Below, piece by piece: positions 1-64,000 of a DNA stretch of 64,000 bases. Made by a program: the position numbers and the translations under genes. The stretch comes from Stegostoma tigrinum (Eukaryota), in contig NW_026728611.1 of assembly GCF_030684315.1 (NCBI RefSeq), positions 310,001 to 374,000 of the forward strand. The letters are read 5' to 3'. Within the stretch, counting starts at the first letter, position 1. Each line of letters starts with the position of its first letter. The notes under the pieces were generated by a model. The model had not been told where the DNA came from and searched no databases. It worked only from the letters and a program-made list of their open reading frames with translations.

Positions 1-77
1 GCCTCTGCTCTTGCTCTCGTGCTCGCTCTCTCGCACGCTCTCGCACTCTCTTGCACTCTCTCGCGCGCTCTCTCTCT
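1..77. repeat. CT/CTCGC-rich simple repeat
   Basis: Iterated ctctcg/ctct units. Confidence 0.8.
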
Positions 78-429
78 GTCCAAGGCCCCTCCAATCAATC
101 TGTTCACCCCCATGCCTTTTAGTAGTCTCTGCATTTTGCACTTCTCCTTCAATGTGCTGCATCCTTGATTTTTTTTTCTGAATGATTGTCTGCACACCAC
201 TCACCATCCCTCAATCCTTGTTCTGCCAATAACAGTCTCCACCAAAAGTACAACAGTCCTTAATTCTGTAAGATTCTGCAGTTCCTGAATATCTATCTAT
301 CTATCTAACCTCTAGCCATCACTTTTAACCCACTCTCACTGAACGTCTCTGCACATTTGCAACAGGGCAGCTGGAATGATAGCGCAAAGTGAAGTGAACA
401 GATAACGTTGTGTTTCACTCTGATCTAGT

Positions 430-2290
430 TAAGAGATGAGATGTTGCAGGGAAGACGGCCATTTCGCCCACTGTGCCTGGTCCACCATTGAATGTGATCG
501 TTGCTGCTCTGATAATCTTCATCTCTACTTTCATGCCTTTTCAAAGTGACCCTGATTCCCTCACTGATTTAAAAACCTGGCGATCTCTGCAGGTAATCCG
601 GCTTCTACAGCCCTCTCCACTGAGTAAGTAACAGATTGTCTACCCTCTGGTGAAATTCCTCCTCATCTCCTTGAATGAGTGAGCCCTTCGTGTGATTTTT
701 GTAACCTCCATTTCTAGATTCTCACGCAAGGGGAGCCAAATTCTTTGCACTGACCCTGTATAAACCCTAAAGAGTCTTCAATGTATCAAAAGATTTACCT
801 TTTATTCTAAATTCCAAAGAGTTCGAGTTCAATCTTTTCCATGTCTTCTCATTAAAATCTCTACATAAAGAGGATCAATCTTCCGATTTTTCTATGGACT
901 GCCTCTCAGGCAAAAATATTTATTCTCCCTGCATAGAGGCAATACTGATCACAGTATTCTCGGTGTGGGCCAAGTAGTGCATTCTAGATTTTTTGAAAAC
1001 TTCCCTATTTCCATTCTCTATCCCCTTTGAAATGCCAGCATTCCATTGACCTTCTCTATGACATGCTGAACCTGAATGAAACCTTTTGAGTTTGAGACAC
1101 AAGGAATCCGAAGTTGCAATCAATGTGAAACCAAGAGGTGACAGTAATAATCAGGAAAGGACTGGAATGAATGATAAACGCTAAGCCAGAAATGATAACT
1201 GCACACTTGGAAATCAGGTAGGTGAAGCATAGGCCAAAGAAGTTTAAATTATGGGAGTGGAGTAAACACATTCATTCCGTCGAGTCTGCTCCACCATTTG
1301 ACTGTGGCTTCTATATTTCTCAGCCCCGTTCTCTTGCCATGACCGCCTTGGAGCCTGATCCCCTTATTCATCAGGAACCGACCTATCTCCGTCTTCAAGT
1401 CATTCAGTGATTTCGCCTCCACAGCCCTCTGTGACAATGCACAGATTCACCACCTTCTGACTGAAGAAATTCCTCCACACCTCAGCTCTAAAGTGTTGTG
1501 CCTTCACACGGAGCTCTGCCCTAGACTCTCCTACCAATGGAAACATCTTCTCCATTTCCACTCTCTCCACACCCCTCCGTATTCTGTCAGTTTGAACGAA
1601 ATGCTGCCTCCTCCATTGAAACCTCATCAAATACAGACAAAGAGCCCTTAACTGTTTCTCATTTGACAACCACCTCATCCATAGCATCTTTCTTGTAAAC
1701 TGTTTTTCTATTCCCTCCAAGAGAAGCACAGCCTTCCTTCAGTCTGGGTCCCAAAACTGCTCACAATGTTCCATAGGCTGTCTGAGCTGAGCTTTTTGGA
1801 GCCTCAGCAGTACATTTCTGCTTCTCTCTGGAAATAAGTGCTAAAATTTCCGATGCCTTTTCGACTCAAACTGAACCTTTGTGTTCAACTGAAGAGTATA
1901 CAGAACCAGGATTGCAAGACCCTTGTGCTTCAGATTTTTCGCCATTTAGAAAATAGTCTACACCTCGATTTTTTCCGACCAAAGTTCATGAACGCATAAT
2001 TTCAACACATTGGGTTCCATCTGCCACTTTGTTTCCCATTCTCGTACCTGTTTTTCTACAGCCTTCGCTTTTCCTCAGCACTATCTGTCTCTGCACCTCT
2101 TCTAGCTGATGACACAACATTAGCAACAATACCCTCACTTTCTTCGTCCAGACTGCTAACATATAACATGTGCACTTTTGGTCCCAACACAGACTGCTGT
2201 GGAACTCCACACATCACTGGCTGCCATCCTTGAAAAATCCCTTTAACCCACTGTCTGTTTCAGCCAATCCACTATCCGTGCCAAGGATGT
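430..2290 (-). mobile_element. Degenerate CR1-type LINE 3' fragments
   Basis: Minus-strand translation resembles the CR1 ORF2 C-terminus (RNFFSQKVVNL, EKMFPLVGESR), and the CR1-like 3' tail is present. Many stops. Confidence 0.65.
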
Positions 2291-2639
2291 TGTTATGAAA
2301 GGCAAATTTTGATGGACGGACCCTGTTGGATTTGTCATTTTTCTGACGAAAAACAGAATAGATCGAAGGAGAGGAATTATTTGTTTGAATTTTCAGAAAC
2401 CTTTGAAAACCTGGCCACTGAAGAGGTCGATAAATAAAATAGGCACGTGTGGGCTTGGACGGAATGTAATGGCAACGATTGTGAATTCTTTATCAGACAG
2501 AAAACTGAGTGGAAATAAATGAATTTGTGCTGGGCCTTCAACAACTCACATGTTGGGTCAATGAACTTGTTAGATGAACAAAATTTGATGTTTCTGTGGA
2601 CTAGGAGATAGCAAGAACAACATTTGCCGGAAGTCAGAT

Positions 2640-2790
2640 TCGATACAATGTGGGGCTGGAGGAACACTGCAGGCCAGGCAGCATCAGATGATCAGGAAGG
2701 GTCTCAACCCAAAAGGTCAACTTTCCTGCTCCTCTAAATACTGCCTAACCTGCTGTGTTCCTTCAGCTCCACGTTGTATCGTCTCTAATG
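2640..2790. mobile_element. Miniature inverted PLE-tail element
   Basis: An inverted pair of PLE 3'-tail arms (gtggggctggaggaacactgcagg ... cctgctgtgttccttcagctccac) surrounds a decayed hammerhead-like core. Confidence 0.55.
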
Positions 2791-3359
2791 GCGTTGTGAC
2801 AAAACTAGATGGCAAGGAGATTTGTGTGAAGAAGCAAGGGGTGCGTCAACAGTCTGTGAGTTTCTCTATTTTTAAAATGATTTAAAAGATTATTTATGGG
2901 GTGAAGACATCACTGGCTAGGCCATCTCTATGGTGGTGTTCTGCTGCCTTCGGGACCTCCTGCAATCCTTTCGGTGTAGGGACAGGCAGAGTAATGTTAG
3001 GATGCCGCGTGGCTTGGAGGTGACGTTGGGAATACTGGTAATCGGATGCAACTGTTTCTCCTGTTCTTCTTGATGATACTTGTTCCTGGTTTGTGAAGTA
3101 CTGTGGGAAGAGACTTCCTGAGTGAGCTCAGTGCTGCTTGGTGAGCTTTGTTTCATTCGTTCATTCATGGGATGTGGGCATTGCTGTCTGAGCAAGCACG
3201 TATTGCAGATTTTCATTCACCCCAGAGAAGGTGGTGCTGAACTTCTGCCTTGAGCCACTGCACCAGCCATTGGAAATGTTGTTACCTGTGTAGCCCCCAC
3301 CAGTTACTACAACACTCCTCATGTCTGTGATTGCATCCAAAAGCCTCTTCATGGCTAAT

Positions 3360-5480
3360 ACCCTTCAAGCCAAACAGCATCCTGGTAGCCCATTTTGATA
3401 CCCTGTCCAACACATGTACATCCTTCTGCTGGCAAATGTGACCAAACTAAATTTGCACTCAACTGCAACGTGACTGTTTTTGTACTCTGTGCCCTGATGT
3501 TTAAAAGCATGAAATATGCTTTTTTGACCACAATGTCCAGTTATGTTGCCACTTTTGGGGAACAATGAACCAGTACACCTGGATCCCTTTTACTTATTGC
3601 TGTTACAAAGATTTCTTCAATTTACTGTATCGTCCGCTTCTGCATTCAGTCTTCCAAAATGCATTACCTTGCACTTGCCCACATGGAATCACAGCTGCCT
3701 TTCCACTATCCAAAATGCAGCCTATCTCTGTCCTGTTTTATCCTTTTGGTAATTGTCCCCACGATCCATTGTCCACAATCTTTGAGTCATCCAGAAAACT
3801 ACTGATCAGGCTATTTACATTCATTTATCTATTTTACAAAGAAAACCTGACTCAGCACCAATCTCTGCAACAAACACACCTCCCGTTTAAAAAAAAACAC
3901 TGTTCCAGCATACTATGGCCAAGCCAGTTCCGTATCCATCTTAACAGCTCAGCGCAGATCTACTTGACTTCACATTCTGTATTATCGTGCGATGAGGAAT
4001 CTTATCAAACGTCTTGAGACCATCCATATGGACACCACCCAGCCCCATGATCTCATAAGTCATCTTTTGTCCCTTATTCACAATATTCTATCAAGTTTGT
4101 GAGACATGACGTACCATGCACAAAGCCACACGGTCTATTGTTAACAAGTCCAAGTTTTCCAAAAATAAGTAAATTCTATCCCAAAGAACCTTCTCCAATA
4201 ATTTCCCAACTACTGACCTCAGGTTTACAGATCTGTAATTTCCTTTCTTATCCTCGTTGCCCTTAAAGGAACAACATTGGCTATTCTCTAATACTCTAGT
4301 ACCTATCCTGTCACTAAAGAGGACACAAAGATTTTGTATCAGGCCCGAGAAAATTATTCCCTCAGATTCTGTGATGAATTCCATCAGGATCTCAGACTTT
4401 TCTACCGGAATGCTTTTCAGATCACCCAGCACCACCACTTTTTTTAAAATATTGAAATGCTCTCGAACATCAAGGCACCCCTTTTCTAGAATGACCATCC
4501 ATCATACCCTTCCCCTCTGCCAATGCCAATGTAAGTATTCTTCAAAGATTTTACGCACTTCATCTACCTTCATGCATAAATTCCCTTCTTTGCCCTTGGG
4601 TGGGTGTAACCTTTCCCTCCCTAATCTCTTGTTCTTTATACTCTGTAAAATGGTTTGGGATTTTCCTTAATCCGGGTCTGGCAAAGATATTTCATGGCCC
4701 ATTTTATACCTCCCAAAACATTCCTGTTTTCTTTATGTTTTTGAGAGCTCTGTCTGCCTTCAGTTTCCGAAATCTTATGTATGCCTTATTTTTCTTTCTG
4801 ACTAAGCTCATGATTTATCTTGTGGCCCAAAGTTTCCAAATCTTGCCATTCTTACCACCATGTGCCAATCACCAGATTTCATGTTCCTAAATCCTTATAT
4901 CTGCTTGTAACGTTGAAAGGGGTCTGATGGATTTCTCAGATGATTCTCTCAAGTTGTTCATTATAGCCCATGTCGTTGAGGCCTCCTTACATTTCAATCT
5001 ACCTTGTGTGTCTTTTTTTTTGTTAATCCTTATTTTAGTTTTATTTTCATTTTCTGTATTGAAAAAAAATCTCAAAGATCACCTTTGATGTTTCTTGCCA
5101 ATGTGATTTCTCTTACACTGTTCGCTTTCTAATTTCTTCTTGATTTGTACCTCTCCATATTCCACAATCTTCTCAGATCTTTGTTGCTTTTAGCTACTAT
5201 TGTCTGACATAATGTTTCTTTTTCTGCCTGAAAGTTTCCTGGACTTTCAGGGATCTCTGGATTTAGGAGCTTGCCCCTTTTTACTTTGCATTTTCTTGAA
5301 ACTGTGTTAATTTCCTCTCTGGATACCTGCCACTGCTCTGATTCTGATTCATCATCTTGTTGCTGCTTCTAGTTCACATTCAGTAAATCTCTTCTCAGTT
5401 CAGTAAAATTGGATTTACTCGAATTAAATATATAGCTCTTAGTCCATCTTTGTTTTTGTTTTTCAATAAAATTATATAAT
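3360..5480 (-). mobile_element. Degenerate CR1-type LINE ORF2 fragments
   Basis: ORF 4091-4498 contains KGNYRSVNLRSVVGKLLEKVLWDRIYLFLE (the NYRPVSL RT-upstream motif). Confidence 0.7.
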
Positions 5481-5499
5481 ACATAACACATTACATAAT

Positions 5500-7160
5500 A
5501 CTCAGCACTGTTCATGACTCCTCAGACACTGAAGCAGTCGTGTCAAAATACAACAAGATGTAGACTATATTCAGGCTTGGGTTGACAATTGGCAAGTAAC
5601 ATTTGCGCCACATAAAAGCCAGGCCAATAGTGAAGTGCATCTTGTAAATATTATACACCCTGCTGTTATTGAACGTCAGTTGTGGAAGGAATGGATCATA
5701 ATGGATGTAGTGCCAATAAAACTGGCCGCTTTTTCTTGGGTCGAGCCAAACCTCACTATTGATGCACTCCTTAAGGAAAGTGTGGGATATTCCACCATAC
5801 TCCTGGCCTGCGCCTTGTAAATGATGATCTAGCTTATGGGATTCAGAAGATGAGTTACTCGTTGCAGTGTTCCTAGCCGATGACTTGCTTTTGTATAAAC
5901 TGTGTTGATCTGGTGAGCCCAGTTGACGTTTTGAGTAATTCGAACTCTTAGGATGATAGTGGGGCATTTAGTCACGGTAACACCATTGAATTCATGGGGC
6001 TGTGGTTAGATTGCCTCTTATTGGTGAAGGCCACGGCCTGGCTTTTATCTGGCACAAATGGTACTTGCCACTTGTCAACCCAAGCCTGAGTATGGTCCAC
6101 ATCTTGTTGCAGTTTGACACGACTGCTTCAGTGTCTGAGGAGTCATGAATAGTACTGAATATTATGTAAAAATTGGCAAACATGGTTACCTCTGACTTTA
6201 AGATGGAGAGAACGTCATTAATGAAGCGGATGAAAATGGTTGGGCTGAAGACACTACGCTGAGGAACTCCTGCAGAGACGTCCAGGAGCTGAGATGATTC
6301 ATCTCCAACAGCTACCATTTTCTTCTGACGTGCCATGTATTACACCAATCACCAGGCATTTTGCACCGGATACCTAGTGATTCCGGTTTTGATGGGCACC
6401 TTGATGCTGCACTCACGGTCAAATGCAGCTTTGCTGTCAAAGGCTGTTACACTCACCTAACTTCTGGAATTCAGCTCAGTTGTCTATGTTGAATCAAGCC
6501 TGGAAGGAGGCCAGGAGCTGAGCGACCCTGGCAGAATCCAAACTGTGTGTCACTGAGCAGCTTATTGGTAATACAAGGTAAAATTTAAAAGCAGCATGAT
6601 TTCAAGCTTCTGATTTGCTGTTGTAAACACTGCAGGAAGATGCAACACAAAGGGAGTTGGGCTCTTTCTACGTGAAACACAAAGCTAGCACGTAGGTGCA
6701 GCAAGTAACCTGGAAGACAAATTGAATATTTGCCCTTATTTCAATGGAAAAAAATGGTAAAGGATTTAGCAATGGTAATGTCAAATGTTAATGGTGAGAT
6801 TCTCAATGTTCATGATGGTCATTGTCTGATATTTGTGTGGTACATATGTTGTGCGCTGCATGTTTACCCAAGCTCACATGGAGTCCAGATCGTATTGCAT
6901 TGGGAAATGGACTGCTTCAGTGATGAGTTGCAAATGCTGCTGAACATTGAGCTGTCATCTGCAAACAACCCCAATCCTGATCTTATGATGGAGGGAAGCT
7001 CATTGAAGCAGGTGAAGAATTTTGGGCATATCAAACTCCACTGAGGAACTCCTGCAGTGAAATTCTGAAGCTCAAAAAACTGACTTCCTAAACCTATAAT
7101 CATCTTCCTCTGGTCCAGGTCATGTCTCATGTCAATGGAAAGTTGCCCCTTGATTCTCAT
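5500..7160 (-). mobile_element. Degenerate CR1/L2-group LINE RT fragments (mostly minus strand)
   Basis: SAGVPQRSVFSPTIFIRFINDV...MFAN (5992-6336) and AGVPQW...FNELPSIIRSGLGLFADDS (6864-7160) correspond to the RT GVPQGS and FADD motifs. Confidence 0.7.
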
Positions 7161-7329
7161 GAGACCATAAGATCTAGGGACACCAGTAGGATATTGTGCT
7201 CCTCAAGTCATGCATCGATTTATTGAGGTTCTCAAAACACAGGATAACTAACAGCAAGAAAGGCAAGTTCAATTAATGCATGGGAACACGAAGAACTTGA
7301 ATCAGGGATCAGACCAAAGTCAAAACAGT

Positions 7330-8135
7330 TTTCAGAGCAAAGAAAGCCTATTGGAGGAGATCTTGAGAGACTAGATATTCATGCATTTGGAAAGGCAATG
7401 ATTGATCAGGGATAGTCAGCACAACTTTGTGTGTGGAAAAGTCTGCCTCAGAAATTTGATTTGTATATTTTCAGGAGGTAGCCAGGAGATGGATAAAGGC
7501 AGAGTGGTACGTGCTTGTTAACAAGACCTTAGGTAGGGTTCAGCATGATAGACTGTTTAATGAGGTAAGATCACATGGGCTCCCAGGAGAGGTTGCCAAC
7601 TTGGTACAAAATAGGCTTGATGGTGGTGGGAGACAGTGGGTGCTGGTAGAGGTTTGTTGACTGGAGGTCAGTGCTTCAAGGTTCGGTGCTCGATTAACTG
7701 TTGCGTGGCGTTTCTATTAACAATTTGAATGGGAAGATATGAGTCGTGGTTAGTAAGTTTGTAGGTGACCGTAAAATTGGTGTAGCGGACTGTGAAGATG
7801 GGTAGCTAAGAGGACAGCAGGATCTTGATCTACTGGGCCAGTGGGATGAGGAATGGCAGATGGAGATTAAGATAGGTAAATATGAGATATTACATCATGG
7901 AAAGACAAATCGGGGCACGACGGAAACAGCTAATGGTAGTTCCCTGTGTAGTGCTGTCCAACAGAGACTTGGGTTGCAACTATGTACGTATATGAAAGTG
8001 GCATCAGAGGGAAATCGGGTGGTGACGGTGGCTTTTGACAGATTTGCCTTCATTGGTCAGAGCAAGGGGAACATGAGTTGGGATGTCATTCTGTGGCTGC
8101 TCATGATATATTTGACGCCACCATGCGAGCATCAT
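7330..8135 (+). mobile_element. Degenerate CR1 RT fragment
   Basis: Decayed SQHGF/GKSCL, FDKV and KFADDTKIG-like motifs; similar to 8836-9968. Confidence 0.65.
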
Positions 8136-8835
8136 TGATTATCAGGAAAAAAACTCTTCTGATTCACTTCTGTCCTTTAAGGAAGGGCACGTGACATTCT
8201 TGGCTGGTCTGGCTGACGTGACTGCACACCCACAGAAATATGCCTGACTCTGACCTGCGCTCTGACAATTCGTCGTGGGCAATGATTGCTGGACAGGCCA
8301 GAGACATACTCTTGACATGAATTATTTTTTTTTAAAAAGTACATGTTCCCCCCCTGCCCCCAGCCCCCCATCACTGCAAACACCTCCAGCTCCCACAATT
8401 CATCCTGTGTGTGTAACATCGTTCAGGACCTTGCCACCCTCCATAATGCTTTCACATTCTCCAGCACCTTCAACTCTCCCTGTTCCTATCATTTCCTTCA
8501 GTCTCAACAATGTTTCCTCTTCCCACTGCACTCCCCTACAAAGAGATGCCTTGCAATCTTTTTAACACCTACGCCCATAATGTGGTAACTCACTGTTCCT
8601 AAAATATTCCCTTTGTTCAGATTTGTTGTTTTTTTTTGTGTGGATTTCTCCGCCTCTACCAATTGAATTTGTTGAGTTACACCCTGAATCACATGTTTGG
8701 CTGAGTTTTTGTCAGTTTCAATGGAATGTTGTTTTGATGAATGTTTCACACAGTTCCATCAAATGTTTTCCACTGTTCATTTACAGAGATCCATTTCAGT
8801 CTTTTCACCCTATTTACCTCGGTGAGTTCTCCTCA

Positions 8836-9968
8836 GGCTGATGGAGAAAATGAAGTCGCATGGGGTCCAGGGTGTGCTCGCTAGATGACTCAAACTGGCT
8901 AGGCATCAGGAGCCAAAGAATAGTAGTGGAATGGAGTTTCTCAAATTCAACACCGGTGACCACTGGTGTTCTACACGGATCTGTGCGGGGACCACTGTTG
9001 TTTGTGATATACGTAAATAATTTGGAGGAAGGTATAGGTGGGCTGATTAGCAAGTTTGCAGATGACACGAAGATTGGTGGAGTAGCAGATAGTGAAGGGG
9101 ACTATCAAACATTACAGCAGAATATAGATAGATTGGAGAGTTGGGCAGATAAATGGCAAATGGAGTTCAATCCAGGCAAATGTGAGGTGATGTGTTTTGG
9201 AAGATCTAATTCACGAACAAATGATACAGTAGATGTAAAAATCCTGGGAAAAATTGATGTACAGAGAGATCTGGGTGTTCAGGTCCATTATTCCGTGAAA
9301 GTGGCAACGCAGTACAATTGAGTGTCAAGAAGGCATACCTTATGCTTTCCTTCATTGGACGGGGTATTGTGTACAAGAGTTGGCAGGTCATGTTACGCTT
9401 GTACAAGACTTTGATTCAGCCACATTAAGAGTACTGTGTACAGTTCTGGCCATAACATTATCAAAAGGATGTGGACGCTTTGGAGAGGGAGCAGAGGAGG
9501 TTCACCAGGATGTTGCCTGTTATGGAGGGCGCTGGCTATGAAGAAAGGTTGAGTAGATTAGGATTATTTTCATTAGAAAGACGGAGATTCAGGGGCGACC
9601 TGATTGAGGTCCAGAAAATGACGAGGGGTACAGTCAAGGTGGATTGCAAGGAACTTGTTTCTCCACAGTGGGGGACTCAATTACTCGGAGTCATGAGTTC
9701 AAAGGAAGAGGAGAAAAGCTTAGGGGAGATATGTGTGGAAAGTTCTTCTGTGGTGGGTGCTGGAAGGCATTGCCAGCGGAGGTGGTAGACGCAGACACGG
9801 CAGTGACTTTTAAGATGTATCTGGACAGGTACATGGATGGGCAGGGAGTAAAGGGATACAGACTCTTTGAAAATAGGTGACAGGTTTAGACAGAGGATCT
9901 CGATCGGTGCAGTCTTGAATGGCTCAAGGGCCTGTTCCTGTGCTGTAATTTTCTTTGTTCTTTGTTCT
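8836..9968 (+). mobile_element. Relatively young 5'-truncated CR1 LINE
   Basis: ORF 8860-9321 has TGVLHGSVRGPLLFVIYVNNL...ISKFADDTKIGG...WQMEFNPGKCEV. Downstream ERRRFRGDLIEV. Ends in a (TTTGTTC)n tail. Absent at the paralogous site near 19170. Confidence 0.92.
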
Positions 9969-10681
9969 AAAATTCATACAGTTGATTTTTTTCTTGTTTC
10001 TGATTATTGCTTGTTCTTTGTGTGATCACTTTAAAACTTTATAATCCCTTTGAATTCCACTTTTCCACAATTTCCCAGAGGATATCTTGGTGTGACATTA
10101 TTCATTTACTCAACTTCACCACTCAATGGTCGGTCTGCGATAGTTATGTCCCTAGCCAGTTGCACAACGTGTTATTCAAAGAAACACTGACAAAAACATT
10201 CTCTCAGCTCCTCTTCAAATGCTACTATTTTATTGCACACTCTTTGTCCACTCCAAAAACCAACATTGTAATGTACGTTTTAGCACAATATCCTGTCACA
10301 AACCTCTTCACTGATGTACAGTTTTGGTGAAACTCTGTGCTTCCTGTCCATTCTGTTTGTCTTTAGCCACATCACCGTGCTGTTCCAATGCTTCACATGC
10401 TCTGTTTTGATTTGGAAATCTCCTTTCCCCTGTAGCCCCATCTCAGCACCCTCTGTCAGTTTCAAGCCCTGCCTACAAACATAATGACATGAGCAGCCAG
10501 GACACTGGTCCCAACACGGTTCCAGTCATTATTTATTCACTCATGAGATGTGGGTGTCTCTATTTGGCCAACATTTATTATCCAACCCTAGCAACCCCTG
10601 AACTGAATGATTTGCTGTGTTGATGACTAGCTGTGCCTTTTCAGAGGGTATTTGAGAGTCTGTTACATGTAGGCCTGACCA

Positions 10682-11104
10682 AGTGTTAAAGGGGGAACAC
10701 AGACCAGAGAGATGAGAAGCAGCATTATCATCCTGCTTTGGGAAATTAGTTTTCATTTAACTTGTGCTGATCCTCACAAAGAAAGCACAGGGATGGAGTG
10801 ATAACTGTGTACTTTCTGTTCTGGCTACGGAAGGCACAGTACACCAATATTGAAAGTGAGGATGGCAGATTTCCTTCCCTGATTACGCAGTTAGGCAGAA
10901 TCACTAATTCGTCATTTAAAGGAGGCCTACTTTCAATATTGGTGTACTGTGCCTTCCGTAGCCAGAACAGAAAGTACATAGTTATCACTCCATCCCTGTG
11001 CTTTCTTCGTGAGGATCAGCACAAGTTAAATGAAAACTAATTTCCCAAAGCAGGGTGATAATGCTGCTTCTCATCTCTCTGGTCTGTGTTCCCCCTTTAA
11101 CACT
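10682..11104. repeat. Long inverted repeat: 176-bp arms (10682-10857 and 10929-11104), 71-bp spacer
   Basis: The arms are reverse complements with about 3 mismatches. They generate the mirror ORFs 10746-10988(-) and 10798-11040(+). Confidence 0.97.
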
Positions 11105-11294
11105 GTATCTACGTCTCATTGACCAGTGTCTTCAAACATTCTAACTCCTATAACTGCTCCTATTTCTGTCACCCCCTCCCCTCTCTACAATCCCTCTATA
11201 CATTTGAAACATACTCCAGTCCTGACCACCACCCCTATCTCTGTAACTTGCTTCAGTCTCTGCAACATGCCTTATCTCAATAGTCTCTTCTTCC

Positions 11295-14200
11295 AGGAAC
11301 TGGAGTCGTAGAGTTGTGCAGCACAGAAACAGAGTTTTTTGCCCAACTCATCCGTGCTGACCTGGTTTCCCGAACTGAGCATGTCACATTGGCCTGTGTT
11401 TGACTTGTATCCTTTCAAACCTTTCCTATCTGTGTACCAGCCCCAATGTCTTTTCACTGTTGTAATTGTACTTACCTCCACCACTTCCTCTGGCACCTCG
11501 TTCCATATTTGCACCATTCTCTGTGGGAAACGTTACCCCTCAGGTCTGTTTTAAAACATTCCCTTCTCACCTCAAACCTACGCTCTCTACTTTTGGACTC
11601 CCCTACCCTGGGCGCAAAGACCTTGTATATTCACCTTATCTATACTGCTCAGGCATTCATAAACCTCCTGAAAGGTCACCCCACAGACTCCTATGCTTGA
11701 AGGAATTATCTCTGCTCGGAGTCTAACAAATTCATCCCCGATTTCGCGAAAGTCCTCAGATACACTTGGCAAGCTTTTTAAGACCTCCAGCATCACTCTT
11801 CTGAATTGCGAACTCTTTTCAAAGCATCACTCTTTATTTTTATGAATGTGCTAGTCTTTCTCCACAGTAAGTACTGACGTGAAAAACTGTTTAATGGCTC
11901 ACCTACCTCCTGTGGTTGTCCATATCAGTGGCTTCATTCATCTCTATGCATCCCTGTTTTCTTCCTCATCACTTTTTTGCTCTTAATATACATGGAGAAT
12001 CTCTCTGTATTCTCCCTAATTTTATCGGCCAAAGTTATCTTGCATCACATTTTTGCCCTCCGGATTTCCTTTATAAAGTGTATTCCTATACTCCCATACT
12101 CCTCAAGGGATTAATTTGATTCAGCTATATATCCCCTTTTTCTTGACCAGAGCCTCTTTATCACCAGTCGTCCATAGTTTCCTACTTCGTTCAGCACCGC
12201 CCATCACACAAACGAGAACATATCGGCTCTGACCTCTCGCTTTTGAAAGCTTCCAACTTTCCAGATGCCCAATTACCTGCAAATAGTCTCCCCAATCAAC
12301 TTTTGAAATTTCCTGTCAAATACCATCAAAATTGGGATTGCCCGAGTTTATAGCTTTAGCTTGTGCTCCAGGCTAATCATTTCCCATAGCTTTTTTCAAA
12401 CTAATAAAATGGTGGTCACTTGCCAAAGTGCTGCCCCAACATCACCTCAATGTCTTGCCCCTTGTTTCGCACGTGGAGGTCAGCTTTTGCCTCTTCTTCA
12501 GTCGGGCTGTCTACGTATTTGTTGAGAGTTTCCTTTTAAAAACACTGAAAAAAATTCCTCCATCAAATTGCTTAACACTATGACAGTACCAGTCTAAGTT
12601 TCGAAAATTATAATCCCCTATTTTTCTTACAGATATCGACGATCTCAACATATTTGCTCTGCTGTGTTTGGTTGGCACTGCAGCCTCTCAGTAGCAGGGA
12701 CCCAGGCTCGAATCCAGCCTCGGGCAACTGTTTGTGTGGACTTTGCACATAGTCCCTGTGTATGCGTGCGTTTCCTCTGGGTGCTCTGGTTTCCTCCCAC
12801 AGTCCAAAGACGTGCAGGTTGCGTGAATTGGCCATGCTAAACAGTGTTCATGGGTGTGTGGGTTATAGGGGGATGGGTCTGGGTGGGATGCTGCAAGGGT
12901 CAATGTGGACTTGTTGGTCCGAAGGGCCTGTTTCCACACCGTAGAGATTCTATGATTCGATGATCTCCCAATATATTGGCCCCTAAATTTCTCACTGACT
13001 GTTGAGGGCCTGGCGTACAATTGTATCGAAGTAATCACCCATTCTGATTTCTCAATTCTGCTAACATCGCTTCACTGGGCAAATCCCCAGAATATTCTCT
13101 ATAAACACTGCCACCATGTTTTACCAATTCAAAAATCCCTCTTCCCTCCTATCCTGCCTCCCGCTCTGTCCTTCCTGTTGCGTCTGTACCCTGGAGCAAT
13201 GAGCTGCTCCTCCTTTCTTTCCCTCAGCATTGTTTCTGTCACACATTTGATATCCTAGTCCCAAATCCTCATCAGATTATCAGGCCCATTGCATTGAAAT
13301 ATATGCAGTTTAATTCATCAGTTTTACCTCATTTCCTGCCATGCTGTTGCCTGCCTTGTCTATTTAAATTGCTGTCTTGAACTTCTGTGCCAGCCTCTTT
13401 CTTGCGCAATTGCTGTTTGAGGTCCCATACTCCTGCTAGGCTGGATAAATCCTTTCGGGTACCTCTAACAATTCACCTTGCCCTTCCCCCAGTTCAGTTG
13501 ACTTCGCCACCCTGTTTATCTGTGCTGACAACTTCAGTGATCTGTGGACTTGTGTACCAGGGTCCCTTTTGTTTTTCAGTCCTCTTTGTGTACCTACTGC
13601 CCATTATGAATGTCCCTCACGTATCATACCTCCCACAGTGTATCACTTCACACTTATTAGACATAAGTTTCATCTGCCATTACTCTGCTCAATATCAATA
13701 TCAGACTGTCGTCTATGAACATCCATCTCTCTATGGACAACGTCCCAACCTTTCGTGTCTTCTGCAAACCTACTGATGATACGTCCTGCTCTCACAGCCA
13801 AGTCATTAATGTACAGAATAAACAGCAATGGACTCTGCACCGATCCCCGTGGTCTGCTGATGTTAAAAGGCTTTCAATCACAAAAAAATACTATCGAGGA
13901 GGTTTGGATCTAGTTTGCCCACTTGCCTCAAATCCCATGGGTTCTTACCTTTTGAACCAGCCTCCGATGTGCGACATTGTCAAAGACCTCACTGAGGTTC
14001 ATTGTAAACCACATCACCTGCACTGTCCTCATCAATATTTTTTAGACACAATGTCAAAGAACTGGAATGAATTCATCAGACAGGATCTCTCTTTCCTACA
14101 TCTATGCTGATTACTCCTGACTGATTTCTTCCTTTGCAAGTATTGATTTGTCCTTTGCCTCGAAAGTTTTTCCAATAAGCTCACTCCTACTGATGTCAGG

Positions 14201-14460
14201 CTATCTCTTCTGCAATTATCTGACCAATCTTTGCTGCCATTCTTGAACAAAGGAATCTGATTAACTATCCTCTAGTCATTGAGAACTTTACCTGTGACCA
14301 CCAAGGTATTGAATATACCTGCCAGGCCTCTGCAATCTATTGCCTTGTCTCTGACAGCAGTTTGTGATAAATTTCATTGGTCCCTGGTAATTTATTCACC
14401 AATACGCCTGCAAAAGCATTTAATTCTTGCTCCTTACTGACCTTAACATGTTTGAGACCC
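11295..14460 (-). mobile_element. Nested degenerate CR1 fragments
   Basis: CR1 3' end (WNEVPEEVVEVSTITTVKRH) and RT motifs (LTSVGVSLLEK, NQHRCRKERSCLMNSFQFF). Confidence 0.65.
12662..12960 (+). mobile_element. HE1-type tRNA-derived V-SINE
   Basis: B-box-like ggctcgaatcc, the V-domain ggtttcctcccacagtccaaagacgtgcaggtt, and a CR1-like tail gggcctgtttccacac...gattctatgattc. Absent in paralog B. Confidence 0.85.
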
Positions 14461-14467
14461 TCACCAT

Positions 14468-14922
14468 CCTGTGCCACCCGAAGGCTGCAGGGACAGCATC
14501 TCATTTTGCTTGGGAACCCTGTAGCCCCAGTATCAATGTGGACTTTGAAAGCTTCAAAATCTCCCCACCCCCGACTTCATCCCAAAACCAGCCAAGTTCG
14601 TCCTGACCGCTTTGACCTGTCAGTATTATCTCCCATCTGTCCACTTCTCCCACCTCACTGACAAAACCCCATCCTAACTCCCTCCCTACCCTCACTTTTA
14701 CTGGAGCCATCCCCGCTTCCTTGGCCTCTCTGTCTTTTCTCCATCTATGTGCTCCGTTATCCACTCGCTGTTGTTGCCTCCCCACCTCTTTCTATGTATT
14801 TCAGAGTCCACTTCGCTCTCCCCACCCCTTTCTGAAGAAGTGTCCAGACACAAAGCATCAGCTTTCCTGCTCCTCTGCTGCCTGGCCTGCTGTGTTCATC
14901 CAGTTCTATACATTATTATCTT
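14468..14922 (+). mobile_element. PLE (Neptune-like) 3' fragment
   Basis: RRLQGQHLI..LGTL..P.INVDF (end of the GIY-YIG ORF) plus the 3' tail shared with 25621-26300. Absent in paralog B. Confidence 0.75.
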
Positions 14923-17900
14923 AGCCCTGGATTCTACTTGAAAACTTTATAATAGCCCCACTTTCCGAATACATACTCAACTCCAAGTAGTTCCTGCCCC
15001 AGTCGATATGTGCCAGCTCCTGTCTAATTATGGTGATAATGCCTACTGGTAGTGGTAATCTCATGATAGGTGGCATTCCTCAAATTTAGACACTTAGCTT
15101 CCATACTAAATTATCGCTTTCCATAATGACATTCAAACATGGAGTTAGTATATCTATCCCAAAAAAAATGATAGTGGAGGAAACTTTAGTTGACTTTTCA
15201 GATGCATTTTTACTGAAGAAACAAATAAACAAATTTGACCACATGGATTTGAAGGTGATGTGCTGGCATGAGTTGAGAATTGTTTAACACAGAAAAAAAA
15301 CGTGCTTATGAATTGTTGATTTGGGAGTTTGCAGGCTGTGCCTTGTGAGTTTGAGGAAGGATTCATGCTTGGGTTCCAGCTGTTCACAATCTCTCCTAAT
15401 GAATGAGATGTACAGGTCAAATTTAATGTTTCCGTTATGTTGATGGCATAATCATAGATGGGATTGTGAGCTGCACAGAGAATGCAATGGGAGTGATGGG
15501 GAACATGAATGGTCTCGGGGTTTAGTCGCATATTCATGCGTGGGATGCGGCCATCACTGCCCTGGCCATCATTTAATTCCCATCTCTAATTGCCTGGAGA
15601 AGGTGGTGGTAGTTCTGAGCAATGTAAACTTTGGTTTCTCTTCACACACGTTGAGAGTTATCAGCAACTTCTGTTTATTTGTGACCTGCTTTGATTGACC
15701 CACTGCAATCCGTTGGGTGCAGGGAGAGCCACATGGCTGTTAGGAAGGAGTGTGACTTGGAGGGGACCTTGCAAACGCTGCTGTTGTCATACACCAGCTG
15801 TTATTTTCCTTCCAGGTTGTTTGTGGATGCTTTGGATTGTGAAATGCTGCTGCTGCTGATCCTTGTAGATTGTGGACACTGCAGTCATGGTGTGTTACAA
15901 GTGAAGTGAGTAAATATCATTCCAAACATGAGGCTGCTTTGTGCTCGATAGTGTCAAGCTTATTGAGTGCCGTTGGAGCTACATTCATCCAGGCAGGGGG
16001 AGAGTATTACATGACAGTGCTGACCTGTGCACTGTATATAGGCAGCATGTATTCTGCGGAATGCTGTTTTGAAAACTCATTTTCATTGCAAAATGTCACT
16101 TCTGTGTTTGGCAAGATTATTTTATCCCTTGAATGATGAATGGCCAATTCTGTACATGGAACTGTCCTTTATTGTCTTGTGAATTGCAAGTGGCCAGCTC
16201 TCTGCATGTTCAGTGGTGATTGTTTTCATTCTGTGGACTGTCAGTTGTTCATTTGTGTAATGATTTTTAAACAAAAGAATGTTGAGAGAGCAAAGAGTCA
16301 GTTTCCTGAGTTGAACGAGTCGATTTTTAAAATGCTCTTGGACTGTGATTGTCAGCTATTGTGTGCAGATTGCAAATGGTCAGTCCATATGTGGGGAATT
16401 GTTCTCAACCTGTGAGCTGCTGTTTCAGTCCTGTGTTGCAAATTGATTTTGTGTGTGTCCCCATGTGAAATACCTGCACCAAGGCTGCTATCCTGTCACC
16501 AAGTCACCCTTTATTTACTCCTGCAAAGGACACTGCCAATGGCCAGCCAGCTCTGAGTCATTCCGCTGAACTGAGCAGATTATAAATCCACTGTTTTCTT
16601 TGTCCTTTCTTCTTGATTTAGCGTCTTTTCTTTGTTTATTTTCCCCTAATCTTGCACTGGTGGGGAGCGGGTTTTCTCCTACAAATTGTGTTTGGTAAAT
16701 TGTGTCTCTGGTTTGGATTTAACTCCTGGATTTTGAATGGTTGGGTGGATCAGTTGAGCTGGTTCCCAACCTGTGGTCTGAAAATGGTCAATTCAGTGTG
16801 GGGAGCTTCTATTTGTCTTGTGATCTGTGGGCAGGTAGTTTTGTTTGTGGAGATAATTAATGCTACAGATACTGAATGGTCAGTTCTGTGTGGAGAGGTT
16901 GTTTTTATTCAATGGACTGTGGTCATTTTTGTCTGAAGGCTGCACTTGACCTTGTGGACTCTGGTCAGTTGTGTGTGCAGAGCTGGCTTTAATTTCTCTT
17001 GGGAGCTGAGTTTATTCTTTGGTTTTTAAAAGGTTCGGCATGTCTGCACGTGTGTGTCTCTGTAATTTCTGAAGAACGTTGTTCTCCTCGCAGATGCTGC
17101 CAGACCTACTTAGTTTCTTCCCCAAGTTCTGTTTGTTTCAGATCTTCAGATTTTGCAATGCTTTGTTTAATTTTAGAGCTTTCATTTAGCCTGTTGGGGC
17201 ATAGGACAATGAATGACACAGATAAGGAACAGGTCCCTTGTCCCACCATGTCTGCGATGACTGTGATGCCATTCTAAACTAATGCCACTTGTCTACACAT
17301 GATCCATATTCTTCCGTTCCCTGCCTGTTGATGTATCTGTCTGAATCCCTCTTAAACATTGCTATCATCTCTGCTTCCTCTGCTCCCCTGGCAATATGTT
17401 CCTGTGTGCAAACTCACACATGTGACTTAAATTTTCCCTCCTCCAATTTAAATGAATGATTCCTTGCAAATGGCATTTCCACCTGAGGGAAGAAAATCTG
17501 ATTATTCACTCTATCCGTGCCTCTCAGTTTTATATATTTCAACAGGTTGCCGCCACCACACCCCCCGTCACCACCGCCCCCACCCCCCCACCGCCGTCAC
17601 CAGCCAAGAAGGCACGAGCAGAAACCACCCAACTCTGCTCACCCTGTTCCTATAGATAATACACTCTCACTCATGTAACGTCCTCGTTCACCTCTTTTTC
17701 CCTCCTCTTTAAAGCCTCCCCATCCCTCCTGTACTGTATATAGGTAATTCTGTGTGGACTGCTGGTTCAAATGTTGTGAATTTCAAATTATCAATGATCT
17801 GTGGGGAGTTTTATTTATCCTGTGGACTTCACATGGCCAATTATCTATGATCTAATGAAATGTAAAGAGTCAATCTTGTGTGGAGAGGAGGTTTTTATCC

Positions 17901-18329
17901 TGTGGAGTTTTGAGTAATGATATCACACACAACGGACATAAATGTGGAGATGATCTTTATTATGATTATTTGTGTGTGTGGCCTTTTGTGAGCTCGGTGA
18001 ATGTTCAGTTCTGTTTGTGTGTTGGCATGTGTTCCTCAAACAACAAAACCCACCCTTATCACTGTGTATTTATTCAGTCCCTACAGCAATCCTCATGTCT
18101 GTAACTGCCCAGAAGCACTAACATTCTCCTGTTCTGACATCTCCTCACAATATCAAACCTGTTTCATCACCTTCTGCCCTGTTGGTCTCTGGTACACCTC
18201 ATATCCCTTTCTCACTTTCCATCTCTGAAGCCTGTTTTGGATCACGCAATGTGCTCTGTAGTTATAATGGTCTCCATATTCTGTAACACTCCATATCTCT
18301 TCAACCATCTCAAATGTTGGGTCGGCTAC

Positions 18330-18670
18330 AGTCTCAAAAAAATACCACTGGGCTGTTAATCCAGAGACACAGATAAATGTTCTGGGGGCCTGGGTTTGAC
18401 TCCCACTGTGTGAGATCATGGAGTTAGAACTGCATAAAAATATTCCGAAATGAAGTGTTCATTGTTGATCGTCTTTTTTTAAAAATCTTAACTCATTCAT
18501 GACTGCCCTTTAGGGAAGGACATCTGAACAGATCTGGCCGACATATGACTCCAGACCCACAATAAAATGGCTGACTCTTAACTATCCCTGAGCAGTTGCC
18601 CAATGTAATCAACAATAGGCACTGAACACTGGCCCATCCAATGACGCCATCATCCCATGAATGAAGAAAC
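18330..18670 (+). mobile_element. tRNA-derived SINE (non-HE1 family)
   Basis: B-box-like gggtttgactccc, a body with gactccagacccaca...tggctgactcttaact, and a tail ending cccatgaatgaa. Related copies lie near 8150-8325, 10540-10680(-), 19745-19920(-) and 58140-58620. Confidence 0.6.
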
Positions 18671-20339
18671 GAAAGGGTATATTTTCCTTCCAACCCTCTG
18701 CAAACATTGCAGCAATTCATTCTGGCTTTGGAACATTGTTCAGATCCTTGCCACTCACTGTAACACTCTCACCACCTCCCAGCATCTTCATCTCTCCCTG
18801 TTCCTATCATCTTGTGGAACCCCAGCAATGTTTCCTCTTCCTACTACATTCCTCCTGCGAGGGGACCCCTTGCAACCCCTTTTTCACCTACTTCTATATT
18901 TTGGTAGTTCATTGTCATTTTCTGAAACACACTCTTTCCCTTTAGATTTGTTAAGTATTTTTTGGTTGTCTTATAAGACTTTCTGAATTGAATCTGATAC
19001 TTTATGCCCTGAGTGAGATGCACGTAGGACTTCCCAGCTGAGTTTTTGTCTGTTTCAATGGAAAGCCCTTTTTTGAATGTTTTACAGTGTTCCTTCAAAT
19101 GTTTTCCACTGTTCATTTGCAGCCATACATTTCAATCTCTTTACCCTGTTTCCCCTGGTCAGTTCCCCCGTCAAACCCATGTAATCGACCTTGTTTCTGT
19201 TTCTGATTGATGTCTGTTATTTGTGTGATCACTTTAAAACTTCATAATGCCTTTGAATTCCACTTTTTCCAAGTTCCCGGAGGATTTCTCGGAGTGACAT
19301 TACGAATGCACTCAGCTTTATGACACAACGGTCGATCTGGGACAATTACATCCCCAGCCAGTTGCACAACGTGTTATTCAAAGAAACACTGACAAAAACA
19401 ATCCCCGAGATCCTCTTCGAATGTCGCTGTCTTATTGCGTATACTTTGTCCATGCCAAAACGGAACAGTATCATGTACCTTTTACCAAAATTTCCTGCCA
19501 CAAACCAGTTCACTCAAGAATAGTTTTAGTGAAACTCTGTTGCTTCCTGTCCCTTTCTGCTTGTCTTCAACCACATTGACATGCTGTTCCAATACTTCAC
19601 ATTTTGGGTTCGGATTTAGAGATCTCCTTTCACCTGAACCTTGTCCCAACATCCTCTCTGTCAGTTTCCAGGCCTGTCCATAAATGTCCCACCATGATTG
19701 GCCAGGATACTGGTCCCAGCACAGTTCCAGTTATTATTTATTCACTCATGAGATGTGGGTGTCTCTGGCTGGCTGGCATTTATTGCTCACCCCTGGCTGC
19801 CCTTGAACTGAATGGCTTGCCATTCCATTTCAGAGGATAATTGTGAGTCAACCACGTTCCTGTGGGTCTGAAGTCACATGTAGGCCTGACAAGGTAATGA
19901 TGGCAAATTTCATTCCCTAATTACTGAGTCAGATTTGATCATGACTCTGCCATGGGAAGCCTACTTTAAGCTTTGTTGTACTATAACTTCCAAAGACAGC
20001 AGAGGGAATTCACAGTTATCATTCCAGGCCTGTGCTGCCTTTGTGAGGATCAGCGCAACTGAAGTGAAAGCAAATCTTTCACAACAGAGGGAAATGCTGC
20101 TCTGATCTTTGTTTTGTGATTTCCCCCTCGATGACTGTATCTGTGTCATGACTCGTGGACTGGTGTCTTCAACCATTCTAACTCCTCTAACTGCTCCTTT
20201 TTCTGTCACCACCTCCCCTCTCTACAATCCCTCCATATATTTGAAATATACTCCAATCCTGACCACTATCCCAATCTCTGTAATTTGCTTCAGTCTCCGC
20301 AACTTGCCTTATCTCAGTAGTATCCTCCTCCAGTAACTG

Positions 20340-23300
20340 GAGCCATAGAGTTGTGCAGCACAGAAACTGACCCCTAGACCCAACTCATCCATATGGCTCA
20401 GGTTTCCTGAATTGAACAAGTCACATTTGCCTGAATTTGGCACATTCGTTTCAAAACGTTCCTGTCTGTGTATCTGCCCCAATAACTTTTCATTGTTGTA
20501 GCTTCGTCTGGCAGCTCGTTCCATGTATGCACCATTCTCTGCGTGGTTAATGTTACCTCTCAGGTCTCCTTTAAACATTTTCCCTCTCACCTCAAACCTC
20601 CTCCCTCTAGTTTTGGATTCCCCTCCCCTGGGGGGAGGGGGGTAGGGGACAGATGTTGGCTGTTCATCTTAACTATGCTGCTCAGGCATTCATATACCTC
20701 TAAAAGTTCACCTCTCAGTCTCCTGCCCTTGAGTCAAACGTCTGTGCTTGGGTGTGACAAATTCATCCCTGATTTCCAAAAGTACTCTGAAATACTTGAT
20801 TAAGCTTTTTAAGACCTTCACCACCTGTCTCTTGTAGTCGAGACTCTTTGCAAGACATCACTCTTTATTTCCCTGAATTTCCTGGTCTTTCTCCACAGTC
20901 AGTACTGACATGAAATACTGTTTCGTATTTCACCCACCTGCTGTGGTTCTCCATACCGATATCCTCGTTCATGTGTCTGCAGCCCTATTTCCTCCCTTAT
21001 CACTCTTTTGCCCTTGATATACCTATGGAATCTCTTTGTAATTTCCTTAACTTGGACCAATAATGTTATCTCGCATCCCTTTTTGTCCTCTGGAATTCCT
21101 TCATAAACTTTATTTCTACATTCCCATAGTCCTCGAAGGATTCATCAATCCAGCTCTTTATCACCTCTTTCTTAACCTGAGCGCCTCTGTCACCAGTCAT
21201 CCAGAGTTTCCTCCTTCTGTCAGCATTGTCCTTCGCACTAACAGGAACATGCCGGCTCTGACCTCTCTCTTTTGAAAGCTTCCAACTTGCCAGATGCCCC
21301 TTTACCTGTAAATAGCCTCCCCTACAATCTTTTGAAAATTCCTGTCAAATACCATCAAAATTGTTCTTGCCCCACTTTATAACTTTAGCTTGTGGACCAG
21401 GCCATTCTTTTTCCATAGCTATTTTCAGAGTAATAAAATTATGAGTCACGTTCCCAAAGTGCTGCCCCAATGACACCTCAGTCCCTTGCCCGACTTGGTT
21501 TCGCACGTGGAGGTCAGGATTTGCCCCTTCTCCAGTCAGGTCATCTTCATATTGTTTGAGAGAGTTTTTCTAAATATACTTAACAAATTCTTCCAATCAA
21601 AGCGCTTAACACTGTGGCAGTACCAGCCTAAGCTTGGTAAAATAGAAACCCTGATGATTACATACCTATTATTATTACAGATATCTAAGATCTCCCAACA
21701 TATGTGCTCCTCAATCACCCACCGACTTTGGGGGACCTGCTGTACAATTGTATCAAAGCGATCACGCATTCTCTTTCTTTCAGTTCCACTAAAATCGCCT
21801 CACTGGGCGAACGCCAGGAATATTCTCTATAAATGCTGCTGTCATGCTGTCTCATTCAAAAATAGCTCTTCACTCCCATCTTGCCTCCAGCTACTATACT
21901 TCCTGTAGTGCCTGTACCCTGGATCATTGATCTGCTCATCCTTTCTCTCCATCAGCTGTGTTTCTGTATTACCTTTTGATATCCCAGACGCTGTTCCCAC
22001 CTGTGCCCTGAATTTATCTGTCCTACCTGTACGGTCCATTGCATTGAAATACATGCAGTTTAATTCCTCAGTTTTACCTCATTTTCTGCCCTGGTCTTGC
22101 CTGCCTTGTCTGGTTAAATTGCTACCTTGAACTTCTGTGCCAGCCTCTTCTTGCCTCACTACGGTTTCGGGCCCGACACCCCTTCTAGGCTGCATAAAAT
22201 CTTTTGGGTACCTCTGACGATTCACGTTGCCCTTCCCCCAGTTCACTTGACTTCACCACCCTGTCTGTCTGTGTTGACACCTTCAGTGATCTATGGACGT
22301 GTGTACCAAGGCCCTCTTGTTTTTCAGTTCTCAGCCTGTACCTACAGTTCAATACGTCTTTCACTTACTATACCTCCGAAAGCATATTACTTCACACTTA
22401 TTAGAAATAAGTGCCATCTGCCATTACTCTGCCAAGTTCATCAGCTGATCAATATCAGACTGTAGTCTGAGATGATCCACCTCACTATGGACAACACCCC
22501 TAACTTTCGTATCATCTACAAACCTACGATGAAATCTTGTGGTTTCACAACCAAGTCAGTAACGTACATAATAAACATCAATGGACGCTTTACAGATCCA
22601 TGTGGCTTGCTGATAGTCAAAGACTTTAATCACAAAAATAAAACTCCACCAGTTTGGATCTCTTTTGTCAACTTGCCTCAAACTCCATGGGTTTTTACCT
22701 TTTGAACCGGCCTTCCATGCCGGATGTTGTCACAGGCCTTCCTGCGGGTCTTTGCAAACCACTTCATCTGCACTGCCCTCATCAATATTTGTTGGCAAAA
22801 TTTCAAAGAACTTGACTGAATTCATCAGACATGATCTCTCTTTACCAAAACCGTGCTGACTACCCCTAATCGATTCCTTCCTTTGCAAGTTTTCGTTCAA
22901 ACTTTCCCTCAGATTTTTTTTTCCAATAAGTTCCCTCCCACGGATATCAGATTGTCTGCTTTCCAATTACCTGGCCATTCTCTGATGCCCTTCTTGAGGA
23001 AAGGAAACACATTAACTGTCCTCCAGACATTCAGCACATCACCTGTGGCCACCAAGACATTAAATGTAACTGCCAGGCCTTGTCAATCTCCTTCCTTGCC
23101 TCTTATAGCAGCCTGGGATACATTTCATTGGGCACTAGTGATTTATCCACCATTACCCTTACAAAAGCATTTAATTCTTGCTTCTTATTGATCGTAACAT
23201 GTTCGAGGACCTCACCATCCTAACTGAAGTCCCTGACTACAATGTATTTCTCCTTTGTGAACACAGGTGAGAAGCATAAATTTCAGACCTCACCTACTTC

Positions 23301-23900
23301 CTCTTGCTCTATGCAAAATATGCCCCTTCACTTTCTACCAGTCTTCACTCTCCATGGTAATCCTCTTCCTCTAACTAAATTTATAAAATACCTTGTGGCT
23401 TTTCCCTTAACAGTACCTGCCAAAGGTAATTCTAGGCCATTGTTTGCCCTTCATTTTTAACGACCACCTTTTGCAAACTCTATACTTTTGAAGGCCTGTA
23501 CCTATTTTCATTGTGCAGTGTTTTATTTACCAAACTCATATCAATTCATCAGCATTCACTGAAATTCTACCTTTTTCATTCTCTCTTTGCGGAACACAAT
23601 GGCCCTGGATTCTGATTGTACCACTTTATAATGGTCCCACTTTCCAATTATAGACTCGATTGCAAGTAATTCTTCCTCCAGTCTATATGTGCCAGATCCT
23701 GTCTCATGATAGTGATAATGCTGAGTGATAGAAGTGATCTTCTGATAATTGTCTTTCAGCAAATTTAGACACTTAACTTCCGTGCTATCCTTATCGCTTT
23801 CCATAACAACATTCATATTTCGAGTCACTATCTCTCTACCCCCACCAAAAAAATTGGAGGTAGGAGGAAACTTTATTTGACTTTTCAGTTGCATTTTAAC
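20340..23900 (-). mobile_element. Nested degenerate CR1 fragments (paralogous to 11295-15200)
   Basis: KMFKGDLRGN and GSQHGFGKERSCLMNSVKFFE...IDEGSADEVV motifs. Confidence 0.7.
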
Positions 23901-25190
23901 AGGGTCCCACTGAAGAAGCGAATAAACAACTCGGGACCACGTGGACTTGGAGGTGATGTGCTGGCATGCGTTTGAGAATTGTTCAACATACAGAAAAGCC
24001 CATGCTAATAAATAGTTGGTTTGTCAGCTCACAGGCTGTGCATTTTTATTAGACGAAGGATTCATGTTTGGGCTCCAGTTATTTACAAATTCCTGTCGAT
24101 GATTGAGGTGTACAGATGAAATCTTATGTTTTCATATTGGTTGATGGCATGACCACAGCTGAGATTGTGAGCTGCACAGAGAATGCAAAGAGGATGAAGG
24201 GGACATGAATAGTCTCTGAGTTTCATCGCATATTAATGCATGGGATATGCCCATCACTGGCTCTGTCATCATTTAATTCCCATATCTAATTGCCTGGACA
24301 AGATGGTGGTAGTTCTTAGCAATGTTAACTTTGGTTTCTCATCACATATGTTGAGCTTTTTAATGTATCAATAGATTTACTTTTTGTTATAAATTCCAAA
24401 GAGTTCAGGTTCGTTCTTTTCCATGTCTTCTCATGAAAATCCTTTCATCAACAAGATCAATCTTCTGATTCTTCTCTAGAATGCCTCCATGGAAAGATTT
24501 ATTCCCCCGAATATAGGGAATACTGTTCACAGCATTCTCGGTGTGGGCCAAGTTATGCATTCTCGAGTTTTTACCAAACTTCCCTATTTCCATTCTCTAT
24601 TCCATTTGAAATGCCAGCATTCCATTTGCCTTCTCTATGACCTGCTGAATATTCATGCAACCTTTTGAGTTTAATACACAATGAATCCCAAGTTGCAATC
24701 AATCTGAAACTAAGAGGTGACAGTAATAATCAGGCAAGGACTGGAATGTGTGATAAAATATAAGCCAGGAATGACAGCTACACGCTTAGAAATCAATGGG
24801 AGACATAGTACAAAGGGTTATAAATTGTAGGAGTGAAGTAAGGTCATTCATTCTATCGAGTCTGCTGCACAATTGAGTCTGCTGCACAATTTGATTGTGC
24901 CTTATATCTGTCTCAAACTCACTCTCTTGCCTTGATCCGTTTGAATCTTGATCCCCTTATTCATCAAGAACCTACCTATCTCTATCTCCAATTCATGCAG
25001 TGATTTCACCTCCGCAGCCCTCTGTGGCAATGTACAGATTCAGTACCCTCTGGCTGAAGAAATCCCTCCACATCTCTGTTCGTAAGGGTGAGAGATAATG
25101 GGAACTGCAGATGCTGGAGAATCCAAGATGATAAAATGTGAGGCTGGATGAACACAGCAGGCCAAGCAGCATCTCAGGAGCACAAAAGCT

Positions 25191-25218
25191 GACGTTTCGG
25201 GCCTAGACCCTTCATCAG
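25191..25218 (-). ncRNA. Minimal type-I hammerhead ribozyme motif
   Basis: CUGAUGA-A-GGGUCUAGGCCC-GAAA-C-GUC: complete core, stem II and a palindromic ACGU in place of stem III. Confidence 0.75.
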
Positions 25219-26208
25219 AGAGGGGGATGGGGTGAGGGTTCTGGGATAAATAGGGAGAGAGGGGGAGGCGGACCGAAGATGGAGAGAAAAGAAGATAGGT
25301 GGGGAGGTAGGGAGGGGATAGGTCGGTCCAGGGAAGACGGACAGGTCAAGGAGGTGGGATGAGGTTGGTAGGTAGGAGATGGAGGTGCAGCTTGGGGTGG
25401 GAGGAAGGGATGGGTGAGAGGAAGAACAGGTTAAGGACGCAGAGACAGGCTGGACTGGTTTTGGGATGCAGTGGGTGGAGGGGAAGAGCTGGGCTGGTTA
25501 TGTGGTGCAGTGGGGGGAGGGGACGAACTGGGCTGGTTTAGGGATGCGGTGGGGGAAGGGGAGATTTTGAAGCTGGTGAAGTCAACAGTGATGCCATTAG
25601 GCTGCAGGGTCCCCAAGCCTTGGGGACCGCTTTGCAGAACACCTCCGCTCGGTTCGCAACAAACAACTGCACCTCCCAGTCGCAAACCATTTCCACTCCC
25701 CCTCCCATTCTTTAGATGACATGACAATCATGGGCCTCCTGCAGTGCCACAATGATGCCACCTGAAGGTTGCAGGAACAGCAACTCATATTCCGCTTGGG
25801 AACCCTGCAGCCCAATGGTCTCAATGTGGACTTCACCAGCTTCAAAATCTCCCCTTCCCCCACCGCATCCCTAAACCAGCCCAGTTCGTCCCCTCCCCGC
25901 GTTGTACCACACAACCAGCCCAGATCTTCCCCTCCACCCACGGCATCCCAAAACCAGACCAACCTGTCTCCGCCTCCCTAACCGGCTCTTCCTCTCACCC
26001 ATCCCTTCCTCCCACCCCAAGCCGCACCCCCATCTCCTACCTACTAACCTCATCCCACCTCCTTGACCTGTCCATCTTCCCTGGACCGACCTATCTCCTC
26101 CCTACCTCCCCACCTATACTGTCTCCACCTATCTTCTTTTCTCTCCATCTTCGGTCCGCCTCCCCCTCTTTCCCTATTTATTCCAGAACCCTCACCCCAT
26201 CCCCCTCT

Positions 26209-26236
26209 CTGATGAAGGGTCTAGGCTCGAAACGTC
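26209..26236 (+). ncRNA. Minimal type-I hammerhead ribozyme motif
   Basis: CUGAUGA-A-GGGUCUAGGCUC-GAAA-C-GUC, with an additional G.U pair in stem II. Confidence 0.7.
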
Positions 26237-28399
26237 AGCTTTTGTGCTCCTGAGATGCTGTTTGGCCTGCTGTTTTCATCCAGCCTCACATTTTATTATC
26301 TCTGTTCTAAAGGGTTATGCCTTCACACAGAGGCTCTCGCCTAGCCTCTCCTACCAAGAGAAACATCTTCTCCACTTCCACTCTCTCCACACCCCTCCGT
26401 ATTCTATCAGTTTGGATGCATTTGTGCGTCTTCCATCGAAACCTCATCAAATACAGCCCCAGAACCCTTAACTAACTGTGCTTCAGATTGTTTGCCATTC
26501 AGAAAATAGTCGGCAGGATTCCACCCTACATCAGCGGTAACCCTAAAGAGTTTCAAATCCATCGCCTTAATCACTTGGCCATAAATATGTGATTGCACTC
26601 GCATGGTCTCTCGCACTGTATTTTTTTTATTGAATATCGCTGTTGTGAGGATGCAGATGAATCTGTCACCTGATTCCGGGACAAAAATCGATCCCATTTG
26701 TGAAATGTTTCATGACCTGAAGTCTACTGCCTCACATTTTCCTCTCTTTGTGATAATTAAACAGGTTTGTTGTTTCTAAACATGGGCCTCTTGCATACTC
26801 AGTGAATCAAAATGAAAATGGAGCAGATAACGACAAAACAAGCTCACTGCCTGGTTGAGGGGATCCTGCAGTTTTCAAACTTCCTCAAATGGAACAAGAA
26901 ATAATTGCAAGTGTGTTTGTGTCATTCACACAATGGGACACTTATTGTGTGAAACCAGCTGAGCTGCAGATTCCAGTTGGTAGGATTCAAACAACACGTG
27001 AGCGAACCCATTGCATTACCAACCCATTACTTAACCACTCAGCCACGATTGTGTCAAAGTTTACAGCTCACAGTCGCCTCTTGCATTGGATTTCATCTGC
27101 AAATATCGCTGAATAGGGTTGATGGATGGAAATCCCAAGCAAATCTGTCGAGAAAATCCTTACCATTCCGGTATTATTGCATGGCCTTTCTGATTTCTCT
27201 GTTACTTTTTCCTCTCTATTGGGAAATAATCAACTTTGTTGTTTCAAAGCATGGTCATCTTGCATTCTCCATGAACATGGGAAACATTGAATGTGGAGAA
27301 ATATTGCACTGAGTAATGTACTAGTGAAGTCCCAGCAACGTTCAACATTGTGGCCATTCATTCTTTTAAGTATATTTCAGGAGAAATTGGTGGATTTTTG
27401 CCTGGATAATTTGTAGCCATGAACATTGAACAGAGAAGGCAAAAGAAACTAACTCAGAGACAACAAGAAGTGCAGACACCGGAGTCAGAGATTCTATGGA
27501 GCTGGAGGAACACAGCAGGCCAGGCAGCATCAGAGAAGCAGAAACTGACCACTTAGTTTCAGGGTTCCTGCCAATTGTGCATGCACCTATGCTTGTGATG
27601 CATTTGCTAAGCACATTTGGCTTTTAATCAGAAGACCGAGTGTTTTGGGCAGTGCCAGGGACAAAACTAGGGTTTCCTATTGCCCAGCCAGCATTCTCTG
27701 GTTCTTGCTGTGCAAATTTACAATGTGTGAAGACGCCGACAAATATTTCCAGCTAAACTGCCAATGTTCCAACTTCACAACGTTCACTGATATTGTAATG
27801 GTGCTCTCAATCTCTTCTGATTTTTATCCCCCTCTCCTTCTAATGTAATCATCAGCACCTTCCTCAGAAATAACCCTGTACCTTACCATACCCACAGACA
27901 ACTGACCTTCCGTTGCAGTACTTGTACCTGGTATCCACAAGGTTATATCCATGGTGTGTCATATTTCTCATCAACATGCTTCCACTGATGGAATAATCGA
28001 AAAGTGCTGTTAATTTTCACACACCCACTGACAACAACCAGATCTAGCTCAACACCCTCCCTATCCACTCCAACATTTCAGGAATATCCTCCATTTTAAA
28101 CTTTACAAATCCATGCCATCGTATTTGATTGCTGCTGAAAGTTCCATTCCCCAATTTCCAAGTTCTTTCCTATCCTGGTAACTGTCTAAAGCTGAAGAAT
28201 GACACATGGCAAGTGATTAAAATGGAGAAACGTCGTACAGTGCTGTCTGATCCAACAGTAGCCTGCACAGCTACTGCCTTTGCTGTCCTGTTTTGTGTAT
28301 CGTTGGATATCGGAGCTTGTTCTGAGAAAAATAAGGAAACAACCAAATTCACATCTAACCTTGGAGAAACCTATGGGTGGGAACTCACAACAGGAGAGC

Positions 28400-31300
28400 A
28401 GCAAAATGGCCTTTGAAAATGTAACTTTTAGTTTCTTTTTGTAAATCTACAGTAGTGAGTAGAGTTTTATCTTATAATATGTTGTTATTGAGATCTGCCT
28501 CTTGGTTTTAATTTTTTAAAATTTAACAAAGTTATAAGCTATCCTGGAGCAGTGTTTTTAGAGCATTAAGTCTGTTCTTTTCTGGGTCTGTCGATTGTTG
28601 AGATGCAAAGATGGCCTTTAGTAGAGTGATGTGCTCTTTATGTTGAATGTGGGAGTTTAGGGAGAGTTTCCATGTTATAGATGACTATGCCCAACGTAAG
28701 TGTGTTAGGCTGCAAATCCGAAAGATTTGCATGGATTGGTTGGAGTGGCAGTTAGAGGCAAGTAGAAATTTACACAAGCAAGGGGAAAGGATGGATGTCA
28801 GTTGCAGGGAGAGAGATAAACTGGAATGCAGTCAGGTATTCGTTGACCTCCAGGAAAGGGAGATGGAGTCAGGTATTGCAGGAGTCTCCTGTGGCTATCC
28901 CCATCTCAAACAAGTGCGCTGTGTTGAAAAATGTGGGGAGTGGTGGATTCTCTGGAGAATGCAGCACTGACAACCAGTTTCCTGGTCCAGAGACTGTCTC
29001 TAAGGTGACACCAGTTCCAGGCCATTGATTATGAGAGGGGACTTTCTAGCCAGAGGTACAGACAGGTGTTTCTGCAGCTGACAGCGAGACATCAGAATGA
29101 TGTATTGCCTCCCTGGAGCCAGAATCAAAGAAATCTCAGAGAGAGTATGAAATATGCTCAAAGGCGAGAGAGATCAGCAGGTGGTCATTGTACACATTGG
29201 AAATAATGACATAGGAAGAGAACAGATGAGATTATGAGGAGACAACATAGGAAGTTAAGCAAGAATTTAAAAATTAGCTCATCAAGGATAGAAATATTTG
29301 GATTACTCACAGGGCCACAAGCTAGTGGGGGTAGGAACATGAGGCTAGAGCAGATGAATGCATGGTTGAGGAGCTTGTGCAGAGGAGAAGAATCCACATT
29401 TTTGGATCGCTGAAATATCTTCTGGGGTAGGAACCACCTGTACAAGAAGGACGGATTGGATATGAATTGGAAGGGAGCAAATATACTGGCAGGGAGTTTT
29501 GCTAGAGATGCTCGGGAAGATTTAAACTGGAGGGGTAGGGGAGGGGATGTTTTGTGAACCAGGGAGACCGTGAAGAAAGAGATCAGTCTGAGACTGGTTA
29601 GGTTGGGAAAAATTGTAAGTCAAACGGACAGGGCAGACAGGAACCAAGTAGAGAACTGCATTTATTTCAATGAAAAATCCCCAGCAGGCAAGGCCGATGA
29701 CCTTGGAACATGGCTCAGAATGCGAGACTGGGATAGCAGAGAGACATGGCTCGGGAATAGACAGGACTGGCAGCTTCATGGTTCAGGAATAGATGTTATA
29801 GTAAAGATCAAAAGAAGATGTTTGGACAAGAGAGGATGGGGAGTTGCACTTTTGAAGAAGGGTGACATTGCAGCTATATTTATCCAAAGAAGCCCAGGGA
29901 TGTTATTTGGCTGGAATTGAGAAATAAGAAAGGTTTGATCACATTACTGCAAGTGGAAATCGATAAACAAATATTAAAAAACATCTCAGCTATCTGTAAG
30001 AATAATAGGTGGTTATGGAAGGGGGTTTTAAATTTCCAAACATGGACTAGGACTACCATAGTGTTCAGGTCTTAGATGCAGAGGAATTGGTTGAGCAGGT
30101 ACAAGAAAATGTTCTAATTCAGTGTGTGGATGTACCTTCTGGAAAAGACGAAAAACTTGACCTGCTCTTAGGAAATAAAGCAGGGCAGGTGCCTGAAGCA
30201 TCAGTAGAAGAACACTTTGGGGCCAGTGACTATACTTCAATGAGTTATAAAGTAGTTATGGACAGGGATAGACCGGATCTAATAGTTAAAGTTCTGAATT
30301 GGAGGAAGGCCAATTTTGGTAGACTTAGGCAAGAACTTTCAAAAATTGATGGGGGGTGGTGGTGGGAGCAGGTGGAGGGTACAGTTATACCAAGGTAAAT
30401 GGAGACATGGAAAATGTGAAGTGTTCAAAAATGAGAGCTCAGACACAGTATGTTCCTGTTATTGCGAAGGACAAGGCAGGTTGATACAGGAAATGCTGGA
30501 TGATAAGAGAAATTCAGCTTCTGATCAAGAAGACGAAAGCATATGTGAGGTATAGGCAGCATAATAGAGTGATTTTCTAGAAGAGTGTAATGGCAGCAGG
30601 AGTGCACTTAAGAGGGAATGCAGGAGGGCAAAAAGGGGACATGAGTTTGCTTTGTCAAACAGTGTGTGGAGAATCCAAAGAGTTTCCACAAATACATTAA
30701 GGGGGAAAAGGAAGAGTAACTGGGGAGAGAACAGGGCCCCATAAGCATAAGCCATGCCACCTATGTGTGGAACTGCAGGAGGCAGGTGAGATGTTACACA
30801 AGTATCTCAGATCAGTGTTTACTGGGGAGAAGGATATAGAAGATAGAGAACACATGGAAATAAATTAAAATCTTGTAAGATGCCACTGTTACGGAGGAAG
30901 AAATGCAGCATATCTCCAAATGTATAAAGTTGGGTAAATCCCCAAGACCTATCGAGAGTATGCTAGAACTCTGTGGGAAACTAAGGAAGTGACTGCTTTG
31001 CCCCTTGCTGAGATATCTGTATCATCGATAGGCACAGGAAAGGTGCTGGGCAGCTGAAGATTGGCTACCTGGTTCCGCTTTTTGAGAAACCTGGTAAGGA
31101 AAAGGGGGGCTCTTGACCAGTGAGCCTGACATCAGTGGTGGGCAAGTTGTTGGAGGGGATTCTCAGGGGCAGGATTCACATGTATTGAGAAAGGCAATGG
31201 ATTGGGGAGAGTCAACATGACTTTATGCCTGAGAAATCATTGTTTGAGTTTTTTTTACCAAAGAGGCCTGATGAGGGCAGAATGGTGGGCATGATCAATA

Positions 31301-31439
31301 TGGACTACAGTTAAGACATTTGACAAGGTTCCTCATGGTAGACTGGCTAGAAAGGTTAGATCACACACAAATAAAGGGAGAACTGGCTATATGGATACCG
31401 AGTTGGCTCAAAGGTAGAAGATGGAGGATGGAGTTGAGA
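28400..31439 (+). mobile_element. Long 5' portion of a degenerate CR1 LINE (ORF1 with SGNH esterase-like domain, APE endonuclease, start of RT)
   Basis: MWEFRESFHVIDDYAQRKCVRLQ (ORF1 N-terminus); CLPGARIK and VIVHIGNND-like esterase blocks; CIYFN, ETWL, GWGVALL, LDLLLGN and EHFGASD (APE); a PVSLTSVVGKLLEG-like motif. Interrupted by an LTR at 31440. Confidence 0.85.
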
Positions 31440-32115
31440 TGTTTTTGGGATAACATCCCGTTGATTTCTATATTTCTATAAATTCATGTCCTTTATCTGC
31501 CTGCACATCGGGATGTAGACACTGCCTTAAGCTTCCTGCCTGAATACAATTCAAGTTAAACTGTGCAAATCTTTATATTCCTGCACGGGGGCATGTGGAA
31601 ACTGTCTCTTAAGATTAAGTGAGGAGCATTTGTAAAGGTGTGAGGCTTCTGAAGTATGAAACTTCTGTCTCTGACAAAGGGGCCAAGGCACTGACTTTTT
31701 TTCAAGCCATACACTTCAGCCACTTGAAATTACATTCTGCTACTTCGGCAACTTGAAATCGCCTCCTGTCATTAGCAGTCACTTCGTGAATGATCGATGC
31801 TATATCCTGCTCTCTTTATGTGTTCGAAGTAGTAATTGTTTTGTATGATGTCTTTGTCATGATTGTTTCATGTATCATGCCATTGTGAGATGTAAAATTG
31901 CTTTATGCATTACACACTTGACAAAGTATAAAAAGCGGGACTGACCGCTGCCCAGGGTGAATGGCTTGCGAGACTCTGTACGCTGTGCTGGGTTAAGTAC
32001 AGTGATTTTCCACAGCTTGTACTTGCTTGGTAATAAAAGTTTTGTGTTTCTCTAAACAGGTCTGTGTCTCGTCGTTGCATCAAGTCCGTGAGTGTCTCCG
32101 AAAATGAACATAACA
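31440..32115 (+). mobile_element. ERV/LTR-element 5' LTR (676 bp)
   Basis: TGTT...AACA termini, TATAAAA at 31927 and AATAAA at 32032. A PBS follows 2 nt later. Confidence 0.85.
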
Positions 32116-32117
32116 TT

Positions 32118-32135
32118 TGGTGCCGTGACCAGGAT
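32118..32135 (+). promoter_or_regulatory. Primer-binding site, tRNA-His type, followed by retroviral leader to about 32519
   Basis: TGGTGCCGTGACCAGGAT matches the complement of the vertebrate tRNA-His 3' end (TGGTGCCGTGACTCGGAT) at 16/18. The leader carries splice-donor-like AG|GTAAG near 32220 and 32362. Confidence 0.8.
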
Positions 32136-32519
32136 TGCAACACGTACAGCAGTCTCATGTGGAGGGCTGAATAAGGGATCGATCGAGTGTCAGTGGAGTG
32201 AGACAGACAGGCCCGCAAGGTAAGATTCACCTTGGTCTCTCTCACTAGCCTGCCACCCGTGCGACCCCTCATCCCTGTGTGGCTCTGTACTGACGGAACC
32301 CCAAGACGACTCACGGTCTTGAACACTGCTAAATCTTAATGCCTGGAGGTTCAAGACTCCAGGTAAGTAAAGAAATCCGGGAGGTTCGAGTCCCTAGAAC
32401 AGGTAAATGGGAAAATAAAATCCGGGAGGTTAGAGTCCCGCAGTGGCCAGGGCAAGAGTCCCTAGGTCAGATAACTGGGAAGAGGGAGGGGATTAGTATA
32501 AGATTGGGAAGGTATAATA

Positions 32520-32978
32520 GGTTCTGGATGTGAGTTTGCTCGCTGAGCTGGAAGTAGTTTTCAGACGTTTCGTCACCATTCTAGGTAACACCATCAGTGA
32601 GCCTCCGACGAAGCGTTGGTGTTATGTCCCGCTTTCTATTTATCTGGTTAGGTTTCCTTTGGTTGGTGATGTCATTTCCTGTTCTTTTTCTCAGGGGATG
32701 GTAGATTGGCTCCAAATCAATGTGTTTGTTGATGGAGTTCCGGTTGGAATGCCATGCTTCGAGGAATTCTCGTGCATGTCTCTGTTTGGCTTGTCCTAGG
32801 ATGGATGTGTTGTCCCAGTCAAAGTGGTGTCCTTCCTTATCTGTATGTACGGATACGAGTGACAGTGGGTCATGTCGTTTTGTGGCTAGTTGGTGTTCAT
32901 GTATCCTGGTGGCTAGCTTTCTGCCAGTTTGTCCAATGTAGTGTTTGTCACAGTTCTTGCAAGGTATTTTGTAGATGA
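32520..32978 (-). mobile_element. PLE (Poseidon-like) 3' fragment with open GIY-YIG domain
   Basis: The minus strand reads IIYKIPCKNCDKHYIGQTGRKLATRIHEHQLATKRHDPLSLVSVHTDKEGHHFDWDNTSILGQAKQRHAREFLEAWHS, followed by a hammerhead-bearing tail. Confidence 0.9.
32561..32600 (-). ncRNA. Minimal hammerhead ribozyme motif (Poseidon-like PLE; A9G variant)
   Basis: UCA-CUGAUGG-U-GUUACC-UAGAAU-GGUGAC-GAAA-C-GUC-UGA: 6-bp stem II and 3-bp stem I. Confidence 0.65.
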
Positions 32979-33226
32979 TCTACCCCTCCCTACCCCCACC
33001 TATACTCTCCTCTCCACCTATCTTTTTTTCTCTCCATCTTCGGTCTGCCTCCCCCTCTCTCCCTATTTATTCCAGAACCCTTACCCCATCCCCCTCTCTG
33101 ATGAAGGGTCTAGGCCCGAAACGTCAGCTTTTGTGCTCCTGAGATGCTGCTTGGCCTGCTGTGTTCATCCAGCCTCACATTTTATTATCTTGGATTCTCC
33201 AGCATCTGCAGTTCCCATTATCACTC
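32979..33226 (+). mobile_element. Neptune-like PLE 3' tail with intact hammerhead motif (33098-33125)
   Basis: Near-identical to the reverse complement of 25090-25310. Contains CTGATGAAGGGTCTAGGCCCGAAACGTC. Confidence 0.9.
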
Positions 33227-33544
33227 ATGGTGTTTTAAACTCTGGTTACCACGCCTCAGGCAATGGGGAGGGTTAAGATGGTGGGACCCTCATGGTCACC
33301 TTAGCTAGTAGAGGAATTGATCATGTGTTGCTGGCATCACACTATATCACAAACCAGCCATCCACCCAACTAAGCTAACACACCCTGACCAATGCACAAT
33401 GCACCATTGAGGATAGTCTGTCCTCCCTTTGTGTACTCAATATATAGATGTAGAAAACCATCAGGAATTTATCATATATAGTCTTGTTACTGATTTGATT
33501 TGCTCAATTTTTGTGCAGATTGAAGTCATCCACAATAATCCTCA

Positions 33545-34255
33545 GAACACAAGGTATGGGAGCAGAGTTAGGCTATTTGGCCCAGAAGACTGTTCAACCA
33601 TTTGATTGTGACTGATATGTTTCTCAACCTCTTTCTCCTAACTTCTGGAACCATTGATCCCATTACCAATCAAGAACCTAATCACCTGTGTCATAAATAC
33701 ATTCAAAGGCTTGGCCTCCACATTCCTCTATGGCAATGAGTTTCACAAAATCATCGCCCTCTGACTGAAGAAATTCCTCCTCATCTCAGTTCTAAAGGGT
33801 CATCCCTTCACATTGAGGCGGTGCCCTCAGGTTCTCGCCTCTCCTATTAGTTGAAACATCTTCTCCATGTCCATCTATCCAGGTCTCTCATTATTCTGTA
33901 AGTTTCCGTCACAGCCATAGAGTCTGACAACTTGAAAGCAGACCCTCGGCCCAACTAATCCATACCGACCATGTTCTGAAACTAAAGTAGTCCCATCTGG
34001 CTGCACATGGCCCATATCTTTCCGAACATTTCTTATTTATGTACTTATCCAAATGGCTTTCAAACGTTGTCACTGTGCCTGTATCCGCGACTTGTTTTGG
34101 AAGTTCATTTCACATACCAACCATGGTGTGCAAAAAGGTAGCCCACTTTGCTGGAAAGTGACTCCTCTCACCTTAAAAATATGCCCCTTTGTCTTGTTAT
34201 CTCCCACCCTGAGGAAACAACAACTGCCATTCACTTTCCGTATGCCCCTCAAGGA
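33545..34255 (-). mobile_element. CR1 3' end fragments
   Basis: FLRVGDNKTKGHIFKVRG-type C-terminus and CR1 tails. Confidence 0.6.
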
Positions 34256-34394
34256 CAGGTCTTAAACATTTACTGGGAAGGCCCTGGGTTGTGTTGAACC
34301 CAGATACCTGCGTGCCCTAGATGGTGCCATAAGTGGCCACTTGTAAACGGTTCATTGTACTTATGTAAGTGCATGTGACTCCATGATTTCTGAA

Positions 34395-34850
34395 TTCTCT
34401 ACAATCCTCTACAACCTCCTTGTTATACCTCTAAGGTATGTTTGGGCCCTTGGATATTGGGGGAGGGAGGTGGTAAATGGACAGGTGTTGCACCTTCGTC
34501 AGTTACGGGGGAAGGTGCCAGAGGGCTGTGGGGAGGTGTTGGGGGTGAAGGAAGTGTGGAACAGGGTGTCCCGGAGGGAATGGTCTCTGCGGAAAGCGGA
34601 CCAGAGAGGGAAGGGGCATATGTGTCTGGTGGTGGAATCTTGCTGTAGGTGGAGGAAATAGCGTCTGATGATCTTCTAGATGTGAATGCTGATCGGATGG
34701 TAGGTAAGGATAAGGTGAACCCTATCACGGTTGTGGGAGGGAAGAGATGGGGTGAGGCTGGAATTGCGGGAGATGGGTCGGACCTGGTTGAGGGTCCCAT
34801 TGACAACGGAGCTGTGGACTCCTCGGTTGAGGAAGAAGGCCATATTTATG
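34395..34850 (-). mobile_element. Neptune-like PLE internal fragment
   Basis: MAFFLNRGVHSSVVNGTLNQVRPISRNSSLTPSLPSHNRDRVHLILTYHP (RT thumb/linker). Similar to 36700-37100. Confidence 0.7.
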
Positions 34851-35374
34851 GTCACTGCCTTCACCTCTCATCAAATCTCCCTCGTTATACATCACTAAAT
34901 CCAGAACTGTCTGTTCCTTTCTGAATTCAACCATTAGCTGCTCCAAAACAATCTCATTGACGTTCCATAAATTCCTTGTATTGAAATCAGCTGCCAATTA
35001 CATGACTACTTGGAGGCTTGTACACACGTTCCATCAGTATTTCAGCCTTTCCATGTGCCTATTTTTCATAGATATTTATTAGATATTTAGTTCCCAGCCC
35101 TGATCTCCTGGCAACCACATGTGTGTTTGTCTTGCATCTCCAATCTGCCCACTTAACTGATGCGTGTCCTTTCCGTACTAATACTTGGGCATATTTTCAT
35201 TTTCTGGATCCTCACTAATGCCTTTTACCTCGTCCTAAAATGTTGTATTCATGTCTCAGTAAACTATTCTCGTTCAGTTTGAACTCGATCCAATTCAGCC
35301 CGTGAACTTTTTGTGCATTTTCTCTGCCCCCAAAGGGTTTTACCTGTTTAAAGCCACAAAAGAAAAGTTGCAAA

Positions 35375-37805
35375 AAAAAAACCAAATTACTGCGAATGCT
35401 GGAATTCTGAAACAAAAATAAACAAAGAGACAAAGCTGGTGACACTCAGCAGGTCTAGCATTATCTGTGGTGCCGTCTGAGAACAGTCAACGTTTCTACC
35501 TGACTTTTGTTGCACACAGCTCCAGTTTTGTTCTCAATTCCGCTGCCTCTCTCACCAAATCCAACCTATCTCCCGCTGAACTGACTGCACTCCGTGCACT
35601 CAGATCCAACCCTGGCTTTGTCTTTGAGCCGACTGACAAGGGAGATGTTGTTACAGTCTGGTGTAGTGACCTCTACCATGCAGAGGCTGAGCGCTAACTC
35701 TCCGATACCTCCTCCTACCTTCCTCTGGACCATGTGCCGCCATGGTACATCACACCATTGTATCCACTACTGTTAGTGATCACATTTCATCCATTGATAT
35801 CCCCCCCCCCAACCCCGCCTCCCCCATCAACCCGCCCCGCTTCCAAGCTAATAGTCTCCCCCAACCCTGCACAGCTCGTTTCTACCTCCTCCCAAAAATC
35901 CACAAACAGGTCTGCCCAGGCTTACCCATTGTTACAACCTACCCATGGCCCGCAGAACTCATCTCTTCCTACCTCAACTCAGTCTTCTTTCCCCTGTCCA
36001 ATCTCTACCTACATACATCCATGATTCATCTGACGCCTTGTGCCAATTTCAAAACTTCCAGTTTACCAGCTCCAACCGCCTCCTCTTTACTATGGATGTG
36101 CAATCCTTTTACACATGCATTCCCTACCACGAGGGTTTTAGGGCTCCATGCGTCTTCCCGGAGCAAAGACCTGAGCCATCCCCACCCACCACCAGCCTCC
36201 TCTGTTTGTCTGAGCTTGTCCTCACCATCAACAACTTCTCTTTGAACTCCTCTCATTTTCTTCCGGTCAGAGGGGTTACCATGTGTACCCGGATGGGCCC
36301 GGGTTATGCGTGTGGCTTCATGGGGTACGTGGAACATTCCTCGTTCCAGTCCTATTCCAACCCCACCCATAACTCTTTCTCTGATACATCGATGAGATCA
36401 TCGGTGCTGCTTCCCTCTCTCATTTGGAATTGGAAAAATTGATTAATTTCCCCTTCAATTTCCACTCTGCCCTCACTTTCACCTGGTCTATCTCTGACTC
36501 CTTCCTTCCCTCCCTCAACATTTCTGTTTCCATTTCTGCGATAGACAGGCCACTAATATCCATTACAAACCCACTGACTACCACAGCAACCTGGACTATA
36601 CATCCTCACATCCCACCTCCTGTAAAGACTCCATCCCATTCTCTCTGTTCCTCCAACTCCTTCACATATGTTTAGATGAAACCAAAATCAACAAGGTTGC
36701 CTCCAACATTTCCACATTTTTCTCAACTGAGGATGCCCCAGCAATGTTATCAACAGGGCCCTCAATTGGATCCACCCCATTTCCTGCACTTACACCCACA
36801 ACCTTTCTCTTCCCTCCAGCAAAAGCGATAGAGTTCCCCTTGTTCTTACCTACTGTCCCACCAGCATCCACATCCAGAAGATTATCAAGTGCCATATCTG
36901 CCACCTCCAACAAGATGCCACCACCAGGTGGTGTATACCTCTCCCTCCCTTGGCTGCCTTCTTCAAGCACTGTTCCCTCTGGGACTTCCTGTTCCACACT
37001 GCCTTCACCCCATCAACCTCCACAGCCTAACGGCACCTTCCCCTGCTACCTATAAAGGTCTAACTCCTGCTCATTTACCTCCAACCTTCCCAGCATCCAT
37101 GGGCCCAATTATACCTTCCAATGAAGCAACATTTCACCTGCATTTCCCAGAATCTCGTCCACTGCATTCTCTGCTCACAATGTGGTCTCCTCTACACTGG
37201 GGAAGTGAAGTGCAGACTGGGTGACTGCTTCACAGATCATCTACGTTCAGCTTGCAAAAGAAACCCTGAAGTACCTGTTGCTTCCCACTTTAACATACCA
37301 TCCTGTTCCCTGGCCAACATGTCTGTCTCTGACTTACTGCAGTCTTCGAGTGAAGCCCCACACAAGCTGGAAGAAAATCACCTCATTTTTATACATGGGG
37401 ACCCTGCAGACATCCAGACTCAATATCGAGTTCAAATGTTTTAGGACCTGAACTCTCCCGTGTTCCAGCCCCAAACCCCACACACAAGGACTTGTTACGA
37501 CATAGCCTGTCTTTGCACTCTGCCTGTTCTTGGTCACTAATAGTTCCTATTAACAACTAATCACGCTCGCAGCCTAATCATGTTCACTGCTTTGTCTGTC
37601 CAACTTCTATTTTCTCTTTCTTTAGGCTCTATCCTATCATTTATTCCCTATTCCTTCCCCTCCCCTTTCTTCTGCATATAAACTTACATTTTCCCAGCCT
37701 CCGTCAGTTCTGAGGGACGGTGACCAGGCCAGAAAAGTTAACGGCTTTCTCCTTCACAGATGCTGCCAGACCTGCTGAGCTTTTCCAGCAACTTTGTTTT
37801 TGTAA
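35375..37805 (+). mobile_element. Near-full-length degenerate PLE (Neptune-like): RT + GIY-YIG with an inverted 5' tail
   Basis: RT motifs: PTDKGDVVTVW, RFYLLPKIHK, LFTMDVQSFYTCIP, LVLTINNFSLN...GVTMCTRMGPGYA, YIDE. Endonuclease: KQHFTC...VHCILCSQCGLLYTGEVKCRLGDCFTDHLRS. Frameshifted. Decayed hammerhead near 37710-37739. 35375-35470 is an inverted copy of the 3' tail. Confidence 0.9.
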
Positions 37806-38503
37806 TACCTATACTAGATTGACTAACCTAGTACAGACAGAAGCCTCACTCTCTCTTTCTTAGTCATGAACACCGTAGCTATTTCAGCATGTTTCTACAC
37901 TTTTTTAAACAGGCTCTGCAGAATGGACTGATCTGGACCCCAAAATATTTTCCCACAATCCATCCCTGCCACTTTATCAGACTCTCTCAAAGCTGTGCCT
38001 GCTTCAATTTTACTGTTTCACTATTTCCCACACAGTTGTTCTTTTTCTACCTTGCACTTCTCTTGAGGTTTCCGGAGTTTTTTTTCTCATTTCTTTTCTT
38101 ATTCACTTTTTTCTCGCTTATTTTACGTGTGGCAACACAAGGACTCACAACCCTCCTCTTTCCTTATTTGACTCGTGATTGTGCCAGGACTCTGAGCCCT
38201 CCCTTTTCTCCTAATTTGCAGGCTGGGCCTCGCAACCCCCTGTTCGTTATTTCAGGTTCTGACATTATTTCACACACTCTTGTGCTGTCCTTTGCATTCT
38301 CATGTTATTTCAAATATTTTCGTGTTATGTTGCATTTTCACACTAGGTCAGATGTTCTCGCGCCAGGATCCCCTTCCACTATTTTGTGTGTTCTCGCAAA
38401 ATAGTGGAAGGGTTTTCTGGCTTACAGAAGAAACCCACCAATTGCCAAGCTAGCTAGAAAGAGTGGTAATTAAAGATTCTTACCCAGATCATGGCCCAGT
38501 GTA

Positions 38504-38522
38504 ACCCTGCTCACAACAGCAA
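38504..38522 (-). promoter_or_regulatory. Decayed tRNA-Ser-type primer-binding site; leader continues to about 37806
   Basis: The minus strand reads TGCTGTTGTGAGCAGGGT, resembling the tRNA-Ser PBS TGGCGC(A/T)G(C/T)GAGCAGG(G/A)T with CpG-type decay. A GGTAAG donor follows near 38480. Confidence 0.55.
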
Positions 38523-38524
38523 TT

Positions 38525-39648
38525 TGTAGGAACATTTTCCAGAGCAGGGACAAGAACTCAGGAGGCAGGCAAGATTCAAGCAAGTGGAAGATGTTTATTC
38601 AAGCAGAGACCAGTCGACAGAGGAAACTGACTTTGGAGGATGGATCAATGACACATCCTCTGGTTTTACAAAGAAAAACAGCATTTTTTATATATCTTGT
38701 GTTACAGTAATCAATTGCAACATATTCACTGTCCTCCCCAATTAATCTAAACACACCGATCCTGTGGGACACCTAGTGGACACTTCTATAGACAGCCCCA
38801 GGTTCCATGATCTTACGCTGTTTGCTCGACATTATCATCTCTCAGCCTCAGAATCTTTCTGTGCATCCCATTCATTTGCATTCAAAAAGTTTGATGATTA
38901 TACTTCCTTGGGTCTTTCTCAGACGTGTTTATCTATAAGGACAGTTTGAAATCCATTATCTGTTGTATGTTGGTACAGTCATTTATCACATTCAGTTACT
39001 CTAATTTTCCCATTCTCCCAATGCATAATGTAAAAACAAAAAAAAAATCAGTTAGTTTAACTGATTGCTATCAGGTTAACTTCTGTATAAAGTTAATTAA
39101 AAGTGTAGTGTTGTACCATTACTTCTACAGTCAGCATTTCATAATTTATGGGTTGTGAGGGCATAAGAGAAGGCATTTCCTCAGGCTAGTTAACCTACAC
39201 ATCTAAACTTAAATGTTCGTAAGGACTGCATTATATTCTGATTGTGTCTTGAAACCAACTTATGTGATTACAGCAGTTTTAGATCGAAACTATTTAATAT
39301 TGCTGGTAGCTTCAAAGAGGCGACTATTTATGCGGTAAAAACTTTAGCTGCTTAAGAACCTAAACTAGAACATGATGTTACGCATTTACTGGGACAACCA
39401 TTTTTTTCAGTAATAAAGCTGGAATTGGCCATTTACCTGTCCTGAGGCATCCTTTTGTCAGAACTGTCTGGGATGGAAACATACAGCGTCCTTTTACTTA
39501 CCTTCTAGCAGTTCTGCTCAAGGATAAAATTATACTTCACTGTGTGAGCAGGCTGCTTAATTTTTGCTTAGCTTCTGTCTGCCAACTTGTAAGCAGGTAT
39601 GGGCAGCTTGGAGTTGTCCAGTACAAGTCACCTTACATCGCCACTACA
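38525..39648 (-). mobile_element. ERV/LTR-element 5' LTR (about 1124 bp), minus strand
   Basis: TGTAG...CTACA inverted termini, minus-strand TATA near 38690 and AATAAA near 38595. A PBS-like sequence lies immediately downstream. Confidence 0.7.
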
Positions 39649-39659
39649 GGTCACCCCTA

Positions 39660-40930
39660 CGCCAAGTCAGAAAGTGAGATGGACAGAGACGCAGTGGAAC
39701 ACGGAGAGAGAGATGGTGAGAGGGCCAAAAATATATGGCTAAAGAGACAAACAGATAGAGAGTGTGGTGCAGAGAGAGGGACAGGAGCTAATTGAGACAG
39801 AATGAGAGAGAGGGACCAATGTGAGAAGGGTACTGTGAGAGAGAGAAGGACACTGTTACAAAGGGAAAGGGTGTGAGGCAGAGAGGGAGCACAGAGGGGC
39901 AGAGAAGGAGGAGAGCATATGAAAATAGAGAGGGAACGACTTACGAGGGAGAGAGAGGGTGGGCGGAATATGTGTGAGATAGAGATCAACAGAGGGGGGA
40001 AGAGAGGGACAGATGGAAAGAGAGACAGGGGAAAGGGAGGGGATGGTGCAAACAGAGACAGATATAGAAGCAGATGAGATTAGAAGTGGAGAAAGAGCAT
40101 GGATAGGGAAGAGGGAAACAGGGAGAAGGGCAGACAGAGAGAGCCAGGAACAGATGAGGAGAGAAGGAACAAAAGGGACAGGGAGGGAGGGAGGGAGAGA
40201 GAGAGGGGAGGCAGAAGGAGGACAGTTAGAAAGAGAACGACAGAGAGAGTGAGGGATAGAGAGAGACATAGAGAGTTGGACGGTGAAGCATGTATTGGAG
40301 ACAGGGACAGACAGAGTGATGAAAGGCGGGATGGTGCTGAGAGACAGAGTAGGAAAGGAAGATAGGGATCGAGAGTGAGGGGGGAACAAAGAGCGAAAGC
40401 AATAGTGTTACAGATGGGTGAGGTGTGTGTGTGAGAGAGGGGCGACAGAGGAAGAGAGAAGGATGTGACAGAGGGAGAATATGAGTGAGGAGACCAGAGG
40501 GAGAGAGACACAGAGAGAAACGGGCAGAGGAGTGGGAAAGGGACGGCGCAGTGGGAGAGAGAGGGGTGTGGAGAAGAGGAGAGAAAGAGAGATGTGACAG
40601 GGGATAGAGAGGCGAGAGGGCAAAGAGAGAGAGGGCTAGATGGGGCGAAACGTGCAGGCAGGGACGGAGGGGGTGAGAGAGAGGGCCTGAGGAAAAGAAA
40701 GAGAGGGGGATGGAGGTGGAGTGAGCCGGTCTGGAGGGAGAGGAGGACAGAGGGAGAGAGAGGGAGCAGAGACAGGGAGGGGAACAGAGAGAGGCAGTGC
40801 GAGATGGAGAGACAGAGGCAGATATACAGAGAGAGGGATAGGTAGAGAATGGGAAAGAGAGAGAGAGAGGAATACAGAGAGAGAGAGGGCAGGCAGAGGA
40901 AATAAAACGAGGACAGCAAGAGAGATAGAA
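39660..40930. repeat. GA-rich (polypurine/polypyrimidine) low-complexity tract, about 1.3 kb
   Basis: Mostly G/A on the plus strand, built from degenerate GAGA/GAGG/ACAG units. Confidence 0.9.
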
Positions 40931-41350
40931 CATAAACATAGAAAAGTGCAGAATAAGAACAGACCCTTCAATCCAAGATGTTGCACCAAACACAACATCA
41001 AATTAAACTAATCCCTTATGCCTGCCCCTGGAGCATTTCCCTTCATTTCGTACACAACAGTGTGTGCATGTAAAATTCTCTTAAACACCCTTATGTTATC
41101 TGCCTCTACGACCACACCTGCCAGCACATTCCACACTCCTACCACACTGAGTGAAAAACATGCCCTTCACAGGTCCTTTGAACATGCCTCCCCCCTCCCA
41201 TCAACCTTTAAAACACATCTCCTGGTTTTAGTTATTTCAACTCCGAGAAAATATTCTGGTTTTCAACCCTACCTATACATCTCATAATCTTACAGACCTC
41301 TATCAAGTCTCCCCTCAGTTCCACTGCCCCAGAGAAAACTACCCAAGTTT
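40925..41350 (-). mobile_element. CR1 3' end fragment
   Basis: Tail and C-terminal pattern shared with 61955-62520. Confidence 0.6.
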
Positions 41351-41514
41351 ATCGACAAGAGAAAGAGAAAAGTGCTGGAAAAGCTCAGCAGATATGGCAG
41401 TATCTGTGAAGAGAAAAAAGAATTAATGTTTCAGATCCAGTGACTCTTCCTCAGAACTGATGGTAGCCAGGAAACTGTGTCTTTCTAGCCTCTCCTCCCT
41501 TTAATCCAGGCAGC

Positions 41515-41860
41515 ATCCTGGTAAAACTGGTAAAGCTGGTAAAGGCGCAACAACACCTGTTCTTCATGAGGAAGATGAGGAAATGGATTAAGAGATTTAG
41601 TGTATCTGCATCCTGAAAAGCATTCTATCCCAGCACAGCAACTAGCCTGCTCAGGACCGTAAGAAACTACTGAAGGTTATGTGCACAGGTCAGACCATCA
41701 CAGAAGCCAACCTTCCATTCATTAGCGCCATGACACATCTCGTTGCCAGGGAAAATCTGCCATCATAATCGAAGACCCACGCCACCCGCTAAGGCTCTCC
41801 AACACCCTCTTCCATCAGGCAGAATATACAAAGTTTGAACACATGCACTGGCGCCTAATT
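41515..41860 (+). mobile_element. Rex1/Babar-like LINE 3' fragment
   Basis: LVKAQQHLFFMRKMRK...ILKSIL...QDRKKLLKV..T.QTIT..NLP...LPSGR resembles the Rex1 C-terminus. A similar tail occurs at 63690-63930. Confidence 0.55.
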
Positions 41861-41998
41861 TGACAGAAACACTGAAATGTGCCACAGTAAACCACTGTGG
41901 GATAAGGTTGCAGAAACCAGCACTACCCTCAGGCACAGCAACATGGTGCTTCATTGCTGCAACATTGAACTGAAATCAGAAAATCCTGGATGGATTGA

Positions 41999-42906
41999 TT
42001 AATGAGTGAATTTGATTGATCGGTGAATTTGGGTAAAGGGATATTTCAGCACATTCTTCAGCTGTTGCCTGAACTTAGTCTGGGTCACGGCATAAATCAC
42101 GGTGTTTGTGCAGCAACCGAGGAGCTGCAGCATGAAGCCCAATTCCTGCACACAGCGGTCTAGATACACAGACTTATACCCAAACCACCACATCCGGTTC
42201 CACATTGAATACACCATTAACATTGACCACAACAGGACGAAATTGGCCGAGATCACAAACAGAAAAATGATGGATTTTTTTCGATTTCTCATTTCTGTGT
42301 CACACTGACCGTCCCCATTGGTGTGAGCCCGGAGTCTCCTGCGGGCTCTGCTGGTCACTAAAATGTGTCTGACGGTGAAAACATTGAGCAGCAGAATCAG
42401 GAGAAATGGGAGAGCCGGGGTTAGAATGTGGTGGAGGAACTCGATTGTGACCCAGGCACGAGAGTCATAAACACCGTCTGTTACATCACAAAACCAGGGG
42501 GCGTTCACCAGCCAATAGCGAGCTGTGAGCATAAAATACCAGAAAATGTTCTTTAAACAGCTCAGCACAGTCACTGTTCCCAGAACCACAGCCGCCGTTT
42601 TCTCACTGCAATATTTACTTTTCAGCTTCTGGCAATAAATGGCCACAAATCGATCAAAGGTGAAAGTGACGGTGAACCAGACAGAACAGTCAGTGGCTGC
42701 ATAAAGCAGGACGGCGTGGATATTACACACAGGGATGAAGAACAGGAAATAAAACTGTTCCCGATAAACAATGGGAATGTGTCTCAATATCAGATCAAGG
42801 ATAATGAGCAGTAAATCCGCTGCTGCCATGGCCCCCAGGTAACGTCTGACACATGGAGATAATCCACAATCTTTATAAAGCAGGACGTAGATCGTCACTA
42901 CGTTAA
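41999..42906 (-). CDS. Exon 2 of GPR139/GPR142-like class A GPCR (TM1 to C-terminus); spliced product 360 aa
   Basis: A polypyrimidine tract and AG acceptor (TTTGTTTTCTTTCTCCATAG) precede an uninterrupted frame VNVVTIYVLLYKDCGLS. Motifs: YLGAMAAADLL (TM2), PVCN (TM3 Cys), FTFDRFVAI (DRY-like), PWFC (ECL2 Cys), RRRLR (ICL3), CCTNTVIYAVTQTKFRQQL (NPxxY-like plus helix 8). Ends in TAA. Confidence 0.95.
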
Positions 42907-43460
42907 CTATGGAGAAAGAAAACAAATAAATTATACATCAGCCTGGAGGCAAAGCCACCAGTTTGGATGAGGATCCAGTGCGATTTTTAAATGTGTCGCT
43001 GTATTCAGAGATTTATTAAAGATATTGAGGCTGAAATGCAAATGGTAGGTTCTAAATTACTTACAAAAATGTGGCGTAAAGTACAAAAAACACTCCCCCT
43101 CCAAACACACAGGCACTCATCCATAATAACAGGTGGTTTCTCGAGCGTTCCCACATAATTGATCGCTCAATATCATGCAGAAGTCACTTCTTTGCAGTTT
43201 CTAATATGGAGGGTGAAAACATTGCTGTCCCGAAGGAAAATTGAATTAAAATTGAGGTTGGAAATTTTTGTCTTTTGGTCTAAACAGTGGTCGACCCTCA
43301 GTAATGAAGAAATGTAACTCAGGGAAAACTTATTCACCTCTTTAACTACACCGGGGGACTTCGAAACAATGTTTCCTTCCTCTCCCTGGAATGGGATCTC
43401 TTCTTTCAGGACATTATATTTTGTTCAAGTAATTGACCTCCGGGCGTTCACAGGTAATGC

Positions 43461-43940
43461 CAGTCACAGAATGTTTTGGGGAATGTCAGTTTTAGAATTT
43501 TCTAAGGAATGGCGGTTATAGAATAGGCCTGGGAACGCTAGTAATACAATATTCCAGAGACTGACAGTTATAAAATGTTCTGCAGAAAGTCGGGTATAGA
43601 ATGTTCTGGAGAATGTTGGTTATAGAATGTTCCAGAAAATGCCACGTACAAAATGCAATAGAGTCATAAAGATCCATATCACAATGGGCCTTCAGTCCAC
43701 CTGGTCTGATGAAATCCACTCAGCCTCACAGTGTTAATCTCTCATCAAACTCAACTCGACACACTCTCTCTCTCTCTCTCTCTTGCCTTTGCAATAACCC
43801 CATAGGGGCATAGAATCTTCTGGAGAGAGTCAGTTATGGAATGTTCCAGAGAATGCCACTTGTAGAATTTTCTGAATGATGTCGTTTATTGCAGTTTCCA
43901 GATAACGCTCTGGACATTTTGCAGTTTCAGAATAATGTCA
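43461..43940. repeat. 26-bp degenerate minisatellite in the GPCR intron, interrupted near 43645-43805
   Basis: Seven contiguous 26-nt units at 43461-43642 (consensus about CAGTTATAGAATGTTCCAGAGAATGC) and about four more after 43805. Confidence 0.8.
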
Positions 43941-44249
43941 GTCGCCTCATATGTAACACATAAGGGGAATAAGCAGAGCTGTTTTTTTTTTCTTAAATCT
44001 CATCCGAATAACGTCCATCCCGAGTCCAGCCAGCCTTTTAAACCTGCTCCACCATTTAATAAGCTCAGGACTGATCTGATGGTGTCCTGAGATCCATGTC
44101 ACAGATACTTTCAACTATTCAATCCTTTGTCTCGTTGTACAATTAGAGATCCTGCATCGGGAATATTAGGAATTAGGAGCAAAATTAAAGAGCAGGACCT
44201 CAACTGTTATAACCACCTGGTTATTACCTGACCCACGTGTAAATTGGTA

Positions 44250-46635
44250 CAGAAAAGAAAAGACAACTGGGGAAGTAAGGTTGCCACGAAAGGAATGGTG
44301 CAGGAAGGATGGGTTCCTTTTCGAGGGGCACTGGTATTGGTTTTGAGACAGGACGGAGCTGAACCTTTGGGACGGACTGCACCTGAACTGTTCAGCAACC
44401 AGGATATGACTCGAAAGGTGAAATACTGTCGTCGCAAAGACTGGAAACTAGTAGAAGTGGGGAGAAGTAGAAGGAGAGGTCATTAACATTTCCAGAACAA
44501 TGAGATTTACCAGGTACTTGAGATAGCTTTGGAACCAGGATTAACAAGAATTCAAGGAAATTCTACCAATTCATTAGTGACAAAACACTAACAATTGAGA
44601 CAATAAGGCCCGTTAAAGATCAACAAGGCTGTCTATCCATGGAACCACATGAAAAGGGTAAGATACTAAACAAGTGTTTTGCATCCTATATCGTGTGGAG
44701 TAGGATATATAAACTAGAGAATTTGGAGAAATACATTATGATTTCTTGAAATGTGCCAATAGTACAGAGGAGGAGGTGCTGGACGTCTTGAAATGCATAA
44801 AGTTGGGTAAATTCCTCGCAAATGAGCAGTTGTTCCCCAGAACATTGTGGGAATCTGGGGAGGTGAATGTTGGGCCCCTTGCTGAGATATTTGTATCAAC
44901 AATAACCATGGGTAATGTGTTGGAAGAGAAGGGGTTGGTATGTGGTGCTATTATTTAGGAAAGATGGTAAGGAAAAACCAGGGAATTGTGCATTAGTGAA
45001 CCCGACATCAGTGGTGCCTAAATTGTTGGAGGGGACTCCAAGGAACAGGACATATATATGAGGAAAGGTAAGGACAGATCAGAGATTTTCAACATAACTT
45101 GATTGAATATTTTGAGAAGTGACAAAAAATATTGATGATGGCATCAACTGTCTGTACAGACTTCAGCAAGGCATTCAGCAAGATTCTACGTGGTAGACCA
45201 GTTTGCAAGGTTAGATCGCATGGAATCTAGGGGCAACCAGCCACTAGGATATAAAATTGGCTTGAAGGTGGGATGCAGAGCATAATGTTAAGTGTTGACT
45301 TTTTTTGTCTGATTGGAGGCCTATGACCAATGGTGTGTTGCAAGGATCAGTGCTGTGTCCGGTAGTTTTTGTCATTTATATCAATGAGTTAGATATGAAC
45401 ATAGGAGGAAAAGTGAGTAAGTTCACAGATAACTCCAAAATTGTTGGGGTGTCAACAGTGAAGAATAATATCTCAGAGAACAATGGGACCTTGATTAAAT
45501 GGGCTGGTAAGTGGTAGATAAATTTTATTTTAGATAAATGTGAGGTATTGCATATTGAATTCCGAATCAGGGCAGTATTTATAGACTTATTGGTAGGGAT
45601 CTTCAAGGAAATAATGGAATCCCTACAGTGTTCAAAAAGGCCCTTCTGCCCTTTGAGTCCACACTAATACTCCAAAGGACATCCCACCAGGATCACCTGC
45701 ACCATATCGCTGTAAACCTGTATTTTTACTGTAAATCCAGTAATACACATCATTGGAAAAAAATGGCCAATTAACATGGCCAATCCACCCTAACTTGCAC
45801 ATCTTTGGACAGTGGGAGTAGACAAACGAACCCACAGAAAAGCCATGCACGCACAAGAAAAGCGTGCAAACTCCACATAGGCATTCATTTGAGGGTGGAA
45901 CTAAACCTGGACCCCCATTTCCGGGAAGTAGCAAGGCTAACTACTGAAACACCATGTCACCCTGGGGTGAAGGTTCACAGTTCCCTGAAGCTGGAGTCAC
46001 AGGTAGACAGGTTAGTGAAGAAAGCATTTAGTACACTTACCTTTTTTGGTTAGTGCGTTGAAGAGAGGCGTTTGGATGTCATGGGACTGTACAGAACATC
46101 AGTTAGTCCACATTTGAAATACCGCATTTAATTTTGATCTCCTTTCTATAGAAACAATGTTGTTGAACTTGCAAGTATGGAAACATGATTTATAGGGTAT
46201 TGCTGGTGTTAGAGAATTCGAGCGAAAGGGAGAGTTTGAATTGGGTGGGGCCATTATCCCCAGAGCTTTGGAGGATAATGGATGACTATATAGAAGTAAT
46301 AAAATAATGAGAGCATTGGATATGACGAATAGTCAAGGTCTTTTCTGAGGGTAGGAGAAAGCCAAGCTAGAGTGCATAGGTTTAAGTTGAGGGGTAAAGA
46401 CTGAAAAGGGTCCGAAGGTGCAACCTGCTCAGGCAGAGAGCGGTGCATGTACCGAATGAGCTGCGAAATGAAGTGATGGAGGCTGGCATCTGGATTTGTA
46501 CATGAAAAGGAAGGGGTTGGGGCATTTAGGCCAAATGTTGGAAAAGAGGACTAGGTTAATTAGGATACCTGGTTGGCATGGACAGATTGGCAGGAAGGGG
46601 CTGCCTCCGTGCTGCACAGCTGCCTGACTCTATAT
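44250..46635 (+). mobile_element. Degenerate CR1 LINE (RT to 3' end) with a nested SINE
   Basis: SDWRPMTNGVLQGSVLCPVVFVIYINEL...SKFTDNSKI; ESQVDRLVKKAFSTL; CR1 tail near 46630. Confidence 0.75.
45610..45960 (-). mobile_element. HE1-type V-SINE nested in CR1
   Basis: Reverse-complement similarity to 12662-12960. Confidence 0.7.
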
Positions 46636-46654
46636 GAGAAGGTGAACATTCAGT

Positions 46655-46800
46655 TTCTCTCAGTTCTGACGAAGGGTCACCGGACCTGGAACATTGACTC
46701 TGATTTTTGTTCATGAATGCTGCCAGACCTGCTGAGTCTTTCCAACAACTTCAGTTTCTGTTCCTGATTTATAGCATCCATAGCTTTTTTTTCAGTTTTT
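46655..46800 (+). mobile_element. PLE 3' tail with decayed hammerhead (third tail family)
   Basis: CAGTT-CTGACGA-A-GGGTCACCGGACCT-GGAACATT-GACTCTGA. Related copies lie at 47827-47856(+), 41425-41454(-) and 37710-37739(+). Confidence 0.65.
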
Positions 46801-47024
46801 ATTGAACCTCTCTAGCCTGTTACACAGAAAAGGAGGTGGCTATTCAGCCTCTTGGGTCTCTTAAACTGAAACAGGAGGAGGCTATTTGATCTCTCAAGTC
46901 TGCCACAGGGGGCCTTTTAGGTTTTGAGCCTGTTACAATGGAACAGAGGGAGGCCATGTGGGCTCTGGACTCTGTTACAGCGGAAAAGGAGGTGGCCAAG
47001 CAACCTCTGGAGCCGGTTACACAG

Positions 47025-47480
47025 GTTGAAGGGTGTGAGCTATCGGGAGAGGCTGAATAAGTTGGGGCTAGTTGGCCGGGAGCATCGGAGGCTGTAGGAT
47101 GAGCTTAAAACTTTATACAGTCATGAGCGGCATGGATATGGTGAGTAGTCAAAGGCTTTTCCACAAGGTAGGGGAGTCCAAATCTAGATGATACAGGTTT
47201 AAGGTGAGAGGGAAAAGATTTTAAAAAGGACCAAAGGGGCACTTTTTCTTTTCACACAGAGGAGCACTTCTGTATGGATTGAGCTTCAGAGGAAGTGGTG
47301 GAGGATTGTTTCGTTTTCAGGTTTAAAAGACATCTGGAAGGGGATATGACCAGGAAGGGTTTAGAGCGATGCAGGCCAATTGCTGACAAATGGGGCTAGA
47401 TTCATTTGGGATATCTCATCGCCCTGGACAAGTTGGACAGAAGGGCCTGTCAGCACACTGCACGCCTCTATGACTCTACT
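47025..47480 (+). mobile_element. CR1 3' fragment
   Basis: RLNKLGL...EHRRL, ESKSR..RFKVRG and FFFTQR motifs, plus the tail. Confidence 0.7.
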
Positions 47481-49879
47481 ACTGGAAGATGCCATCCAGC
47501 TTCACAAGTCTGTCATACAACTGCACGACCTGTTAGCTCGCTTGCACAATTACTGAGAGAAAAAAAAAATCATAAATACATCGTTCAGATTGTGAGGATG
47601 CTTTTCAGAAACAGAAGAAAGGCTTCCAGTCAATAGAAGCTGTAAGTAATGTGAATGGACCATTCAGTCCCTCAATTCCATTCCATGGGTAAAGCACACA
47701 GCTATTCGAACCTATTGTTCAGGATCAGGAGGAACACGTCTGTTTTCATGATAAAAAAACTAAAAGATTGTGGATGTTGTAAATCAGGAACAAAAGCAGA
47801 AGCTGGTGGAAAAATTCAGAATAATTCTGAAGCAGGGTCACCGGACCTGAAACGTTAACTCTGATTTTCTCTTCACAGATGCTGTCCGACTTGCTGATGT
47901 TTTCACAAAGCTGGCACACAGGGACAGAACAAAGCCATTTAACTGCTCGAGACGATACACAGTTTGATCTGGAGGTCAGTAAGTCTCCAGGATTCTGTTA
48001 CCCAGGAACAGGAGGAGGCAACTCACTCTCCACCACTATGGTACACTGGCAGGCACGGTGATTTGGCTTGTTACAAACAGAAATATATGAATACGTTGCA
48101 GGAGTGGGCCATTCAATCCTGTTCCCCCAGTCAATAATATTCAATGTAATTGTGATTCCTCACCCATTTCCCTCTCTGCAGGTTCTGCGCTGTTTTCTGG
48201 CCATGTTACAGACAGAGACACTGTAACTACAGTCATGACGACTCATCTAGCATGGGTCACCAAAGCATCTGGTCTTCCTGAATGCCCACAGAAGATTAAA
48301 ACACAACCTTGAGGAAACTATCCCGAGCATTTCCATGAACCTCCCAAAAAGAATTAAGTGAAACACTACTCAACGCCAAGTTCGAAGCCTAGTCTGAATC
48401 AATAAGAGTCCGGGGATTCCAGAACAAATGATCAGCTGAGAGAGACTAACACAGACGTTCAGTAGACCGTCACAGAACACGTTACAAAGGTGTACCCCTT
48501 AGCTGTTGAATATCTCTTGTCCAACATGGAGCACCGCGCAGGACACTGGGAAGTGAAAGAAAGTGCAAGCAATCGTTTTTTTTTCAATGTCAGTTTCATA
48601 ATGATGAACTGAATGTTCCAGAGTGAATGACACAATAGGTCAGTGAGGATACGGGACATCAGTTCAAGTTAAACTGGACAATTACTTAATGGGCAACAAG
48701 ATGCAGCAATACGTGGGTAGACAGCAGAATGGGACTCGCCTGGGGATTCAGAATTTGGAGGGTGCAATCGTAAGAATGAGAGCATAAAATAAATATGCTG
48801 CCCGGTCAGCTAAAATTGAATTTAAAAAAAAAATCACATTCACAATCCAGTTCACAGAATCAGCCCAGACACCATAAATTCAGAGAAGGCATCCGTTCAG
48901 CATCGAACACTGTGCAAACCAGGATAGTGTTCGTCTCAATGCAAGCTGGCAATCTGTCCAGTGTGGAACACTGATTACACCAAACCAGTGCATTGACCTA
49001 TAAACCCAAACTAGACATCTACCCACCGCAAGGACCACAGCAGTGCACTGTTCTATAAGCCCAGAGAAGATAACTGTGCAGCATGGGGAGCTGAGCAGAC
49101 CACGGCTTGCATTGAGTTATAAATTTAAACTATGTATCTGTCGCCTTGTCGAGCTGTGCAAACCACCCCAGTGTATTGCTCAGTAACACTGCCGAAGATC
49201 ACAACGTGTAGAGCTGGATGAACACAGCATGCCAAACAGCACCAGAGGAGCAAGAAGGCTGACATTTCAGGCTTAGGCCCTTTTTCATCCAGCTCTACAC
49301 CTTGTGGTCCCAGATTCACCAGCACCTGCAGTTCATACTATCACTGCCTTAGTTCGCTCTCAGCTTGGGGAACCTTGCAGCCCATGCTGGAAGTGACAGG
49401 ATATGAGGCTCCCATCCATTTGCATCTCCATATCCCCAACGTGCCATGACAAAGGGTGCTGTGGATGCGAGCATCACTGCCAGAGAGAGATGCCAGGGAA
49501 TCAGTTTAAATACCAACCAAAACAAGGGGTTCAGAATATACTACAGAGAAAGGAAAACTGAGAGATAATGTCATGGAGGGATGTGTTCACGGGTTTCAGA
49601 ATGCTGAAGTGAAAATATTTTGATAGCACCTTGCAACATGGGCCAATGTTTCCCACAATGACGGGGCTATGGAATTTTGGTGAGTTCAGTTGACGGAGAG
49701 TGTTGGATGACTATTTGTTCCGTAACTTTGAAACTCAGAGTGGCGACAGCAGAACCTTTGACTCATTGGGTTCAACCTTGCAATATTTTGTCTCAGAGTC
49801 ATTTTCATTGAGTTTGACAGGGAACATCTGCATGAGGCCAAGCTAATTTCCTGCTTCTACCTTGTCAATCTCACCTCAT

Positions 49880-50660
49880 TAATTACCTACACCACCCCAT
49901 ATCTTCCCTCTCACTCAGCATCCTCCAGTTTTGCCCCTTCATCATGGCTAGTGGTACTGACCACTGCCTGGATGCTCCTGGATATTCTGTGATTCCTGGC
50001 TCTGGTGCCATCTTTAAAAGGCTAATGGGCACATGCGGTTTTCTTTGTTTGGACCTGTCCTGAACTGTGTACAGTGAGCATAGCAGATAAGGGGCTATTG
50101 CATCACATTTTTTTGACAGGGGCCTGGAGGTCCAAGTGAATGGGTTAGTACAGTGGAAGACCATTCTCTTTCCAGGGGAGGCCATGACACCAGAACATGA
50201 TCCGAGCTTTTTGCCTATTTCAGTCCAGTATCGGCAGGGTGAAGAAATGCCCAGCAATACAGGATAAGCGTGAAACCCCTCCCTGTTCAGTGAGGGTAAG
50301 TGCCACCGTATTCTTTCCACTCTGTCACACTCAATGTACTTCTTTCATAGCATTGACCTTCAAACAAGATTCATGAGCTAACATTCTAAGTGCATGCAGC
50401 ATCATACCTCTCTCCCACCTCCACTGTAACCCCCACACTAATAACACTCCATGGATTCAAAATTCGACTGACTCACTCCAGACACATCAGTATTTACCTC
50501 CTACCTCCAACAACCCTAGGAGCAGGATCACCCACTTCCATCCACCCTTCCACCCTCACGCCCTTTCTGTCATTTCAGGAGAACGAGCGTGTAATAGAGT
50601 AGAAAGTGTGCAGCCGGTTGGTGGAGTGCCCAACATCCGTTCCCTCACAACTTTCTCCCA
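49880..50660. mobile_element. Highly decayed PIF/Harbinger-like DNA transposon remnant
   Basis: The minus strand has LNREGFH and ISLLKM (compare Harbinger transposase NRKGFHS and IGLLKMRF). The plus strand, after an AG acceptor at 50578, has RACNRVESVQPVGGVPNIRSLT (compare the Myb/SANT-like ORF motif HNRRER.QTGGG.P.I..LT). Confidence 0.4.
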
Positions 50661-51470
50661 CCCTGCGCCATATTGACAGGTCCCAAAGAAGCTCAGGATG
50701 ACTTGCGTGGAGGTTCTGGAACATCGATATAGCACCAACTGAGTAAGAAGCAATATTCAGTGATGAACAATTCTCATTTTCAACCTACTGTAAGTTATTT
50801 TTCACTTGGCATAACTTAGATGCTGTGGCCCAGAAAACTGTCCCTCTTTTATGTTGAATCAGTGCAAATGGAATCTCCACGGTCTTGTTGTGTCACAACA
50901 CATCGTCTCCACCACCTCCCAGGAAAGGAACATGATCGAATAGCAAAACACACTGAGTGGGTCGAATCGGCCATTGCTGCTCCAATTTCTTACGCTTTCA
51001 TGATCTTATGCTCGTTGTAATTTATCTACCTAAAAGAGCAGTGGAGGATGAAGTTGATAAATATTTGGTTGAAAAGTCTTAATGGTAAAAAGCGGTATGG
51101 GGGGTTTGAGGTCTATGCCTGTTACTAATTGTTGTATCCTTCAAACTCCAAAGAGATGGTGACATAGTGTGATGTTAACTCATTTAAAAAATAAGGGCTC
51201 GCCTATTTAAGACTAATATAAAGGTATTACCTTTTCTTAGTGTTGTGCTCACCTCCAGGCCAGTGAAGATTTGGTTTTTGAAAATGCTCAAGGCTGAGGC
51301 CAACTGATTTTTGATGGAAAAGGGAATCATTGTTTATGCGAACAAACAGGAAAGGCATGTTCAGACACATTCAGATAACAATATGCTTTTATATGATTCA
51401 ACTCAGACAGGGAGAAATTGCAACCTTCCTGAGAAGCGACGGCTTATTGCCCCCATGTCTGTCTGTCTGC

Positions 51471-51632
51471 NNNNNNNNNNNNNNNNNNNNNNNNNNNNNN
51501 NNNNNNNNNNNNNNNNNNNNNNNNNNNNNNNNNNNNNNNNNNNNNNNNNNNNNNNNNNNNNNNNNNNNNNNNNNNNNNNNNNNNNNNNNNNNNNNNNNNN
51601 NNNNNNNNNNNNNNNNNNNNNNNNNNNNNNNN
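51471..51632. other. Assembly gap (162 N) inside the GPCR intron
   Basis: Run of N flanked by (TGTC)n and (TG)n microsatellite stubs. Confidence 0.99.
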
Positions 51633-53129
51633 ATGTGTGTGAATGGAAACCCCGCTCAGTGATCTTTACTACACGTGGAGGATTCCGGTTGAGGATTCAT
51701 TGAAATTTCCAAACTCCCTGAAGCAAAGGGAATTAAACTAAATCCAACTGGTCCAAGTCGAAATCCAACTGCCTGCAGCTTGTGTGTCCAGAATGACTTC
51801 AGAAGCAGAGTAACATTTGGGACAATCTACTTTTTGCTCGTGTCATGAGTTTAACTTTTTTTTTGACAAAACTCTTCAAACTGATATTCTGCAGTGATTT
51901 TTTTCCCGTTTGTCTTCACGTGTACATATGTGTGTGCATGACTCTGTGTGTTTGCATGTGTGTGTGATTGTAAGTGTGTCTGTATGTGTTTATTTTTATG
52001 TGTTTCAGTATTTATAGAACGATAAATACTGATGTACATATTTTCAATGCTCAAACTATTTGTCATTTAACCTTCCATCACAGCGTCAGTTACGTTGCTT
52101 TGATTATGGCTGAGCTGTTTTTTTAGTAAACGTAAGACTTCTACTCAATTTTTCCTAAACGCTGAACGTAACCCAGTCTGAGACCTGCATAATTAGCCAT
52201 ATCACCAAGTTGGCAACAAATAAAATTTGTGAAGAGTTGGACAAAAAAAGAAAAAAAAAGACCCTCCATTCTCAGTCTAAACAGGGATGAGGAGAAATTC
52301 TCAAAGGGTCATTTGAGTGGGAATTCCCTTCCCCAGAAGTCTGTGGTTCCTGCATGTTTGTATTGATTCAAAGCAGCGTTAGTTAGATATTTGAAAGCAG
52401 AGTGATCCAAGGATAACGAACTACGGATAGGAAGGTGTGACTGAGGCGACAACCGGGTCAGCCACAAGCTTAGTGACTGGTGGAGCAGAGTCAAAGTGTC
52501 TAATGACCCACTCCTGCTCCTCAGCCCTATGTTCCATTCTGATCCTCAAATCTGCCATACTGAAACTGTGGAAGGCTACTTGTTCCAGCTACTTCATGCA
52601 CAGAAACTCCTCAGAACTGCCACACACCATGTGACGCATGTTGGATAATGTTTTTGGTGGAAAATGGGGGCACCAGTGTGAAACACACCCCAACTCTCCT
52701 CACAGACGTTTCCCAGTATCCCTTTATTGGTCGTGGTCTAGACCTTGATTCACTGTGAAAACAGCCGCATACTGGTCACTGACATCACTGACAAAATTCT
52801 CTGGTCTTCCTACCTGCAACATTCCAAAGCATCAATTTCAGGGAAATCAGAACCAATAACTTTTCAAAAGCAGAATTGGAGGAAACAAGATACAGAAGTA
52901 AATCTTTCAGCCCCTCAAGCCTGCCTTCCCCTTCAATGTGATCATGGCTAATCTGATGTTGGCCTCAATTCCTCTTTCCTGCCCACTTCCTTGCAGCTCT
53001 CAAATTTCTGATGTGTCAAAATTTAATCACTTCTTTCCAAACATTTCAGTGACCTATCTCTCTATGTTTTCTGGAATTAAGACGTTCCGACAGTCACTAC
53101 TCTCTGAGAGAAGGAAACAGCCCCCACAC

Positions 53130-56040
53130 ATGCAGCATAACCTATTAACACGAACAAAAGATACAAACACAGTGTAAATGTGATGGACACAGATTGCAAG
53201 GCAGCATTTGACTCGCAGTGGTATCAAGGAAACCAAACAAAATTGGACTAAATAGGAATCAGTATAAACTCTTCAATGGGTGGAGACATTCGTAGCACAG
53301 TGTGGTTGTGAGACATCAATCATCTCAGCCCCGGGGTATCAATGCGGGAGATATTCAAGGTAGCTTCCTCGGCACAAACTTTTTCAGCTGTTTCATCAAT
53401 GCCGTACTCCCATCATAGGATGAGAAATTGGGATGATCACCGAAGATTACACAATGTTTAGCACAACTTGTCAGGCCTCAGTTCCTAAAGCAGCCTGTGT
53501 CAGTGTGCACCAAAAACTGGACAACAGTCAAGCTTGAAATATTAAAGTGTGGGTAACATTCATGTTACAGCACTACTGGACACAGCACATATTCACAGTA
53601 AAAGGAAGACATCGTTCAGCACCTCGAGGTGATTTCACAGGAGTATAAGGAAGTCTTTCAGTCCATTGAGATTTTGGACAAGGGGGACAGCCCATTCAGT
53701 CACTCCTGCCTGTGACATCAGAAAAGAGTGTGTCTTGTCAGCACATCAAAATTTTAAACAGGACTCTGAGGTTGCTGAATCCAGTCCATGAACCTCTTCC
53801 ATGGAATGAGGGAGATGCCATTCAGCCCTTTGAAAGACTGATACATAAATAGGAGGATATTATTGCCGGCCCAACATGATTAACCAATGAACCACAGACT
53901 GCACAGATAGACTGTTACATGTTGCTCCTTCTGGCTGCATGGCTAATGGTGCTTTACCACAATTTGCTGATTGTCAAAAAGGAAAGTGGATCAGTTGTGC
54001 CAAGCCTCAAAGATACATCTGCCATCTCTGAGAATACAAACTGTTTTTCTATATGGAGGTCAGAAACTGGCTGCAATGGCAAACTCTGTCTGACTTAGGG
54101 CGCTGTGGCCCCTGACAGGTTTGTGAACAACATGAAAATCAGTGCAGGATCACACACCGACTGCAAAATAAAGTGGTGAGAGCTCATTGAGAGCCTGGAG
54201 CTCTCTCAACCTGAAGATGAGGTGTCAACTTGGCGAAGCCACCAAAGAGGACTATTTGCATGCCAAACAACATAAGCTGCAAGTGATAGAATGAAGCGAT
54301 TTCGTAGCAAACAGATCAGATCAGAGTCCTACAGCCCTGCTACATCCACTTGTGTATGATGGCGGAGAAACAAACAATGCACTGGAGGAGGAGGCTCCAC
54401 AAATATTCCCGTCCTCAATGATGGGAAAGCCCAGCACCTCAGTGCAAAAAGTAAGGCTGAAGCTTTGGCTGCCACCTTCAGCCAGAAATGCCGAGTGGAT
54501 GATCCATCTCGGATTTCTCCAGAGGTCCAAATTATTACAGATACCAGTCTTCCGCCAAATCTATTCTTTCCAAATGATACCAAGAAATGTTTGGAGACAC
54601 CGAATACTTAGAAGGCTACAGGCCCTGGCAATATCCTGGCATTGTATTGAAGCCTTAAGCTCCAGAACGTGCCACTCCCTAACCAAGTTGTAGCAGGGCA
54701 GTTACAACGCAGGCATCTACCTGACATCAAATAATGTTGTCCAGGTACTTTCTGTACATGAAAAGCAGGACAGCTGCCCCATCAGCCTACTTTCTATCAC
54801 GAGCAAAGTGATGGGTGGTATCATAAATAGTACTATTAAAAACACTTTGTCAACAAAAAGTTGCTCAGTGAAGTCCCGTTTGGGTTTCACTGGGGTCTTT
54901 CAAATTGTGACTACATTAAAGCCTTGGTTCAAACATGGACAAAAGAGCTGAATTCATCAGCTGAAGTGAGAGTAACAGTGCTTGGCTTCAAGGTAACATT
55001 CGACTGAATGTGGCATCAAGGGGCCTGATTAAACATGGAATCAATCAGTATTTGGGTACACTCATGAGTGTTTGGACATATGCCTGGCACAAAGGGCAAT
55101 GGCCACGGTTGTTGGAGGTTAGCCATCGGATCTCCATGACATCACTGCATGAGCTCTGTGGGGTAGTTTCGGACGCCCAACATTCCCTCCAGCATCAGGT
55201 CAGAGGATGTTCATTGATGAATGCATAATGTTCAACACCATTCACAAGTCATTAAAATACCAAAACAGTCCACATTCAAATGCAACAAGATCTGAACAGG
55301 ATCCAGGCTTGGGCTGAAAGATTTGCACCACACAAATGCCAGGCTGTGGCCACCACCAATAAAAGACATTCTAACCACGGCCCCTAGACATTCTGAATCC
55401 TCCTCTGTCAACATTCTGGGAGTTATCATTGATCAGAAATTCAGCTGGACACACCACATAACTGCAGTGGCAACAAAATGTGATGAGAAGTGAGGAATAC
55501 TTTGGCAAGGAACTCACATCCTGGCTCCTCAAAGCCTGTCTACTATCTTCAAGGCACAAGTCAGGAGTGTGACGGAATGCTACCCACTTGCTTGGATGAA
55601 TGCAGCTCCAACAACACTCAAGAAAATTAACATCATCCAAGATACAAGCATTGACTCCTTCCAGCACCAACATTCAGTGGCAGCAGTGCATACTACATGC
55701 AAGATACCCAGCAGAAATTCACCAAAGATTCTCAGATAACACCTTCGAAACCCATGATCATTTCCATCGAGAAGGACAGGGAAGAAGGTATGGAGAAACA
55801 TCACCACATTCGAGCTACCCTTGAAGACACTAATCATCCTGATCTGGAAAGTATATTGCTTATTCCTTCACTGATGCTCGGTCAAATTCCTGGAATTCCC
55901 TCATGAGTGACATTACGATTCAACCCACAGCGGGTAGTGATTCAGGAAGGCAGCTCATCAACAACTTCTCAAGAGACATAAGGGCAATAAATGTTGGCCC
56001 AGCCAGTGATGCCCAATGCACACAAATGAATGCTAAAAGA
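53130..56040 (+). mobile_element. Degenerate CR1/L2-group LINE fragments with a SINE-shared tail
   Basis: PISLLSITSKVM, FGFH.G, LGVIIDQKFSW and IFKAQVRSVTEC motifs. The tail gggcaataaatgttggcccagccagtgatgccc resembles the SINE tails. Confidence 0.7.
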
Positions 56041-59000
56041 AAAAGAAAACAACATGGAGGTTCGGCAGAGAATCGTAAACTATCTGCAGTCATGTATCAA
56101 TGTTTTGTTTCAGACGTGTGACGGTGCATAAACTTCATCTTTCAATGGAATCACCTCTTATCCTCTCACAGTGCTACAAATTAAAGCCTCGCTTTCTACA
56201 CACTCTCCTCATGTCATCGTCATCTCAGGAATCAGTCTGGTGAAACGCCTTTGCATTCTGTCTGTGGCAAAGAATCCGTATTCAGGAGAGAAAATCTGTA
56301 CACGATGCTCAACAAATGCAGAAAGGTGTCTTTAGCCCTATACCTGAATCATTTTGCAATGAAGGACAACAAACAATTTATTGTTTGGATCACTTGCTAA
56401 CCCGCCTGAATTCTGTTAGCAACTCATGACCAAGGGTATTCAGGTCCTTTTCGACAACAGCACTTCTCAACGTCTCACCTTCTAATAAAAACGAAATGAG
56501 AAGGATGGTGTTTTTTGCCTGCATCTAAATCATTTCTTTGCCTTATAAATATCTGTTCTCCAAGCACTGATGCCTGTGATATCATCTGAGTAGTTACCTT
56601 CGGTGTATAGAAGGATCTGGCGCACTGTATTCTCTCCATTATCCAAATTTCAATCCACAAAATACTTTTCCCCTTACCCAAGGATTCTAAATGGGTTCAC
56701 TCACCTGTGTACAACCACATCAAAGGTTTTCTGTAAATTCAAATACACCACTTCCACTTGTTCACATTTGTCGATGTCACAACCAACATTTTGGACAAAC
56801 TCCAGAAGATTTATCAGATAATTTCCCATTCATGAATATACGCTAACTCTACCAACTCATATCATTATTCTCCAATTATCTAGTTGTTACATGAATTACA
56901 AAAAAAACTGATATTTTCTCATAACTGACATCATGTTATCCACTACTTAATTTTCTGTTCACCCTTTTCATCCTGTTTTAGATATTTGTGATCGCAATAG
57001 CTACTTTCCAGTCAGCAGGATCCTTTCCAGAATCTAAAAAGCATTGAAGAGCTTTGATCTCCCTCAATATTCCGGAATGTAGATCATAGAATGATGGAAC
57101 TTACACTACAGAAGGAAGACATTGACCCATCGTGTCTGTATCAACTCCTGAATGAGCAATCCAGCAACTTCAGTGCTCCAGCCGTATATCTGTAGCCCTC
57201 TTAAGGCATCACACATCTGGTGCATCAACATATCAATGCTCAATAGAATGAGTTTTTTGAATACTTCCTCTTTATTCTTCCTAATTTCCTACATGTCCTC
57301 ATTTTTACCAGTCACCTTGTTCCCTAATATTACTGGAACGTTTTGCACTGCTCCCTCTGTGGAGACAGAGCCAACGTGTTCACCTCACTGGACAGAGATG
57401 ACATCACCTCATGAATACATCAGAGGACGGCTCTCTGGGACACGATGGGCATGTAACTCAATTCCGCCCAGAAATTTCCAGAATAAAACCAGTTCACTTC
57501 ATGGCCAGTGTCAGCACAGTCCTCCCCCTGGTGTGTGACTACAGGTTATACTGAAAGTGGTGACACAACTCTGGGACCTCTTCATTGCTGAATAAAACTT
57601 GCTTCACGCTTTGCAACTGAAATAGGGACAACATTGGAAAACATTCCATGAATCTCCAGAGAGGAGAGCGCAGTGCCCTGATACTCCCTGTTTACAGAGC
57701 TTCCCTTCAATGCAGCCTCTGTCCCATTTGTTAGCCATATTGAAGTCCCAGATACACTGTAAATGCAGCAACCATATCTCTCACGGAGTGGAGGCACCAG
57801 ACCTTCAGGTCTCCCGAAATGAATGCAGCAGCTGACAACACACACGCAAGAAACTATGAAAATAACATTCCCTGGCTTTCCAATGACAGGCGAAAGTCAA
57901 ATTTATGCATTCATGGTGCACCCATTCAGTGTTGAAAATGCCTTCCTCTCCTCATTTTCTTTTCCTGGATGATAAACTGTTACATTTTTACGCAGTCGCA
58001 GTGACCTGAAATATTAACAGTTCCACTCTCCGTAAAAGTAGTTTATAATACAATTGCACATTTTTTCTGTACCTCAGTCACAATTACAGTAAAACCACTA
58101 TTACCGGTGAAGATGGTTGGACATGCTGGAAGGAGGCATTCTAGCGACATTATGTGCAGACTGTTAATCCAAGGACCCAGGTATATGACCCTGACTCAGG
58201 ATTTGAATCCTGCCACTACAGATAGTTGAATTTGAATTCAACAAAATATCTGGCATTATGTATTCATTGAAACTGTGAATGCATCATCGCTCGTCAGAGA
58301 GAAAGAAAAAAAAAACTGGCCCACCGCTGTACTTCATGGAAAGAAATCAGCCATCTTCATCTGGTCTGGCCTTCAGTGACTGCAGAGCTAAAGCAATGTG
58401 ATTGGCTCTCAGTTGCCATCTGAAATGGGCAAGACAGCCATTCAGTTATATCAGTCACTGCAAGGTCTCATAGAAATGAACAGAATGGCTCCAGGCATTG
58501 ACACACGTGGACAGCAGTGGTTGAAGAAAGCAGCCCACTGACACCTTCTGGAGGGGAAGCAGGAAACGGCAGTAATTTCTAGCCCAGCCAACGATGATCA
58601 TGTCCCATTAATGAATAAAGGAAGATGATCACACTCAGGGAAAAGAAACAAAGGGGACATAACTCACTTTAAACACAGACTTGGACATATACCTGCACAG
58701 GAATGATATTCAGGAATATGGGAAAAGGCCAAAAATAAACAAGATTAGCATCACATTTTATTTCTATTCCAGCTGATCATCAACAGTGTCCCTAATTGCT
58801 TCTTTTTTCTCTCTCTTACTCCACGTACTCAACACACTCCTTCTCCCCTTCAAAACAAACATCTCTGTCACCAGATTTAATCACATTATTTCCCAGCATC
58901 TTTCAGTTCCAATGTGTGGCCAGTGGATTAAAATGCAAACTCTGTTCTTCTCTTGGCAGGAACTTCAAACCTGTTCAGTTTCCTCACCATTTGTTTTTCC

Positions 59001-59792
59001 TTTTTGTTTCATGGAATTTCATGGGATTTTGACATTATTGGAAAGGGCCAGCATTTGTTCACCATCATTAATTGTTCTTGCCTGTGAGGCCAATTCTCAA
59101 GGCAGTATAGAGCCGAGCACATTATTATGGGTCTGAGGTCACTCTTAGTCCAGATCAGGTGGTAATGTTAGATTTCTTTACCAAAGGATATTCGTAAAAC
59201 AGATAGGTTTTTAGACAAAATTCTGTTGATTTTATGGTTGCTGTTAGTGACTTCTTTAATTACTCCAGTTCCTGTCATTTGAATTTATGGTCTGCCATCA
59301 GCTGTGAATTTGGAACAGTGTTGTTGATATAAATTACTGTCCATCAACATTACTACTCTGACACAATCTCCGTATTGTAAAGTAAATTCAGAGACAAGAA
59401 CAAGTTTCTGGCCAATTATTTGTAACTGGAAGACTGGCTGGTGGAGACCTGAAGACGTGAAGTCTTTACGATACCAAGGCGTAGTCAATGGTTTATTCAA
59501 CAGCAACAATGACACAGAGGTGGAGCCTGTGGATATTATCGAGCTGGTCGTCGACAGGTTTGCTGATGGAGACAACAATGAGGGATAAATCAGTTCAGGG
59601 CAAAAGGGGTCCTCCAGGTTGTGAACACTCGTGTCTGTAAAGGAAGGGTCTGAAATTCATGGAAATGAGCGGTGTTTGCAATTGAAACAAAAGAAAATAG
59701 ATTCTGCCTTTGCCCAAGTGCGGAAAACGGAAATAGCAATGAAGTTCAACATGTTTTATGGAATTAATGAATGGTTAGAGACAGTGACTTAC

Positions 59793-59967
59793 CAGGAACA
59801 CCAACAATAGCGAGGAGGGGATAGTAACCCACTTGAATAATCAGCAGTAGACCGTGTATTCGCCATGATAACAGGGCCCAAGGATTTGAAAGGTATAAAA
59901 GACCCTCGAATAAACTCCTGTCCGTTATTGTAACATTCCCGTCTATTATTCTCAGATTCAGATTCAT
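59793..59967 (-). CDS. Exon 1 of GPR139/GPR142-like class A GPCR (N-terminus and first half of TM1)
   Basis: Translates as MNLNLRIIDGNVTITDRS...IIQVGYYPLLAIVGVP+G, followed by a canonical donor GTAAGT (59792-59787). The exon is 175 nt (58 codons + 1), matching the phase-1 start of exon 2. It has an NVT N-glycosylation sequon, and YYPLLAIVGVP is typical of TM1 in GPR139-like receptors. Confidence 0.88.
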
Positions 59968-60059
59968 TGTTGGAACATTCCAGTCGATTGCTCTCAGATC
60001 CTGAACTCTCCGCGCCGTCTCTCTGCAGCTGCTGATCCCTGTCAGTGCTGTAGCTGATG

Positions 60060-60075
60060 CTCACGCTTATACTAT
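60060..60075 (-). promoter_or_regulatory. Candidate TATA-like box of the GPCR gene
   Basis: TATAAG on the minus strand, about 100 nt upstream of the exon 1 ATG, in non-repetitive sequence. Position-based inference only. Confidence 0.35.
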
Positions 60076-61167
60076 GGGAGAACACACTGAATGGGGCCCC
60101 TGAGGAGTAGGAGAAGGAAAGCCTCCTGTGACACAGCTGGAATCCATGGAGACTGACATCAATCACAGTCACTGAACAAACAGTTCTAGTTAACTCCTTT
60201 AATTCGAGAAACTTCAGATCAAAATAATAACCAAACTTGTTTGGGTGACTTAATCTCTGTCTCTTGGCCTTATCTCCCATTACACATTGCTCTAGCGAAG
60301 TCAGTTATGTGGGAGCATAATGGATGATTTCTTTTCGCTGGTTAAATGATTCTACAGTGCTGTCCATATACAATGGTGTACCCATCTCCCCCCTCAAAAA
60401 AGTCAAGAGGTTGTTATTGTGCTGGTCTTTCCTTCACCAAAACAAGCGCCAACCAACTGATTGCCACTGGGCATAGCTGCCATGACCTTACAGAGGAAGT
60501 GTGGATTTGGCTGGACATTCCTGCCATTTATCTAAGAAGGCATTTTTTTTCAACACACAATACACTTTAGCTTTCTTTTTAAAATACACTGAAAAGCATC
60601 TTATTGAAGTTTATTTGCTTTAAAGTTTTTAACAAATTGGTTTTGTAACTTGAATCCAAAGCCAGGCTTGGCATGAACAATGATCCTGTCCATTTAAACC
60701 CACGGATTAATGACAGAATGAACATGATGCTGGTTAGGAGACAGAAAGGAATGAAGCAGTGGCGGTGGAGACTGGAGGGGAGTACAATGATCTCGCCCAG
60801 TCACCAATTTTTGACCAGCACTCTCTTTAGGAGGCAGAATGAAGTGTGATGCAGAGGAAATAGACAGACTACATTTGGGAGATGAAATGCCCAAAGACAT
60901 TGTGAACAGAGCAGGATAATTTTAAATGTGTCGTCGGGAAATATATTTTATATGAAGACTGCTTTATAACAAGGTATGCTTGTTGATAACATTGGTCATA
61001 TCTGGACGGGGTATTCGAAATTAAATATAGATACAGCTATTAGATGTAGGGGTACAGGATGATTTCTGGACAATAACAGTAGAAATATAGCTCATTCGGA
61101 CCTCCTGCAGTAATGAAGAGGTGTGTTACCACTATTTTTCCTGTAGTTATTCTGTGACATGTATTAC

Positions 61168-61472
61168 GAGGTGGCATGGTTGTTATGACTGCTGCCTCAC
61201 AGTGCCTGGGACTTCGGTTCGATTCTATTCTTAGGTGACTGTATGCAGTTTGGGTGTTCTCCTGTGTCTGCAATATGTTTTCTCTGGGTGCTTCCGTTTC
61301 CTCCCACAGTTCAAGAATTTGCACGCTGATGGAATGGCCATGCTGAATTGCCTGTGATGTTCAAGAATGTATAGATTAGGTGGTTCCGGGGGAAGGGTCT
61401 TGGTGTGAAGCTCGGAGAGTAAGTGTGACCTTGTTGGGCTGAAGGGCCTGTTTCCAAACTAAAGGGATTCTC
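61168..61472 (+). mobile_element. HE1-type V-SINE
   Basis: A-box ggtggcatggtt, B-box ggttcgattc, V-domain tttcctcccacagttcaag and tail gggcctgtttcc. Confidence 0.75.
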
Positions 61473-61954
61473 TTAAAAGTTTTCAGAGCATGTGGTGACA
61501 GGCTTGTTCAATAAAGAACATGGCATGGGTCATCGTCAATAATCTATTCCTGTTTTTATTTTCATGAAGTTCAGCTGCGTCTAAAATATCTTTTCAAGCA
61601 ACATCAATTTCCTGAGATTCACAAATTTAGGAGGATATTCTCAAAAAAAAAAAGTTTTTGTTGGAACTTAAAGAAGAAACAGACACCATGTTTATACAAG
61701 TATCACCAGCACAGCTTCCTGAATGGGAAAAGAAATGGACTATATTTTGTCTGATCTGAACGAGTACAGTGAAGCTGCAATTTCAGTCGACTCTCAAGTA
61801 TTTGGTTATGGCCAATACATGAGTAACTATAAAGATGCTATGTTTGACAGGTTCCCCAAGTATCAATGACATATTGAGTTGTGCTGACTTGCCATGAAAT
61901 TAGTAAACTCAGTGACACTGACATCATACGATCAATCCTCTGAAAGTAACCAAT

Positions 61955-62520
61955 TGAAAACAAACAACAAATAAACAAAAGAGAAGTGCAGCACAGGAAC
62001 AAACCTTTCACCTTTCCAAGCCTGCGCTGATCGTGGTGACCTGACTAAATTAAAGAAAAACCTTCTGCCCTCATTTGTTCCGTATCCCTCCATTCTCTTC
62101 CTATTCATGTAACCATCCAAGTATCTTTTAAATTTTGCCAACGTGCCTCCTTTCATCATCTCTTCTGGTAATGTATTCCAGGCTCCTACCAGTCCATATG
62201 AAAAAAAAAACTTTTTGCGCACATCTTGCTCAAACTTTTGCCCTCTCACGTTGAACCTGTGCCCCTTTATAAATTGAAACTTCAACCCTGGGAAAAAAAA
62301 TCAAAACCTCTAACTATCCACCCTATCTCTGCCTCTCATAATTTTCTAGGCCTCTATTCGGTCACCTCTCAGCCGCCATCTTTCCAATAAAAACAATCCC
62401 ATTCTTTTTAACATTTTGTCATTACCAATGACCTCGAGACTGGCCAACATCCTGGTGAACCTTCTCTGCACTCTCTCCAAATCTACCACATCCTTCTGGC
62501 AATGTGGCAAACAAAACGAT
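61955..62520 (-). mobile_element. CR1 3' fragment
   Basis: KGHRFNVRGQKFEQDVRKKFF...VGAWNTLPEEMM...LAKFKRYLDGYMN; (TTTG)n tail. Confidence 0.85.
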
Positions 62521-64000
62521 GGGAATCACAACCTCAATGTAATGTCATTCTCTTAGTGTCGCTGGAATCAGACTCATCCAGCAAGGTGTTACCTTTCTGA
62601 AACTATAGACCCAACTGTGAAAGCATAAAATATCTTGGTATTTTTAAGAAAATATATTCATCTGTGTTTTGGAAGGCAAGGGTAGAGTTTGTTTGTCATC
62701 CCCAAAACCTCTGGAGAGTTTGACAGAGAGCTTCGTCCTTGAAATTCTTCTATCCAAGTGGTGCAGATACAGACGCAGACCTCTCTGAAAGGGGATTCCA
62801 AGATATTTCAACTAACCAACAATGATGGAACATCAAATTTGTCATCGGTGCCACAATTAAAGCAGTCCTTATCATTTAAGTTACAGTGAAGCAGTGCTCC
62901 TTGGTTATTCTAATGACCATACACATTGGACAAGTCAGATTAGCGAACGTAGATTGAATGATGAATTGACTAGTTCATTAGAACAGTATTTTCCAGATAC
63001 AATCAGAGAGCAAGACACCTGGTAATATGTAATGGCACAAGATTAATCAATGATCTCATAGCGAACACGCACCGAGGTATCAGTGATCACGGTGTGGCTG
63101 AGTGTACTTTGAGGGAGGGATGGTTGGTTCTAAGATGACAGCTTGAAACCTATGTGAGGAAATTGGTAACAGTGCGAAATTAGGGCTGGCTGCAATGAAT
63201 TGGTAAATTAGCTTAGGAGCTGGGTCAGTAGACTTGTAATGTTAGACATTTGAGGAAATATTTCATCCTGGAAAAAGCTAAACTGCAGTCAGAAAGACTC
63301 GAAGAGAATGAAGCACCATCCAAGGCGAAAGAAGGATTTTCAAGATAAGGTGAACTTTCAATAAGAAGCGTAGAATGACACATGGATATTCATATTCAGA
63401 CATATGCACACAGGACACATTTCTTAGGGGAGTACATTTTATACGCCATCTTTTCCTCGATGCTATCAGTTCTGATGAATAGTTCCTGTTCTCAAAACAT
63501 TAACCCTGCTTTCAAAATGGAGCTGACATCATAACATCATAACATCACATCATAACCTTGCGATATACTTAGAGCAGATATAACCTGACCATTCCTTATT
63601 AATGTTCTACATTTTAACTGAAATATAAATCTGTAAAACAATACTAATAATGCTCTTTTAAACGGGTTAAGGATGCTGCAGTTGTTCAGACCCGAGTACT
63701 GACGACGCTTGACTCGCAGCCCCAGGACAACAAATAATGTTGATCTTGCTGCCCTTGATCTCGCCTACTCCATGTCCTGTGCCATGTAACCAATGTACCT
63801 CTGTCTAGATCTTTTCGCAAATTCTGATGTGTTAATCAATGCTTACTATGATCTGCTTGTCCTGCTCGTAAACAAAGCTTTTCACTGTATTTCGGTACAC
63901 ATAATAATCCATCCATCAATCAATCATTTCCACAGATAATGCCTGTTGGACTGAATTTCTTCATAAATTTCTGATTTTGCTCAGAGAACCTTGTACCATT

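What the first reader, a model, noticed from the sequence alone, without database searches (positions are those of the whole stretch)
25090..33226. Minimal hammerhead ribozymes in three distinct shark Penelope tail families
Seen: intact CUGAUGA-stem II-GAAA-CGUC cores at 25191-25218(-), 26209-26236(+) and 33098-33125(+). A second family with a different 6-bp stem II lies at 32561-32600(-). A third family (CAGUU-CUGANGA-A-GGGUCACCGGACCY-GAAACGUU-AACU) lies outside the stated span at 37710, 41425(-), 46666 and 47827. The families keep the catalytic core and an extra nucleotide between positions 9 and 10.1 while stem II differs between them; the better-preserved copies also keep the palindromic ACGU. 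Established: PLEs carry minimal type-I hammerheads that lack a stable stem III and can cleave as dimers. Inference: this genome hosts a dense population of self-cleaving RNA motifs from several PLE lineages. Some lie in or near a GPCR transcription unit; the 41425 copy is on the gene's sense strand about 550 nt past the stop codon.
Basis: partly seen in the sequence, partly recalled or inferred. Interest (0 to 1): 0.7.

Follow-up and report, generated by a model that had tools for sequence, protein, structure and literature searches.

The report
Penelope hammerheads at capped transcript start
These are the ends of broken Penelope-type jumping genes carrying a known kind of tiny self-cutting RNA motif, found about 185,000 times in this genome; the copies' front ends likely record that the motif sits at the capped start of the element's RNA and is cut in only a minority of RNAs, and nothing here ties it to the nearby receptor gene.

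Summary
The motifs are real. They are the published minimal type I hammerheads of Penelope-like elements (PLEs; PMC4209133). Of 8 named copies only the 3 family-A copies are intact. The family-B copy and all 4 family-C copies are damaged. A and C are Neptune/Nematis-type and B is Poseidon-type.

Genome-wide a loose core pattern matches 184,707 times, against 234 for the reversed control. The core is unchanged between lineages, but inserted copies decay about like their flanks (Fisher p 0.20 and 0.60).

In A, 6,919 copies begin exactly 4 bases before the core, with G in front in 27 of 30 inspected. That is likely the capped transcript start, and C shows the same edge. A smaller excess begins at the predicted cut site: 1,051 against 295, 327 and 427 at neighbouring bases.

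A link to the GPCR is not supported: the nearby copy is damaged and has no intact same-strand partner within 16 kb. Cleavage was not tested. This scan noted the same features before, in this genome and others (702 notes).

The parts
25091..25618 (-). Family A (Neptune/Nematis-type PLE) 5'-truncated arm: end of GIY-YIG coding region, pLTR, and 34-nt tail at its 3' end
   Evidence: 92% identical to the full unit in L263; translation
25191..25218 (-). Intact minimal hammerhead core, family A; predicted cut between 25191 and 25190
25616..26301 (+). Family A second arm, inverted to the first, 5'-truncated in GIY-YIG, no tail
26209..26236 (+). Minimal hammerhead core, family A; one G-U wobble in stem II
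25072..25089 (+). Left copy of a likely 18-bp target-site duplication (16 of 18 identical to 26298-26315)
   Evidence: sequence; an uninterrupted relative of the host repeat at 777-1653 aligns to both flanks
26298..26315 (+). Right copy of the likely target-site duplication, overlapping the element end by 3-4 bases
32519..32979 (-). Family B (Poseidon-type PLE) 3' fragment: GIY-YIG C-terminal coding part and pLTR
   Evidence: open frame; GIY-YIG PF01541 E=0.0012, below the curated cutoff
32561..32600 (-). Family B hammerhead with 3-bp stem I and 6-bp stem II; A9>G at 32591, predicted inactive
   Evidence: intact form in 8,639 genomic matches
32985..33226 (+). Family A short copy with tail, head-to-head with the family B fragment
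33064..33070 (+). TATA-like TATTTAT, 30 bases before the predicted start
   Evidence: sequence; function inferred
33094..33094 (+). Predicted transcription start (4 bases before C3)
   Evidence: 6,919 genomic copies begin here; G in front in 27 of 30; single-G joints at this place in contigs of run X4
33098..33125 (+). Intact minimal hammerhead core, family A; predicted cut between 33125 and 33126
   Evidence: excess of copies starting at the cut
33191..33225 (+). Tail between the two 3' end points (about +93 and +127 from C3)
   Evidence: 3' ends; PMC11167929 for the two RT start sites
35546..37803 (+). Family C (Neptune/Nematis-type) decayed copy with RT, linker, GIY-YIG, TATAAA at 37677-37682 and a dead hammerhead at 37710
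41362..41478 (-). Family C stub; core letters kept, palindrome and stem II damaged; C3 at 41454, 545 nt past the GPCR stop
41999..42937 (-). Rhodopsin-family GPCR reading frame (stop to stop, no start Met; likely last coding exon)
   Evidence: PF00001 E=3.7e-16
46660..46761 (+). Family C stub beginning at the predicted start; A13>G, predicted inactive
47825..47904 (+). Family C stub beginning at the predicted start; A9>C, predicted inactive

Best explanation
These motifs are minimal type I hammerheads in the terminal repeats of three Penelope-like retroelement families, left in truncated insertions that decay about like their flanks, and in families A and C the motif likely forms the first 30-35 bases of the element's capped transcript. 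Shown: each motif lies in a PLE end; a full unit (L263) has two cores 3,528 nt apart on one strand around the RT-GIY-YIG frame; short copies start sharply 4 bases before the core, mostly with a G in front; a smaller excess starts at the predicted cut. Inferred: RNA polymerase II starts at -4 behind a TATA-like box. The element protein primes reverse transcription at two internal sites about 93 and 127 bases past C3 (shown for the Anolis element). Priming in the front repeat runs off the capped end and writes short stubs with an uncut ribozyme and a cap-derived G. A minority of RNAs is cut after C17, likely as a protein-assisted dimer paired through ACGU, and these give copies that start at the cut. 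Selection keeps the core in the source elements, not in the inserted copies, so most genomic motifs would be silent by-products.
For: PLE context. Density. Structure across families (275 distinct motifs from loci partly chosen by pattern): stem I 2, 4 and 3 bp and stem II 4, 5 and 6 bp in A, C and B; pair II.3 of B is U-G 33, U-A 7, C-G 6 of 46. Core fixed between A subfamilies (0 of 11 core against 10 of 63 flank positions differ). Start pile-up: 26 of 139 unselected A hits at -4..+1 against 10 over the 76 bases -85..-10; family C 25 of 55 hits at -8..0 and none at -119..-9; 6,919 exact -4 starts, G in front in 27 of 30, and in 6 of the 8 without an inverted partner; genomic G+C is about 21% each. 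Cut-site excess: A 1,051 against 295, 327, 427, 2.6-fold after composition correction; 26 of 30 inspected are true front ends; B 48 against 21 and 22, 1.9-fold. Literature: PMC11167929 found uncut RNA the dominant substrate and cleavage only with protein.
Against: No cleavage assay and no RNA-end data; start, cap and cut are read from DNA junctions only. Many front ends are inverted joints where microhomology can favour a base: 15 of 30 at the cut site and 22 of 30 at -4. Palindromic pairs and segmental duplicates are counted more than once. In the small unselected samples the cut-site excess is not evident (3 of 139 in A, two of them one palindrome; 2 of 55 in C). Family A has only a 2-bp stem I (third pair formed in 8% of 180), and its predicted minimum-energy folds pair the core with itself rather than forming the hammerhead (z -1.1). 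Family B shows no pile-up at the core. Within-family core conservation is not significant. PMC11167929 found no RNA-seq reads ending at the cut site in Anolis, and D. virilis Penelope has a TATA-less internal promoter with an intron before the motif (PMC2377424, PMC4209133).
Confidence: 0.72

Rival explanations
1. The ribozyme is kept in source elements but leaves no trace in DNA: the excess of copies at the cut site comes from microhomology, fold-back at the AGCU palindrome, or RT pausing at the structure.
For: 15 of 30 cut-site loci are inverted joints, some with 2-3 shared bases; the unselected samples show no clear peak; hammerhead mutants did not affect insertion in vitro (PMC11167929).
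Against: The pattern excluded the perfect AGCU fold-back. The inverted partners end at many different places, and 11 of 30 have direct or non-inverted flanks. The neighbouring positions also carry microhomology classes yet give 2.5-3.6 times fewer hits. Family B, with another sequence at its cut, repeats the excess.
Confidence: 0.2
2. The dispersed motifs act as self-cleaving elements in host transcripts, for example trimming the GPCR 3' UTR.
For: About 185,000 intact cores must fall in many introns and UTRs; 16 of the first 100 listed cores have a same-strand neighbour within 4 kb; the 41454 copy is sense to the GPCR.
Against: The 41454 copy has lost the palindrome and part of stem II and does not fold as a hammerhead; an ATTAAA hexamer lies about 50 nt before its core; the nearest intact same-strand core is 16 kb away; the median same-strand spacing is 12 kb; inserted copies decay like their flanks.
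Confidence: 0.05
3. Cleavage is an obligatory step: the two hammerheads of a unit cut out a 3.5-kb monomer that is circularised and serves as the main template (model of PMC4209133).
For: A unit with two same-strand cores 3,528 nt apart exists; some head-to-tail joints go from a 3' end to the cut site (2 of 30; 5 of 12 listed joints).
Against: Starts at -4 outnumber starts at the cut about 6 to 1, so uncut capped RNA is the commoner template for short copies; cleavage was dispensable in vitro (PMC11167929). This does not exclude circles for long copies, which I did not test.
Confidence: 0.12

Closest known systems
[quoted passage not shown]
   Same: Type I, no helix III loop, palindromic 15-16 positions, unpaired base between 9 and 10.1, G10.1-C11.1, many families per genome, mostly single dispersed motifs or opposite-strand pairs, reported in fish Xena, Poseidon and Neptune elements.
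   Different: Count: about 185,000 here by a sequence pattern, against about 4,000 (coelacanth) and 9,000 (Xenopus) there by a structural descriptor, so not strictly comparable. Stem I is 2 bp in family A (4-5 bp in their Schistosoma families, 2 bp in D. virilis). No shark genome is named in the parts read.
Poseidon element of Anolis carolinensis (PAc; Frangieh et al. 2024, PMC11167929; parts 1-2 of 4 read, supplements not seen)
   Same: Two RT start sites bounding the tail; start codon at the start of stem II, as in family B, where an open frame runs from the core to the second 3' end; uncut RNA as main template.
   Different: Families A and C carry the linker zinc finger, and in A the first Met of the long frame lies about 170 nt past the core. 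The paper reports no ends at the cut site in RNA-seq, whereas DNA junctions here show an excess.
EN+ PLE insertion structure, Neptune/Nematis and Penelope/Poseidon clades (Craig et al. 2021, PMC8557442; passages read)
   Same: 5'-truncated copies, adjacent inverted copy, 30-40-bp tail at one end, RT followed by GIY-YIG; CX2-5CxxC linker in A and C.
   Different: No tree was built, so Neptune cannot be told from Nematis here.
Non-LTR retrozymes (PMC7229834, passages; bioRxiv 10.64898/2026.07.22.740005, part 1 of 5 and passages)
   Same: Type I hammerheads at high copy number (126,247 in axolotl); PLE origin proposed; one cartilaginous fish sampled in the preprint.
   Different: The copies here are truncated coding elements and single or inverted stubs, not tandem 170-400-nt repeats.

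Membership tests
Minimal type I hammerhead (PLE type) | Core C3-U4-G5-A6-N7-G8-A9 and G12-A13-A14-A15.1, U16.1, H17 | tested here: met
   Met in family A window copies and in thousands of B and C genomic copies; not met in the window's B copy or in 3 of 4 C copies
Minimal type I hammerhead (PLE type) | Stem II with G10.1-C11.1 and an unpaired base after A9 | tested here: met
   First four pairs formed in 91-100% of motifs in each class (sample partly chosen by pattern)
Minimal type I hammerhead (PLE type) | No helix III loop; palindrome at 15.1-16.1 | tested here: met
   CG at 15.2/16.2 in 148 of 180, 33 of 44 and 39 of 46; the rest mostly CpG decay
Minimal type I hammerhead (PLE type) | Stem I closing the motif | tested here: met
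   4 bp in C, 3 bp in B, only 2 bp in A
Minimal type I hammerhead (PLE type) | Self-cleavage after H17, as dimer or with protein | not testable with these tools
   Indirect only: excess of DNA copies starting at the cut
Canonical Rfam hammerhead families | Match to a covariance model | tested here: not met
   No hammerhead among 3 matches at E<=1 in the window
EN+ Penelope-like element | RT followed by C-terminal GIY-YIG in one frame | tested here: met
   L062 frame: RVT_1 E=1.3e-5 and GIY-YIG E=8e-4, both below the curated cutoffs; DKG motif and whole frame in L263
EN+ Penelope-like element | pLTR repeat, inverted truncated partner, 30-40-bp tail at one end | tested here: met
   25091-26301; L263
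Neptune/Nematis clades (families A, C) | CX2-5CxxC linker before GIY-YIG | tested here: met
   Present in A; decayed but alignable in the window's C copy
Neptune clade proper | Placement on an RT tree | not tested
   No reference sequences were at hand
Penelope/Poseidon clade (family B) | Linker finger absent; RT tree placement | tested here: inconclusive
   The window fragment starts at GIY-YIG; the label rests on my recall of fish Poseidon C-termini and on the start codon inside the motif, as in PAc
Non-LTR retrozyme | Tandem non-coding repeats with one hammerhead each | tested here: not met
   Window copies are single or inverted and carry coding remnants

The most novel reading that the evidence does not exclude
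In Neptune-type PLEs the transcription start sits at the front of the ribozyme, so cleavage removes the cap and a 32-34-nt leader. The genome keeps a countable record of both RNA states, capped and cut, at roughly 6 to 1 or more. The hammerhead would then be a protein-gated switch that uncaps a share of element RNA in the germ line, and the junction excess would be in vivo evidence of cleavage by a minimal PLE hammerhead.
Probability: 0.35. Interest if true: 0.65.

Novelty: new member of a known kind. Interest (0 to 1): 0.38.

Why it matters
As motifs this is known biology in one more genome, at a higher count than the published cases I read (126,247 in axolotl; about 9,000 in Xenopus). What the PLE hammerhead does is still open: PMC8557442 calls it unclear and PMC11167929 found it dispensable in vitro. 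The front-end map gives base-exact predictions for the transcript start and the cut, so one CAGE or cyclic-phosphate experiment could show whether minimal hammerheads cut in vivo and how often. No case is made for regulation of the neighbouring GPCR.

Tried and rejected
Rfam scan: no hammerhead match; minimal motifs fall outside the models.

Expression: no RNA holder listed. Runs X1 and X2 are only guessed RNA, contigs only, and carry another subfamily; they cannot show starts or cuts.

Folding: no z-score beyond -1.7 for six motifs, and the minimum-energy folds are not the hammerhead fold. This is usual for hammerheads in my recollection and is not used as support.

A splice-acceptor reading of the bases before the core (as in D. 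virilis) was considered and dropped: the same bases fit an initiator at the pile-up, and L263 needs no intron to reach its first Met. It was not tested on RNA.

Excess conservation of the core within families: not significant.

A tblastn of the RT against phages found nothing and was uninformative.

Lunse et al. 2017 on dimer cleavage was not held; I saw only its citation and the summary in PMC6765202.

No full-length family B or C unit was recovered.

The base before the -4 start was tallied on 30 loci only, not on all 100 listed matches.

Literature searches listed no paper on shark PLE hammerheads or on cap or cut-site junctions in PLEs. The library lacks most subscription journals, and unseen supplements of PMC4209133 and of the 2026 preprint may list shark motifs.
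Full report
1. Observation. The three family-A cores are at the stated places and intact. The family-B motif at 32561-32600(-) has A9>G. The four family-C copies are all damaged: three in the core, one (41454) in the palindrome and stem II. So 3 of 8 named copies are fully intact. Rfam gives no hammerhead match. A loose core pattern matches 184,707 times in the 3.2-Gb genome against 234 for the reversed control; tighter patterns give 8,639 for B and 4,940 for C with 0 controls. In 74 unselected 10-kb stretches there are 49 intact cores, in line with the genome-wide rate.

2. What they sit in. 25091-26301 is one insertion of two inverted, 5'-truncated arms, 92% identical to a full unit found in L263. 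One arm has the 34-nt tail and the other does not. A likely 18-bp target duplication (16 of 18 identical) flanks it, and an uninterrupted relative of the host repeat lies at 777-1653. This is the insertion shape described in PMC8557442 (passages). L263 has two same-strand cores 3,528 nt apart around a frame with DKG motif, RT, CX2-5CxxC linker and GIY-YIG (Pfam hits below cutoff). A and C are therefore Neptune/Nematis-type; no tree was built. B (32519-32979) is a GIY-YIG C-terminal fragment that I label Poseidon-type partly from recall; its motif holds an in-frame ATG at A9-bulge-G10.1, as reported for the Anolis element.

3. Structure. Among 275 distinct motifs in the loci held (partly chosen by pattern), stem II is 4, 5 and 6 bp and stem I is 2, 4 and 3 bp in A, C and B. 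Pair II.3 of the B class takes U-G, U-A and C-G (33, 7, 6 of 46). The unpaired base after A9 and the ACGU palindrome are general. Predicted folds do not favour the hammerhead for a monomer.

4. Selection. Copies were recruited by the downstream flank only (145 hits, 139 with upstream room, 54 spanning the core). The two A subfamilies differ at 10 of 63 flank positions and 0 of 11 core positions. After removing CpG and shared-variant columns, private changes are 5 of 380 in core against 53 of 2,165 in flank (p=0.20) and 8 of 160 against 56 of 845 (p=0.60). Intact: 25 of 38 young A, 4 of 16 older A, 1 of 28 C. G12 decays as a CpG (3 of 39, 6 of 15). The core is thus kept in source lineages, and the sample shows no clear protection after insertion; it is too small to exclude a modest effect.

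5. Front ends. In A, 26 of 139 unselected hits begin at -4..+1 from C3, against 10 over the 76 bases upstream. In C, 25 of 55 hits begin at -8..0, none at -119..-9, and 3 run further upstream; a few of the 55 belong to related families. Genome-wide, 6,919 A copies begin exactly at -4 with four non-matching bases before; 27 of 30 inspected have G in front, 22 of them in inverted joints and 6 of the 8 others. Contigs of run X4 show loose ends at this edge and single-G joints at -4 and -2. TATA-like words lie 30 (A) and 29 (C) bases before -4, and in C the base at -4 is the first base of stem I. I read this as the capped start; it is inference from DNA. Family B shows no such edge at the core.

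6. Cut site. The same pattern test gives 295, 1,051, 327 and 427 A copies starting at +27, +28 (first base after the cut), +29 and +30; expected at +28 from the neighbours is 410. Of 30 inspected, 26 are true front ends (15 inverted, 2 direct, 9 other) and 4 are small indels; control loci were not inspected. B gives 21, 48 and 22, expected 25; 11 of the 48 rows are fold-backs centred on the cut, 8 of them four pairs counted twice. Counts are not independent events, and the small unselected samples do not show the peak.

7. Mechanism. PMC11167929 (parts 1-2 of 4) showed for the Anolis element that RT starts at two internal sites bounding the tail, that the hammerhead cuts only with protein, and that uncut RNA is the main template. 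The ends here fit that: two 3' end points near +93 and +127, a dominant front end at the likely cap, and a minor one at the cut. Dimer cleavage through ACGU follows PMC4209133 (parts 1-2 of 4), where activity in vitro was low. None of this was assayed for these families.

8. GPCR. The frame at 41999-42937(-) is a rhodopsin-family receptor. The C stub's core starts 545 nt past the stop; an ATTAAA lies about 50 nt before it. The stub has lost the palindrome, and the nearest intact same-strand core is at 25191. The 46666 and 47827 stubs are antisense and dead. The pair at 25191/26209 would form a long hairpin in either strand's transcript. I find no support for a role in this gene.

9. Novelty. 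The motif class, its place in PLE repeats and its mass occurrence are published. My six searches listed nothing on shark PLE hammerheads or on cap and cut junctions, within the limits of the library; a 2026 preprint sampled one cartilaginous fish. Earlier notes of this scan report the same edges in this and other genomes. Notes gave me the lead on the start site and the extra G; I tested both here. Verdict: new member of a known kind, interest 0.38.

Noticed in passing
window 8396-15655 and 18713-24355: Old tandem duplication of several kb at 71-79% identity. The first copy carries an older family-A-related insertion at 14472-14922 that the second lacks.
   Followed up: no
window 31560-34726; L002, L008, L027: The whole region with the B/A junction recurs on contigs C154, C529 and C613 at 98.6-99.97% identity: segmental duplicates or haplotigs. 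L027 has A9 intact in B, so the A9>G change is recent.
   Followed up: partly
window 32979-32985: A Poseidon-type fragment and a Neptune-type stub meet head to head with no spacer; I saw no shared target duplication by eye.
   Followed up: no
window about 31460-32450: LTR-like stretch with a poly(A) signal and a primer-binding-site-like word near 32118, read by eye; observed only.
   Followed up: no
window 10773-11013: 241-bp fold-back element with long terminal inverted repeats; weak Rfam miRNA hit far below the gathering score, likely a MITE.
   Followed up: no
   Followed up: no
window 33106-33117: Family A stem II and loop are nearly self-complementary, so two RNAs are predicted to pair as an extended duplex rather than through ACGU; this could compete with or assist dimer formation.
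   Followed up: partly
L157:1483-1562: Family B is predicted to extend stem I with a distal 5-bp helix beyond an internal loop, and its TATA-like word lies about 46 bases before C3, so its start would be about 16 bases upstream.
   Followed up: partly
L263 (G000:C1:1172500-1182000): Near full-length family A unit with frameshifts and a 21-bp tandem repeat in the N-terminal coding part.
   Followed up: partly

Follow-up and report, generated by a model that had tools for sequence, protein, structure and literature searches.

A loop-diversified receptor family related to GPR139 in Stegostoma tigrinum: structure, selection and probable loop exchange around one predicted two-exon gene

The window analysed here, a 64,000-nt stretch of the Stegostoma tigrinum genome (contig NW_026728611.1, positions 310,001 to 374,000), carries on its minus strand what its sequence indicates is a real two-exon gene for an intact class A G-protein-coupled receptor of 360 aa. 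The features of the gene, in window coordinates, are the following.

59793..59967, minus strand: coding exon 1 of 58 codons plus 1 nt, covering the N-terminus and most of TM1, with a phase-1 GT donor
42907..59792, minus strand: GT-AG intron of 16,886 nt, largely repeats, holding a 162-nt N stretch
41999..42906, minus strand: coding exon 2 of 301 codons, running from the end of TM1 to the stop (Pfam 7tm_1, E 3.7e-16)
59926..60009, minus strand: 42-nt (14-codon) unit, two copies around the start codon
60060..60200, minus strand: upstream block kept within the subfamily (alignment, blastn), with a TATA-like TATAAG at 60066-60071

The initial annotation had placed the first exon 16.9 kb away and predicted an in-phase splice to a 360-aa seven-transmembrane protein, and both are confirmed. 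Exon 1 (59967-59793, 175 nt) ends in GGTGTTCCTG followed directly by GTAAGT, in phase 1, while a polypyrimidine tract and an AG lie ahead of 42906. Only one register leaves the frame open with a single terminal stop, the +/-1 registers holding 13 and 22 stops, and residues 1-360 of the spliced product align without gaps to the whale-shark RefSeq models P0003 and P0006 (81%). The TTG-initiated 308-aa fragment noted earlier in the ORF track corresponds to 42925-41999; we rejected it as the true protein because it is without TM1. Of the 11 paralogous exon-1 loci closest to this one, 10 share its reading and donor; all 131 scored genomic matches to exon 2 were at 89-100% identity, and at the homologous phase-1 position the GPR142 gene of this genome carries an AG acceptor.

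The long intron, which had been presented as a special feature, did not survive as such, since it is ordinary in this receptor family. Nine sister copies on other contigs have exon 1-exon 2 spacings of 17.4-18.2 kb (17.4 kb for the window gene, measured likewise), and in C9 a same-strand exon 2 lies within 60 kb of 21 of the 25 exon-1 motifs, with a median distance to the nearest of 20.8 kb. Because exon 1 and its spacing recur in the nine sister copies, an alternative first exon within the N stretch, where the sequence is unreadable, is superfluous; in tblastn with eight family proteins, the readable part of the window yielded no further copy of either exon. Presumed-RNA contig sets of relatives cover exon 2, and several extend into the intron, but they are silent on splicing and expression: neither an exon 1-exon 2 joint (four sets on the whole gene; four on the acceptor, three of them common to both comparisons) nor an exon-1-like loose end was among the matches listed. 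Translation of the 42-nt copy that follows the ATG gives an N-V-T glycosylation sequon, and the copy number of this unit differs among paralogs. The conserved upstream block is a candidate proximal promoter.

The Pfam match identifies a class A domain, and the class A hallmarks are present in D143-R144-F145 and, among 86 intact copies, in C119 (86), C198 (85), N326 (86) and Y330 (85); C119 and C198 would form the TM3-ECL2 disulfide. All motifs quoted in the initial annotation are present in the window copy, but DRFVAIY was rejected as a family motif, since its last position is C in 84 of the 86 intact copies and the Y (private change C149Y) is found in the window copy alone. NTVIY takes the form NTAIY in 79 of the 86. 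The Trp/Tyr-rich loop sequences described there are also present, although within the family no positions vary more, and they are not a fixed feature. A first structure model was poor (pLDDT 57), and its fold search was left out of the evidence. The model of the gapless whale-shark homolog was a confident seven-transmembrane fold (pLDDT 91, seven TM helices and helix 8), with a class A structure at the top in VIA (Z 27.7, rmsd 2.1 over 257 residues). Foldseek with this model gave GPR139 as the best match by a narrow margin; in VIA, GPR139 was not among the best 50 matches, all within 2 Z units of each other. A profile search of the PDB also gave GPR139 as the best match (E 1.3e-12), a single-sequence PDB search with exon 2 returned no match, and the ESM Atlas clusters were named GPR139 and FMRFamide-receptor-like.

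The initial annotation had proposed a paralog from a lineage-specific expansion rather than the 1:1 GPR139 ortholog; this is supported, and its scale had been underestimated. The genome holds ~1,900 family loci (1,884 family-motif matches, control 20; 1,109 matches to the exon-1 plus donor motif, control 0; 911 exact matches to a subfamily 24-mer, control 0), counts that include pseudogenes and may include haplotype duplicates (L004 and L005 are the same protein). Exon 2 was intact in 58 of 98 position-sampled copies, encoding 58 different proteins, all with an AG acceptor, and 40 of the 98 were broken. The arrays that were sampled are located at the ends of chromosomes. Those family members that carry a species name all come from sharks, rays or skates, across which many separate subfamilies are maintained. 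We found no published description of this expansion, although supplements and subscription journals may mention the family; the term GPR139 had no match in four shark genome papers.

Variation among copies is concentrated on the extracellular face, in the following regions.

42728..42772, minus strand: codons 104-118, extracellular loop 1, with positive selection at sites 107 and 114
42458..42532, minus strand: codons 184-208, extracellular loop 2, a predicted beta-hairpin with C198 conserved and positive selection at 10 sites
42149..42202, minus strand: codons 294-311, from the upper end of TM6 through loop 3 into the beginning of TM7, with positive selection at sites 295, 298, 299, 303 and 309

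The loop dN/dS comparison suggested in the initial annotation gave values above 1 for the loops, at 1.56 compared to 0.56 elsewhere on a tree of 86 genes and 1.50 compared to 0.57 in a tree-free estimate from 58 genes. M2a was favoured over M1a for each loop on its own tree (2dL 94, 188 and 92; omega2 3.4-7.9) and not for the core control (2dL 3.6, p 0.17), although these tests used home-made code and FastTree trees, two class weights never moved from their initial ratio, and site-model tests can be inflated by recombination. Positive selection acts on all three extracellular loops and not on the deep pocket or the core. Deep-pocket positions are near-fixed (L126 58/58, H217 57/58, W285 56/58, L288 56/58, E313 58/58, F316 57/58), and rim positions 295 and 309 carry 8 and 15 different residues. 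Private changes are no denser in the loops (0.0048 per site) than elsewhere (0.0053), and therefore the loops are not mutation hot spots. Some 1,900 GPCR loci under diversifying selection have been hidden under the automatic name "GPR139".

Within loop 2 of the window copy lies one further feature.

42453..42521, minus strand: patch of at least 69 nt in extracellular loop 2, likely from gene conversion

Compared with its sisters L002/L003, the window copy has 1-2 changes in 1,498 intron nt and 1 in 1,497 nt on the 3' side, but 13 in the 75 nt of loop 2 (Fisher p 1e-18), the block around the patch being otherwise 99.9% identical to the sister copies. Unlike those sisters, the patch matches the distant paralogs L022/L024 at 14 of 14 informative sites; an 84-nt loop-2 segment is identical to theirs, even though they differ at 45-47 other exon sites. 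This pattern is most likely to reflect gene conversion, while an assembly or polishing chimera could also produce it. Family-wide, loop-loop distance correlations were -0.01 to -0.02, compared to 0.32-0.47 (minimum 0.08) in 30 clonal simulations; the histories of the three loops are uncoupled from each other. MHC peptide-binding exons and trypanosome VSGs are repertoires diversified by segmental gene conversion. The receptor family resembles them in its chromosome-end arrays and in the short donor tracts that would move the variable surface between stable copies; it differs in being a germline GPCR family, and we make no claim of somatic diversification. The loop-swapping pattern offers natural receptor pairs that differ in a single loop and are ideal for mapping ligand specificity, and the window copy and its sister L002 differ almost solely in loop 2.

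We consider it probable that the family is a functional ligand-recognition repertoire. The best explanation overall, to which we give about an even chance, is a loop-diversified repertoire recognizing many external ligands, most likely for a chemical sense such as smell. Large segmental duplications would multiply the copies, and frameshifts or stops would inactivate them, while short conversion tracts would carry whole loops from copy to copy, so that loops 1, 2 and 3 come in new combinations above a deep pocket and a G-protein face that stay constant. With the rim variable and the deep pocket fixed, peptides or other larger ligands would fit better than free amino acids do, and the ligands may be many, external and probably peptide-sized. 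That the family works in chemosensory tissue is a best guess, held with slightly less than even confidence. The family shares with vertebrate chemoreceptor repertoires its large clustered organization, its birth and death and its diversified ligand face above a conserved signalling face; clustered class A GPCRs with birth-and-death evolution and many pseudogenes also describe OR, V1R/ORA, TAAR, V2R and formyl-peptide receptors. In contrast with these repertoires, it derives from a different GPCR lineage, has an intron inside the coding region, and varies within the subfamily at the extracellular rim and not in the deep TM pocket.

Among vertebrate groups, cartilaginous fishes are reported to possess the fewest olfactory receptor genes, a mean of 43.8 (20-62) known, despite their many olfactory neurons (PMC10869828). 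Expression of the family in the nose would resolve this small-repertoire paradox and add a new vertebrate chemoreceptor family. A bolder and tentative proposal, which we would not back at even chances, is that it is an undescribed main chemosensory GPCR family of sharks and rays, with at least 1,000 genes, an origin from a GPR139-related orphan, and combinatorial swapping of three loops by gene conversion; the textbook figure of ~40 shark smell receptors would then be off by over tenfold. Shark olfactory neurons are microvillous, and the V2R co-receptor v2r1 marks catshark neurons at "moderate frequency" only (PMC10116579). In the available text of PMC11979771, the 50 most specific genes of a catshark brain and olfactory library include no GPCR; since the known V2Rs are missing there too, this library is weak counter-evidence. 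In 500 nt upstream of 31 exon-1 loci, mostly of one subfamily, O/E-type motifs were not enriched (2 compared to 2.6 expected; relaxed, 8 compared to 9.6), while homeodomain sites rose mildly (58 compared to 45) among these non-independent paralogs.

The lack of O/E enrichment in these upstream regions would suit an immune or barrier repertoire, in which leukocyte, gill, gut or skin receptors recognize microbial or parasite peptides in the manner of formyl-peptide receptors, or in which pathogen proteins bind the receptors and escape from this binding drives loop change. Strong positive selection confined to the rim, the likely shuffling of loops by conversion, chromosome-end arrays and fast turnover are equally typical of host-pathogen arms races. 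Expression in immune tissue would make the family a germline recognition repertoire unusually large for a GPCR. On the other hand, there was no immune gene among the 45 window ORFs scanned with Pfam, which yielded reverse-transcriptase and GIY-YIG fragments only, and no enrichment of upstream ETS (32 compared to 37), RUNX (6 compared to 14) or GATA (48 compared to 45) sites. All vertebrate GPCR families of at least 1,000 genes known to us are chemosensory, which also counts against an immune role. Taking both variants together, we regard this explanation as plausible but unlikely.

Mostly non-adaptive growth is more doubtful still, with the genes riding unstable segmental duplications at chromosome ends, a small functional core, and most copies, including that in the window, as passengers. 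A block of at least 149 kb holding the window gene and a neighbour recurs on 10 contigs, the surroundings are retroelement fragments, and private changes in intact copies are near neutral (dN/dS about 1; 0.92 in the loops, 1.07 in the rest), with an N:S ratio just modestly lower than in broken copies (187:76 compared to 255:67, p 0.026). Because of this private dN/dS and the 40 broken copies among 98, many intact copies, perhaps the window copy with its C149Y among them, may be drifting under weak recent constraint. However, the core dN/dS and the loop omega2 values demand selection over the history of the subfamily, and the retention of many subfamilies in sharks, rays and skates also argues against passengers.

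That the window gene is an ortholog or recent duplicate of GPR139 or GPR142 sensing L-Trp/L-Phe, as implied by the RefSeq name "probable GPR139" for most of its best 120 relatives, the PDB profile match, the intron position common with GPR142 and the retained H5x43 and W6x48, has been largely refuted and has next to no chance of being right, given 25% identity to the separate GPR142 of the same genome, AU rejection of a clade with GPR142, and replacement of R6x51, E3x29, E3x32 and N7x38. The phylogeny proposed in the initial annotation sets the family apart from GPR142 (AU p = 3e-5; p 0.027 once a salamander gene was added), with GPR142 as a proxy in a tree holding no true GPR139, so that distance from GPR139 is judged from the PDB profile match and this proxy. 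The GPR142 of this genome matches human GPR139 at E 2e-91. Two back-translated GPR139 motifs had no match in the genome and a third matched GPR142 alone, while the GPR142 query, with 147 of its 2,648 candidates scored, gave no further close match. By sequence comparison, the window gene is not a GPR139 or GPR142 ortholog, and the database name appears to be a mislabel.

By both profile and Foldseek, the best PDB match was GPR139/GPR142 (PDB 7vug, 9m42), class A orphans for which L-Trp and L-Phe are activators. Like the GPR142 of its genome, the window gene has two exons and a phase-1 intron at the TM1 end; like GPR139, the family lacks the proline at the NPxxY position (F in GPR139, PMC8807744; T in the family), and like both it retains H5x43, W6x48 and an acidic 7x35. 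It differs from them in its ~25% identity, separate clade, loss of R6x51 and the acidic TM3 residues, replacement of P6x50 by a variable T/M/I, and ~1,900 loci rather than one. R6x51 is described as critical and confined to GPR139/142 (PMC8807744); in numbering mapped via a HMMER alignment, this position is Leu in 56, Phe in 1 and Ile in 1 of 58 copies, and never Arg. Among the GPR139/142 binding residues F3x33, H5x43, W6x48 and N7x38 (PMC5430874), the family has Y/F at 3x33 and keeps H5x43 and W6x48, but N7x38 is Phe in 57 of 58. These replacements weaken the amino-acid receptor option raised in the initial annotation.

In the tree, the elasmobranch family clade (support 98/97) has a salamander gene as its sister (100/100), followed by the coelacanth/fish/amphibian/reptile clade of P0236 and the P0264 clade, each with its own shark member. 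These nearest relatives are GPR139/142-related orphans of non-mammalian vertebrates (26-31% identity) whose clades look single-copy, whereas the elasmobranch clade is massively expanded. They are likely the GPR210A/GPR210B subtypes named in PMC6504862, in whose available text coelacanth, gar and fishes alone are mentioned and the word "shark" does not occur. Nearest homologs and the common intron position place the family in the GPR139/142-related superfamily, among GPR210-like orphans.

The proposal that the window gene is a two-exon receptor gene was borne out: exon 1 ends in a phase-1 GT donor, exon 2 follows an AG acceptor, and the 360-aa open frame is obtained in this splice register only, across an intron of 16,886 nt. 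The predicted product aligns without gaps, end to end, with whale-shark RefSeq models (81% identity), and the exon spacing is the same in nine sister copies on other contigs. The readable window holds no family exons beyond these two and no other protein-coding genes were detected in it, the Pfam scan of its 45 other ORFs yielding three matches, all to retroelement domains. We take the GIY-YIG fragments to be Penelope-like. The features are:

59967-59793, minus strand: exon 1
42906-41999, minus strand: exon 2
59926-60009, minus strand: N-terminal 42-nt coding tandem repeat
5995-6339, 8854-9318, 32584-32979: reverse-transcriptase and GIY-YIG retroelement fragments

The motifs highlighted in the initial annotation, DRFVAIY and NTVIY, are present, but Y149 of the former is private to this copy (84 of 86 intact copies have cysteine) and V328 of the latter is peculiar to it (alanine in 79 of 86). 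The window gene is real and itself unremarkable; it is the family that is extraordinary.

The further claim that it is not the GPR139 ortholog but part of a lineage-specific expansion was upheld by phylogeny and sequence comparison. In the main tree (33 rows, LG+G4), prepared after leaving out three mis-extracted rows, three redundant rows and one outgroup, the elasmobranch family forms a single clade (98/97) with a salamander gene as sister (100/100); it adjoins two apparently single-copy non-mammalian vertebrate clades and amphioxus genes, and GPR142 lies apart, with long branches at the outgroup flagged by the tree tool. A 66-row quick tree was concordant, except that it left the salamander position open. 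Grouping the family with GPR142 was rejected (AU p 3e-5) in a tree containing no true GPR139 sequence. The family members that carry a species name belong to sharks, rays and skates. The same genome carries a separate GPR142, 92% identical to white-shark GPR142 and matching human GPR139 with E 2e-91; the window protein is 25% identical to it. The splice acceptor of this GPR142 lies at the homologous position. Whole-genome searches found this GPR142 as one copy (L159, contig C26). The family profile also has human GPR139 as its best PDB match, at an E of only 1.3e-12. True GPR139 was not among the matches listed in whole-genome searches. It may be absent from this assembly or have been lost, and the "GPR139" labels in this genome would then all be misnomers.

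Among the GPR139 binding residues described in PMC5430874 and PMC8807744, H5x43 and W6x48 are kept in the family and F3x33 is mostly tyrosine, whereas R6x51, E3x29, E3x32 and N7x38 are not kept. GPR139 itself lacks the NPxxY proline, as does the family, so this deviation is inherited. The available text of PMC6504862 names two orphans related to GPR139/142, GPR210A and GPR210B, from coelacanth, gar and fishes; the word "shark" does not occur in it. Mammals are absent among the 120 listed relatives of P0236, a protein of the apparently single-copy clade of coelacanth, fish, amphibians and reptiles. Sharks have two more apparently single-copy GPR139-like orphans (L168, at 23.73 Mb of contig C4 in the whole genome, G000; proteins P0293 and P0290), both with orthologs in bony vertebrates and one named a TMEM183A isoform in two records. 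Family genes are present in RefSeq under automatic names. We found no description of the expansion in the literature, including the accessible parts of PMC10620051, PMC11979771, PMC8455134 and PMC7677710, although one may exist in supplements or in subscription journals.

The best 120 of 1,608 related protein clusters are from sharks in every case, the closest being from whale, zebra and bamboo sharks (identity up to 90%), which places the source of the window among the carpet sharks. In the 3.2-Gb genome, the 131 matches to exon 2 that were scored all showed 89-100% identity. An exact TM3 24-mer occurs 911 times (control 0), the looser motif W-x-T-x-x-F-T-x-D-R 1,884 times (control 20) and the exon-1 motif plus donor 1,109 times (control 0), counts that take in pseudogenes and may also take in duplicates between haplotypes. 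Four contigs carry the first 100 of the listed 24-mer sites: these lie within 3.3 Mb of the start of one of 108 Mb, within 5.6 Mb of the start of one of 104 Mb, within 5.2 Mb of the end of one of 96 Mb, and distally on one of 91 Mb. More distant subfamilies are spread over many 10-32 Mb contigs. Since exon 2 was intact in 58 of 98 sites sampled from these 100, encoding 58 different proteins, and broken in 40, the 24-mer subfamily may hold ~540 intact copies, considering exon 2 alone. Several broken copies carry 1-2 nt insertions at one A-run, at about exon-2 position 625, close to where the third intracellular loop ends (L136, L144, L148, L149, L150 and L071, with L068 also listed), which marks this run as a recurrent inactivation site. 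The window gene and a neighbouring exon 1 ~149 kb away recur jointly on 10 contigs, exceeding the number of alleles, so the duplication unit is large. The block of at least 149 kb, with its oppositely oriented neighbour, is found on C624, C154, C529, C834, C824, C613, C485, C443, C432 and C104 at 96-99% identity.

Over 3 kb of flank the window copy shares 99.9% of its sequence with sisters L002 and L003, yet 13 of 75 loop-2 nucleotides differ. From 42521 to 42453 it matches the distant paralogs L022 and L024 at 14 of 14 informative sites, compared with 45-47 differing sites elsewhere in the exon. Because, L006 aside, seven of eight sisters, more distant ones included, carry the alternative loop 2 or nearly so, the window copy is likely the recipient of this patch; its donor cannot be named, since identity across the surrounding 181 nt is 98-99% at 20 or more further loci. 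At this single locus the patch could instead be an assembly chimera. In the 58 sampled genes, the distances between gene pairs at one loop did not correlate with those at another (-0.01 to -0.02), compared with 0.32-0.47 in clonal simulations using the same tree and site rates, and the loops comprised 49, 58 and 55 distinct peptides. Synonymous diversity in the loops was 2.3 times that of the core, as would follow if loop variants are long-lived and the core undergoes homogenisation. Sister copies L006, L008, L009 and L011 also show short clustered loop-3 patches of difference (codons 306-310), suggestive of further small conversion events.

Selection was assessed in 86 intact exons, all distinct (58 chosen by position and 28 by similarity), with loop boundaries taken from hydropathy and predicted helices but chosen after the per-site table had been viewed. 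Parsimony dN/dS was 1.56 for the 58 loop codons and 0.56 for the other 243; tree-free pairwise values for the 58 position-sampled exons were 1.50 and 0.57. Codon models rejected neutrality for the pooled loops (2dL 432) and for the individual loops, each with its own tree (2dL 94, 188 and 92), with 17 loop sites at posteriors above 0.95, whereas neutrality was not rejected for a control set of 115 core codons (p 0.17). Mapped by residue number onto a confident structure model of a gapless whale-shark homolog (pLDDT 91), the selected sites are predicted to fall in loop 1, in the hairpin of loop 2, in the final turns of TM6 and where TM7 begins. Positions in the deep pocket are nearly invariant; T130-T137 were excluded from this conservation evidence as part of the selecting pattern. 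Private changes in intact copies have a dN/dS of about 1, modestly under that of broken copies (p 0.026), and so point to weak present-day constraint on single copies.

Each gene most likely encodes a class A receptor whose signalling face and deep pocket are constant and whose rim varies. The patterns observed are consistent with duplication at chromosome ends supplying the copies, conversion recombining their loops and selection favouring new rims. A constant pocket with a variable rim would suit many related, probably peptide-sized ligands; invertebrate peptide receptors belong to the wider clade (PMC12208981). The family may serve a chemical sense, to which we give somewhat under an even chance because the known olfactory receptor repertoire of cartilaginous fishes is small (PMC10869828, PMC11979771, PMC10116579). 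Immune or barrier sensing comes next, at clearly less than even odds. That the copies are mostly passengers is unlikely, and a role in other tissues takes what probability these readings leave.

About 250 nt upstream is conserved in the subfamily, with a TATA-like site inside. Fox-type motifs (57 vs 22) and TGATTGAT (10 vs 2) are enriched upstream, which is a weak signal because the promoters are related to one another; O/E, ETS, RUNX and GATA motifs showed no upstream enrichment. The N-terminal 42-nt unit encodes 14 residues, including an N-V-T sequon, and its number varies between paralogs, as do sequons per locus (0-5 in 31 loci). We infer that the repeated unit forms a variable-length stalk. 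Copy number ranges from about 1 to 9 among paralogs, the repeat being found in L049, L051, L053-L057, L059, L060, L189, L195 and L197.
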